A stretch of 64,000 nt of DNA from Dendrobates tinctorius (GCF_039654945.1 NW_027361683.1:11842001-11906000), one strand, 5' to 3'; counted from the stretch's first letter, positions 1 to 64,000 are shown. Made by a program: numbers and translations. The notes: generated by a model from the sequence alone, not told the origin.

Positions 1-704
1 CTCTACCTTGTGCAAGTCATTAGACTGGCTACCCATCCACTCCAGAATCCAGTACAAACTTATTACCCTCACCCACAAAGCTCTCCATGGCTCAGCACCA
101 CCCTACATCTCCTCCCTTGTTTCAGTATACCACCCTACCCGCACCCTCCGTTCTGCTAATGACCTGAGGTTAGCATCTTCAATAATCAGAACCTCCCACT
201 CCCATCTCCAAGACTATACACGTGCTGCCCCAATTCTTTAGAATGCATTTCCCAGGTCAATACGATTAGTCCCCAATCCTCACAGTTTTAAGCATGCCCT
301 GAAAAAGCATTTATTCAGACTGGCCTACTGCCTCAACACATTAGCCTAATCTATCCCTGTGTGGCACAGCCAAAAGTTTTACCATAACCAGGTTCCCCGC
401 ATCATGTTCCCACATGCTTTATGCATCCATTAGCCCTCCGTGTCTGTACTGTTACACACTTAACATTATGGCTGGTCCAAACAATCAGGGCAATTGTTAC
501 CACCCACCTTTCGTGTCTACCTCTTTCCTCATAGACTGTAAGCTTGCGAGCAGGGCCCTCATTCCTCTTGGAATCTGTTATGATCTATGTGATTATTGTT
601 ATGCTGTAATGCCTTTTGTCTGTACAAGTCCCCTCTGAAATGTAAAGTGCTGCGGAATATGTCGGCACTATAGAAATAAAATTTATTATTATTATTATTA
701 TTAT
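1..704 (+). mobile_element. L2-clade LINE 3' fragment (RT C-terminal remnant, 3' UTR and (TTA)n tail)
   Basis: ORF 8-241 LDWLPIHSRIQYKLITLTHKAL...RTLRSAND is the typical L2 ORF2 C-terminus. It ends TGTAAAGTGCTGCGGAATATG...AATAAAATTTATTATTATTATT. Homologous to 60834-61568. Confidence 0.85.
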
Positions 705-2962
705 TTGAGTATATACACTGGCGGAGAATGAAGGTCACTTATATGGAAGTCAGAGACTGCACCACACAGGCTCTATTTTAGGTGGGGCTGGTGTATTTGC
801 ATAGTCAGCTATAAATCCATAAAGTATCCACTTTATGGATGGTTGGCGGTAACTATTATGTGTATGTGACTGTGCAAGGTGATGGGGAACATGACGCTGA
901 CTGTCACTCACCACTAATCATTTGCATGCAATTTACAGCTCCTGTTCTGATGTAACCCCCTTCCCAACATGCGCCATACTGGTACTGCTCTGCGGGAATT
1001 GCGTTCCCGCAAACAGCAGTACTAGTATATAGCACCAATCGTGCGGCCTCACACTGAGAGCTGCGGCAACTGAGTGCAGACGTCAGCTGCAAGTGACAGC
1101 TGAAACTCCAGCTGCATGTGACAGCTGAAACCCCGCATCAATGTCCACAATCAATGCTAGCACTGATCGTGAGCATTTAACCACTCTGATGCCGCTGTCA
1201 GTAGTGACAGCGGCATAGTGAAGCATCGTGCATGGAGGGGGCTTCCTGCGCACTTCCATCAGAATAACGTGATGCGATCGCATTGGCCTGATGGTCCCAT
1301 GGAGACTCCCGGGACCAAGATGGCCACGGGGTCCTTCCGGGTCCTGCAGGGAAGGTAGCTAGAGAGAGCCTGCTGAGAGCAGGTACTGGCAAGCCTCCTA
1401 CACTGCCTGTCAGATCCTGATCTGATACTCTGCAGTGCAGCTATCTGATATTATATAGTGATGTCCCATCCTGCGACAATGTAAAAAGGTAAAAAAAAAA
1501 AAAAAATTGTAAAAATATTGTATAAAACTTTCCCGCTACTTAACCCCTTCAATGAACAACATAAAAAAATAAATAAAAAAGAATGCATTATCATCATACT
1601 GCCGAAGAAAAAGTGCAATAAAACGCGATCAAAAATAAGGATGTAAAAAAAAAAATATGTTACTATTGAAAATGTCATCTTTTCCCGCAAAAAGTAAGCC
1701 ACCATACAGCTCCATCAGCAGAAAAACAAAAAAGTTAAAGCTCTCAGAAAAAAATGATGCAAAAATAATTGTTTTCTGTAATATAGTTTTTTTGTGTAAA
1801 AGCGACAAAACATAAGAAAAATATAAATGTATCTCTGTAATTGTACTGACCAGAAGAATAAAGCTGTCTTATCAGTTTTAACACAGCAGAACGGTATAAA
1901 AAAAAACAAAAAGAAACAAAAGCAAGTCTGGAATTGCTGGTTTTTGTTCATTCTTTCTTCAAAAAATCGGAATTAAAAATTTCATGTGCCCGAAAATGGT
2001 GCCAAACAAATGTCAGCTCGTCCCAGAAAAAACAAACCCTCATATGACTCTGTCAGAAGAAATATGAAAAAATTATAGCTATCAAAATATGGTGATGCAA
2101 TAACTAGTTTTCGCAATAAAAAGTGTCTTTTACTGTGTGACAGAAGCCATACATGAAAACCCGATATAAATCTGGTATCGCAGTAAATGCACCGACCCGA
2201 AGAATAAAGTCACCTAATCACTTATACCACACGAGGAACGGCATAAAAAATAAATAAGACCAGTTCTTCGCATGCTGTTGATTTTTTCATTTGCCTCCCA
2301 AAGATCGCAATAAGGCTTGGCACACGATTATCCTGCACCCTGCGCTGAGAGCATACACCGGGGTTTCTGTGTAAATCTCTGAAATACGTGATCCAGACAA
2401 AACCCCCGGTGGAAGATTCCCTATAATAAGGCAGATGGAGGCACTGACCTGTGATCCGGCTTTGTAAGCCTTTTTAGGATTGCATAAAAGTGCCGTCAGC
2501 CACAGTTTTGTGCACTTCTGAAAAGGACACTGCTGAACAGGGGCCAGACGGAGTCCAGAGTAACTCTGCTGCCTCACTATAGTAAATGGATCCATCGGGG
2601 GTTTCATCTGTCAAGTCACACGAAGATTTAGATGGAAAACCCAATGTAAGTGCTCAGCGTAGAGCGCCGGATAAATGGGATCCCAAACGTTATGTAAAAT
2701 TTTCCAATAAAAGCTTCAACTAAATCCACAAATAAAGCAAGTCCCCACTCAGGTCCGTAATCTGTTAACGTAAATATAGGGGGCTTCTGCACTACTGGTA
2801 GCACAAAGGCTCTGGAAAAGCTAAATGGCTTCACGTTCCCCAAAAGAAATTATGCGCTCCCAAAACAAAATGCCCCCCTCCCTTCTGAGCCCAGTGTGCC
2901 TAAACAACATTTAACGCCCACATGTTTGGCATTTCTGTAGTGATGAGAGCCCACCGTGTCTC

Positions 2963-3983
2963 TGTAAGGGGAGGCCAGGATTGTAGTCAAGGCCAGAGAC
3001 ACAGAAGCATCTGTGTCCCGACCTTCCCTCACAGAAAACTTTAATCCACAACTAAGCGTACCTGCATCTCCAGTTTCAGGTCCCCCTGGGTACTTCCTAG
3101 GACAGCCCTTCTTCCAGGCGACCCCCAGTAATGGGGACACAGTACAGGATAACTTGAACGTTTTCTTTATTTAGAACTTCACATATTATATCCACAATTG
3201 GCACATCTTGGAATTCACATTCAACTTTACTTGCTTCCTCAGCTTTCCCTACTTTGCTGGTGCTTCTGTATGGCACATGTCCGGACCAGACCGTCTTAGA
3301 CTGCTTCCCAGCTTCTTCCTGGCCTAACCTAGCCATGATGACAATTCCTTCTACCTTTTTCACCTCAGACTCAAAATCATCAGCCATCCGGTTTTGTTGC
3401 CTCTGGAAATCATCCGATCCGTCTGTACCATTCCCTGCAAAGCTCCAACTTTCTTCTGTTGCTCACTCCAACCGACTCCCGCCCTAAAGACGTCCACCCA
3501 GGCTATGAATCGCCACACATTCTTCTTTCTGTACTGGCCCACTGCAATGATGCTCAGTGGCCGTTGATAACGTGGGCTGTAGCTGCTGAATGTTGCGTGG
3601 CTGCCGATCAATCCTGGGCCTATAGCCCATGTGGGTACTTCGGGCACTCTGGCCCCATCTGACTAACTTCCTCTCTGCTCTAACCTTAAGTCTCGGCAGC
3701 CCCTCCTACACTTAACCCTATACTATCTATTAACTGTTCTGTACACTAGAGTGCCCCCTCTAGTGTCCACCCAAGACTACTACACTTTCCCTATAGCGTA
3801 CATAAAAGAGTGAACATTATCACACTATATACAATGAGGAACATGAAAACAAAGCAATGGTAATACCCAGAAGTGGTAGCAGTACCTTATCATACATTAG
3901 GTAGTACATAGAACATGTAGCGATACCAGTAAAAAAAAAGGCATAAATACAGCAATGAACATTATTAAACCAACCCCTTTACA
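2963..3983. mobile_element. Solo LTR (~1.0 kb)
   Basis: TGTAAGGGG...CCCCTTTACA termini. Flanks TCTC/TCTT (4-bp TSD, 1 mismatch). Interrupts the host repeat GTGTCTC|CAGAAGCATGAG. Confidence 0.65.
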
Positions 3984-5696
3984 TCTTCAGAAGCATGAGC
4001 TGGGCATAATGTACTTGTCACTACAACGGCAGTTTGCAATTTTCACTGAGCAACATCCACTGCTGCCTGTCTCTGGAAAACACCCATGGAGTCAAAATTG
4101 TCACTACATCTGTAAATAAATTCCCAAAGGGCTATAATTTCCGAAATGTGGTCACTTGAGGGGATACTGCTTTTCTAGCACATAGAGGCTATTTATATGG
4201 AATCCGCAAACTAGTCTAGGAAATTCTGCATTCCAGGAGGCAAATAGCGCTCAGTCCCATCCGAGTCACTCCATATGGCAAAGTAGTACTGCATAGCCAC
4301 ATATGGGGTATTTCTACATTCAGTCGAAATTGTGGGACAAATTCTGTTGACATTTTTACCCATTTGCCAGTGTGAAAATGTAAAACTTGGGGCTAACACA
4401 CAATCTTGATGGTAAAAATGTAAATTATTTTTTCTTCACTGATCAATGGTATAAAAGTCTGTGGCACACCTGAGGTGTCAATATAATCACTACACCCTTA
4501 GATTAATACATTGAAAAGTTTAATTGGTAAAATGGGGTCACTTATGGATGGTTCTGCTGTTCTGGAACCTCAGGAGCTCTGCCAATGTAACATGGTACCC
4601 TCAAACAAGTGCAGCAAGATCTGCACTGTAATATGGCTCTACTTCTATTCTGAGCTTTGCACTGTGCCTTAAAAGTAGTTTTTGACCACATATGGGGGAT
4701 CGGTGAACTCAGAAGAAATTGCATAACAAACTTTGGAGTTAATTTTCTCCTTTTGCCCTTGTGAAAATGCAAAATTTGTAGCTAAAGAAGGTTTTTTGTG
4801 GGAAAAATGTGATGTTTTTTATTTTCATGGCTAAATGTTATAAACTGCTGTGAAGCACCAGGGAATTCAAGGTGCTCAATACACATCTATATAAGGTCCA
4901 AAATGGGTCTAGTTTCCAAAATGGTGTCAAATGTGGGGTTCCACTGTTTAGGCACATCAGGGGCTCTCCAAATGCGACATGGCGACTGTTAATTATGCAG
5001 GCAAATTTTACATTCAAAAAGTGAAATGGTGCTCATTCCCTTCCGAGCCCTGTCGTGTGCCCAAACAGTAGATTTCCCCCACACATTGGGTATCGTCATG
5101 CTCAGAAGAAAATGCACAACAAAACATATGGTCCATTTTCTCCTGCATATTTGTATTTCCCAGGGAGCATTGCACATAGGATTTGACTGATTGAGCACCT
5201 TTGCCAGCTGCCGCAGTGTTTTCTTTGACTAGTCTCCCTGAGGTCAGTGATTGTTTCGTGATGTTGGTCTACTAGGCATTGCACCCACCTAATGAGAAAC
5301 TGGGTCTGAGCAGAAAAAGTAAAGTAATGTGCATGCAAATTGTAATTGCATATGAACACATGACCTTTACACAGAGAAAACCAAAAACAAAACACAAAAC
5401 AAATATCCTGGAATAAAAAAGTAAAAAATCTATTGCAAAAATTGTATGAAGGTAGAAATAATAGTAATAAGGGTATTTAGTTAACATAATTTTGATCAAA
5501 ATAATGTAGAAGCCATCCCGCCACATCAAGGCAATGGCCTCTACATTACTTTGATCAAAATTATGTTAACTAAATACCCTTATTACTATTATTACTACCT
5601 TCATGCAATTTTTGCAATATATTTTTTACTTTTTTATTCCAGGATATTTACTTTGTGTTTTGTTTTTGGATTGCTCCCACCTAGTCAGAATCCTAC

Positions 5697-5740
5697 TCCA
5701 CACTGATGAGGGGCAACACCACGAAACAGCTGTCTGTGGA
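5697..5740 (+). ncRNA. Type I hammerhead ribozyme (copy 1)
   Basis: TCCACA-CTGATGA-GGGG-CAACA-CCAC-GAAA-CAGCTG-TC-TGTGGA: 6-bp stem I, CUGAUGA and GAAA cores, stem II with one mismatch, palindromic stem III, GUC cleavage triplet. Confidence 0.8.
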
Positions 5741-6097
5741 TGGATACCTGGCCTTGGTATTTCCCTTGTCTTATCTGTAAACTCGTAAAGAGCTGGATAT
5801 TGACTTAAAGGGACACTTAATATGGTGGTAATGGTGGTTTCCGAAAGGAGCCACCCCTTGGCTGGGGCCTTCCCTGGAGGAAGATCTGGCTAGTCCCGTG
5901 TTTGAGACTCTTAACTGAGGCTCCACAGACTTTATTTGCATATTTGTACTTCCCAGGGAGCATTGCACCTAGGATTTCACTGATTGAATGCCTTTGCTGG
6001 CTGCTGTAGTGTTTTCTTTGACAGGTCTCCCTGAGATCAGTGATTGTTTCGTGATGTTGGTCTACTAAGCATTGCTCCCACCTAGCCAGAATCCTAC

Positions 6098-6141
6098 TCC
6101 ACACTGATGAGGGGCAACACCCCGAAACAACTGTCTGTGGA
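6098..6141 (+). ncRNA. Type I hammerhead ribozyme (copy 2)
   Basis: TCCACA-CTGATGA-GGGG-CAACA-CCCC-GAAA-CAACTG-TC-TGTGGA: perfect stems I and II, GUC site. 401 bp from copy 1. Confidence 0.85.
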
Positions 6142-8190
6142 TGGATACCTGGCCTTGGTATTTCCCTTGTCATATCTGTAAATTCGTAAAGAGCTGGATA
6201 TTGACTTAAAGGGCCACTTAATATGGTGGTAATGGTGGTTTCCGAAAGGAGCCACCCCTTGTCTGGGTCCTTCCCTGGAGGAAGATCTGGCTAGTCCCGT
6301 GTTTGAGACTCTTAAATGAGGCTCCATGGACTTTATTTGCATATTTTTATTTCCCAGGGAGCATTGCACCTGGGATTTCACTGATTGAGCACCTTTGCCG
6401 GCTGCCTGTTTTCTTTGACTAGTCTCCCTGAGGTCAGCGATTGTTTCGTGATGAAGGTCCAAAAGGGGTCTAGTTTCCAAAATGGCGTCAAATGTGAGGA
6501 GTTCCACTGTTTAGGCACATCAGGGGCTCTCCAAATGCGACATGGCGACTGTTAATTATGCAGGCAAATTTTACATTCAAAAAGTGAAATGGTGCTCCTT
6601 CCCTTCCGAGCCCTGTCGTGTGCCCAAACAGTAGATTTCCCTCACACATTGGGTATCGGCATGCTCAGAAGAAATTGCAAAACAAAACATATGGTCCATT
6701 TTCTCCTGTTACCCTTGCAAAAGTAAAAAAAAATAGCTCTAAAGGAAAATATTTGTGAAAGAAAAGTAAATGTTTATTTTTTTTCTTCCACATTCCAAAA
6801 ATTTCTGTGAAGAACCTGAAGGGTTAATGAACTTCTTGAATGTGGTTTTGAGTAAATTGAGGGTTGCGGTTTTTAGAATGGTGTCATTTGGAGGTAGTTT
6901 CTGTCATACAGGCCCCTCAAAGTCACTTCAAATGTGAGGTGGTCCCTAAAAAAATGGTTTTGCAAACCTTGTTGTAAAAATGAGAAATTGCTGGTCAACT
7001 TTTAACCGTTATAACTCCCTTACAATTTTTTTTCCAAAATTGTTCTGATGTAAAGTAGACATGTGGAAAATATTATTTATTAACTATTTTGTGCTATATG
7101 ACTCTGATTTAAGGGCTTTAAATTGTGAAATTTTTTCAACATTTTTGCCAAATTTCCATTTTTTTAACAAATAAACACAAGTCACATCAAATAAATTTTG
7201 CCACTATCATAAAGTACAATTTGTCCCGAGAAAACATTCTCAGAGTCACCAGGATCCATTGAAGCGTTCAAGAGTTATTACCTCATAAAGGGACAGTGGT
7301 CAGAATTGTTAAAATTGGCCTGTCCAGGAAGATGAAAACAGGCTTCTGGGTGAATGGATTAATAACAATGTAAATGGCAGTGCCATGTATGAATTTTAAG
7401 ATCACTAGTTGCCCACAGTGCTAACTATTAGCCTCAGTGGCCATTATTTCCTTGTTATTACTCTATAGATTCTTGCTGATACTTGTGTACAGCAAGGAGA
7501 CATAAAAATGGCTCCTTTGTTGGCAAAGACTTGTGCCATGTTGAACGGACTCTGTTTTGCTGGTTTCAACTGCATTGTAACAGCACCTGATGGACCCCAA
7601 GACTGGGGTTGTGGTGCAAGCAAATAGAGAAAGTGTATTATAGGAAAGTGCTGATGGTGGCCATCAAGGGAGAGAAGAAGGTGAGAAAAGGTAGGACATA
7701 TTGCATCTCCAGCCAGTGGAATCCTCAGATCCATGTGTCCTAGGGAGACAAAGACAGCACCAGAAAACAGAAAATACCGGCTTGTTCCAGTTGAACCAGC
7801 AGGGGAGAAGTTTGCAGTGATGACTTCAAAAGGAAGGAGCTTAGCCAAAATTCCCATAAGCTGGAATCAGCACCGCCATCAGAGACCCCGCCATAAAGCC
7901 AGCAGTGGTTCCAAGCATCGCTTGGAGACTCGCCATCCCCTGTTCATGCAGTCATAGTCTGTGTAGATGCAACTTTGCGGTTTAACAGTGACCATACATA
8001 GCAGGGATCAGAGTGGAAGCATACAAGCACACAAACAGTTAGTTTGACGCCAATCTCAGACCGGCGGAAACAGGCACTTGATACTGCCAGTGTCCAAAGA
8101 CTCAGCTTTTTGAGCCACCAGTGCATTACAGAAACCACAGCAAAAAAGAGAAATCTACTGGAGAATATAGAGGTGCTTGAGGAGAAGCCC

Positions 8191-10740
8191 TGTGATGGAG
8201 TCAGCTTTTGCTGAGTCGTTTTCAAGAGTGGACCTTCTGGGTCGTGGCACCCACCCACTGAGGGCGAGCTGACCTTGTGAGGAACCACCCCCTATACAGG
8301 GAGTGTCAGGGGCAAGACCAAGAGGGTGAACCACCATGACTGCTGGAACCAGACGGCCGGCTCAGGTAGACACAATGTGTGAGTGTCTGACACAAGGGAC
8401 ATGCAGGAAACAAGACAAGACACGGCGTGGTTTCAAGGTATCTTCATTAAGGCAAACTCAAGGTAACATCAGGTGCAAGACATGATAACAGAGAAAACAC
8501 AACAAGGTGCGTGCGTGGCACGCCAAGGTCCATGGCATGGTACGTGCCAGGTGGCATGCCTGTTTACAGGCAAGGGCTCAATAGCATCGGACTCCGGACA
8601 GCTGGCAACGATTGACAGGATCAGGGCATCAGTCTGCGGACATCAGCTCTGGAGATCAGGCCGCAGTCGTCAGGCTTACGATCTCTGGCAGCAATCGGCA
8701 GGTTCAGGGCATCTGGCAGGCAAACCAGGGTTCAGGCAAGGAGGCACGACAGAGCTCCAGACATGGTGCGTGTTAGGGAACACGCCAAGATCCAAGGCAA
8801 AGTTCAAGGCAGGGGGCATGCTAGGGGCACACCAGGGTCCAAGGCAAGGTGCCAGGCAGGGTGCATGCTAGGAACATGCCAGGGTCCAAGGCTAGGTGCA
8901 AGGCAGTGTTCAACACACTAGGCAAGGTGCGTGTTTAGGGGCAAGCCAGGGTTCAAGGTCCAAGGTCCTGGGTGTGCTAGAGAAGCCACCAGGATTCAAG
9001 ATTCAAGGTCCTGCGTGTGCTAGAGCCACGCCAGGGGCACGGTACAAAGAATGGTCCTGGCCGTGATAGGAGGCACGCCAGGGTATATGGTTAACAGCAG
9101 GTCTCACACGTGCTAGGGAACACATCGGGCTTTGAGGTTCAGGACATGGTCCTGCACGTGCAGAGGGGCATGCCAGGGTACAAGCTAGGGTAAGGGCCTG
9201 CACATGCTAGGAGGCACGCCAGGGTTCAGGCTAGGGCCTTTGCGTGCAAGAGGGCACGACAGGGTACAGGCTAAGGCCTGTGCGTGCTAGAGGGCACGAC
9301 AGGGTACATTGCAGGACCTGAGTATGCTTTAGAGAAGCACGGGGAGGTATGCCAAGGAGCAGGCAAGGGCCTGTGCATGCTAAGAGGGCACGCAATGCAT
9401 AGTGCAGAGACGGCGTGGGTGCAAGGAAGCACTGAGCATGGCTGGGGCACTGGCTAGCTGGTTAGACTGAGGCTCAGACTGGCAGGCAAGACCAAGGCGA
9501 GCACGGCTGAAGCACAACAGGCAGACACAGCTAAGTCACTGGCCGAAGAGCACAGCTGAGGCACAAACAGGCGGGCACGGCTAAGGTGGGCACGGCTGAG
9601 GCACAGACAAGCGGGCGAGGGAAGACCAGGCGCGTGCAAAGGGCACACGAAGAAACAAGGCAAGGCAAGAAACAAGGCAAGACAAGGCTAGGCAAGGTAC
9701 AGAACAAGGAGCCGAACATGGGCAGAAGCACATAGCCAGGTCAGAGAGAGTATAGGGCTAGCAGCGGAACGTAGGCCAAAGCCCAGAGCCGGGTCAAGGC
9801 AGAACTTTGAGACTAGCCAGGAAATGTGTTAGAGAGCACCATAGGACAGAGTCTAACAGCGGAGCGTAGGCCGAAGCCCAGAGCCGGGTCAAGACAGAAC
9901 CTTGAGACTAGACATGAAATATACTAGCGAGCACCGGAAAACAGAGTAATGAAAACCGGGCAAAGACAGGGAACGAGAGAAGTACTACAAAGTTAAGAAT
10001 GGCAAAGGCAAGACATGATGAAACAGGCAAAGGCAGAGACTTAGGAAATACTACAAGGCACAGAATAGCAAAGACAAGACATGGCACAAAAGACAACACA
10101 AGACATGGCACGAGACATGGCATGAGACAAGAGGCAGAATACAAGCATAGAGCGTGTGCAGAGAGGCACAACAGGGCAACGTGCAGGGGCACAGAATACA
10201 GAGAGTGGCCCAGCAGGACCATGCAGCCTAGCAGGGAAGCAACACGATACTCAGGCCCCGAGCATAGGAAGGGGCGGTCTGATATAGGGCATTAGCACCT
10301 GAATTTCCACGTCAGGACCAGGAGAGGACTTCCGGTTCAGATCCTCCAGGATCATAAAGAGGAGAGCTGGATCAGACTGTGCTGGACCATAGAGAGGGTC
10401 ACATGGTCAGGTCCTCCAGGACCACAGAGAGGATTGCTGGATCAGATTCTGCTGGACCATAGAGAGGGTCACATGGTCAGGGCCAGAGCAGAGACGGGCG
10501 TGCACACAGCAACGGCATGCAGCCATGAGGTGCAGCCTGCTCCAGGAGTGACGCAGCAAAACAGTCATGAGGTGCACTTGCATACTGCTCCAGGGATCAT
10601 GCAGCATAATATTCATGAGGTGTGTGTGCACACTGCTCCAGGGGTCATGCAGCATAACGGACATGACGGATATAACAGTGAGGTGCGCATGCACACTGCT
10701 CAAGGGGTCATGCGGCATATCAGACATTGTGGGCATGACA
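8191..10740. mobile_element. Long solo LTR (2550 bp) with internal degenerate tandem repeats
   Basis: TG(TGATG)...(CATGA)CA termini with a perfect 5-bp TSD AGCCC (8186-8190 / 10741-10745). Purine-rich short repeats at 8750-10250 and ~57-bp repeats at 10525-10720. Confidence 0.8.
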
Positions 10741-11893
10741 AGCCCCTTTGTGCACATCTGAACATCAATAATTGTGTTCTATCTAGGGGGTTTAGAGTCA
10801 TTTTATTACATTTATGAGCTGCTGTGCTGCACCACCAGTAGGCCACTCCTGACATTCATTAGTTTCAGAGTTCCAGGTAAACGCTCAGTGACTACAATAA
10901 GCAAAATTTTTCAGTAAAAGTTAATCTGGCAAGTTTCGTGTTGGTTCTGTCCATGTCCATGGCTTCACTCTATGCTGGGGAGTCCACTCCAATACATGGT
11001 CTACAACAGCTGAGCTATAGGTCACTACTGTTGGTTAGAGCAGGGACCATAACCTAATCACTACGAATACCATGGTAATAAAAGAGTAAAACACTGACCT
11101 AAAATAAGACCGAAATTGCTGTCTCTTACAGAGAAATACACTCTTTAGTGACCTGCATTTTTATAACATGGCAGCCTGCCTGTCCTGCAGTCTCCTATTA
11201 TGGATCTACAGTAACAGGAGACAATGATTGGGACTGGCTGGTCTGTAAAATTAGGCAGCCCTATAGCTTGACACAGTGAATGCAGCCATGATCTACGGTA
11301 TATCAATATGCTAAAATAAAGGTCTAAGATAACGAGGAAGATATTTGTCTTTAGTGTGAGTTCTAAAAGCTCCTGGATGAAGCATTTCTATGCAAAATGA
11401 GCATTGGGTGCAGTGGGCACTTGATCTTTGATCTCTCCTTGAATGACTTTGCCATAAATATACAGGTATTATACTTTCATTTGATGCGTATTGTCTGCTA
11501 TACATGTAATCTCCTATAGATGGCTTACTTGGATTAGTTTATTAACTGCTCTGGCCATACATTCTACTTTTGAGATCCACCTCAGCACATATTTATGAAT
11601 TGTGTATGTATAGCAATGAATATATTGTTTTATCAAATTATATACGTAGGTTCTATTTATTAATTAGTCTGTATACCAACTTTGGTCTTTTTTATCTATT
11701 TATAAACATTTAGACTCAATGTCCCCTTTTCTAGAGTTGAGCGAAACGGGTCGAACAATATCAAAAGTCGCCGACTTTTGGCAAAGTCGGGTTTCATGAA
11801 ACGAAACCCGACCCTAGGATAAGGTCGGCCACGAGGTCGGTGACTTACATGCCAAAGTCGCGTTTCAAAAGTTTGTTTTGCGCTCTTTTTCAG

Positions 11894-12037
11894 CCAATCA
11901 GGATCCACGGACACTGTGGGCAACGTGATGACATAGGCAAGGGTCACCACCATCTTTCAGAAGGGCATGCAAGTGATTGGCTTGCTTGGTGGGCATCACA
12001 GGGGGTATAAAAGGGCGTGCACGCCGAGCGCCATCTT
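11894..12037 (+). promoter_or_regulatory. Putative Pol II promoter of the hAT transposase
   Basis: CCAAT (11894), ATTGG (11976), TATAAAA (12006-12012) and a YY1/initiator-like GCCATCTT (12030-12037), in canonical order and oriented toward the transposase. Confidence 0.6.
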
Positions 12038-12283
12038 ACTTCTGTATAGGGAGAGGTTGCTGATTCTGTAGGGAGAGCGTTAGGCAGGGAAGAAGACAAA
12101 AAAACTGCTTCTGCTGCTAGCGATTTGGCCTGCACAACACAACAGTCACTGTGTGTGCAGTGCAAGGGGAGGCTATATAGTGGTGTATCAGTGGTGTTGG
12201 TTGTTGGGCTGCCCTCTAAGGCTTCCTGACATTCCTGCATTGCTGTTTACCCACTGCTCCGCAAACTGCTTTTTTAAAAGCAA

Positions 12284-15200
12284 TCCAATCTCCCTTATCC
12301 TCTAGTCACTTTTGTCACAGCTGTGCCATCGAGCCTGTGACATAGCGCTCAGATATCAGTGGGCCTCACACAATCCAAAAGTGTCCAGTGTCCAAAAGTG
12401 TGTGCAGAGATTCAAAATCTCCCTTATCCTCTAGTCACTTTGGTCACAGCTGTGCCATCGAGCCTGTCACATAGCGCTCAGATATTCATTGGGCCTCACA
12501 CAATCCAAAAGTGTCCAGTGTCCAAAAGTGTGTGCAGAGATTCAAAATCTCCCTTATCCTCTAGTCACTTTGGTCACAGCTGTGCCATCGAGCCTGTCAC
12601 ATAGCGCTCAGATATCAGTGGGCCTCACACAATCCAAAAGTGTCCAGTGTCCAAAAGTGTGTGCAGAGATTCAAAATCTCCCTTATCCTCTAGACACTTT
12701 GGTCACAGCTGTGCCATCGAGCCTGTCACATAGCGCTCAGATATTCATTGGGCCTCACACAATCCAAAAGTGTCCAGTGTCCAAAAGTGTGTGCAGAGAT
12801 TCAAAATCTCCCTTATCCTCTAGTCACTTTGGTCACAGCTGTGCCATCGAGCCTGTGACATAGCGCTCAGATATTCATTGGGCCTCACACAATCCAAAAG
12901 TGTCCAGTGTCCAAAAGTGTGTGCAGAGATTCAAAATCTCCCTTATCCTCTAGTCACTTTGGTCACAGCTGTGCCATCGAGCCTGTCACATAGCGCTCAG
13001 ATATTCATTGGGCCTCACACAATCCAAAAGTGTCCAGTGTCCAAAAGTGTGTGCAGAGATTCAAAATCTCCCTTATCCTCTAGTCACTTTGGTCACAGCT
13101 GTGCCATCGAGCCTGTCACATAGCGCTCAGATATTCATTGGGCCTCACACAATCCAAAAGTGTCCAGTGTCCAAAAGTGTGTGCAGAGATTCAAAATGTC
13201 CCTTATCCTCTAGTCACTTTGGTCACAGCTGTGCCATCGAGCCTGTCACATAGCGCTCAGATATTCATTGGGCCTCACACAATCCAAAAGTGTCCAGTGT
13301 CCAAAAGTGTGTGCAGAGATTCAAAATCTCCCTTATCCTGTAGTCACTTTGGTCACAGCTGTGCCATCGAGCCTGTCACATAGCGCTCAGATATCAGTGG
13401 GCCTCACACAATCCAAAAGTGTCCAGTGTCCAAAAGTGTGTGCAGAGATTCAAAATCTCCCTTATCCTCTAGACACTTTGGTCACAGCTGTGCCATCGAG
13501 CCTGTCACATAGCGCTCAGATATTCATTGGGCCTCACACAATCCAAAAGTGTCCAGTGTCCAAAAGTGTGTGCAGAGATTCAAAATCTCCCTTATCCTCT
13601 AGTCACTTTGGTCACAGCTGTGCCATCGAGCCTGTGACATAGCGCTCAGATATTCATTGGGCCTCACACAATCCAAAAGTGTCCAGTGTCCAAAAGTGTG
13701 TGCAGAGATTCAAAATCTCCCTTATTCTCTAGTCACTTTGGTCACAGCTGTGCCATCGAGCCTGTCACATAGCGCTCAGATATCAGTGGGCCTCACACAA
13801 TCCAAAAGTGTCCAGTGTCCAAAAGTGTGTGCAGAGATTCAAAATCTCCCTTATCCTCTAGTCACTTTGGTCACAGCTGTGCCATCGAACCTGTCACATA
13901 GCGCTCAGATATCAGTGGGCCTCACACAATCCAAAAGTGTCCAGTGTCCAAAAGTGTGTGCAGAGATTCAAAATCTCCCTTATCCTCTAGTCACTTTGGT
14001 CACAGCTGTGCCATCGAGCCTGTCACATAGCGCTCAGATATTCATTGGGCCTCACACAATCCAAAAGTGTCCAGTGTCCAAAAGTGTGTGCAGAGATTCA
14101 AAATCTCCCTTATCCTCTAGTCACTTTGGTCACAGCTGTGCCATCGAGCCTGTCACATAGCGCTCAGATATTCATTGGGCCTCACACCATCCAAAAGTGT
14201 CCAGTGTCCAAAAGTGTGTGCAGAGATTCAAAATCTCCCTTATCCTCTAGTCACTTTGGTCACAGCTGTGCCATCGAGCCTGTGACATAGCGCTCAGATA
14301 TCAGTGGGCCTCACACAATCCAAAAGTGTCCAGTGTCCAAAAGTGTGTGCAGAGATTCAAAATCTCCCTTATCCTCTAGTCACTTTGGTCACAGCTGTGC
14401 CATCGAGCCTGTCACATAGCGCTCAGATATCAGTGGGCCTCACACAATCCAAAAGTGTCCAGTGTCCAAAAGTGTGTGCAGAGATTCAAAATCTCCCTTA
14501 TCCTCTAGTCACTATGGTCACAGCTGTGCCATCGAGCCTGTGACATAGCGCTCAGATATCAGTGGGCCTCACACAATCCAAAAGTGTCCAGTGTCCAAAA
14601 GTGTGTGCAGAGATTCAAAATCTCCCTTATACTCTAGTCACTTTGGTCACAGCTGTGCCATCGAGCCTGTCACATAGCGCTCAGATATTCATTGGGCCTC
14701 ACACAATCCAAAAGTGTCAAGTGTCCAAAAGTGTGTGCAGAGATTCAAAATCTCCCTTATCCTCTAGTCACTTTGGTCACAGCTGTGCCATAGAGCCTGT
14801 CACATAGCGCTTAGATATTCATTGGGCCTCACACAATCCAAAAGTGTCCAGTGTCCAAAAGTGTGTGCAGAGATTCAAAATCTCCCTTATCCTCTAGTCA
14901 CTTTGGTCACAGCTGTGCCATCGAGCCTGTGACATAGCGCTCAGATATTCATTGGGCCTCACACAATCCAAAAGTGTCCAGTGTCCAAAAGTGTGTGCAG
15001 AGATTCAAAATCTCCCTTATCCTCTAGTCACTTTGGTCACAGCTGTGCCATCGAGCTTGTGACATAGCGCTCAGATATCAGTGGGCCTCACACAATCCAA
15101 AAGTGTCCAGTGTCCAAAAGTGTGTGCAGAGATTCAAAATCTCCCTTATCCTCTAGTCACTTTGGTCACAGCTGTGCCATCGAGCCTGTCACATAGCGCT

Positions 15201-18200
15201 CAGATATCAGTGGGCCTCACACAATCCAAAAGTGTCCAGTGTCCAAAAGTGTGTGCAGAGATTCAAAATCTCCCTTATCCTCTAGTCACTTTGGTCACAG
15301 CTGTGCCATCGAGCCTGTGACATAGCGCTCAGATATTCATTGGGCCTCACACAATCCAAAAGTGTCCAGTGTCCAAAAGTGTGTGCAGAGATTCAAAATC
15401 TCCCTTATCCTCTAGTCACTTTGGTCACAGCTGTGCCATCGAGCCTGTCACATAGCGCTCAGATATTCATTGGGCCTCACACAATCCAAAAGTGTCCAGT
15501 GTCCAAAAGTGTGTGCAGAGATTCAAAATCTCCCTTATCCTCTAGTCACTTTGGTCACAGCTGTGCCATCGAGCCTGTGACATAGCGCTCAGATATCAGT
15601 GGGCCTCACACAATCCAAAAGTGTCCAGTGTCCAAAAGTATGTGCAGAGATTCAAAATCTCCCTTATCCTCTAGTCACTTAGGTCACAGCTGTGCCATCG
15701 AGCCTGTCACATAGCGCTCACATATCAGTGGGCCTCACACAATCCAAAAGTGTCCAGTGTCCAAAAGTGTGTGCAGAGATTCAAAATCTCCCTTATCCTC
15801 TAGTCACTTTGGTCACAGCTGTGCCATCGAGCCTGTCACATAGCGCTGAGATATTCATTGGGCCTCACACAATCCAAAAGTGTCCAGTGTCCAAAAGTGT
15901 GTGCAGAGATTCAAAATCTCCCTTATCCTCTAGTCACTTTGGTCACAGCTGTGCCATCGAGCCTGTGACATAGCGCTCAGATATCAGTGGGCCTCACACA
16001 ATCCAAAAGTGTCCAGTGTCCAAAAGTGTGTGCAGAGATTCAAAATCTCCCTTATCCTCTAGTCACTTTGGTCACAGCTGTGCCATCGAGCCTGTGACAT
16101 AGCGCTCAGATATCAGTGGGCCTCACACAATCCAAAAGTGTCCAGTGTCCAAAAGTGTGTGCAGAGATTCAAAATCTCCCTTATCCTGTAGTCACTTTGG
16201 TCACAGCTGTGCCATCGAGCCTGTCACATAGCGCTCACATATCAGTGGGCCTCACACAATCCAAAAGTGTCCAGTGTCCAAAAGTGTGTGCAGAGATTCA
16301 AAATCTCCCTTATCCTCTAGTCACTTTGGTCACAGCTGTGGCATCGAGCCTGTCACATAGCGCTCAGATATCAGTGGGCCTCACACAATCCAAAAGTGTC
16401 CAGTGTCCAAAAGTGTGTGCAGAGATTCAAAATCTCCCTTATCCTCTAGTCACTTTGGTCACAGCTGTGCCATCGAGCCTGTCACATAGCGCTTAGATAT
16501 TCATTGGGCCTCACACAATCCAAAAGTGTCAAGTGTCCAAAAGTGTGTGCAGAGATTCAAAATCTCCCTTATCCTCTAGTCACTTTGGTCACAGCTGTGC
16601 CATAGAGCCTGTGACATAGCGCTCAGATATTCATTGGGCCTCACACAATCCAAAAGTGTCCAGTGTCCAAAAGTGTGTGCAGAGATTCAAAATCTCCCTT
16701 ATCCTATAGTCACTTTGGTCACAGCTGTGCCATCGAGCCTGTCACATAGCGCTCAGATATTCATTGGGCCTCACACAATCCAAAAGTGTCCAGTGTCCAA
16801 AAGTGTGTGCAGAGATTCAAAATCTCCCTTATCCTCTAGTCACTTTGGTCACAGCTGTGCCATCGAGCCTGTGACATAGCGCTCAGATATCAGTGGGCTT
16901 CACACAATCCAAAAGTGTCCAGTGTCCAAAAGTGTGTGCAGAGATTCAAAATCTCCCTTATCCTGTAGTCACTTTGGTCACAGCTGTGCCATCGAGCCTG
17001 TCACATAGCGCTCAGATATCAGTGGGCCTCACACAATCCAAAAGTGTCCAGTGTCCAAAAGTGTGTGCAGAGATTCAAAATCTCCCTTATCCTCTAGTCA
17101 CTTTGGTCACAGCTGTGCCATCGAGTCTGTCACATAGCGCTCAGATATTCATTGGGCCTCACACAATCCAAAAGTGTCCAGTGTCCAAAAGTGTGTGCAG
17201 AGATTCAAAATCTCCCTTATCCTCTAGTCACTTTGGTCACAGCTGTGCCATCGAGCCTGTCACATAGAGCTCAGATATTCATTTGGGCCTCACACAATCC
17301 AAAAGTGTCCAGTGTCCAAAAGTGTGTGCAGAGATTCAAAATCTCCCTTATCCTCTAGTCACTTTGGTCACAGCTGTGCCATTGAGCCTGTCACATAGCG
17401 CTCAGATATCAGTGGGCCTCACACAATCCAAAAGTGTCCAGTGTCCAAAAGTGTGTGCAGAGATTCAAAATCTCCTTTATCCTCTAGTCACTTTGGTCAC
17501 AGCTGTGCCATCGAGCCTGTCACATAGCGCTCAGATATTCATTGGGCCTCACACAATCCAAAAGTGTCCAGTGTCCAAAAGTGTGTGCAGAGATTCAAAA
17601 TCTCCCTTATCCTCTAGTCACTTTGGTCACAGCTGTGCCATCGAGCCTGTGACATAGCGCTCAGATATCAGTGGGCCTCACACAATCCAAAAGTGTCCAG
17701 TGTCCAAAAGTGTGTGCAGAGATTCAAAATCTCCCTTATCCTCTAGTCACTTTGGTCACAGCTGTGCCATCGAGCCTGTGACATAGCGCTCAGATATCAG
17801 TGGGCCTCACACAATCCAAAAGTGTCCAGTGTCCAAAAGTGTGTGCAGAGATTCAAAATCTCCCTTATCCTGTAGTCACTTTGGTCACAGCTGTGCCATC
17901 GAGCCTGTCACATAGCGCTCACATATCAGTGGGCCTCACACAATCCAAAAGTGTCCAGTGTCCAAAAGTGTGTGCAGAGATTCAAAATCTCCCTTATCCT
18001 CTAGTCACTTTGGTCACAGCTGTGGCATCGAGCCTGTCACATAGCGCTCAGATATCAGTGGGCCTCACACAATCCAAAAGTGTCCAGTGTCCAAAAGTGT
18101 GTGCAGAGATTCAAAATCTCCCTTATCCTCTAGTCACTTTGGTCACAGCTGTGCCATCGAGCCTGTCACATAGCGCTTAGATATTCATTGGGCCTCACAC

Positions 18201-19945
18201 AATCCAAAAGTGTCAAGTGTCCAAAAGTGTGTGCAGAGATTCAAAATCTCCCTTATCCTCTAGTCACTTTGGTCACAGCTGTGCCATAGAGCCTGTGACA
18301 TAGCGCTCAGATATTCATTGGGCCTCACACAATCCAAAAGTGTCCAGTGTCCAAAAGTGTGTGCAGAGATTCAAAATCTCCCTTATCCTATAGTCACTTT
18401 GGTCACAGCTGTGCCATCGAGCCTGTCACATAGCGCTCAGATATTCATTGGGCCTCACACAATCCAAAAGTGTCCAGTGTCCAAAAGTGTGTGCAGAGAT
18501 TCAAAATCTCCCTTATCCTCTAGTCACTTTGGTCACAGCTGTGCCATCGAGCCTGTGACATAGCGCTCAGATATCAGTGGGCTTCACACAATCCAAAAGT
18601 GTCCAGTGTCCAAAAGTGTGTGCAGAGATTCAAAATCTCCCTTATCCTGTAGTCACTTTGGTCACAGCTGTGCCATCGAGCCTGTCACATAGCGCTCAGA
18701 TATCAGTGGGCCTCACACAATCCAAAAGTGTCCAGTGTCCAAAAGTGTGTGCAGAGATTCAAAATCTCCCTTATCCTCTAGTCACTTTGGTCACAGCTGT
18801 GCCATCGAGTCTGTCACATAGCGCTCAGATATTCATTGGGCCTCACACAATCCAAAAGTGTCCAGTGTCCAAAAGTGTGTGCAGAGATTCAAAATCTCCC
18901 TTATCCTCTAGTCACTTTGGTCACAGCTGTGCCATCGAGCCTGTCACATAGAGCTCAGATATTCATTTGGGCCTCACACAATCCAAAAGTGTCCAGTGTC
19001 CAAAAGTGTGTGCAGAGATTCAAAATCTCCCTTATCCTCTAGTCACTTTGGTCACAGCTGTGCCATTGAGCCTGTCACATAGCGCTCAGATATCAGTGGG
19101 CCTCACACAATCCAAAAGTGTCCAGTGTCCAAAAGTGTGTGCAGAGATTCAAAATCTCCTTTATCCTCTAGTCACTTTGGTCACAGCTGTGCCATCGAGC
19201 CTGTCACATAGCGCTCAGATATTCATTGGGCCTCACACAATCCAAAAGTGTCCAGTGTCCAAAAGTGTGTGCAGAGATTCAAAATCTCCCTTATCCTCTA
19301 GTCACTTTGGTCACAGCTGTGCCATCGTGCCTGTGACATAGCGCTCAGATATCAGTGGGCCTCACACAATCCAAAAGTGTCCAGTGTCCAAAAGTGTGTG
19401 CAGAGATTCAAAATCTCCCTTATCCTCTAGTCACTTTGGTCACAGCTGTGCCATCGAGCCTGTCACATAGCGCTCAGATATCAGTGGGCCTCACACAATC
19501 CAAAAGTATCCAGTGTCCAAAAGTGTGTGCAGAGATTCAAAATCTCCCTTATCCTCTAGTCACTTTGGTCACAGATGTGCCATCGAGCCTGTCACTTTGC
19601 GCTCAGATATTCATTGGGCTTCACACAATCCAAAAGTGTCCAGTGTCCACAAGTGTGTGCAGAGATTCAAAATCTCCCTTATCCTCTAGTCACTTTGGTC
19701 ACAGCTGTGCAATCGAGCTTGTGACATAGCGCTCAGATATCAGTGGGCCTCACACAATCCAAAAGTGTCCAGTGTCCAAAAGTGTGTGCAGAGATTCAAA
19801 ATCTCCCTTATCCTCTAGTCACTTTGGTCACAGCTGTGCCATCGAGCCTGTCACATAGCGCTCAGATATCAGTGGGCCTCACACAATCCAAAAGTGTCCA
19901 GTGTCCACAAGTGTCTGCAGAAATTCAAAATCTCCCCTGTCCTAT
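12284..19945 (+). repeat. Tandem array of 129/130-bp monomers (~59 copies) inside the hAT element
   Basis: Monomer GGGCCTCACACAATCCAAAAGTGTCCAGTGTCCAAAAGTGTGTGCAGAGATTCAAAATCTCCCTTATCCTCTAGTCACTTTGGTCACAGCTGTGCCATCGAGCCTGT(C/G)ACATAGCGCTCAGATAT(CAGT/TCATT). Copies are nearly identical. Confidence 0.98.
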
Positions 19946-20012
19946 AGACACCTTGTACCTTGTTTTACATTACTATATAGTTTGTTGGATTTTGTCTACA
20001 TTTCTACCAAAA

Positions 20013-23000
20013 ATGAGGAAGGCTGGTGGAAGAGGCCGTGGAATTGGGCGGGGGTTGGCAGCTGGTAATGATGGTGTTGGTGGTGGATCTGATGGTAGTG
20101 GCAAGAGCAAAATAGGACCGAATGCAGGAGGTGTTGAGCCTGCGTCATCGTCTGGCTACATAAGGCCTCGAACGCTTAGTTTTCTAGGAGTTGGCAAACC
20201 GCTTTTAAAGCCAGAGCATCAGGAAAAAGTTTTGTCTTACATTGCTGACTCAGCCTCCAGCTCTATCGCCTCCTCTTCTTCAGTTGTAAAAAGTAAAAGC
20301 ACTGAGTCGTCATTGGAGGCTCATGTTCATGAACCACACCTTTCCTTGTGTCCTTCACCCCAACCAAGATTGAAGGATGACGCAGGCCATACTACTGATT
20401 ACTCCATGGAGCTGTTTTCACATACCATGCCTGGATTATCAAGTCAAATGGTGAATTACCCAGGCCAAGATGAATCTGACATGGAGTGCACTGATGCACA
20501 GCCGCTGATGGATGATTCTGCTGGTACATTCACTCAGAGCACTACATTGTCCTCGCAGTGTACAGAGCCAGATTCTGACCCTGATGAGACTCAGGTGCCC
20601 CTTCCCGCACACTATACCACCATACAAGGTGACACAGAGGAAGGTGCACATGACATAGAAGAGGAGGTGATGGATGACCCAGTTGTTGACCCAGATTGGC
20701 ATCCATTGGGGGAAGAGGGTGCTGCTTCCAATAGCTCAGATGAGGAGCATCCACAGCAGACATCGACATCGCAACAGCTGTTATCTGGCAGGCCCGGAGC
20801 ACTCCAAAGACAGGTTCCAAACATCAAAAGAGTTGCTGGACAGCTTGTCCAGAGGGTCAAAAGATCACAGCGTGCTAGGCCGCAAAATGTCTGCCAAAGT
20901 AGGAAGAGTGCAGTGTGGCACTTTTTTGAACAAAATCCTCATGATCAGGCCAAGGTTATCTGTAAGAAGTGCGCAAAGACCTTTAGCCGAGGGAAAAATC
21001 TGAAAAATTTGAATACCAGTTGCATGCTTAGACATTTAACCAGCATGCACTTGCAAGCGTGAACACAACACCAAACCTCAAGTGCCACATGTGCAACTGA
21101 TCACAACGAAGGTAGTCAGCAACGCTACATTGTTTCCCCCACTGTAAGCCCACCGGTTAGCACAGCAGCAAATGTTGAGGTGTCGTTGCAAGGCCACTGC
21201 AGTCAGGGAATCCCACTGTTATATCAACGAAAGACTGATTCTAGGCCATCAGAAAGAACACCAACTCCATCACCATCATCAACCCTCTCTCAGTCCGCCC
21301 TGTCCACCGCTACTTCCACCATATGCAGCTCTCAAGTCCAGCTCACCCTCCCAGACACTATGAGTAGGTCAAGAAAGTACTCAGTCTCTCATCCGCGTAC
21401 ACTGGGTTTGAACGCCCACATTGCCAAACTAATCTTGTTTGACATGATGCCCTTTCGGTTGGTGGAAAGCACAGCTTTCCGCAAACTCATGGCCTATGCA
21501 GTACCACGCTATGACCTACCCAGTCGCCACTTCTTCTCTCGCAAAGCCATCCCAGCCCTCCACCATCATGTGAAAGACCGCATTGTCCATGCACTCAAGC
21601 AGTCAGTGAGCGGAAAGGTGCACCTCACAACTGATGCATGGTCCAGTCGGCATGGCCAGGGCCGTTACGTGTCCATCACTGCGCACTGGGTTAATGTGGT
21701 GGATGCAGGGTCCACAGGGGACAGCGGTGGTGGGACAGTGCTGCCTAGCCCACGGTATAGGAAACAGTTGGCTGTAGGCGTTCGACCCTCCTCCTCCTCC
21801 AGAAGCGAAAGCTCGTCCACAGAGCGCAGTCGTACGAGCACTCCATCTGCAGCTGCCACTGTTGCACACGATGTGTCCCCCTATCGAGCAGCTAGTGGAA
21901 AGCGTCAGCAGGCTGTGTTGCAGATGATGTGTTTGGGCAACAGACACACCGCCGAGGTGCTGGCCGAGTACTTGAAGCGACAAACTGAGTCATGGCTGGG
22001 CAGTGTACATCTTGAGGCAGGCAAGGTAGTTAGTGATAACGGCCATAATTTTGTGGCAGCCATAGCCCTTTCAAAACTCAGCCACATACCTTGCTTGGCT
22101 CACACCTTGAACCTGGTGGTGCAGTGCTTCCTCAAAAATTATCCGGAGTTAACAGCCCTGCTCCAGAAGGTGCGAAGACTGTGCGCGCACATCCGCCGGT
22201 CGCCTGTACACTCCGTTCGTATGCAGAAGCTGCAGCGATTGCTCCACCTTCCCAACCACCGCCTCATTATCGACATTGCAACAAGGTGGAACTCCACCCT
22301 GCACATGGTGGAGCGGCTGTGCGAGCAGAGGCAGGCCATAATGCATTTGTGGGAGGATACACGGCCAGGCACTTTGAGAGCAGACATGGAGTTGACAGGT
22401 GTGCAGTGGTCGAAGCTGAAAGACCTCTGTAAAGTCCTTCAGTGTTTTGAGGAATGCACACGGCTGGTAAGCGCAGACGACGCCATCCTAAGCATGAGCA
22501 TCCCACTTATGCGTCTGCTCATGCAAACTTTGACGCACCTTAAGGAGCAGGCGTCTGCAGCCAATGTTGATGAGGAGGAAGAGGAGGAGGGAATCCTTGA
22601 TGACATTCAGCCATTGTCTGCTCAGGGACCTCTCCTGGACGAGGTGGAGGAAGAAGAGGAGGAGGAGGAGGATGATGGGGATGATTACTTAGGGGAGGAA
22701 GATGCATCTCGTGGGGCAAGTGAAAATTTTGGCGTGGCAAGGTCTGGTACAGGGTTTGTGCGTGACTGGAGGGATGTGGATTTGCCAGAAAGTGCTCCTC
22801 CACCCAGCACTCGCAGTGCATCATTGACACCGGGAACATTGGCCCACATGTCAGATTATGCCTTGCAGATCCTAAAAAGGGACCCCCGCATTGCCAAAAT
22901 GATGAACGATGACGACTACTGGTTGGCCAGCATCCTGGATCCACGCTATAAAGGCAAATTACAAAACATCATGCCACAGGAGAACCTTGACCTAATATTG

Positions 23001-23546
23001 GCTAATAAACAAGCAACTCTGGTAAATCGGTTGCTTGAGGCATTCCCAGCACACAGCAGCGGTGATGCTTCTCACACGAGCCGTATGGGCCGGGGGCAAC
23101 TTGGCAGAGGTGTTCGTGGTGCACACAGCAGAAGTGGCGTTGGAGACAGGGGTTTCATGACAATGTTGTGGACTGATTTTTCAAATACCGCTCACACAAC
23201 TGGTAATACTGCATCGATGGAAAGTGACAGGAGACAGCAGTTGTCAACTATGGTTACAAACTACTTTTCCTCCCATATCGATGTTCTCCCACACAGGTCA
23301 TTCCCCTTTGACTATTGGGCCGCTAAACTGGACACCTGGCCTGAATTGGCCCAATATGCCTTACAGGAGCTCGCTTGCCCAGCTGCAAGTGTGCTATCGG
23401 AAAGAGTCTTCAGTGCAGCTGGATCAATCCTGACAGAAAAAAGGACCCGTCTGTCAACCCAAAATGTGGATGATCTAACCTTCATTAAAATGAACCATGC
23501 ATGGGTTTCCAAGGATTTTGTCCCACCTTCCCCTGATGACACATAG
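20013..23546 (+). pseudogene. hAT transposase (BED finger, DDE core, dimerization domain), ~1177 codons with one in-frame TGA at 21060-21062
   Basis: ORFs 19743-21062 and 21180-23546 are in the same frame. BED finger SAVWHFF...CKKC...MLRHLTSMH. Core motifs LTTDAW, VSDNG, CLAHTLNL, TRWNST, LDPRYK, CPAASVLSERVFSAAG. Confidence 0.93.
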
Positions 23547-23968
23547 GGTGACAGAAAAATGGCTTGCTTTGGTCCACCTCTTCCTGGGACTTCACCTATT
23601 TCGCCTTTTGCATCAGCTGAATGTCCAACATCAACATATGCCACTTTCTAAAACTCCCTAACTGTGCTGCCTCCCCCCCCATGGCCGGGGTCACCACCTA
23701 GCGCACGACACCGTGCGAGTGCCGTTGCCCTGGACAGGTGGGTAGGCTGACTCTTGGGCGCGGGCACTGGCACAGGTTCCCTCATAGTGCAATCAAGTGT
23801 CTCTGATGGTGGTGGTGCACACCCGCCGTCAGACACACCGCTGTACTATGAGGGGCCCAGTGCCAGTACCGACGCCCACGAGTGGGCCCCCCTTGCTTGG
23901 GCAGGTCCCCAGCATTTGCAATCTTTACCTCTCCCTGCTCCTCCGCTGTGTAATCTGGGCCGTCAAAT

Positions 23969-24357
23969 CCATACTGTGCCTGACACCGTCTGAGCCTGCC
24001 TCCTGATGTTTAGACATATATTTTGAATGTGTACGCTATCCATACATGTTATCTGGGGATACGGTACCCTTTCTAACCTTTGTGCAATCACGTGCAATCC
24101 ATACTGGGCCTAACACCGTCTGAGCCTGCCTCCTGAGACATATATTTTGAATGTGTACGCTATCCATACATGTTATCTGGGGATACGGTACCCTTTCTAA
24201 CATTTGTGCATTCACTTGCAATCCATACTGGGCCTAACACCGTCTGAGCCTGCCTCCTGAGACATATATTTTGAATGTGTACGCTATCCATACATGTTAT
24301 CCGGGGATACGGTACCCTTTCTCACCTTTGTGCAATCACGTGTAATCCATACTGGGC
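23969..24357 (+). repeat. Three ~120-130-bp tandem repeats 3' of the transposase
   Basis: Repeated CCATACTGGGCCTAACACCGTCTGAGCCTGCCTCCTGA...GGGGATACGGTACCCTTTCT...TTTGTGCAATCACGTG. Confidence 0.9.
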
Positions 24358-24466
24358 GTGAGAACGGCTGGCGAGCTGTTAAGCAAGCTACAGCACCTGT
24401 GGTTTGCACACGTAAGTTTTTCATTTTTTCAGGAATGACGGTTAGGCCTAATTCCAGAACTGCGGT

Positions 24467-24939
24467 TGACCTGCACTTACTGGGAAATCATTGTTCGCAG
24501 GTAATAATTGTAATCAGTGATCCCCATCACTAACGTTGTTCAGCGGGTTATCTGCACCTGTAAGCGACAAACGCTGGCCTTTTCAGTGTAGCGCACATGC
24601 AGCCACGGACATGTAAGGGCATGACACACCAGTTATTGGCCAATCTCATGTGCCAGAGCCTCACGTGTCCCTCTAGTAAGCCGGACTCGGACCGCGGGGC
24701 ATGACGGAGTCTCGTTCGTTAACGGAATTAAGCTTGCAATGTGTGCATCTGTTCTGTAGCTGGCATGGTTGAGGTTTCCCAGGTGGAGTCGAATTTAACC
24801 GTAGGCTCCACTCCTGGTGGTGCCCTTCTGGACATTCCTTTAAGGTTCAGTTTTGCAACCATACTGCCCACGTAAAACAAACACTTTGCCTTCATGAACG
24901 CTGTTTGGAGGGTCATGACTCGTGGGAATAACGCCGCCC
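24467..24939 (-). pseudogene. Degenerate 18S rRNA-derived fragment (roughly nt 1100-1660 of vertebrate 18S, with internal deletions)
   Basis: The + strand reads as the reverse complement of 18S, in collinear blocks: CACTTACTGGGAA; GATCCCCATCAC; CAGTGTAGCGC..TGCAGCC.CGGACAT.TAAGGGCAT; GAGTCTCGTTCGTTA.CGGAATTAA; GGCTCCACTCCTGGTGGTGCCCTTC; TTGCAACCATACT; GGGAATAACGCCGCC. Confidence 0.9.
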
Positions 24940-26563
24940 AATCAGTTAACCTGCTAGAGAGATCCTTCGTTGCTCCCAAGCATGACATCACACTCCCTAG
25001 GAAGAAGGTAATGCCACTGTGGCGACCGTACTCCTGGGGGCGACACAAGTGCACTGATGCCCAGCCACTGCTCGATGAATCTGCTGGTACATTGACCCAG
25101 ACCACTACATTCCCCTCGCACGCTACCCGGCCTGAATCTGACCCTGATGAAACTCAGGTTACCCTTCCCATATACAGTTCCATCTTACACGGTGACAAAG
25201 AGGAAGCTGCAGATGAAAGTGCAGGTTCGGCCCACCCGCCATCAGACACACCACCGTACTATCAGGGGCCCTGTGCCAGTGCCGTCGCCAACGAGTGGGC
25301 CCCCCCTGCTTGCCCAGGATCACAGCACTTGCAAAGTTGAAATACTGTGCAGTGAGATGGAAGATGGGGACGACGAGGAGTCTAGACTAGTACAGGGATT
25401 CCCTAGCGAGGAGACTTATTTGATTGTTTTCAATGTTGGGACAGCAATTTTTGGGGAGCACTATACTCTGGAGAATGATAGATGGGGCCCACCATACACT
25501 GGAACATTCCAAAGGTGGACATCAGACACTGGAACAGCATTTACAGGGCCCATTATACACTAGAGCATTAGAAATGGGGCCCATTATGTTTGGAGCATTA
25601 TTTGGGCCCATAAGACAGTGGAGCTTCATCCATGGGGACCAACATATACTGTAGCATTATGTGGAGCTCATCATATACTGTTTCAAACATTATATGGGAC
25701 CAATGATTCTGTATGGAGAAATAGATGGGCCTCGTCATGAGATGTAAAAAGTGAGGTATTTTTCATTGTACTATACCGCTATTTCTCTGCCGTATCGGAG
25801 CATGATGAGTTGTGGTATGTGTTAAAGGGGCGCTCTTTCGCCCAGGGCACATGAAAACCTGCAGCCAGCCCTCCCCCCACACAACTTTAGCCAAATAACC
25901 CTCATTTTTCAGTGCGTAACTTGTATTATGAAGTTAATTAAGGTTGACAAGCTTAAGTAAGAAGAATTGATGCTTTTGGCATTCAAATGGGCACTGTAGG
26001 TGTGTTTCCTGTCCTCCTCTCACTGCCGACTTTTATTCCCCATTGACTTACATTGGGTTTCGTGTTTCGGGACGACCCCGACTTTTCCCTATAATCGGAC
26101 GATCTTGCTCGACCCGACTTTTGGAAAAGTCGGGTTTCACGAAACGAAACGCGACCCTAAAAAACCAAAAGTCACTCAACTCTACCCTTTTCTTATCTGT
26201 GTTATCTCATTATTATATTATTTTTGTTCTTTTTTTATATTCTAAATAAATGTGATGTTTCTCATAAATTTTGGCTTGCATTATTTCTAATTTTGGGTTA
26301 TTGTACTGTTAGTTCTACAGTGACCTGCATCGTTGAGTTCTGATGAAACCTATGAGAAACATTTCTGCAACTGTTGTTCTAAGGGGGAGCATTCCTCCTT
26401 GTTAAGACAAGCTGACATAAGGAGACTTAGGGTATATGTCCATGCACATAGGGTATATGTCAATGAACATATACGGAATCACAGCATCCTATTCATAGAC
26501 TGTCTTATTTATCTTGAGGGTACTGAGTGTCTTTGCAAAATAAATAAACATGCGGCGTTCTAG

Positions 26564-27626
26564 TGGAGCGCCCAGCCAGGGCAGTGGGGTACTCGATACC
26601 GGGCTGCTTCTGAAAGGGGCAGTGTCACAGCGGAGGTGACCCGGTCCGTGGCCCTGCATGTCCAGTAAAAGAGGTATATTTACAAGGGATGAGAAATGAA
26701 GAGTTTTTGCAATAAGTGTTTGTGAAACCACCTGTTGTATCTTATCAATAGGGACCAGCGCTGTAGTGCAGATCCTCTGGGGCAGATGGTGTGATGCAGC
26801 AATGATGGAATAGCTCTCCACAGGCAGCGTTGTAGTCCCAGGGCAGATGAGAAATATGTTGAAGAATAGATGGGGAAGTAGTAGGTAGCAAGGGATGCAG
26901 CAGTGCTGAGAAGGTGATACAGGAAGAATTCAAAGGACACAACAGAGTGTAGTTTCTTTTACCTTTTAGTGTGCTTTGTTGGTACAATCCAGGATTCAGA
27001 TTACAGATGGTACAGGAGTTGGTCAGCCTGGAAGCAAATTGGGAATCTCTCTATACAGATGCGTTGTGAGGTCTCCTTTTCTAGCTCTATTCTGAAGTAC
27101 TTGCGGTTCTGAACTCCACACAACTTCCTCTTTCTGTCTGTTACTTAGAACTCCACTCGCATGACAGGTAGCTGTAGCCTCCTTTATGAACTGCCCTTAA
27201 TGGCGTCTCTGGCTCACACGTTGCTACTGTGTCATCGAATCTCAGTTGGGAAAAAAGCATTTACAGCCTTTGTTCCTCCAGTTTCTGCTGTGGGACCTTT
27301 AGCATCCACACAGCCTTGGACTCCGGCGCCCGGTTCTTGGCGCTTCAGCTTGGGGACGAGCTCTGCTATAGCTCCAAATTCCCAGCTCATCTCCCACGTC
27401 CTCACTCTTCCCTGTCCATATTCTAACTAACTTCCCATTCCTGACAACAGAGAGCAGCTGCTCTGCAGTTAGGTTCAGAGCTCCCTCTGCTGGCCTGGAG
27501 TAGGAACTGCGTTGTGTGCTGGAGCTACCTGATAGAGAGATCCTATCACTGCCTCCAGGCATGTCATTACTCTCCCTAGGAGGGAGGCAAGGCCACTGTG
27601 GAGACCGTACTCCTGGCAGCGCCACA
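26564..27626. mobile_element. Solo LTR (1063 bp) inserted in a small MITE
   Basis: TGGAGCGCCC...GCAGCGCCACA termini with 4-bp TSD CTAG (26560-26563 / 27627-27630). The host MITE has AGGGTAT...ATACCCT ends (~26449-27822). Confidence 0.75.
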
Positions 27627-28271
27627 CTAGAAAGACGTGCTGCATGTCCGGTTATGCAGGTCTGCCACCTGCGTGTTTGCACGCATATTGGAGATGGGAT
27701 TTCATAAAATCCCCTCCACTATGCTGTAACATCTGGACGCTGCGGATTGGATGCTACGGCTGTACGCAGCGTCCAATCCGCAGCAAATACTGAAGGAATA
27801 TGCCCCATGGAAACATACCCTTATAGGCAATGCATGCTGCTTTAGTTTTAATTTAAACATGTAAATAGCCTCTTCAAAGTGTTGGATGACTTGAAATCTA
27901 AGACCATCTATTGAGTGTTCCAATCCTAAAAGTCAAAATTTAACCAGGGTCGGACTGGGGCTCCAGGATACCGGAGAATCCTCTGGTGGGCCCACCCCCA
28001 GCCCCTGCCACCCACAAAGGGGGCCCCCTGCATCTTCAGCCCCTTCATGAAGTGCACAGACAGTGTATAGCATTCCTTACAGTGAATAATGCTGTGCATT
28101 CTCAGTCCTTGCTCGTATATCCCAAATCCCCCTACATCACCCCTCTCTCTCTCCCTCCAAGTATCAGGTTAACTTGAGAGTGGGGGGGCATCTCACAGTA
28201 TAGAAGAGGTCAGACAGAAAGATATGTGCGGCACAAGTTAAGCACCAGGACCAGGTAAGTATACACATATA

Positions 28272-29877
28272 CAGTGGGGCAAAAAAGTATTTAGTCAGTC
28301 AGCAATAGTGCAAGTTCCACCACTTAAAAAGATGAGAGGCATCTGTAATTTACATCATAGGTAGACCTCAATTATGGAAGACAAACTGAGAAAAAAAAAT
28401 CCAGAAAATCACATTGTCTGTTTTTTTTTCATTTTATTTGCATATTATGGTGGAAAATAAGTATTTGGTCAGAAACAAGCAATCAAGATTTCTGGCTCTC
28501 ACAGACCTGTAACTTCTTCTTTAAGAGTCTCCTCTTTCCTCCACTCATTACCTGTAGTAATGGCACCTGTATAAACTTGTTATCAGTATAAAAAGACACC
28601 TGTGCACACCCTCAAACAGTCTGACTCCAAACTCCACTATGGTGAAGACCAAAGAGCTGTCAAAGGACACCAGAAACAAAATTGTAGCCCTGCACCAGGC
28701 TGGGAAGACTGATTCTGCAATAGCCAACCAGCTTGGAGTGAAGAAATCAACTGTGGGAGCAATAATTAGAAAATGGAAGACATACAAGACCACTGATAAT
28801 CTCCCTCGATCTGGTGCTCCACGCAAAATCCCACCCCGTGGGGTCAGAATGATCACAAGAACGGTGAGCAAAAATCCCAGAACCACGCGGGGGGACCTAG
28901 TGAATGAACTGCAGAGAGCTGGGACCAATGTAACAAGGCCTACCATAAGTAACACACTACGCCACCATGTACTCAGATCCTGCAGTGCCAGACGTGTCCC
29001 ACTGCTTAAGCCTGTACATGTCCGGGCCCGTCTGAAGTTTGCTAGAGAGCATTTGGATGATCCAGAGGAGTTTTGGGAGAATGTCCTATGGTCTGATGAA
29101 ACCAAACTGGAACTGTTTGGTAGAAACACAACTTGTCGTGTTTGGAGGAAAAAGAATACTGAGTTGCATCCATCAAACACCATACCTACTGTAAAGCATG
29201 GTGGTGGAAACATCATGCTTTGGGGCTGTTTCTCTGCAAAGGGGCCAGGATGACTGATCCGGGTACATGAAAGAATGAATGGGGCCATGTATCGTGAGAT
29301 TTTGAGTGCAAACCTCCTTCCATCAGCAAGGGCATTGAAGATGAAACGTGGCTGGGTCTTTCAACATGACAATGATCCAGAGCACACTGCCAGGGCAACG
29401 AAGGAGTGGCTTCGTAAGAAGCATTTCAAGGTCCTGGAGTGGCCTAGCCAGTCTCCAGATCTCAACCCTATAGAAAACCTTTGGAGGGAGTTGAAAGTCC
29501 GTGTTGCCAAGCGAAAAGCCAAAAACATCACTGCTCTAGAGGAGATCTGCATGGAGGAATGGGCCAACATACCAACAACAGTGTGTGGCAACCTTGTGAA
29601 GACTTACAGAAAACGTTTGACCTCTGTCATTGCCAACAAAGGATATATCACAAAGTATTGAGATGAAATTTTGTTTCTGACCAAATACTTATTTTCCACC
29701 ATAATATGCAAATAAAATGAAAAAAAAACAGACAATGTGATTTTCTGGATTTTTTTTACTCAGTTTGTCTCCCATAGTTGAGGTCTACCTATGATGTAAA
29801 TTACAGACGCCTCTCATCTTTTTAAGTGGTGGAACTTGCACTATTGCTGACTGACTAAATTCTTTTTTGCCCCACTG
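28272..29877 (+). mobile_element. Full-length Tc1-like transposon (1606 bp, long TIRs)
   Basis: TA-CAGTGGGGCAAAAAAGTATTTAG...CTAAATTCTTTTTTGCCCCACTG-TA, with ~210-bp TIRs and a transposase inside. Confidence 0.97.
28639..29661 (+). pseudogene. Tc1 DD34E transposase, 340 codons with one TGA (29251-29253)
   Basis: ORFs 28639-29253 and 29275-29661 are in the same frame. Paired-like HTH N-terminus; WSDET, KHGGG..MLWGCF, FQHDND and [11 protein letters not shown] motifs. Confidence 0.95.
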
Positions 29878-31296
29878 TATGTGTGTCTGTGTGTGTACGT
29901 GTGCAGTATACACTGTATGTCTGTATATGTATATATAGAATGTGTGTGCATATATACAGTATATAGTATGATTGTGTATATCTGTGGTGCATGTGTGTAT
30001 ATTTATATATACGCATGTACATACAGTATATAGGATATGTGTCTATGTAAAGGTTCACAGTCTACAGGGGATCGGTAAGGATACACTAGGAGAGGGTAGA
30101 GTTGGTTGTGCGGCAGTTCAGTAGACTGAAGATCACTGTGGTTTGTAAGCTTGTTGGAAGAGATGGGTCTTCAGGTTCCTTTTGAAGGTTACCATGGTAG
30201 GCTAATAAGCACTTTGTTTTGTATTACCTCATTTTGCAACAAACGTGGTATTATTTCTATATATCTGCAAGGTGGGCCCCAAGAATGATTTTTCTCTGGT
30301 GGGCCCAAGGTTCTCCATTCTGACGCTGAATTTAGCCCATTAGCAAACCTTGCCACATGACTTATGATAAAAAGCTAAGCAAACACTTAATTTGCAGACA
30401 TATGTTCCGAGGTGATTGCCCCTAATTATTGTGAAGCAAGAGCTATTATTTGGCCCATTTCAGAGGCCTCTAACCTAGCCTAATCAGACCTCCTGCTTTG
30501 CACTGAAGAGGGGTTGGATGGCTTTTGTCCTGCTTGATCAAAAAACATTACCATATGCTATTAACATTTACAACAACAGTGGAGTTCATGTATTAATTAA
30601 TCGTTTTGTGTTGACACATAATGTATGTATAGGTCCAATTGACTGCAGACTCCTGAATCCTTACAGCATATTCACTATGAAGGACAGTTGGATCAGTTAG
30701 TTGAAATAGACTATACAAGTCACCGACGCTGCTTAGCTGTAATATTGTACCTTACAAGTGCTGGGGCACCACTTGAAAATGATATGTCTGTGCCTCAGTA
30801 TAAAACGGAAGTTATGAAAAACAAGATTTATACTTGCTGCCTACTGTATACACTGTCTTTTTTTTCTAGATGAGTCTAAGAAAGCAGTTAGCATTTGAAA
30901 CGACTCATGTGTTTCCCTCACACCCCTTATCCCAAACACACATCTATGCTTAGGTGTATGCAGTAGTGCTTGCCATTTTTTAAAAGAAACATTAAAACTT
31001 TATGAATTTTATGGACTGGAGATGGATCTTTACCTTGCACCTACGAGGAAATCAGGAAAGTTGACTTTATTTTTATAAAACAGACTGATTCCTTCCTTGC
31101 TATTGCTCTACATCAGGAATTCCTATGTCAGCTGAAGGTATTTGGCCTGAGTTGGAAAAATCTGAAGAGAATAACATCAAACACGCACTCACCCAGGTGA
31201 ACCCATGTCACTGATGCATAGAGATGCAACAGAACACCTTGTCCTGTATGACCCTTACAGTCTCACTCTTACCTTACTAACTCATGCCATTTATAA

Positions 31297-33134
31297 CCAC
31301 TTCACGACCGATGATGTATATTAACATAATGGGCTGTGTCCCTGCCTTTGATGCAGCTACCAAATACCTCTAACAGTCACAGGTGGATCCAAGATGTCAA
31401 TCACTAACATTGGCATTCAACACACTCAGACAGGAAGCACATCACTGATCCAGCCTGAGAGTCTGCTAATGCAGGGGTCCCCAACCACCGGTCCGTGGCA
31501 CAGGACCGGGCCGTTGCTGTTCTGTTTCCGGTCCGCGGAGCCACAGCTCAGAATGCTGGACACAAGGGGAGCTGGCGGCTGTAGCACTGTAGTGACAGCT
31601 GCAACGCCGGCTTCCAGAAGACATCGATATTCACTCTCAGTTCCTGCATCCCTGTCGGGAGCGGCAGCTTCATTCAGTGCTGAGCGGTCACGTAGTACCG
31701 CTCATTAAGGTCATGAATATGGACGCGACTCCACTCCCATAGGCGTGGCATCCATATTCATGACCTTAATGAGCGGTACTACGTGAGCGTTCTGCACAGG
31801 AAGAAGCTGACATGCCAGGATAGAGATGCAGGGAAGTTCTATGACGGTGTGAGGGTAAGTATGATGGGGGAGGATGGGGGAGCCCAGCCATGTATACAAG
31901 GGTGGGAGCAGAACCATGCATACAAGGGTGGGAGTGGAGCCATGTATACAAGGGTGGGAGCAGAGCCATGTATAAAAGGGTGGGAGCAGAGCCATGTATA
32001 CAAGGGTGGGAGCAGAGCCATGCTTACAAGGGTGGGAGCGGAGCCATGTATACAAGGGTGGGAGAGGAGCCATGCATTCAAGGGTGTCGCTGTCTCCCAT
32101 CACCCCTAGATGGCACTGTCTTGTTGCAGGAAAACAAGCCCAGTGCCCCCACTGATACAGGGAAACAAGCCTGGTGTTCCCACTCATTCAATACCTATGG
32201 TGAGTTGAGTCACATTCACATTATAAATGTTATAATTAAATGATAAGTATGCACTACTAAACTACAACCCCATCCAAAGCCCCACCCCCTTATGACCAAA
32301 GCCCCACCCCTGCCACACCTCCATCCCTGCACTGCCAGGCCATGGAAGAATGGTCTTGCTTGAAGCAGGTCCCTGGTGCAAAAAAGGTTGGGAACCACTG
32401 TTCTAATGGGACCATTAAATAAAGTAAAAAAAATAAAAAAAAGAAGTTTTATAAATATAAAAAACAAAAGTTCAAATCAACCATCTTTTGCCCCATTAAA
32501 AATAAAACAATAAAAAATACATATATTTAGTATCGCAAAGTTCAGAAATGTCTGCTCTATTAAAATATTTAATTGATAAACAACTTCTACATTGTAATAA
32601 AATGCAATAAAAGACTATCAAAACATCATATTTCCCTAAAAAAATGGCATCAATAAAAATGTCATCTCTGGGCACAAAAAAATAAGCGCTCGCACAGCCA
32701 CATATCATGAAAAATTAGAACATTACGGGTCTTGGAAAATGGTGACAAAAGAAAAACTTTTTTAACAAATGTCTGAAATTTTTTTACCACTCAAATACAA
32801 AAACATATATATGTTTGGTATCTGCATACTCGTACTGACCTGGGGAATCATATTGCCAGGTCAGTTTTACTATATATTTAACATGGTAAATAAAAAAAAA
32901 ATCATTGAGGAATTGCTCTTTTTTTTTGCAATTTCACCGCACTTGGAATTTTTTTTCCGTTTTCTCGTACACTATGTGGCACAATGAATGGTGGAATTCA
33001 AAAGTACAACCCGTCCCACAAAAAAAAAACAAGCTCTCATACGGCTTTAGGGTTGGAAAAATAAAAAAAAAGTATGGCTCTTTGAAGAAGGGGAGGAAAA
33101 AACGAGAACGAAAAATCACCCAGGGATGAAAGGG
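31297..33134. mobile_element. Decayed TTAA-type non-autonomous element
   Basis: (ATAA)CCACTTCACGACC...GAAAGGG(ATAA) ends. AT-rich interior resembles 1500-2100 and 61600-62350. Confidence 0.5.
31472..32400. mobile_element. hAT-type MITE with internal palindrome and minisatellite
   Basis: TIRs CAGGGGTCCCCAACC / GGTTGGGAACCACTG. 8-bp flanks TGCTAATG / TTCTAATG. Internal ~25-bp minisatellite at 31886-32085. Confidence 0.8.
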
Positions 33135-36100
33135 ATAAACTCTGCATTATTATGTTACTTACAGGTGAATAAGATATTATGTGATCAAACACTTCACTCA
33201 TTCAGGATAGAAAACCTGTTATATAGCATGCAGAAATTATATTACATTGCTTGACGATATGATATGCAATCTGTTGTATTGTAATAACGCCTGTTGTTTA
33301 GATTTACATTATAATTATATGTTTCCTCCACCTAAAATTGATCTAATAATCTAAACCTTAACAATCAAACACCGATACCATTTTCTCTTGGTTTTCTAAC
33401 CTTTGCTAGACAGATCGGAGTTCTATATTTTCCCAACATAACCATCTGGTCATATTTTGAATGCCAACAGTCACAGAACAAAACAGTGGGCATCAGCAAA
33501 GAAATTGTACCTGCAAGTTCCAAGCGATCTGTGTGAAACCATCAGAAATGCTTCTCACTTCTCTACAGTGTCACCGGCATCTAATTAGTTTGATGAAGTA
33601 AAATGTCAGAGAGGATTGGAAGCCGGGGCGTGTTAATAAATCATTTCATGCTTCCTGCTTTGTCTTTATCTCAAGCCTTGCCAATTGACAATCAGTATTA
33701 GATTAGATTAAATTTACATTGGTCATGTCAAAGGCAGCGATTTACCCTATCCATGCCACAATGCCTCTACATGTACTTTATTTTAGGTGTGATTTTTGTT
33801 ATATCCTCTCGCTACTGTATATACCATTTACACTGCATGTGATTCTAACAAAATTAATTGAATTGTTTAAGGGATATTTCTACATATCCATGCATATATA
33901 CAGTAACTCAAGCATTACATTTTTAATGTATAATTTATTTTCCATTTATCTTACTCTTAAAAACATACAAATAATTTAAACTATTAGTCTTTTTACATGG
34001 CTAAGAGAATTAGTGATATACTCCGCACAAATAATAACACATGACTTAGCTGTATTCATTTAACAATTAAAGCAGCCCTTAATTTAAGGATTTGTCCACT
34101 GTGATCGAATATTAGCAGTAGCCAATCAACGAGCACTAATGTCACACAGCGCTGGAAGACCTGGCGTCGTCCTCAAAATTGAAAGAGAGAAGGCGAGTGA
34201 GTATAAGCTTTTCTTATTTTACTCCAATTAGTCCAATTAGTGAACGGCGCCTTTGAGTATAACAAATTACATGTAAAATAACATTGATAGTTATCTTCAA
34301 ACTGCATACTAGTGATGAGCGAACACATTCGGCACTAATTGTTACTCGCATAAATATTATGCTATTTGGGCTATTCGTTATTTATATATTTACTAGAAGT
34401 GTGTGTGTGTGTGTGAATTCATGTGTGTATGTACATGTGTGTGTGTCCCACAGCTGCCTGACCACCCACCTCCGTGCAGGCAGCAGCAGGTCCGGTGGCG
34501 GTGGGTCCAACAGCAGCGGGGAGTCCCGCTGGTGGTACTGTGGGAAGGCCTGGTACCACGAGCGGGTGCCATATTGGAATACCCATCACTTGCTTCCGGT
34601 GCGGCGGTGTGGAATTCGGGGACATCCAGACAGAAGTGGATGACGGACAATTTAAGGCAATTATACATATAGATTTTACTCATTTATATAGCTCCATTAA
34701 TTCCACAGTACTTTACAGACATTATTGGCACTGTCCCCGACTCTATATTCCTTATCAGTATGTCTTCGGAATGTGAGGAGGAAACTTATTTACGTATATC
34801 TAAATCGGTTTGACCAAAGGTGAGATGCCAAAAAAAGTAGGCATGCAACACCCACCGAAAACGCGCCATCCCCGAGTGTCCAGCCCCTCCCCCACTCGAC
34901 AAGTCAGGGTGAGAAGGGAGCTAGAACATACCAGGGAAACCGCTGAGCGGGGAGAGTGTGCTAACACCATGCCATGTCGTCGCAATCTGTCAGTCGGCAC
35001 TCCATCCGGCTGGCTCCCCTGGGAGTGGTGCCTCGCACTGGCATCCACTGCCTGTTTATGCCAGTTGCCCTAGATGTACCATCTTTGTGATCCTCCCACT
35101 TGCCGAGCCTCTCCGCCTTTGGCGATCATCTCCCGGCTGTTTCCTCATCACGGCGTGCTGAGTGGGGCGGAGACTCAGTGGTCGGATGGCACGGGCTGTG
35201 GTGACGTCAACTTCCTGTTGACTGTTACCGTGGCTACGCGTCCTTCCCGACATGTCTGGGCCGCCTTCCCCTCGCGACGTGCAGGGTTGGGGAGTAGCCG
35301 GACTGCTATGTTAGGGAGGTGTGGCCGGAAATGACGTGACACGCTGGAGGCTGCGGCTCCAACTACGCACAGGTGCATTGAACGTCTCCATTAGAAGCAC
35401 TCTATTTAAAACTAGTAAGCCCTTGTAACCAGACGCACTTACCCCCCTGGATGAAGCCAACGTGAAACGCGCGTCGGGGACCTTCACACCTACAGATCGT
35501 ATGCTCTATATGTATTGTACTTTCCCTGACATTTGTCTCCTATGTTGACATACAGCCCACCCTGTACATCTCAACTTTATTTACATTTAGCCGGTGTTTT
35601 CCTAGCCTGTATATTTTGTAGTTTTATGCTACTCTACACCATTCTAATTGGGGACACATCCTGCTCAACTTTGCGCAGGTTTAATTTCAGAACTGCTCTA
35701 GGACACACTATCTCCTAGTTATTTTTCCCACATCAGTGATAGATGGAGTTTTTTTAATGCTTGTATATCTCTATTTACTCTGCTAGCCCTGGCCACCTTG
35801 ATTTTGTGGTAACATCTTGTATTATATTATTTGGGCTGGATACTGGTGCCATTAGGTTGCATCACTTATAACCCTTACTGTTTTATAATGGAACTGTCCT
35901 TGCATTATATTAGGGATATATCTTGCTGATTTGCATTTTTTGGTTTATATAGGCACTGATGCGCAGCAGTGTGTCTTTGCGTGTGCTACCACTTTTCAGG
36001 CTCGCTTATCCACTTCTGTTGTGTACATCTATTATATAGGCTATTTATTGTAGTTTTTCTGGCTTTATTACTTAGGATTTTTTGCATCATTTTGATACAG

Positions 36101-36299
36101 GACTGTTTACAGGTGATGTACATGATGTCAAGCAATGAGTGTATCATCATTATAGTGCATACGCACTCTGGGGTGTTATATTGGATACTCATCTCCTTTC
36201 ATCACATTTGTTTATGTCTGTGTGTTTTTTGTATTGACTGAATAAAATGGTAATATTTTATGGCTACATGCTTCCGTAAGTCTAACCACATATATGTAG

Positions 36300-37970
36300 A
36301 CAAGTTCTTGTGGACAAGGACGCTACATTTCCCTGATGGCACACTGGGTTAACCTGGTGGATTCTGGGACAGAGTCAGAGGTTGGGACATCACACATCAT
36401 ACCCACACCAAGGATAGCTGGCCCAACTTCCATAAGGGTTTCAGTCTCCTTGTATGCAAGTTCCTTTCTCTCCTCCTCCTTATCCTCAGCTAAAATAGCC
36501 TCTCCATCACTCTCCAGCTGGGAGCTCTGCAGCACTGCCTTGATGAACCGGCAGCATGCTCTACTGCAGCTCATCTGTTTAGGTGATAAAGCTCAAAACG
36601 CAACAGAGCTGTTGAAAGGGATAAAAGACCAGACCGATCAGTGGCTCTCCCCATGGAACCTCCAACCAGGTCTGATTGTGTGTGATAATGGGTGTAACTT
36701 GGTGGCGGCTTTAAGGCTCGGCAAGTTGGTACACATTTCATGCATGGAACATGTGTTGAACTTGGTTGCACAGCGTTTTTTTAAAAATATATCCTGACTT
36801 GCTGGAAGTATTTGCCAAAGTACTTCGAGTAAGCGCCCATTTCCGAAAGTCATCTCAGGGTTTCGCTGGTCTGGCTGTGCTGCAGCAGCTCTTTAATTTC
36901 TCTCACTATTGACAGATTTGTGACCTGCCCACACTCTGGATTTTGACCTTTCATATGTTGGCAATGCTTAGTGAGCAGCAGAGGGCAGTAGCTGAATTCC
37001 AGCTTCTCAGTGCACAGAGCAACACTCAGTCCTCACACATAACAACTGCTGAGTAGGTGTTGATCACTGACCTATGTGAGGTTCTTCAAAACTGCACCAA
37101 GATGGTGACTAAGTGTAACTATCCCGCTGCTCTGTCTATTGCAACGTTCGCTGCAGAATCCCTGAAGAGGAGATGGAAAAGGAAGCAGAGAAGGCAGAGG
37201 CGATGCATCGTAAGGAGCAGAAGATGGTTAGTGTTCGTCCTCGTGGGGACACTGAACGGTTGACTCTTTGTAGTCTGCCAGACGGCACAGTTCATGGCCA
37301 GATGTCTTTCCCAAAACCCTTGCGTGAAAGACATTTTGTCGACCATGAAATACTGACTGTGCACCTTTTTTGATCCATAGTACAAGAAGAAATTTCATTC
37401 TCTCATGTTGGAGGCAGACATGTCATTTTTAGTGTGTGCATGCCTGAGGGCCGTTGTTGAAGAGTTGGTGAAAATATTACCCTCAGACAACGCTGCTGGC
37501 AGAGCTACCGACTCTTTTCACCCACAAGGATTGCCGAGGAGGGACATGCACACAAGGTGCATTTCACGGGAGGATGTCCACCAACTGGGCCATTTTCATG
37601 AAATAGTCACTTCAGCAAGGGAAATCTTTTGGTGTAAGTATGACAAGAATGGAGAAGTTGACCCAGATGGTGAAGGAGTACTGAAGTGACCATACCAGCA
37701 TCCTTCCTTATTCTTCAGTGCCCTTTAACTGTTGGTTGTCCAAGCTGCAAACTTGGCCCGACCTCTCCTCGTACACCTTGGAGGTGTTGCCATTCACTGC
37801 TACAAGTGTGTTGTCTGAGCGGGTTTTTAGTTCAGCCTGTGGAATCATAACGTACAGACGCACATGCCTGCCAACGTTAAATGCAGATAAGCTGACTTTT
37901 TTAAAATTGAAAAAGGGCTGGATTTGATCCAACTTTGTAAGCCCTATTGTTGACAGGAATTCAACGTAAA
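36300..37970 (+). pseudogene. hAT transposase relic (multiple frameshifts and stops)
   Basis: AHWVNLVD, VCDNGCNLVAAL, CMEHVLNLV, WPDLSSYTLEVLPFTATSVLSERVFSSACGI, all homologous to the 21180-23546 protein. Confidence 0.9.
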
Positions 37971-38601
37971 TGCAGCCCAAATGTTCTTTTTTGGAAGTTG
38001 TCTTAATGTCCATCCATTACAATCCAAACCCATTTTGTTCTGGAAATCATGTTTACTCCTCCTGCTTCTGCAACAAGTACTTAGTATTCATCTATGTATA
38101 CCCCCACTTGGCTAATGTTTTAAAATTTGGAAATCATTGTGCAATGGTGAAAATTGTACTCCCTATCTCTAGCATTTATGATAACTGCAAATTTTATTGT
38201 GAGGTCCCCATCACAGTCTCTTTTAGCGTATATGATACAGACCCCTTGGTTAATTTTTGTAAACCTTTGTATATTTCTTTGTATATTGTGCAATTGTGAA
38301 ACTTGTACTCCCTATCTCTACCAATTATAGTAACCGCAGAATTTATTGTGAAGTCCCAGTCACGGTCTATTTCGGAATGTATGATACAGACCCCTTGGGT
38401 AATTTTTGGAAACCTTTGTACGTTGTGCAATTGTGAAACTTATACACCCTATCTCTATGAATTGCAATAACTGAAAAATTGATTGTTAGGTCCTCATCAC
38501 AATCTCTTTATGCGTGTATGATACAGATCCCTTGGGTAATTTTTCAGAACCTTTGTTTATTGTGCAATAGTGAAACTTGAACTCCCTATCCATAGCAATT
38601 A

Positions 38602-40222
<1,621 letters not shown>

Positions 40223-41261
40223 TATATTGCAAAATTTATCGTGAGGTCCCCTTCACGGTCTCTTTTGGAGTGTATGATACAGACCCCTTGGGTAATTTTT
40301 GGAAACCTTTGTTCATTGTGCAATGGCAAAACTTGTACTCCCTAACTCTGGCAATTATGATAACTGCAAAATTTATTGTGAAGTCCCCGTCATGCTCTCT
40401 TTCGGCAAGTATGATACAGACCCTTGGATAATTTTGGAAACCTTTGTACATTGTTCAGTGGTCAAATTTCTGCTCTCAATCTCTATATATTCTATTATAA
40501 TTTTTTTTTATTGTGGTGCCCTTCTCATGGTCTCTTTAAGTGTGTATCTGGGAGTGTGATGTTGGTTTTTGGATCTGCAATTGGAAATTGTGGAACATCA
40601 ATGCATTAATATGCTCCACACAATTCAGGTTTCAGCCTTACACAAAATAATAATATGAGTAATGAAACATTCTCTATATAAATGCAGCTGGTTTGAAAAT
40701 CTTATCCACACATCCCATTATAAAGATAAATTCGGCATAATACCTCTGTTAGTATAAGCCCCCAAGGAGAAACACAAGCAAAATGCGCATTGGGGTTGGG
40801 GTAGACGCATGCCACTCGGCGTCCATGTTCCCAGCAGCATGGACCCATGTAACATTTACACAGCCTATTTTGATTCACAAATGTGTACTGCTAATAAGAT
40901 GTTTGTTTACCTTGATGACTAAAAAGAGACTAGGATATAATGGATATCTTTTCCTATGTTAAATTGAGCATAATGATATTGCATGTTACTATTAGAACAT
41001 AGGTTACTGTCTGAAATACCATTTTACCAAATGAAATTTGCACACCTCTGCACTGGCACTTTAAATACTTGCATTTGTATCATATCTGCTGAAGTCAGTC
41101 TCTGAAGGACACCAAGGCATTTCTTTAATACTCAGGATATTTATGTATATTGCTAAGAATATTTTCTGTGGGTTAGGCAAATGTGTATCCCCACTTTCAT
41201 AGTGATGTCTGCAAGTTTGTCTGGGCTCCATGCAGATATGAGACTTCTACTTTTAATATAA

Positions 41262-41658
41262 AGGTACTGTCACACTTAGCGATGTACCAGCGATCCCGAC
41301 CAGCGATATGACGCGGTCAGGATCGCTGGTACATCGCTAAGTGGTCGCTAGTGAGCTGCCACACAGGCAGATCTCACCAGCGACATCGCTGGGGAGGGGG
41401 GTCACTACTTACCTGTCACAGTAGGCAATCCTGCGTCCTCCCGCCCGGCTCCACGCTCGTCGCTCGTCTCTCCACAGGAAGCGCCGCAGGAAGCTGTCGA
41501 CGAGAAGCAGTCCAGGACGTTCTCGCGCGATCAGCGATAACCAGCGGGGGAGCAGGTCGTAGGTAAGTATCAGACACAGCGATATCGCTAGCAATATCGC
41601 TATAACGTCACAAGTTATAGCGATATTGCTAGCGATATCGCTTAGTGTGACAGTACCT
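41262..41658. mobile_element. PIF/Harbinger-type MITE
   Basis: TIR AGGTACTGTCACAC(T)TAGCGAT / ATCGCTTAGTGTGACAGTACCT, with a 3-bp TAA TSD. Confidence 0.8.
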
Positions 41659-42255
41659 TAAATCTAACCAGAGTTATCTTTCTATGCAATTTGATCATAA
41701 TGCAAGGTATTTAACCTTATCTAAGACAGGGTGTAGGCATTGGTGTCCTAGTTCTGTAGCTTTTCCCCCCATTTGAGTTCCATGGTTTTGACCACCCCTT
41801 TTAAATAGTAAGTTATTCTGTGATTGTCAAATTTTCTATTTTGAAATAAATTATTTTGTATTTTATCTTGTGACTGTTTGACACTCTTGATCTGTATGTT
41901 TGTAAGGTTTCCGGATGTTCCATTGTGCCTGTTTTGCCTTCGTCCAAGATGGAGTCTGGTACTTTGCCCTGTCCTTGAACTTCCTATCAGTCCTGGTTTT
42001 TTAAGGGAACCTGTCACCCCCCCCCCCAGGGCCTATTAAAGAAAAAGAGCCACATTCAGCAGTACTAAGGCTGCATTCTTTGAAGGTGGCTCTTTGGTTT
42101 ATTATCCCTTTGAACGCTGAAATAATCACTTTTATAAATTTCCTGCCATATCTCTATTAAGTCAGGGAGGTATATTTTCTCCTCTTGACTCAACTGCCTC
42201 ACAGCCATCCATCATCCCCTTCTGGGCTCCGTGTGCCGCCTCCTCTCTTTCTGGT

Positions 42256-45200
42256 CTAGAAAGATAGCGTGCACTCGAGTCTTAGTAATGAGGTGCAGGT
42301 GTAATGGACCAATAGGTCCTATTACCAATAATAATATAGATTCACCGCACACTCAGAGGAATATAATGCCAACAAGTGTTCATTTTATTATGTACAAAAC
42401 ATGTGGGAGCCAAAAAAGAATATAGAGCACTAGATGGAAGCGATATACATATAACGACGTTTCGGCTCAGCCCGAGCCTTTATCAGTTTATCGCTGCAAA
42501 TAAAGAAAGATACATCAAAATATATACAGAGACAAAAAACAAATGCAGAAAAAATAGAAGAGAGAATATACAACACCAAATGAACATCACATTATCCAAA
42601 TATAATACAGTGATAAAAACACATATATATGTAGAGACGGTGGCGGGCTGAGCTGGGGGGTGATAGGGGGGTGGTCCCACTTCTTACCGCGCAGAGATGA
42701 CAACAGAGACACGATGGAGGCAGATTCTGGGTGCAACAGGTCCAAGTTTATTTCTTCACTTGCCGTCCGACTGACGGCACACCTCGCGGCCCTCCGTTTC
42801 CAGAGCCGCTTCTCACACCGTACACTGGAGACGTGTCTGCACACACCGTCCCCTCCTTTACTGTCGACGCTCCTGACAGTTCCGTCACTGTGGCCGCCTT
42901 AGGCCCATTAACCAACAGCGCTTCTACTGCTCAGTCGTCGTGTCACATACGGTGTCTTACACCCAGTACCTCGTCTCAACTGCGGTCCTTTCTTGTCAGG
43001 ACCACCCCCCCTGACGTCCTCTCTCCTCAGTCCCCCTGGTCTGGATTCTCCTCAGAGTGCACAGACTGTCGTAGTCCTCCTGTCACTTGAGCTCCCCCTG
43101 GGGACTGGAACTTTCTGGAACCCTCCCTCAGTATTTATAACTCCCCCGGTTCCTTGAAACTGTCACTCTAACTGTCACCATGCCCCCCATGACCAACGGT
43201 TTCTAAAGCCCTAAGCTGCTGTAAAGTCCTTTGCTCACACTCCACCCTGCCATCTAATGGTCATCCCAAGGTACTGCACGTCCACTACACTTTCCTAGTT
43301 GTTTCCCCACTGTAATCACTGACTCCTACCTACACTGTGCAAACCTATCTTTCTTCACTCTGACTAGTCCATCCGTCCGTCAGGTCACCTTCCCTACACT
43401 CCCCCTTCCTTTGTCCATTGTCGTCCTCGACAATCGTCATCCCTGCCTTCGTCGTTCTGAATCTACACCTACATTCTGTTGTCGGACCAGAAGTTGAGCC
43501 AAACCCACTATCTGCGGGGGCCGAACCATACTGGGAGCACTATGCTCTGAGCAGCCTACTGCTACTCACCAGCACGCACGCCACATGACAACGTCTTTCA
43601 AATTGGGCAAGGTACACCCGTATTCTCTCTACGGCGTGTATCTTTCCCCTACTCTCCCCTACTGTTACCTTTCACTATCCGGTATGCCATGATCGAGGCC
43701 ACTCACCTACCAGATCATTGCCGGCGCCCGCCTTTCCTTCTTCAGGGGTGTCCGTGGTGTTGGGGACCTGACCTAGGATGGCTGTCTTTCTCACATCTTC
43801 CAACTCATTTTCCTTCTTTCAATTACATGTCATGGTCGGCGTCCCGGTCTCCCAGACCTCCTCAACTCTTAGATCCCTACCGGATCTCACACTTTCCTTT
43901 GGTCCCGCAGACCTTCCCTTACCCGGACCTGTTGCATTTTACTTTGCATATTATACATCATACAACTTTATAATAGCACAAGTACCCCATTTTTATAATT
44001 TTTTTTTCCATTTTCTTTTGCTTTTAAAACCAACATATAACAACATAACATGGCAGATCCTCTTTCTTCCTCCCCCCCTTCCTTGGACCTGGACACTCCT
44101 CCGCTTTTCCGTATCCCCGTTCTGTCAGGTAAACATATTTTTGTATATAAAGAACATAGAAAGAAGAAAGAAAGAGAGAGAGAATAGTTGCATCAGATAA
44201 ACAACAACAAAAACATTTTTTTTTTTTAAATGCAACTGTCCTTATAACCTGCACAACGGTGCATCGAACTCCTGACAGTCTATCCCACTCTCAATGGACA
44301 GAGGTGAGGGCTCCACAGCCGTGGAACTCCTGGGGGAACCGAGAGTGTCCATATCAGTCCTTTTTTCACGGGGGTCCGCTTTGCTCAGGCTCCGCCAGTA
44401 CTGCCACCGCATAATACCCGCGGGGGCAGTATTCTTTATAGAAGGAGATGAAGTCCCCTTCTGCAAGATAGTATAAACGAGCCGTCCCGGGGGTCGTGCA
44501 GCCGCCATGCCAGCCTCTCCCCTCTCATGGAGCAGGTTCCAGACTTCCTGCCCCCTGGCCCTCTTCTTCTCTATAACTCCTGCGACCCAAACAGAGGGTC
44601 CGGCATGAGCCCTGGAGTCCGGTGGGCGGGACTTAACCGAGGAAGGACGTGGATCAGAGGCGGCCAATGATTCCTGCGGCTCAACAGCCGCTGGGGCCAG
44701 GTGGCAAATGGGGACAACCGGGTCCTTGGAGGCTGGAATCACAAGGCCCACTAAGTCGGCCGCAGTCGACTTCAGCAGCGGCATAACCGCGGCCTCAGGA
44801 CAGGCCCCATCCACTACTTCCAATGGAGCCGGAGTAACGGCCGGTTCCAACGACGCAGCTGCCATCAGCAGGGGGAACGCAGCAGCGTCTTCTTTGGATG
44901 ACTTCCGCACTGGCGGCTCCAGGCGGGGTACCTCAGGGACTTGAGCAGGGGCCTCGCACAACTCTGCATACACCACTGGGCCCGATGTACCCAGGCCTTC
45001 CGGTGCGCAGGGGCAGCGTGCTGCGGCGGAATGATGAGGGCCGCTGGCGGAGGCACTGGTGGTGCCGGGGGTACTCTCACCTTCCCCGGCGCTGCGGCCT
45101 CCATCACATCAATACGTGGCTTCACCCGCAGCCTCCGTCCCTCGCTCCACTGTCCCGCGGGTTTTTCCCCTAAACTCGGGGGCTCCGCTGAGAAGTCCTC

Positions 45201-48172
45201 TGCTGGTATTGGTGGCGGCCGTGTTCGCTGACTCCGCTCAGGCTCCGCTCCCCAGCTCAGCATCCCGCTGCTCTCCCGTGGCTCTGAGGGCGACTTCTGG
45301 CACAGCTCCATCCCCTGCCGCCACTGCCACTCTAGGCGGCCGATGCCCCGACACCTGCAGAGTCTCGTACCGTCCGTTGGGCAGCACTCGAATGGCATCA
45401 GACAGCCGCAGCCAAGTTTTTCTTCTGTGCCACTCCCTCTGTGAGGTGAGGTGTCGGCAGGCCTCTCCACCATCCTGTCAGGGTCCAAAATATGGAAGCG
45501 TCGATTTCCAGGCACATACTGCTTCCTTTTGGGGTACGTTGGAGGGGGTCCCAGTCCATTCAACACGACTGCAAACACCCGGACCTCTGCTCTGCGCTGA
45601 AGCAACACCGCCATACTGCACAGTACCTGGTACCGCCCCGGATCCTCTGCTGGCCACACAGATCCGCCACAGCGCTTCCCATTTGTAATCCACAGGTAGG
45701 TCATTTGTAATCCACAGGTAATTGTAATCCAAACAGAGTAGTCCAAGTCCTTTTCCATTCTTTGAGGCAGGTCTGCCGCAGAAGATGGGGTATTAGCGGC
45801 GGCGATCCTGCCGACTACGCCAAATGTAGAGACGGTGGCGGGCCGAGCTGGGGGGTGATAGGGGGGTGGTCCCACTTCTTACCGCGCAGAGATGACAACA
45901 GAGACACGATGGAGGCAGATTCTGGGTGCAACAGGTCCAAGTTTATTTCTTCACTTGCCGTCCGACTGACGGCACACCTCGCGGCCCTCCGTTTCCAGAG
46001 CCGCTTCTCACACCGTACACTGGAGACGTGTCTGCACACACCGTCCCCTCCTTTACTGTCGACGCTCCTGACAGTTCCGTCACTGTGGCCGCCTTAGGCC
46101 CATTAACCAACAGCGCTTCTACTGCTCAGTCGTCGTGTCACATACGGTGTCTTACACCCAGTACCTCGTCTCAACTGCGGTCCTTTCCTGTCAGGACCAC
46201 CCCCCCTGACGTCCTCTCTCCTCAGTCCCCCTGGTCTGGATTCTCCTCAGAGTGCACAGACTGTCGTAGTCCTCCTGTCACTTGAGCTCCCCCTGGGGAC
46301 TGGAACTTTCTGGAACCCTCCCTCAGTATTTATAACTCCCCCGGTTCCTTGAAACTGTCACTCTAACTGTCACCACGCCCCCCATGACCAACGGTTTCTA
46401 AAGCCCTAAGCTGCTGTAAAGTCCTTTGCTCACACTCCACCCTGCCATCTAATGGTCATCCCAAGGTACTGCACGTCCACTACACTTTCCTAGTTGTTTC
46501 CCCACTGTAATCACTGACTCCTACCTACACTGTGCAAACCTATCTTTCTTCACTCTGACTAGTCCGTCCGTCCGTCAGGTCACCTTCCCTACATATACAT
46601 ACAAATTATACTGCTTTCACAGAGAACATGGATGTACGGAACAGGAGGAAAGGCCCAGTAAACTAGTACCATACTAAGTAGAATAAGGGGAATAAGGGAA
46701 AAGAAAAGGATTACCTGAATCCGGTTTCAGATCTTTGAATAGATAGGAAGAGAACTCCCAAGAGAATAGCCCAAGTAAAACGGCTGAAAGGAATTTGTCA
46801 ACATCATAGTAAATAAGAAAAAAAGAAAAATAATAAAAGAATAAAAATAAAAATAAAATAAAATAAAAATATTTTTATTCTTTTATTATTTTTCTATTTT
46901 TCTTATTTACCATTTTTGTTTTTACTGACATTTTGCACATCATGCGCAACACACATAATAATGTGTGGCGTCCTGCATTCTTTTAAGAGCGTTGTTTAAA
47001 AATGGCCATTTTGTGCACATCCTGCATAACGCACATAATACACTTCAGTGCGATGCTAGCACTGATTTAGTTATATTTTGTGTGTATATTTATTTCACTA
47101 TTAATTACACTATTTAGACACTCTGTGGGCAAGTACTCTTACTGCCCTATTTGATGGCATTACCATATGCTTAACCTTTTTTACTATTATTATGATCAGT
47201 AGGAGCATAAGGCTTCTCATTACAAGGATGGTATATATATATTTTTTTTTCCCCATAATGCTGATGCACTATACACCACACACAGACAACCAAACCAGAA
47301 TAACTACGATTACAACTTTATCTATTTTACTAACTATGATGTTGACAAATTCCTTTCAGCCGTTTTACGTGGGCTATTCTCTTGGGAGTTCTCTTCCTAT
47401 CTATTCAAAGATCTGAAACCGGATTCAGGTAATCCTTTTCTTTCCCCCTATTCCCCTTATTCTACTTAGTATGGTACGCTCTTAAAAGGATGCAGGACGC
47501 CACACATTATTATGTGTGTTGCGCATGATGTGCAAAATGTCAATAAAAACAAAATTGGTAAATAAGAAAAATAGAAAAATAATAAAAGAATAAAAATATT
47601 TTTATTTTATTTTATTATTATTTTTATTATTTTATTATTTTTCTATTTTTCTTATTTACTATGATGTTGACAAATTCCTTTCAGCCGTTTTACTTGGGCT
47701 ATTCTCTTGGGAGTTCTCTTCTTATCTATTCAAAGATCTGAAACCGGATTCAGGTAATCCTTTTCTTTTCCCTTATTCCCCTTATTCTACTTAGTATGGA
47801 ACTAGTTTACTGGGCCTTTCCTCCTGTTCCGTACATCCATGTTCTCCATGAAAGCAGTATAATTTGTATGTATATATGTGTTTTTATCACTGTATTATTT
47901 TTGGATAATGTGATGTTCATTTGGTGTTGTATATTCTCTCTTCTGTTTTTTCTGCATTTGTTTTTTGTCTCTGTATATATTTTGATGTATCTTTCTTTAT
48001 TTGCAGCGATAAACTGATAAAGGCTTGGGCTGAGCCGAAACGTCGTTATATGTATATCGCTTCCATCTAGTGCTCTATATTCTTTTTTGGCTCCCACATG
48101 TTTTGTACATAATAAAATGAACACTTGTTGGCATTATATTCCTCTGAGTGTGCGGTGAATCTATATTATTAT
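42256..48172. mobile_element. Fold-back Penelope-like insertion
   Basis: Flanked by the 15-bp direct repeat TCCTCTCTTTCTGGT (42241-42255 / 48173-48187). 42330-42629 plus 46594-46870 is the reverse complement of ~47590-48172. Hammerhead-like motif in both arms. Confidence 0.65.
42630..46593 (-). mobile_element. Young non-autonomous LTR element (769-bp LTRs, tRNA-Ser PBS, PPT, no pol)
   Basis: LTRs 42630-43398 and 45825-46593 (TGTAG...CTACA, about 4 differences). TSD TATA. Minus-strand PBS TGGCGTAGTCGGCAGGAT next to 45825 and a polypurine tract next to 43398. Confidence 0.93.
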
Positions 48173-49222
48173 TCCTCTCTTTCTGGTGACATCACTGGCG
48201 CCTGCGCTCAGCAATCACTTCTTGGGCATACGCCGTGCGTGCTGCCCGGGACCTTACATCAGGTGATGTAAGGATACCGCGCCTGCGTGTAGTGGAGACC
48301 GCAGATCCTGCCCCGCAGTGTGTTATTATGTATTCACACTTTGGGGATGGGAATCTGGCGCCTGCGCAGTGAGGATCTCTGTGCCTGTCCTCAACTCTCT
48401 TATGTTTAGGGATAATAAACATAAGAGCCAACTTCACAGAATGCAGCCTCAGTGCTGCTGAAGGTGGCTCTTTTACTTTAACAGGCCCTGGGGGGGTGAC
48501 AGGTTCCCTTTAAGTCTGGGTCAGGAAAGACTCCTTGCCTGAGTATTTTGTTGCTGGTGGGTTCTGAGCTTCCTCTTGACTTGCTTCTGGAGTTCCTACT
48601 GCTGCTCGTTTACTCTGTGCTCTGCCTCATCATTTCCAGCTGCCTTCAGTCCCCTGTGCTGCTTCCTGATCCTGGCTGTGCTTACCTACTAACCAGACTT
48701 CTAAAGAGTGGAGTCTCACATCTCTGGAACTGCTGTGGTCCGTAAGACTTTTTGATATTATTATGTTCTGAACATTAACTCCAAGACTATGTCTGTGTGG
48801 CTGTGGTGCTGGACTTTAGCGGGTCTTTTTCAGCCCTAAAGGAAGTACTCTGGAAAAACTCCTTGTGGTTCACCATCTTGATTTTACTGGACTTCCTTGA
48901 AAGGTGTCGGCTTCACTGTTTGCGTATTACTGGACTACCAAGTATAAGTGCAGGTCACGCTCTTACTGCATATAATTTCTGGACTTGCTTGCATTAACGG
49001 CCACTAGCATAGCTGCTTAACATTTCTGTTTTGTGCTGTTTTTGCACTTCGCTGTAATTTAAGTAATTCCTCTGTTAGTTTATGTTTACTTTTGCTTTGT
49101 TAATACAGTTTGTTTGTCTCAACTTTGGTCTCAAATTTGTTTATCCCATGCAATGAGACTCCATAGTACCTTCATATATATTACAGGATACCAGGCTATC
49201 AGGACAGGAATCTGCTGGGATA

Positions 49223-52200
49223 ATGACTAATGCAAAGTTGGATCAGTTGTTCTCCATGATTAACTCTTACAAGAGGACATGGAGGCTCTGCAAAACAAGG
49301 TTGCTAACATTTAGTTTCAGACAGACACTTCAGGACTTAAGTAATTAAATAACTGTACAGGCACCTGTACCTCCGGGGCAGCCACTGCCAACTAGCCCAC
49401 CCAAGTTACCGCTATTTAGATTCAATGGAGACCGTTACAAATGTTGTGGGTTTATTAATCAATGTATTTTGTATATTGATGTGCATGTTGCCCACTTTCG
49501 CACAGATCGGTCCAAGGTCCTACGTATAATCATGTTACTTACCTCACGAGCTCTCGCTTGGGCTAATCCGCTTATCGAGACTCGTGACCCACTTTTGAAT
49601 AAATTAGATGATTTTCTAGCTGCAGTGTCTATGATATTTGATGATCCTAATCGTCGCACTACAGCTGAACCTGCATTGTTATTGATACATCAGGGTAAGC
49701 GCTCTGTTATCAAATACACTACGGAATTTAGACGTCTGGCGATGGATACGGTTTGGGTCTGTTATGCTCAATTACCCAACTTTAAGAGAGGACTTTCTAG
49801 CATGGTTAAGGACGCGTTAGCCCATACAGAGACTCCTCAAGAGTTTGAGGCGTTCATACAGCATTGTGTGAGCATTGACATACCTATTACTGAACGTAAA
49901 CAGGAGAAATTTGCAGCATCTAATCGTGTCACTAGCTCTCCCCTTTCTCCTAAAGAACCTGCAGGCAAATCTTCATGGGAAGTGGAATCGGTTCCCATGC
50001 AAGTGGATGCTTTATAGCAGCGTTAGAGTAATGAGCGCAGGGAGCATAGTTTTTGTGAGAGTTTGTGTTTCTACTGCGGCCAATCAGACAATTTCCTGAT
50101 TAACTGTCCCAAGCGGCCTCACAAGGTACTAGCCACGGTAGGGGAGTATGAGGATCAGGAAGCTGAGTCTGTTATTTCTGGGTCCCGTTCTTCTTTGAAT
50201 GCTGTCTATCATTCTCTGTCGGTGACTGCCTCTCCGAAAATAAGGAAGGATAAAGACACGCATTGCTCCCTCCCCATTGAGATCTTGTTGTTGGGAAAAT
50301 GAATCTCCTGTGCAGCTATGGTAGACTCTGGGGCGGGAGATCACTTTATGGACCTAACCTTTGCCAAAGAACATGGCATACAGATTCAACAGGGAGCCAC
50401 CCCAGTAACCATGGAAAAAGTGGATGCTTCCCCTCTAGTTTCACGTGGATCAGGAGACAGTACCTCTGGAGATTTTCATAGAACCCAATTATCAGGAAGT
50501 GCTTTCCTTTATGTTAATTTCTTTGCAACATTTCCCTTTTATTCTAGGAATTCCCTGGCTGCAGTTGCAGAATCCAACCATCAACTGGGAGACCAAGGAG
50601 ACCACCTTTCCACCAAAGAACACACCAGTAACAAGTCAGGCAAGTTCTCTGGATACGAAATGTACCACTAAGGTATAGATGTTACCATCTAATCTATTTA
50701 CAATTAATTTTCAGATATTTGTGATAAGAAAATGGCAGATCAGCTTCCTCCTCACAGATATTATGATTGTCCTATTGAACTACTTCCAGGGGAGGCTATT
50801 CCATTCAAGAATGTCTATCCACTAGCAGCTCCGGAGAGGCAGGCCTTAAAGGTATGCATTGATGAAAATCTGGCCAAGGGTTTCATTCATCCCTCCTCAT
50901 CACCGGCAGGAGCATCCATGTTTTTTTGTAAAATAGATGGATGGAACACTCTTAGACCCTGTATTGATTATCGGGAGCTCAAAAAGGTAACCATTCAGAA
51001 CCAGTATCCTTTGCCGCTAATTCCTGAACTGCTTGAAAGAGTAAGACATGCTAAAATCTTCTCTATGTTGGATCTTCGAGGAGCTTATAACCTGATTTGG
51101 ATTCCCTCTGAGGATGAATGGAAGACAGCATTTAAATGTCGCTATGGGTACTTCGCGTACCTTGTAATTGCTTTCGGTCTCTGCAGCGCCCCGGCAACCT
51201 CCAACACTTGGCTAATGACATTTTTAGAGATCTGTTAGATCCTTTTGTTGTAATTTATTTGGACGATATTTTGATTTTTTCCGATTCATTGCAGGAACAT
51301 CAAGAGCATGTTAAGATTGTTCTATGACGCCTGAAAGAGAATCATCTCTACATCAAGCCTGAGAAATGTGAGTTCCATTGCACAGAGATTCAATTTCTGG
51401 GTTATGTCATCTCGCCACAGGGACTTAACATGGAGGCAAGTAAGATCCAGACTATTCTTGATTGGACTACACCTAAGAATGTTAAAGAGGTACAACGTTT
51501 TATCGGATTCGCTAACTTTTATAGACGGTTTATTCATAATTTCTCTGAGATAGTTTGACCTATTACTCAACTAACTAAGAAGGAAAAGACTTTCTTGTGG
51601 TCTTCACAAGCTCAAGAGGCTTTTGATTGGCTTAAGTCCCATTTCACTTCTGCACCTGTATTAATTCATCCTAACCCAGCACATCCTTTTATCGTGGAAG
51701 TGGACGCTTCGGACTGTGCTCTGGGGGCCATCCTCTCACAGAGAAGAGGAGAGAAAGGTCTGTTACATTCGTCTGCCTTTTTCTCTCTTAGACTTTCTGC
51801 TGCTTAGAAGAATTATGATGTGGTAGATAAAGAGTTTCTAGCCATTATCACTGCATTTAAGGAATGAAGGCACCATCTACAGGGGGCAGAACAGCAAGTC
51901 ATTGTTCTCACGGATCATCGCAATCTGGAATTTCTAAGATCTGCAAGAAGTTTTTCTACACGTCAGGCTCATTGGAGTTTATTTTTGAATCAATTTAATT
52001 TTGTCATTTCGTACCACCCAGGTTCACGTAATGGGAAAGAGGATGCCTTTTCCCAAATCCATGCCACGTATTCTGCACCTAGGGCCCCCTCCAAGACGAT
52101 TTTGTTGGAGTCATCCGGAATAAGGACTTGTGGAAGACTATTAAGGAGGCCTACGACGCTGACCCATTTCTTGCTAACCCGATTGATGATGTGAACTTGG

Positions 52201-53500
52201 TTCTCAAGAATGGTATATGGGTCCGGGATTGACGTTTATACATTCCGGAGGTCGTAAATTTGCAGGTCCTCAAGTTTGTCTATGGCTCCAAGTTGGCTGG
52301 TCATCAAGGGTACTAAAGACACAGGAGTTCCTGAGCCGTTTCTTTTGATGGCCTACCTGTCTGAAGGACATGAAGAACTACGTTCTTTCTTGTGACGCAT
52401 GTATACGCTTTAAGACTCCTCATGTATCACCTACTGGATTACACCAACCTCTACTTGCTTCTTCTCGCCCTTGGGGGTTTATTTCTATGGACCTTATAGT
52501 GGAATTGCCCACCTCTGGGGGAAAGAATTCTATCCTGGTTGTAGTAGATTGCCTTACTAAAGCTGCTCACTTCATTCCTTGTACTGTTCTTGACTCAGCT
52601 AAGGAGACGGTAGATCTGGTCAATCAGAATGTGTTCGGACTGCATGGAGTTCCAGATGAAATCATCTCTGATCGTGGAGTGCAGTTTACTTCCAGATTCT
52701 GGAAGAGATTTTGTTCTGCACTTGGTATCAAAGTCTGTCTATCTTCAGCATATCATCCTCGGACTAATGGGCAGACAGAGTGGACTAATCAGACTCTGGA
52801 GCAGTATCTTCAGTGCTACATCAGCCACTCGCAGGATGACTGGTTGGAGTTACTTCCTCTAGCAGAGTTCTCTTACAATAACTCACAGGGTGCATCTACT
52901 AAAGTAACACCCTTCTTTGCCAACCTGGGTTATCATTCTAGTTTTTTTCCCAGATCTCTGATCGATGCTCCAGTGCCTGCAGTAGATGAGAGGTTGGCGG
53001 TGATGAAACAAAATCTGGAAACTCTGAAGGAATCGCTATCTACTGCACAGGAGAGATACAAAAAAAATCAGCTGATAGGTTCCAAAGACCTCTTCCCATG
53101 TTCAAGGTAGGAGACTCTGTGTGGTTATCCACTAAGAATTTGAAATTGAATATTCCCTCACAGACACTGGGACAAAAATTCATGGGTCTATTCAAGATTT
53201 CTGGTATCGAGAGCTCCGTTGCCTGCCGTCTGAAGTTACCAAAGACTATGAAGCTACATCCTGTTTTCCATGCCTCCTTATTAAAACCTGTTTCTACGAA
53301 TACTTTTCAGGGTCATATTGAGCCTCCTCCTCAGCCTGTGTTGGTGGGGAGATTCTGGAGTCCACAGGAATAAGCTGCATTACCTCATTAAGTAGCAGGG
53401 ATATTCGGCTGAGCAGAACTCTTGGGAGCCTGTGAGTAATATCTGTGCTCCGCAAAAGATTGCTCTGTTTCATCAGAAATATATTGTGAAACCTGGTCTT
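49223..53500 (+). pseudogene. Gypsy gag-pol relic (gag, degenerate Zn knuckle, PR, RT, RH, IN, probable chromodomain)
   Basis: LLTSRALAWANPL (sushi-type gag), [93 protein letters not shown]. Many stops and frameshifts. Confidence 0.95.
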
Positions 53501-54146
53501 GGATAGTCCTGAGGCCGCTTCTAAGGTGCAAGTAATGTAAGGTTTCCGGATGCTCCATGGAGCCTGTTTTGCCCTCATCCAAGATGGAGACTGGTATTTT
53601 GCCCTGTCCATGAACTTCCTGTCAGTCCTGTAATTTAAGTCCATCTTGGTCAGGAGAGACTCCTTGCCTGAGTATTTTGTTGCGGGTGGCTTCTGAGCTT
53701 CCTCCCGACTTGTTTCTGGAGTTCCTACTGCTGCCCGTTTACTCTGTGCTCTGCCTCATCATTTCCAGCTGCCTTCAGTCCCCTGTGCTGCTTCCTGATC
53801 CTGGCTGTGCTTACCTTACCAGACTTCTAAAGAGTGGAGTTACACATCTCTGGAACTGTTGTGGTCCGTAAGACTTTTGATATTATTATGTTCTGATCAT
53901 TAACTCCTGGACTGTGTTTGTGCGGCCGCGGTGCTGGACTTTAGCGAGACTTTTTCATCCCTAAAGGAAGTACACTGGAAAACATTCTCCAAGTGGTTCA
54001 CTGTCTTCATATTACTGGACTTTCTTGAAAGGTATCGGCTTCACTGTTTGCGTATTACTGGACTACCAAGTATAAGTGCAGGTCGCACTGTTACTGCATA
54101 TAATTTCTGGACTTGCTTGCATTAGCGGTCACGCTCCACTGGCATA

Positions 54147-54476
54147 CAGTGCCTTGCGAAAGTAATCATCATTAGTCATTTAGGACAACATTGGATCATT
54201 CAGAGATCCACAATGAACTTCTGGAATGAGTTTGTTGCACTGAAAGTAAAGGGGCAGAATAATATTAATAATTAATATTGCGCGCCCCACTTTTCAGTTT
54301 TTGAATTTCCACAAAAATTTAAAATAACCAATAAATTTCATTCAACTTCAAAATTGTGTCCCACTTGTTGTTGATTCTTCACCAAAACTTTACATTTGGT
54401 ATCTTTATGTTTGAAGCATGATACGTGGGAAAAGGTTGAAAAGTTCCAGGGGGCCGAATACTTTTGCAAGGCACTG
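54147..54476. mobile_element. Internally deleted Tc1-type element in the Gypsy 3' LTR
   Basis: TA-CAGTGCCTTGCGAAAGTA...TACTTTTGCAAGGCACTG-TA. The 5' LTR has an empty TA site (GCATAGCTGC). Confidence 0.9.
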
Positions 54477-55689
54477 TAGCTGCTGAACATTTCCGTTTTG
54501 TGCTGTTTTGGCACTTTGCTGTAATTTCATTAATTCCTCTGTTAGTTTATATTTACTTTTGCTTTGTTAATACAGTTTGTTTGTCTCAACTTTGGTCTCA
54601 GATTTGTTTATCCCACGCAATCAGATTCCATAGTACCTTCATATATATTGCAATGTTGCACCATTGCGTCATGATTTATATGATATACTGTTACAATATG
54701 TCATATACTGCTGACATACGCAGCACCACAGTAGGTGGGCAGAATGCCTGGGTGCAAAATCCGTGTCTGAGGTTGAAACCACTGGCCCTTCCCCTGTTTT
54801 ACGTCCTTCCCAATCTGCTGTCCAAGAAGCAGACGCTGATGCTTCTTGCCCACAACCTGCAGTTGCACATACAGTAACAACATTCAGCAATGGTGTCCAC
54901 CTTTTTGGTCTCAGCGCAGTGATCAGTTTTCCCTTTTCAGCATATGTCTCTTCCCAAATTATTAGTTAGATAGGGTATACATATTCATTGGTAACTTACT
55001 GTACATTGTCCGATGCTAGACAAATACCATTCCTGGCTTTTCCAGGCTTCTAAATGAGACTTGTGTCGCTTTAGTAAACTGTTGTTTCCTTTAAATTTTC
55101 TAAATTTAGGTGAAAAAAAAAATATAGTGGTGGGGTATTGCCCAGTTTCTGTACATTTTAAGCTTGTCTAAGAGACTGGGTTAATACACTCCACAGACCT
55201 ATTCAGGCCGCAGCTTTACACATATTGGAACATGGTAATTGCCACGCTAAAGCCTTTACCTGTGCTCTGTAGCATTGCCTGTCACCTGAGCAATACACCC
55301 CACAGACATCGTCACTCTCTGCAACATATTGTGTAATTACTTCGTTGTTGCTCAAAACCATACAAAAGATACATTCTGCCTGGATGGGTAGTTTCCAGAA
55401 GAAGTGCTTAGTCTTGTACAGATTGGTCAATGGCACTCCTGTCTCTTTTCCTTGAAGAGGCTACTTCCAAGTAAAAAGAGGCTTGTACATGTTCCTGACA
55501 TGGGTTTCAGGCCTCAAAGACTGACCACATTACAAGCCCTCACTTGCATACACTGTATTCAGAATTTAATTCTAATGGTTTTGGTGTCTGGTAGAATCCA
55601 GTTTACTGACATTGATCATACAGTTCCCCCAACTCCTGTATTATATTCACCTTACAGCAGCTTCACCCGCTATGACAGTGGCTCCATCA

Positions 55690-56070
55690 GGATCCGGTGG
55701 CCAAAATGAACGTGGAAAAGAGAAAGCAGTTTGAAAAAAAAATGCAATGGAGGAAGCATGACCATGTTCATCAAAGACCTTTGGAAATGCAAATCGGAAG
55801 GCTTCTAGGTCCATGGTCACAGTATCCCCTCTCTCCCACAAGGGGTTAATACATGCTAGGGCTTCTCCTGCAAGGGACATCAAAAATCCCACTTTAACCT
55901 GATCAGAAGGAAAATGATGAGCCAAAAAGTTCATAGTGCAAGGTGCACTGGTAAAGAATCCACAGCACAGTGTAGGGTTTCCATTGTGGAGTGGATAAAT
56001 GAAGATTAACTCCAGAAGCAATGGTTGCAGGCAGAGTAGACTCAGCCATAGCTTCCGTAAATTGAGCTGG
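55690..56070 (-). pseudogene. Gypsy (sushi-type) gag fragment
   Basis: HHFPSDQVKVGFLMSLAGEALACINPLWERGD...FPKVFDEHG is similar to the gag relic at 49469-50017. Confidence 0.75.
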
Positions 56071-57747
56071 AGTTTTTTCTTTCAAATGTCCAAATATTTT
56101 TTCACCAGTTAAATAAAAAAAAAAAAACATATTTGGTATCTGCATATGGTACAGACCTGGAGAACCATATTGCCGGATCAGTTTTATTATATAGTGATCA
56201 AGTAAAAAAGATAAATAAATAATTGTGGAATTGCACTTGTTTGCAATCATGCCGCACTTGATAAAAAAAAATGATGCCATTCAAAATTACTTGTCTCCCC
56301 GCAAAAAGAAAGCTCTCCTATGGCTATATTGACAGAAAATTAAAAAAAAGATGACTGTTGGAAGAAGGGGGAGAAAAAAGGAAAACAAAAACATAAAATC
56401 GCACAAGGACAAGGGGTCAAGCTGTGTACTGAGATTCCAGATTCACTACTTAAAACTATTCTACCATCATTAATCTATCAAGGTCAAGTGTAGTTGTTAA
56501 GAAACAATTTTTAGTGGACAGTGCACATCATTTTATTAACATTACTAACACTCTGAAGTGCCATGAAATGCCTTCTCTGTTCCTTTCTTTGGATGTGGAG
56601 AAAAACATTGACTTTTTTCTGCTTATCTCCTGAATTCACATTTCCCTTCTAAATTCTTCTCTATTTCTAATGGTACAAGACAGTAGAGCCCCCATCTCCT
56701 GTTTTTTATCCCTTGTCATAAAGCCCCTGGCTGAGATCATACTCTTATGAAAAGATCTGCATGGTATCTTGATTGGTGACACTGTGCACAAGTTTGGGCT
56801 GTTTGCACTCTTTTCCAGCTGTATTGTACAACAAGTCCAAAATGACCAAATCACAGGTGCCTGGTATGAAGATTCCTTGCAATATGACGACTGTACTACA
56901 GCAACAATTTCAATTCCTTTGAACTAAGAACATAAGCATTCACCTAACAAATCCATATTTCCATTTCCAGCTAATAAGAGCCCACTTTTGCGAACAATGG
57001 AAACATTTCTTATTGAATATCTTAAATTCAAAACTTGCAGTTGTAGAAATGCTTATAGTTCTTAAAATCCCATTCTTTTATGAGAAACTAGATGGAGGCC
57101 CGATGCGACAGTAATGTCACAATGAGGGCAGGCTTTGCAACGTTGTGCTCACCCACCTATCCACTCTCTCTTTCCCCATGTGCTGACCTCTCCCGTCTGT
57201 GCTCTCTTCTTTGACCTGTCTACCCCTTGTGCTATCCCCCTTTGTCTGCTGTCTCTCTCCTTCCTATGCTGTGTTCTCCCCTCATATGCTGTCCCGTTTG
57301 AGCTGTCTCCCCCTGTGCGATGTCTCTCTCACCCCTGTGTCTGACCGTGTACAGAACATACCACAGCTCCTGTATTAGGGAGGAAGTAAAAGACAATACT
57401 TTTGCAGAGGATACATTTTGTGAGGTAAAATATTGTTTAAAAACAGTCAGTGAAATATTTTACCTCACAAAATGAATCCTCTGTGATCCCCTGCTGTAAT
57501 GTCAGTATTGTCTTTTGCTTCCTCCCCTGCCCAGGAGATGTGGTATGCTCCATACACGGTCAGACACAGACAATTTTTACATTGAACTTTCGTTCATGGG
57601 AAAACCCCTTTAATGTGACCGGCTTCCTCTGCCTGTAGACACGTCATGCATCTGCTGTTGGGATCAGCCGAATGATTCACTGCGCCTGCATGGAATTCAC
57701 GAAGGCGCAGTGTGACAGTGTTCCACTGGTGGTACCGTGCAAGAGGC

Positions 57748-58140
57748 TGTGTGAGTGAGAGTGAATGTGTGTGCATGAGTGTGAGTGTGTGAGTGTGATA
57801 GTGAGTGTGAGAGTGAATGTGAGTGTGTGAGAGTGAGTGTGAGTGTGAGTGTGTGAGTGTGACTGAGTGTGAGAGTGTGAATGTTACTGTGAGAGTGTGA
57901 GAATGTGAGAGTGTGAGTGTGTGACTGTATATGTATGAGTGTGAGTGTGTGAGTGTGACTGACTGTGATAGTGTGAGTGTATGAGTGTGAGTGTGAATGT
58001 GTGAGTGTGAGAGTGAGTGTGAGAGTGTGAGAGTGTGAGAGTGTGACTGAGTATGAGAGTGTGAATCTGAATGTGTGTGAGTGTGACTGAGTGTGAGAGT
58101 GTGAATCTGTGTGTGAGTGTGAGTGAGTGTGTGAGCGTAA
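57748..58140. repeat. (GT/GAGT)n compound microsatellite
   Basis: Direct reading: GTGAGTGTGAGTGTGAGA... Confidence 0.95.
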
Positions 58141-59735
58141 GAGTTTCACTTTGTGTATTGAAGAACTGAAATAAATTTACATTTTCTTTTTTTTATGAAT
58201 GAGAATTCACAAACATTAATTATGCAAGTTGATATTTTCCAAGATGCAACAATTTTATGATCATGCTCCTATATTGAAAAAAAAAACTATACCGTTTTCA
58301 TTTCCACCTTATCTATTGCATATCACTAACAACATTGTGATAATATTCTCGATCATTGCTCTGTATATTATATTACAGCATTGAAGAAAAAACAACAAGG
58401 ACAAATACACAGTAATGCCATAAATAATGATACAGTACATCGGAACAATGACAAATGTGTTGGAGGAAGTAGAGATAACATACAAGATGAATTTTCATGA
58501 TTTATAAAAATGAATATCATTTTGCGTACCAATATTTATTACAGTAAATCTTCAATGAAACACTGATATTCAAATAAAAAGAAATTACTAGTTGGCACAG
58601 CTCACTTTTCCCATACTACATTCACATATAACCCATGTGATCACAACCCCTATTAAAGAGGTTGTCCACCTTAGGACAGGTTATCAATGTCTAATCAGAA
58701 TGTGTCCAACACCCGGCACCCCTGTCAATCAGCTGTTCTCCATGCTGGTGGCGGTGGCAGCTGGCCGGAAATGCTCAGTTACGGAGCTGCTCTATCTTTT
58801 TTGGTGGTTGCAGCCAGGTACAACACATCCCCTCCTATCCAAATTAATAAGAGGTGGATGTGTGATACCACTCTCAGAAGATGGGACAGCTCTGTAATTG
58901 AGCACTTCCAGTGGCCATCACCACCAACACCAAGAACTACTGATAGGCGGGAGTGTCAGACCCTGGCTGTGGACACACAGGGATCAACGAGTGCCCTGGT
59001 ACTCTAGCCAAAACCACATTGATCAGGGATCATCCCACTGAGCACACCCATTTCTCCATGGGCTTAATACTACTCAGACAACACAAGATAAGGGTAAAAC
59101 AGTATGTCAATACTTTATTGAACCACAAAACATCCAAAGAAAACACATAGAACAGTTACAGCACAATTCCCAAGATGGTGAAAATTGCAGAGTCTCACCT
59201 TTCCGCTGTCAGAACATTCAGGGTCGACTACCCCACCTGTGGCATGCACACAAAGAGAAGATAATGACAAGCTCAGGAAGATGACAGTCCATTGAGGTGC
59301 AAGGCCAATTGACTGGATAGTCAAAACCTGGCTTCTCCAAACATCTCCACGGAGCCTATTGACAAGTGGGTCCCATTCCTTGCTTTCACAAATGTATCTA
59401 TGGGGTTCAGATGACTGGTCAGTCCAAATATCAACTACCCCAAAAGTATTCATGATTCAGCGATGGTCAATTGAACAAATCTGTATTCTATCAGCTGGGT
59501 CATGGTCTCCTAAGCTGGCATCTTGTAGAATGACAAATCTGTGTCCCTCGTGATGGAGCCATGATGTCTTAACTCCTGTCCTGTAGAGAGTCTCTGGTTC
59601 TTTGAATGTTTGGATGTCTGGATGTATTTCTGTATCTGGAGGTGTCTGTTACAGAGGCACATATATCCTCTTTTTATAGTTAACAATTGTTTTCCAAGCC
59701 AGAATTCAGAGATAAAGGGGAAGAATAGTGACAAG

Positions 59736-59930
59736 ATAATAATAATAATAATTTTATTTATATAGTGCCGACATATTCCGGAGTGCTTTACATTTTAGAG
59801 GTGACTTGTACAGACGATAGACATAACAGCAAATCAGTAATGACATAGGTCATAACAGATACCAAGAGGAATGAGGGCCCTGCTCACAAGCTTACAATCT
59901 ATGAGGAAAAAAGGTAGACAGGAAAGGTGG
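59736..59930 (-). mobile_element. L2 3' end (UTR and tail)
   Basis: Reverse complement of the 510-700 and 61400-61568 L2 tails: (ATA)n...ATATTCCGGAGTGCTTTACA...GAGGGCCCTGCTCACAAGCTTACAATC. Confidence 0.8.
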
Positions 59931-60833
59931 GTGGTAGCAGTTGCCTTCAACAAGATCAGCTGGCATTGCTTAATTATTTAATCTATTTGGAAAGTTTTTC
60001 TTCCTCTGTTTTGAAAGTCAACAAGCTGGCTGGCCTGGATAATGTGCAATCAACATATCAGCCAACCTCATTGTTCAATTATCCTGCATCTCTAGTTATT
60101 CAGGAATTCAAATGTCAACATATACACGCATGGTCAAAACTGTTGGTATCCCTCGTTTAAAGACAGAAAGTCCCACAATGTTAACAGAAATAACTTGAAT
60201 CTGACAAAAGTAATACTACAGTAAATAAAAAATCTATGAAAATAAGCACATGAAAGTCAGCCATAGCTTTTCAACTATGCTTCCATAGATTTTTTAACCC
60301 CTTTCTGTCATGTGACGTACTATCCTGTCCATGTGCCCTGGGACTTAATTCCCAGGGATGGGATAGTATGTCATAGCGATCAGCGGCGCCCACGTGGTGA
60401 GCGCCGCTGATCGCGGCTGGGTGTCAGCTGATTATCACAGCTGACACCCGGCACAATGTGTCAGGGATGGTCACGGACCGCCCCCGACATGTTAACCCAT
60501 TGCACACCGCGATCAAACATGATCGCGGTGTACCAGGGGTTAAAGGGAAGCATTGGCAGGGAGGGGGCTCCCTCCGTGCTTCCCTGAGTCCCCACAGCAG
60601 CGCAATGTGCAGCGCTGCTGTGGGGGGCTCCATCCCTGCAGATGACAACGGGGACCTTCGGGGGCCTGCAGGGAGCTGGCTTCCTCAGTGCCTGCAAAGC
60701 GCAGGCATGAGGAAAGCCTGTACAGTGCCTGTGACAGATCGCTGATCTGTCGCAGTGATCTGTGATGTGACAGATCAGCGATCTGTCACATGACAGGTAT
60801 GTCCCCCCTGGGACAATGTAATAAAGATAAAAG

Positions 60834-61568
60834 TGGCCCCCCCGTCACTCGACTATCCCCTCTCCACTCCATGCTTAATGCAGCAGCCAGGGTTGTCAAT
60901 CTGGCTAATCGGTACTCGGACGTGTCCTCTCTTCGTCAGTCATTACACTGGCTGCCCATTCATTATAGGATCCAATTCAAAGTACTTGTTCTCACCCACA
61001 AAGCTCTCCACGGTGCAGCACCCCCCTACATCTCCTCCCCCATTTCTGTCTATCGGCCTAGCCGATCGCTGCGCTCTGCAAACGACTTTCGACTAACCTC
61101 TGCACTAATCCGTACCTCCCATTCCCGACTCCAAGACTTCTCCCGTGCTGCTCCTATCCTCTGGAATGCTCTTCCCCAAGAAATTAGGACTAACCACAAT
61201 TTGCACAGTTTTAGGCGCTCCCTCAAAACACATTTGTTCAGAGTGGCTTATCACGTTCGCTAATCAAAATCATTCTATGTGTAAGTGTGCGTGTGTAGCC
61301 CGTTCACTATATCCATCCATCCTTCACTCCCTCAAGATGGCTGGACCTTCATTGTAAATATACAATTGTAAATACACACCTGTACTTTGTATCTCCCTCA
61401 CGTCATTGTAGATTGTAAGCTCTCACGAGCAGGGTCGTCTTATTTTGCTTTATTTATTGTATTGTTAACGTTGTTACTTATGGCTTGTGTTTTGAAACTG
61501 TTAAACTGTAAAGCGCTGCGGAATATGTTGGAGCTATATAAATAAAGATTATTATTATTATTATTATT
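60834..61568 (+). mobile_element. 5'-truncated L2 LINE, with RT C-terminal frame open to 61263
   Basis: LNAAARVV...LHWLPIHYRIQFKVLVLTHKAL...APILWNALP...FRRSLKTHLF, then 3' UTR and (TTA)n tail. Inserted in an A-rich tract of the TTAA element. Confidence 0.92.
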
Positions 61569-62482
61569 AAAAAAAAAGAAAGTGTAAAAGTAATTTAAAA
61601 AAAATCGCTAAATAAATTAAAAAAATATATATATTCCCTAATAAATTCATTTTTTGGAAATAAAAAAACAAACAAACAATAAAAGTACATATATTTTGTA
61701 TCGCCGCGTCCGTAGCGATCCTCCCTAAAAAACTGTCCCACTTGTTAACCCCTTTAGTGAACCCCTTAAAAAATAAATATAAAAAACTAAGCAAAAAATA
61801 ATGATTTATTATCATACCGCCAAGCAAAAAGTGCAATAATGCGCGATCAAAAAGACGCATATAAATATCCATGGTAGGGCTGAAACTGTCATCTTGTCCT
61901 GTAAAAAACAAGCCATGATACAGCATCATCAGCAAAAAATTAAAAAAGTTATAGCTCGCAGAATAAAGCGATGCAAAAATAATAATTTTTTATATAAAAT
62001 TGTTTTCATTGCATAAAAGCGCCAAAACATAAAAAAAGAGATAAATGAGGTATCGCTGTAACCATACTGACCCGAAGACTAAAAGGGCTTTATCAATTTT
62101 ACCATACGCAGAATGGTGTTAAAAGCACCCCCCAAAAGAAATTCATGAAACGCTGGTTTTTGTTCATTCTGCGCCCCAAAAATCGGAATAAAAAGCGATC
62201 AAAAGATGTCACGTGGCCGAAAATGACACCAATAAAAACGTCAACTCGTCCCGCAAAAAATAAGACCTCACATGACTCGGTGGGTCTAAATATGAAAAAT
62301 TATAGCTCTCAATATGTGGTGATGCAAAAACTATTTTTATAATAAAAAGCGTATTTTAGCGTGTGACAGCTGCCAAAAATAAAAACCCGCTATAAATAGT
62401 AAATCAAACCCCCCGTTATCACCCCCTTAGTTAGGAAAAAATAATAAAATTAAAAGAAAATGTATTTATTTCCATTTTCCCA

Positions 62483-62583
62483 TTAGGGTTAGGGCTAGGG
62501 TTATGGCTAGGTTAGGGCTAGGGTTAGGGCTAGGGTTAGGGTTAGGGCTGGGATTAGGGTTAGGGGTGTGTTGGGGTTAGGGG
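62483..62583 (+). repeat. Degenerate interstitial (TTAGGG/CTAGGG)n tract
   Basis: TTAGGGTTAGGGCTAGGGTTATGGCTAGG... Confidence 0.85.
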
Positions 62584-63360
62584 TGGAGTTATAATTGGGG
62601 GGTTTCCACTGTTTGGGCACATCAGGTGCTCTCCAAATGCAACATGGCATCTGATCTAAATTCCAGCCAATTCTGCGTTGAAAAAGTCAAATGGTGCTCC
62701 TTCCCTTCCAAGCTCTGTGCCCCTGCCTCACCCCATGCCTTCTCATTCCCACTGCATGAGCGGCTTTGCTCTATCTTCATTCATGCTGGCACTTGCCTTC
62801 TGATGCAGGTTGTATGGGACAGACTTCTATCTCCCTTTTTGGGATGACTTTTCTTGTGCATATTTAAGCAATAGAGAACTATTTGCCATTTTCTTCTCTA
62901 TAGTCTCTGCAGTTTTGGGTCTATGATTTGGCCATGCAACTGAAGTACATTTAGATAACGGCTCATTGTACATGTTTTTCATTCTTGTTATTTATACATC
63001 TGTTCAACGCATATGTTATATGGGGTCTGTGCAGGGGTTTTCTACCACTATGGGTTATGGCTCTAACATGGTCGCACTTTCTGCGGTTTTAATTGTTTTT
63101 AATGCTTGCATTGTGTGTTTTTTGGTGCTTTAATAAAGGTTTATTGTACTTAAATTTTTGGTGATCCCTGAAATGCACATGCCTATTTTCTTTGTATATA
63201 GTGTCAGAGTTATTACCTCATAAAGGGACAGTGGTCAGAATTGTAAAAATTGGCCCGGTCATGAACGTGCAAACCACCCTTGGGGGTTAAGGGGTTAAAA
63301 ATAAAACTCATGAAATAGGCCTGGACAGAAACGATGGTTCCCCTGAAAATAATGTGACAA

Positions 63361-63639
63361 AAATTTAAGAAGGGACTGAAAGCTTTTCTTGAAAAGTATA
63401 ATATTACAGCGTATTTACACTAGTTTCCTTAATATTGCGTTGATCCAGGAAGCTAGTCTGATTGCCATATGTGGAGTCGGGAAGGATTTTTTTTCCCCAA
63501 TGTGAAGCTTACTGTTTGCCACATGGATTTTTTTTTGCCTTCCTCTGGATCAACATGTTAGGGCAAGTTAGGATAGGATATGGGTTGAACTAGATGGACT
63601 TAAAGTCTTCCTTCAACCTTAATAACTATGTTACTATGT
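63361..63639 (+). mobile_element. CR1 LINE 3' end
   Basis: FKKGLKAFL-like ORF2 end, followed by GGGTTGAACTAGATGGAC...TTCAACC hairpin and an (ACTATGTT)-type repeat tail. Splits the Tc1 remnant. Confidence 0.75.
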
Positions 63640-64000
63640 AAAAGGGACATCAAGGTGTGTCCATTAATTAGTATCGAAAGTGGTTACAATCTTGGAATCA
63701 GTGAGTGGGCCTGTATAGAGGGCTACAGAAACTCACAGAGAAAAAATTAAAAACAAAATCAGTGTGCAGAAAAATGCACAGGATGACATCACCACCTGGT
63801 GAGCCTCCCAGCAAACAAATTCACCAACTCCAATAAATTATGCCATAACAAGAGAAACTGGAGTACATGGTGACAGCAAGAAAAATACTTTTTGTATAAA
63901 AATATAAATGTTTATTTATGTATACAAAATATATAAATGATTGTACATAGTAAAACAGTGCACAAAGGAGCATACAAGCAAAACACAAGGGCCAACCCCT

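Follow-up and report, generated by a model that had tools for sequence, protein, structure and literature searches.

A 14.45-kb hAT transposon of a poison frog carrying a 129/130-nt tandem array in a putative transposase leader

Introduction

Autonomous DNA transposons of the hAT superfamily, such as Ac, Hermes, Herves and Tol2, are about 3-5 kb long. A 64,000-nt stretch of the Dendrobates tinctorius genome, analysed here as a whole and called the window, contains an element with hAT-type ends that is several times larger and holds a long tandem array, a transposase gene and a series of non-coding modules. The locus raises the question of what such an element is, and when and how its additional sequences were acquired. 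The reading that best accommodates the evidence, with a probability of roughly 70%, is that the element belongs to a BED-finger hAT family found in dendrobatid poison frogs and is a young copy, disabled after insertion, which inherited its non-coding modules and carries the array in the leader of its transposase message.

Boundaries of the element

The element spans positions 11732-26184, with 14,453 bases between the target duplications. Its ends are made up of the following features.

11724-11731, unstranded: left target-site duplication CCCTTTTC, a direct repeat abutting 11732
11732-11743, plus strand: 5' terminal inverted repeat TAGAGTTGAGCG, pairing with the reverse complement of 26173-26184
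11744-11860, unstranded: 5' subterminal region with four copies of AAAGTCG (11764 plus, 11772 minus, 11783 plus, 11854 plus), located by motif search
26027-26172, unstranded: 3' subterminal region with four copies of AAAGTCG (26027 minus, 26079 minus, 26115 minus, 26126 plus), located by motif search
26173-26184, minus strand: 3' terminal inverted repeat TAGAGTTGAGTG (minus-strand reading), pairing with the 5' end
26185-26192, unstranded: right target-site duplication CCCTTTTC, a direct repeat abutting 26184

The 12-nt inverted ends agree at 11 of 12 positions, the sole mismatch being a CpG to TpG change, and start with YARNG, as in the hAT superfamily. The 22-nt left end has a single occurrence in the window, where 0 are expected. 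When the 22-nt end was sought in a metagenome scan, it matched one GC-rich bacterial contig, inside a coding frame and with nothing else in common, and the match was dismissed as chance. Target preferences of nTnnnnAn or nnnTAnnn characterize hAT subgroups; the CCCTTTTC duplication matches neither, which, for the one site considered, counts against the preferred reading.

The subterminal regions add further support for the boundaries. Of the nine AAAGTCG sites in the window, eight lie in the terminal parts of the element, up to 130 nt from its 5' end or 160 nt from its 3' end, in both orientations. Short repeated subterminal motifs are bound by hAT transposases, for example that of Herves (PMC3143072), and the AAAGTCG clusters, as putative transposase binding sites, are a second, independent sign of the transposon ends.

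An initial annotation of this DNA had described a single hAT unit enclosed by a target duplication and much bigger than the classic autonomous elements, in which the transposase takes up only about a quarter of the length and an array, a mini-array, a hairpin, internal duplicates and an 18S-derived piece make up other parts. This description holds: the 8-bp CCCTTTTC stands on both sides next to inverted ends, the length is 14.45 kb against about 3-5 kb, the frame at 20013-23546 occupies about a quarter of it, and all the named modules lie inside the element.

A transposase gene with one visible lesion

The coding part of the element lies downstream of the long array and contains four features on the plus strand.

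20013-23546, plus strand: transposase reading frame, 1,177 codons ahead of the terminal stop, open apart from one in-frame TGA
20907-21050, plus strand: BED zinc finger (PF02892, E 6e-12)
21060-21062, plus strand: premature TGA at a position occupied by Trp (HLQAW) in every close homologue
23283-23492, plus strand: hAT C-terminal dimerisation region including the SER motif (PF05699, E 7.5e-12; Hermes alignment)

The start ATG at 20013 follows 57 unique bases 3' of the array. The product matches the Hermes transposase, whose structure is solved (E 8.5e-15), with VSDNG aligned to VTDRG, RWNST to RWNST and SERVFS to SERTFS. The second catalytic Asp (in VSDNG), RWNST and the Glu of SER are thereby aligned to Hermes; TTDAWS, outside the reported alignment, is the candidate for the first catalytic Asp, assigned from the motif alone. 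The closest proteins, 73% identical, are gene models of Ranitomeya variabilis and R. imitator, followed at about 44% by further relatives from Dendrobates tinctorius, Phyllobates, Anomaloglossus and other frogs. The 73% relatives in Ranitomeya fit a probable origin in a dendrobatid genome. An exact look-up of eight ORFs from the element in a sequence collection found none of them, and an NCBIfam search with the transposase was blank, as expected for a eukaryotic transposase.

The premature TGA sits right after the BED finger. To place it, the frame was read through with X at the TGA and aligned with eleven homologues; 10 of these 11, including all four closest, have Trp at the site. The TGA breaks the frame at a conserved residue, so that the copy cannot make full-length transposase and in its present state is not autonomous. 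The recent insertion proposed in the initial annotation is supported: the TGA is the single visible lesion in 1,177 transposase codons, which argues that the copy is young.

Decayed modules in the 3' arm

Between the transposase gene and the 3' subterminal region lies a non-coding arm composed of several pieces.

23745-23888, plus strand: strong, imperfect hairpin with 58-nt arms (z = -7.5)
23966-24370, plus strand: mini-array of about 3.1 copies of 124 nt, from repeat finding
24438-24869, minus strand: decayed 18S rRNA fragment (Rfam SSU_rRNA_eukarya, 100 bits, E 8e-26)
24949-25047, plus strand: 100-nt piece 82% identical by blastn to 27527-27626, outside the element
25048-25216, plus strand: old copy (80%) of the transposase N-terminal coding sequence at 20485-20653, from self-comparison
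25230-25334, plus strand: old copy (85%) of the hairpin arm region at 23817-23921, from self-comparison
25447-25681, plus strand: degenerate repeats of about 30 nt (families D3, D7 and D11)

The 18S fragment scores 100 bits against an Rfam gathering score of 50. It covers model positions 1118-1666 (549 positions) in an internally shortened form, lies antisense to the transposase and departs widely from a eukaryotic consensus that is itself strongly conserved. The two tandem repeats of the element show no convincing kinship, as the 129-nt and 124-nt monomers have just a 13-nt stretch in common.

The state of these modules differs markedly from that of the gene beside them: the non-coding modules have decayed by 15-25%, against one lesion in the adjoining 3.5-kb gene. 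Had the modules formed in this copy after its insertion, the gene would have been ruined over the same time; the modules are thus probably older than the insertion. Judged by their divergence, the hairpin, the mini-array, the 18S relic and the old self-duplicates are most likely a family inheritance and not captures by this copy. The initial annotation had spoken of captured cargo. A host-derived 18S fragment is indeed present, but the strong divergence of the modules speaks against a recent capture by the copy itself.

Composition and growth of the long array

The largest component of the element, and the main cause of its 14.45-kb length, precedes the transposase gene and contains a conspicuous internal duplication.

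12287-19955, plus strand: array of 59 full monomers of 129/130 nt and a partial 60th, from repeat finding and monomer splitting
15849-19327, plus strand: error-free tandem duplication of 13 monomers (1,684 nt), from self-comparison of the array

Repeat finding gave a period of 129, 59.2 copies and 97% matches over 7.7 kb, and an independent split into 59 full monomers and a partial one reproduces the approximately 59 copies of 129/130 bp counted earlier. Two monomer subtypes, of 129 and 130 nt, are interleaved through the whole array. Differences from the consensus number 0-4 in all monomers except the 57th (m57), which has seven and lies near the 3' edge; the last three monomers rank among the most divergent. 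Within the window, monomer-like sequence is confined to the element, as all 114 CCAAAAGTG sites lie inside the array and blastn outside it was blank. A monomer 28-mer had 0 matches in a separate metagenome scan, and a homologue search with a 167-aa ORF encoded by the array was blank and uninformative. The monomers were also considered as carriers of the subterminal binding motif. Each has two copies of CCAAAAGTGT, to be set against CAAAAGTCG in the ends, a resemblance too loose to be accepted, and the array contains no exact AAAGTCG.

Shifted against itself by 1,684 nt, the array is identical over a run of 1,795 bases (15849-17643 and 17533-19327), and the match reaches 2,058 nt when three mismatches are allowed. 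Duplications of six and of ten monomers, both older, are also visible. From these offsets we infer that the array grew several monomers at a time, through unequal exchange or replication slippage. A minimum of 1.68 kb was gained by this copy very recently, or else is an assembly error. Since the 1.68-kb duplication is error-free, part of the element's size reflects very recent array growth, and the earlier emphasis on giant size has to be divided: the 14.45 kb stand as the length of this copy, but not as a constant of the family.

Assembly error as the source of the array's length, notably of the identical 1.68-kb duplication, is a very improbable explanation. Assemblers err in just such places as a near-identical array in which 1,795 bases recur without a difference 13 monomers further on; against this, many monomer-specific variants give the array a unique order, its 7.7 kb can be spanned by ordinary long reads, and the 64-kb window contains no N runs.

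The growth could alternatively be private to this insertion, in a family whose members normally have one or a few monomers in the leader, the whole 7.7 kb having expanded in place by unequal exchange. The high uniformity of the monomers, with their 0-4 differences outside m57, speaks for such an expansion, as does the ongoing growth recorded by the error-free 1.68-kb duplication together with the older ones of six and ten monomers. The interleaved subtypes and the variants shared between monomers nevertheless point to several rounds of duplication, which is much history for a copy with a single lesion in its gene, and we regard a wholly private expansion as improbable. Under the preferred reading, in which the array was already present when the copy inserted, we infer that an array at the same place is a trait of the whole family.

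Putative promoter and leader

The position of the array acquires its significance from the sequences that flank it.

11894-12013, plus strand: Pol II-type promoter motifs, namely CCAAT at 11894, ATTGG (inverted CCAAT) at 11976 and TATAAAAG at 12006-12013, recognized as sequence motifs
12030-12286, plus strand: unique part of the putative leader, with neither ATG nor a good splice donor by ATG count and donor scoring
19956-20012, plus strand: proximal leader with the TATA-like motif CTATATAG about 40 nt ahead of the start codon

CCAAT, its inverted counterpart and TATAAAAG together look like a canonical, putative Pol II promoter, and a message started there would include the array between its 5' end and the start codon. 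ATG content was assessed over the non-redundant stretch from TATA to start, defined as 470 nt made up of 12030-12286, one monomer and 19929-20012. The sense strand of this stretch contains 0 ATGs against 7.9 expected under a first-order Markov model (P(0) = 0.00025), and the antisense strand contains seven. Only two other trinucleotides are missing, ACG and CGG, both of which contain CpG. The depletion stems mostly from the 341 unique nt; for the monomer alone, about 2.2 ATGs are expected and their absence (P about 0.1) is weak evidence. No credible splice donor was found from the TATA box up to the array; with a crude matrix based on general knowledge, the best site reaches about 0 bits. The ATG-free stretch and the lack of a credible donor favour a long upstream-AUG-free leader of the transposase message, array included, which we propose with moderate confidence from these sequence signals.

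Four monomers have gained an ATG, at 13196, 14514, 15640 and 19575. These count against the preferred reading, and in a disabled copy they fit a relaxation of constraint after insertion.

The array might instead be a passive, functionless passenger outside the transposase message, which would either start at the TATA-like site near 19971 or lose the array as an intron. This is a possibility to be taken seriously, if the less probable one. The CTATATAG motif 40 nt 5' of the ATG could be the real promoter, which counts against the preferred reading. Every monomer has an acceptor-like TCTCCCTTATCCTCTAG, a pyrimidine tract followed by AG, and a further TCTCCCCTGTCCTATAG stands at 19931, both of which count against an unspliced leader. 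An 8-kb 5' leader would moreover be extreme, and the absence of ATG from the monomer taken by itself is not significant. The balance is shifted by the unique stretch at 12030-12286, which lies behind the strong TATAAAAG and is also devoid of ATG, giving the combined P of 0.00025, and by the donor-like sites from the TATA box to the array, of which even the best lies near 0 bits, albeit on the crude matrix.

A more far-reaching proposal takes the array as a selected leader that is kept without upstream AUGs and adjusts transposase output through its length. The array may then lower translation or feed small-RNA silencing. We consider selection of this kind unlikely; were it real, transposon activity would be set by array length, a heritable and quickly mutating control.

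Comparison with known systems

With Ac, Hermes, Herves, Tol2 and the BED-finger hATs related to ZBED1/4/6, the poison-frog element shares the 8-bp target duplication, short inverted ends starting with TAGAG, a repeated subterminal motif, the BED finger, motifs alignable to Hermes and the dimerisation domain. It departs from the autonomous hATs in its 14.45 kb, in a 1,177-codon frame with a long low-complexity N-terminus, and in having a 7.7-kb array between promoter and start codon as well as a premature stop.

The capture of gene fragments by DNA transposons is familiar as transduplication of the Pack-MULE type. The present element resembles such cases in containing a piece of a host gene, that for 18S rRNA, antisense to the transposase; it differs in that the piece is an old relic, decayed, shortened and without sign of function.

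Tandem arrays borne by transposons have been described in Xstir and the miDNA4 MITEs of Xenopus, DTC84 of the clam Donax, the Helentrons of oyster and Tetris of Drosophila virilis (PMC9659126, PMC12628747, PMC3879986, PMC7492417), and non-autonomous elements prevail among the carriers of tandem repeats (reviewed in PMC9659126). The common ground is a satellite-like array between transposon ends, subject to unequal exchange and expected to spread by transposition. Whereas almost all of these carriers are short and non-autonomous, the poison-frog hAT encodes a transposase, and its 59 monomers occupy the position of a putative leader. That transposons carry satellite-like arrays is an accepted principle for MITEs and Helentrons, and Xenopus is among the examples; what sets this element apart is a transposase-encoding carrier, a fixed place for the array in the putative leader and the large size of the array.

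Proposed history and significance

The following history would account for the locus under the preferred reading. The non-coding modules would have been acquired, and would have decayed, in a lineage of active master elements and been inherited as baggage. The present copy would then have entered its site by cut-and-paste insertion, generating the 8-bp target duplication, after which a single nonsense mutation would have disabled it. Its 129/130-nt array would lie inside the transcribed 5' leader, between the TATA/CCAAT promoter and the start codon, and would be tolerated there because the monomer lacks AUG. The length of the array would shift by multi-monomer unequal exchange or slippage, and the copy may be unusually long partly through very recent duplications. 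Movement of array-bearing copies would scatter short satellite-like arrays across the genome.

Poison-frog genomes comprise several gigabases, about three-quarters of them repeats; in the dyeing poison frog assembly, hAT elements account for 3.9%, and tandem repeats and satellites go unmentioned in the genome paper (PMC11152451). If this transposase-encoding family does keep a mutable array in one fixed position, it would directly generate dispersed satellite-like DNA and make its copies differ in size. Annotation would suffer in practice, from false 18S hits and from arrays that collapse, and the family could serve as a model for the length that a 5' leader can attain. Should the array prove to be a length-dependent regulator of the transposase, the significance of the family would increase.

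Sequence surroundings of the hAT copy

A short way to the left of the hAT copy lies a 1.9-kb group of differing minisatellites, which is GC-rich and purine-skewed (GC of 0.55 and AT skew of +0.32 in window 8001-10000). The surroundings of the hAT copy are a stretch rich in transposons, and the features annotated around it are as follows.

Features around the hAT copy (window coordinates)
8777-10666: minisatellite cluster, periods 47, 40, 25, 95, 35/70 and 48
28639-29253: Tc1/Sleeping-Beauty-type transposase N-terminus
49469-50017 and 52370-53110: Ty3/gypsy-type gag and integrase

A related 137-nt unit recurs in two short arrays spaced by ~1.6 kb (window 38136-38601 and 40228-40484), and this pair could belong to a further element, either as its arms or as repeats inside it. 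Farther to the right lie a long, impure GT/GA-rich microsatellite of ~390 nt (window 57749-58144) and an interstitial run of 17 telomere-type TTAGGG repeats (window 62483-62582).

Matches to the ends and arms of the element

The 22-nt left end of the transposon, used as a query in the metagenome scan, matched exactly at positions 2462-2483 of a GC-rich bacterial metagenome contig (L001), within a coding frame. The match is attributed to chance, because L001 and the window have nothing in common beyond these 22 nt. At gathering thresholds, 18S was the sole Rfam match in the entire window; none of the hammerhead families was matched, window 5671-6453 included. Outside the element, 100 nt of its flank (window 27527-27626) align with window 24949-25047, in the non-coding arm 3' of the transposase frame, at 82% identity; the flanking segment is probably a piece of a short repeat common to both places.
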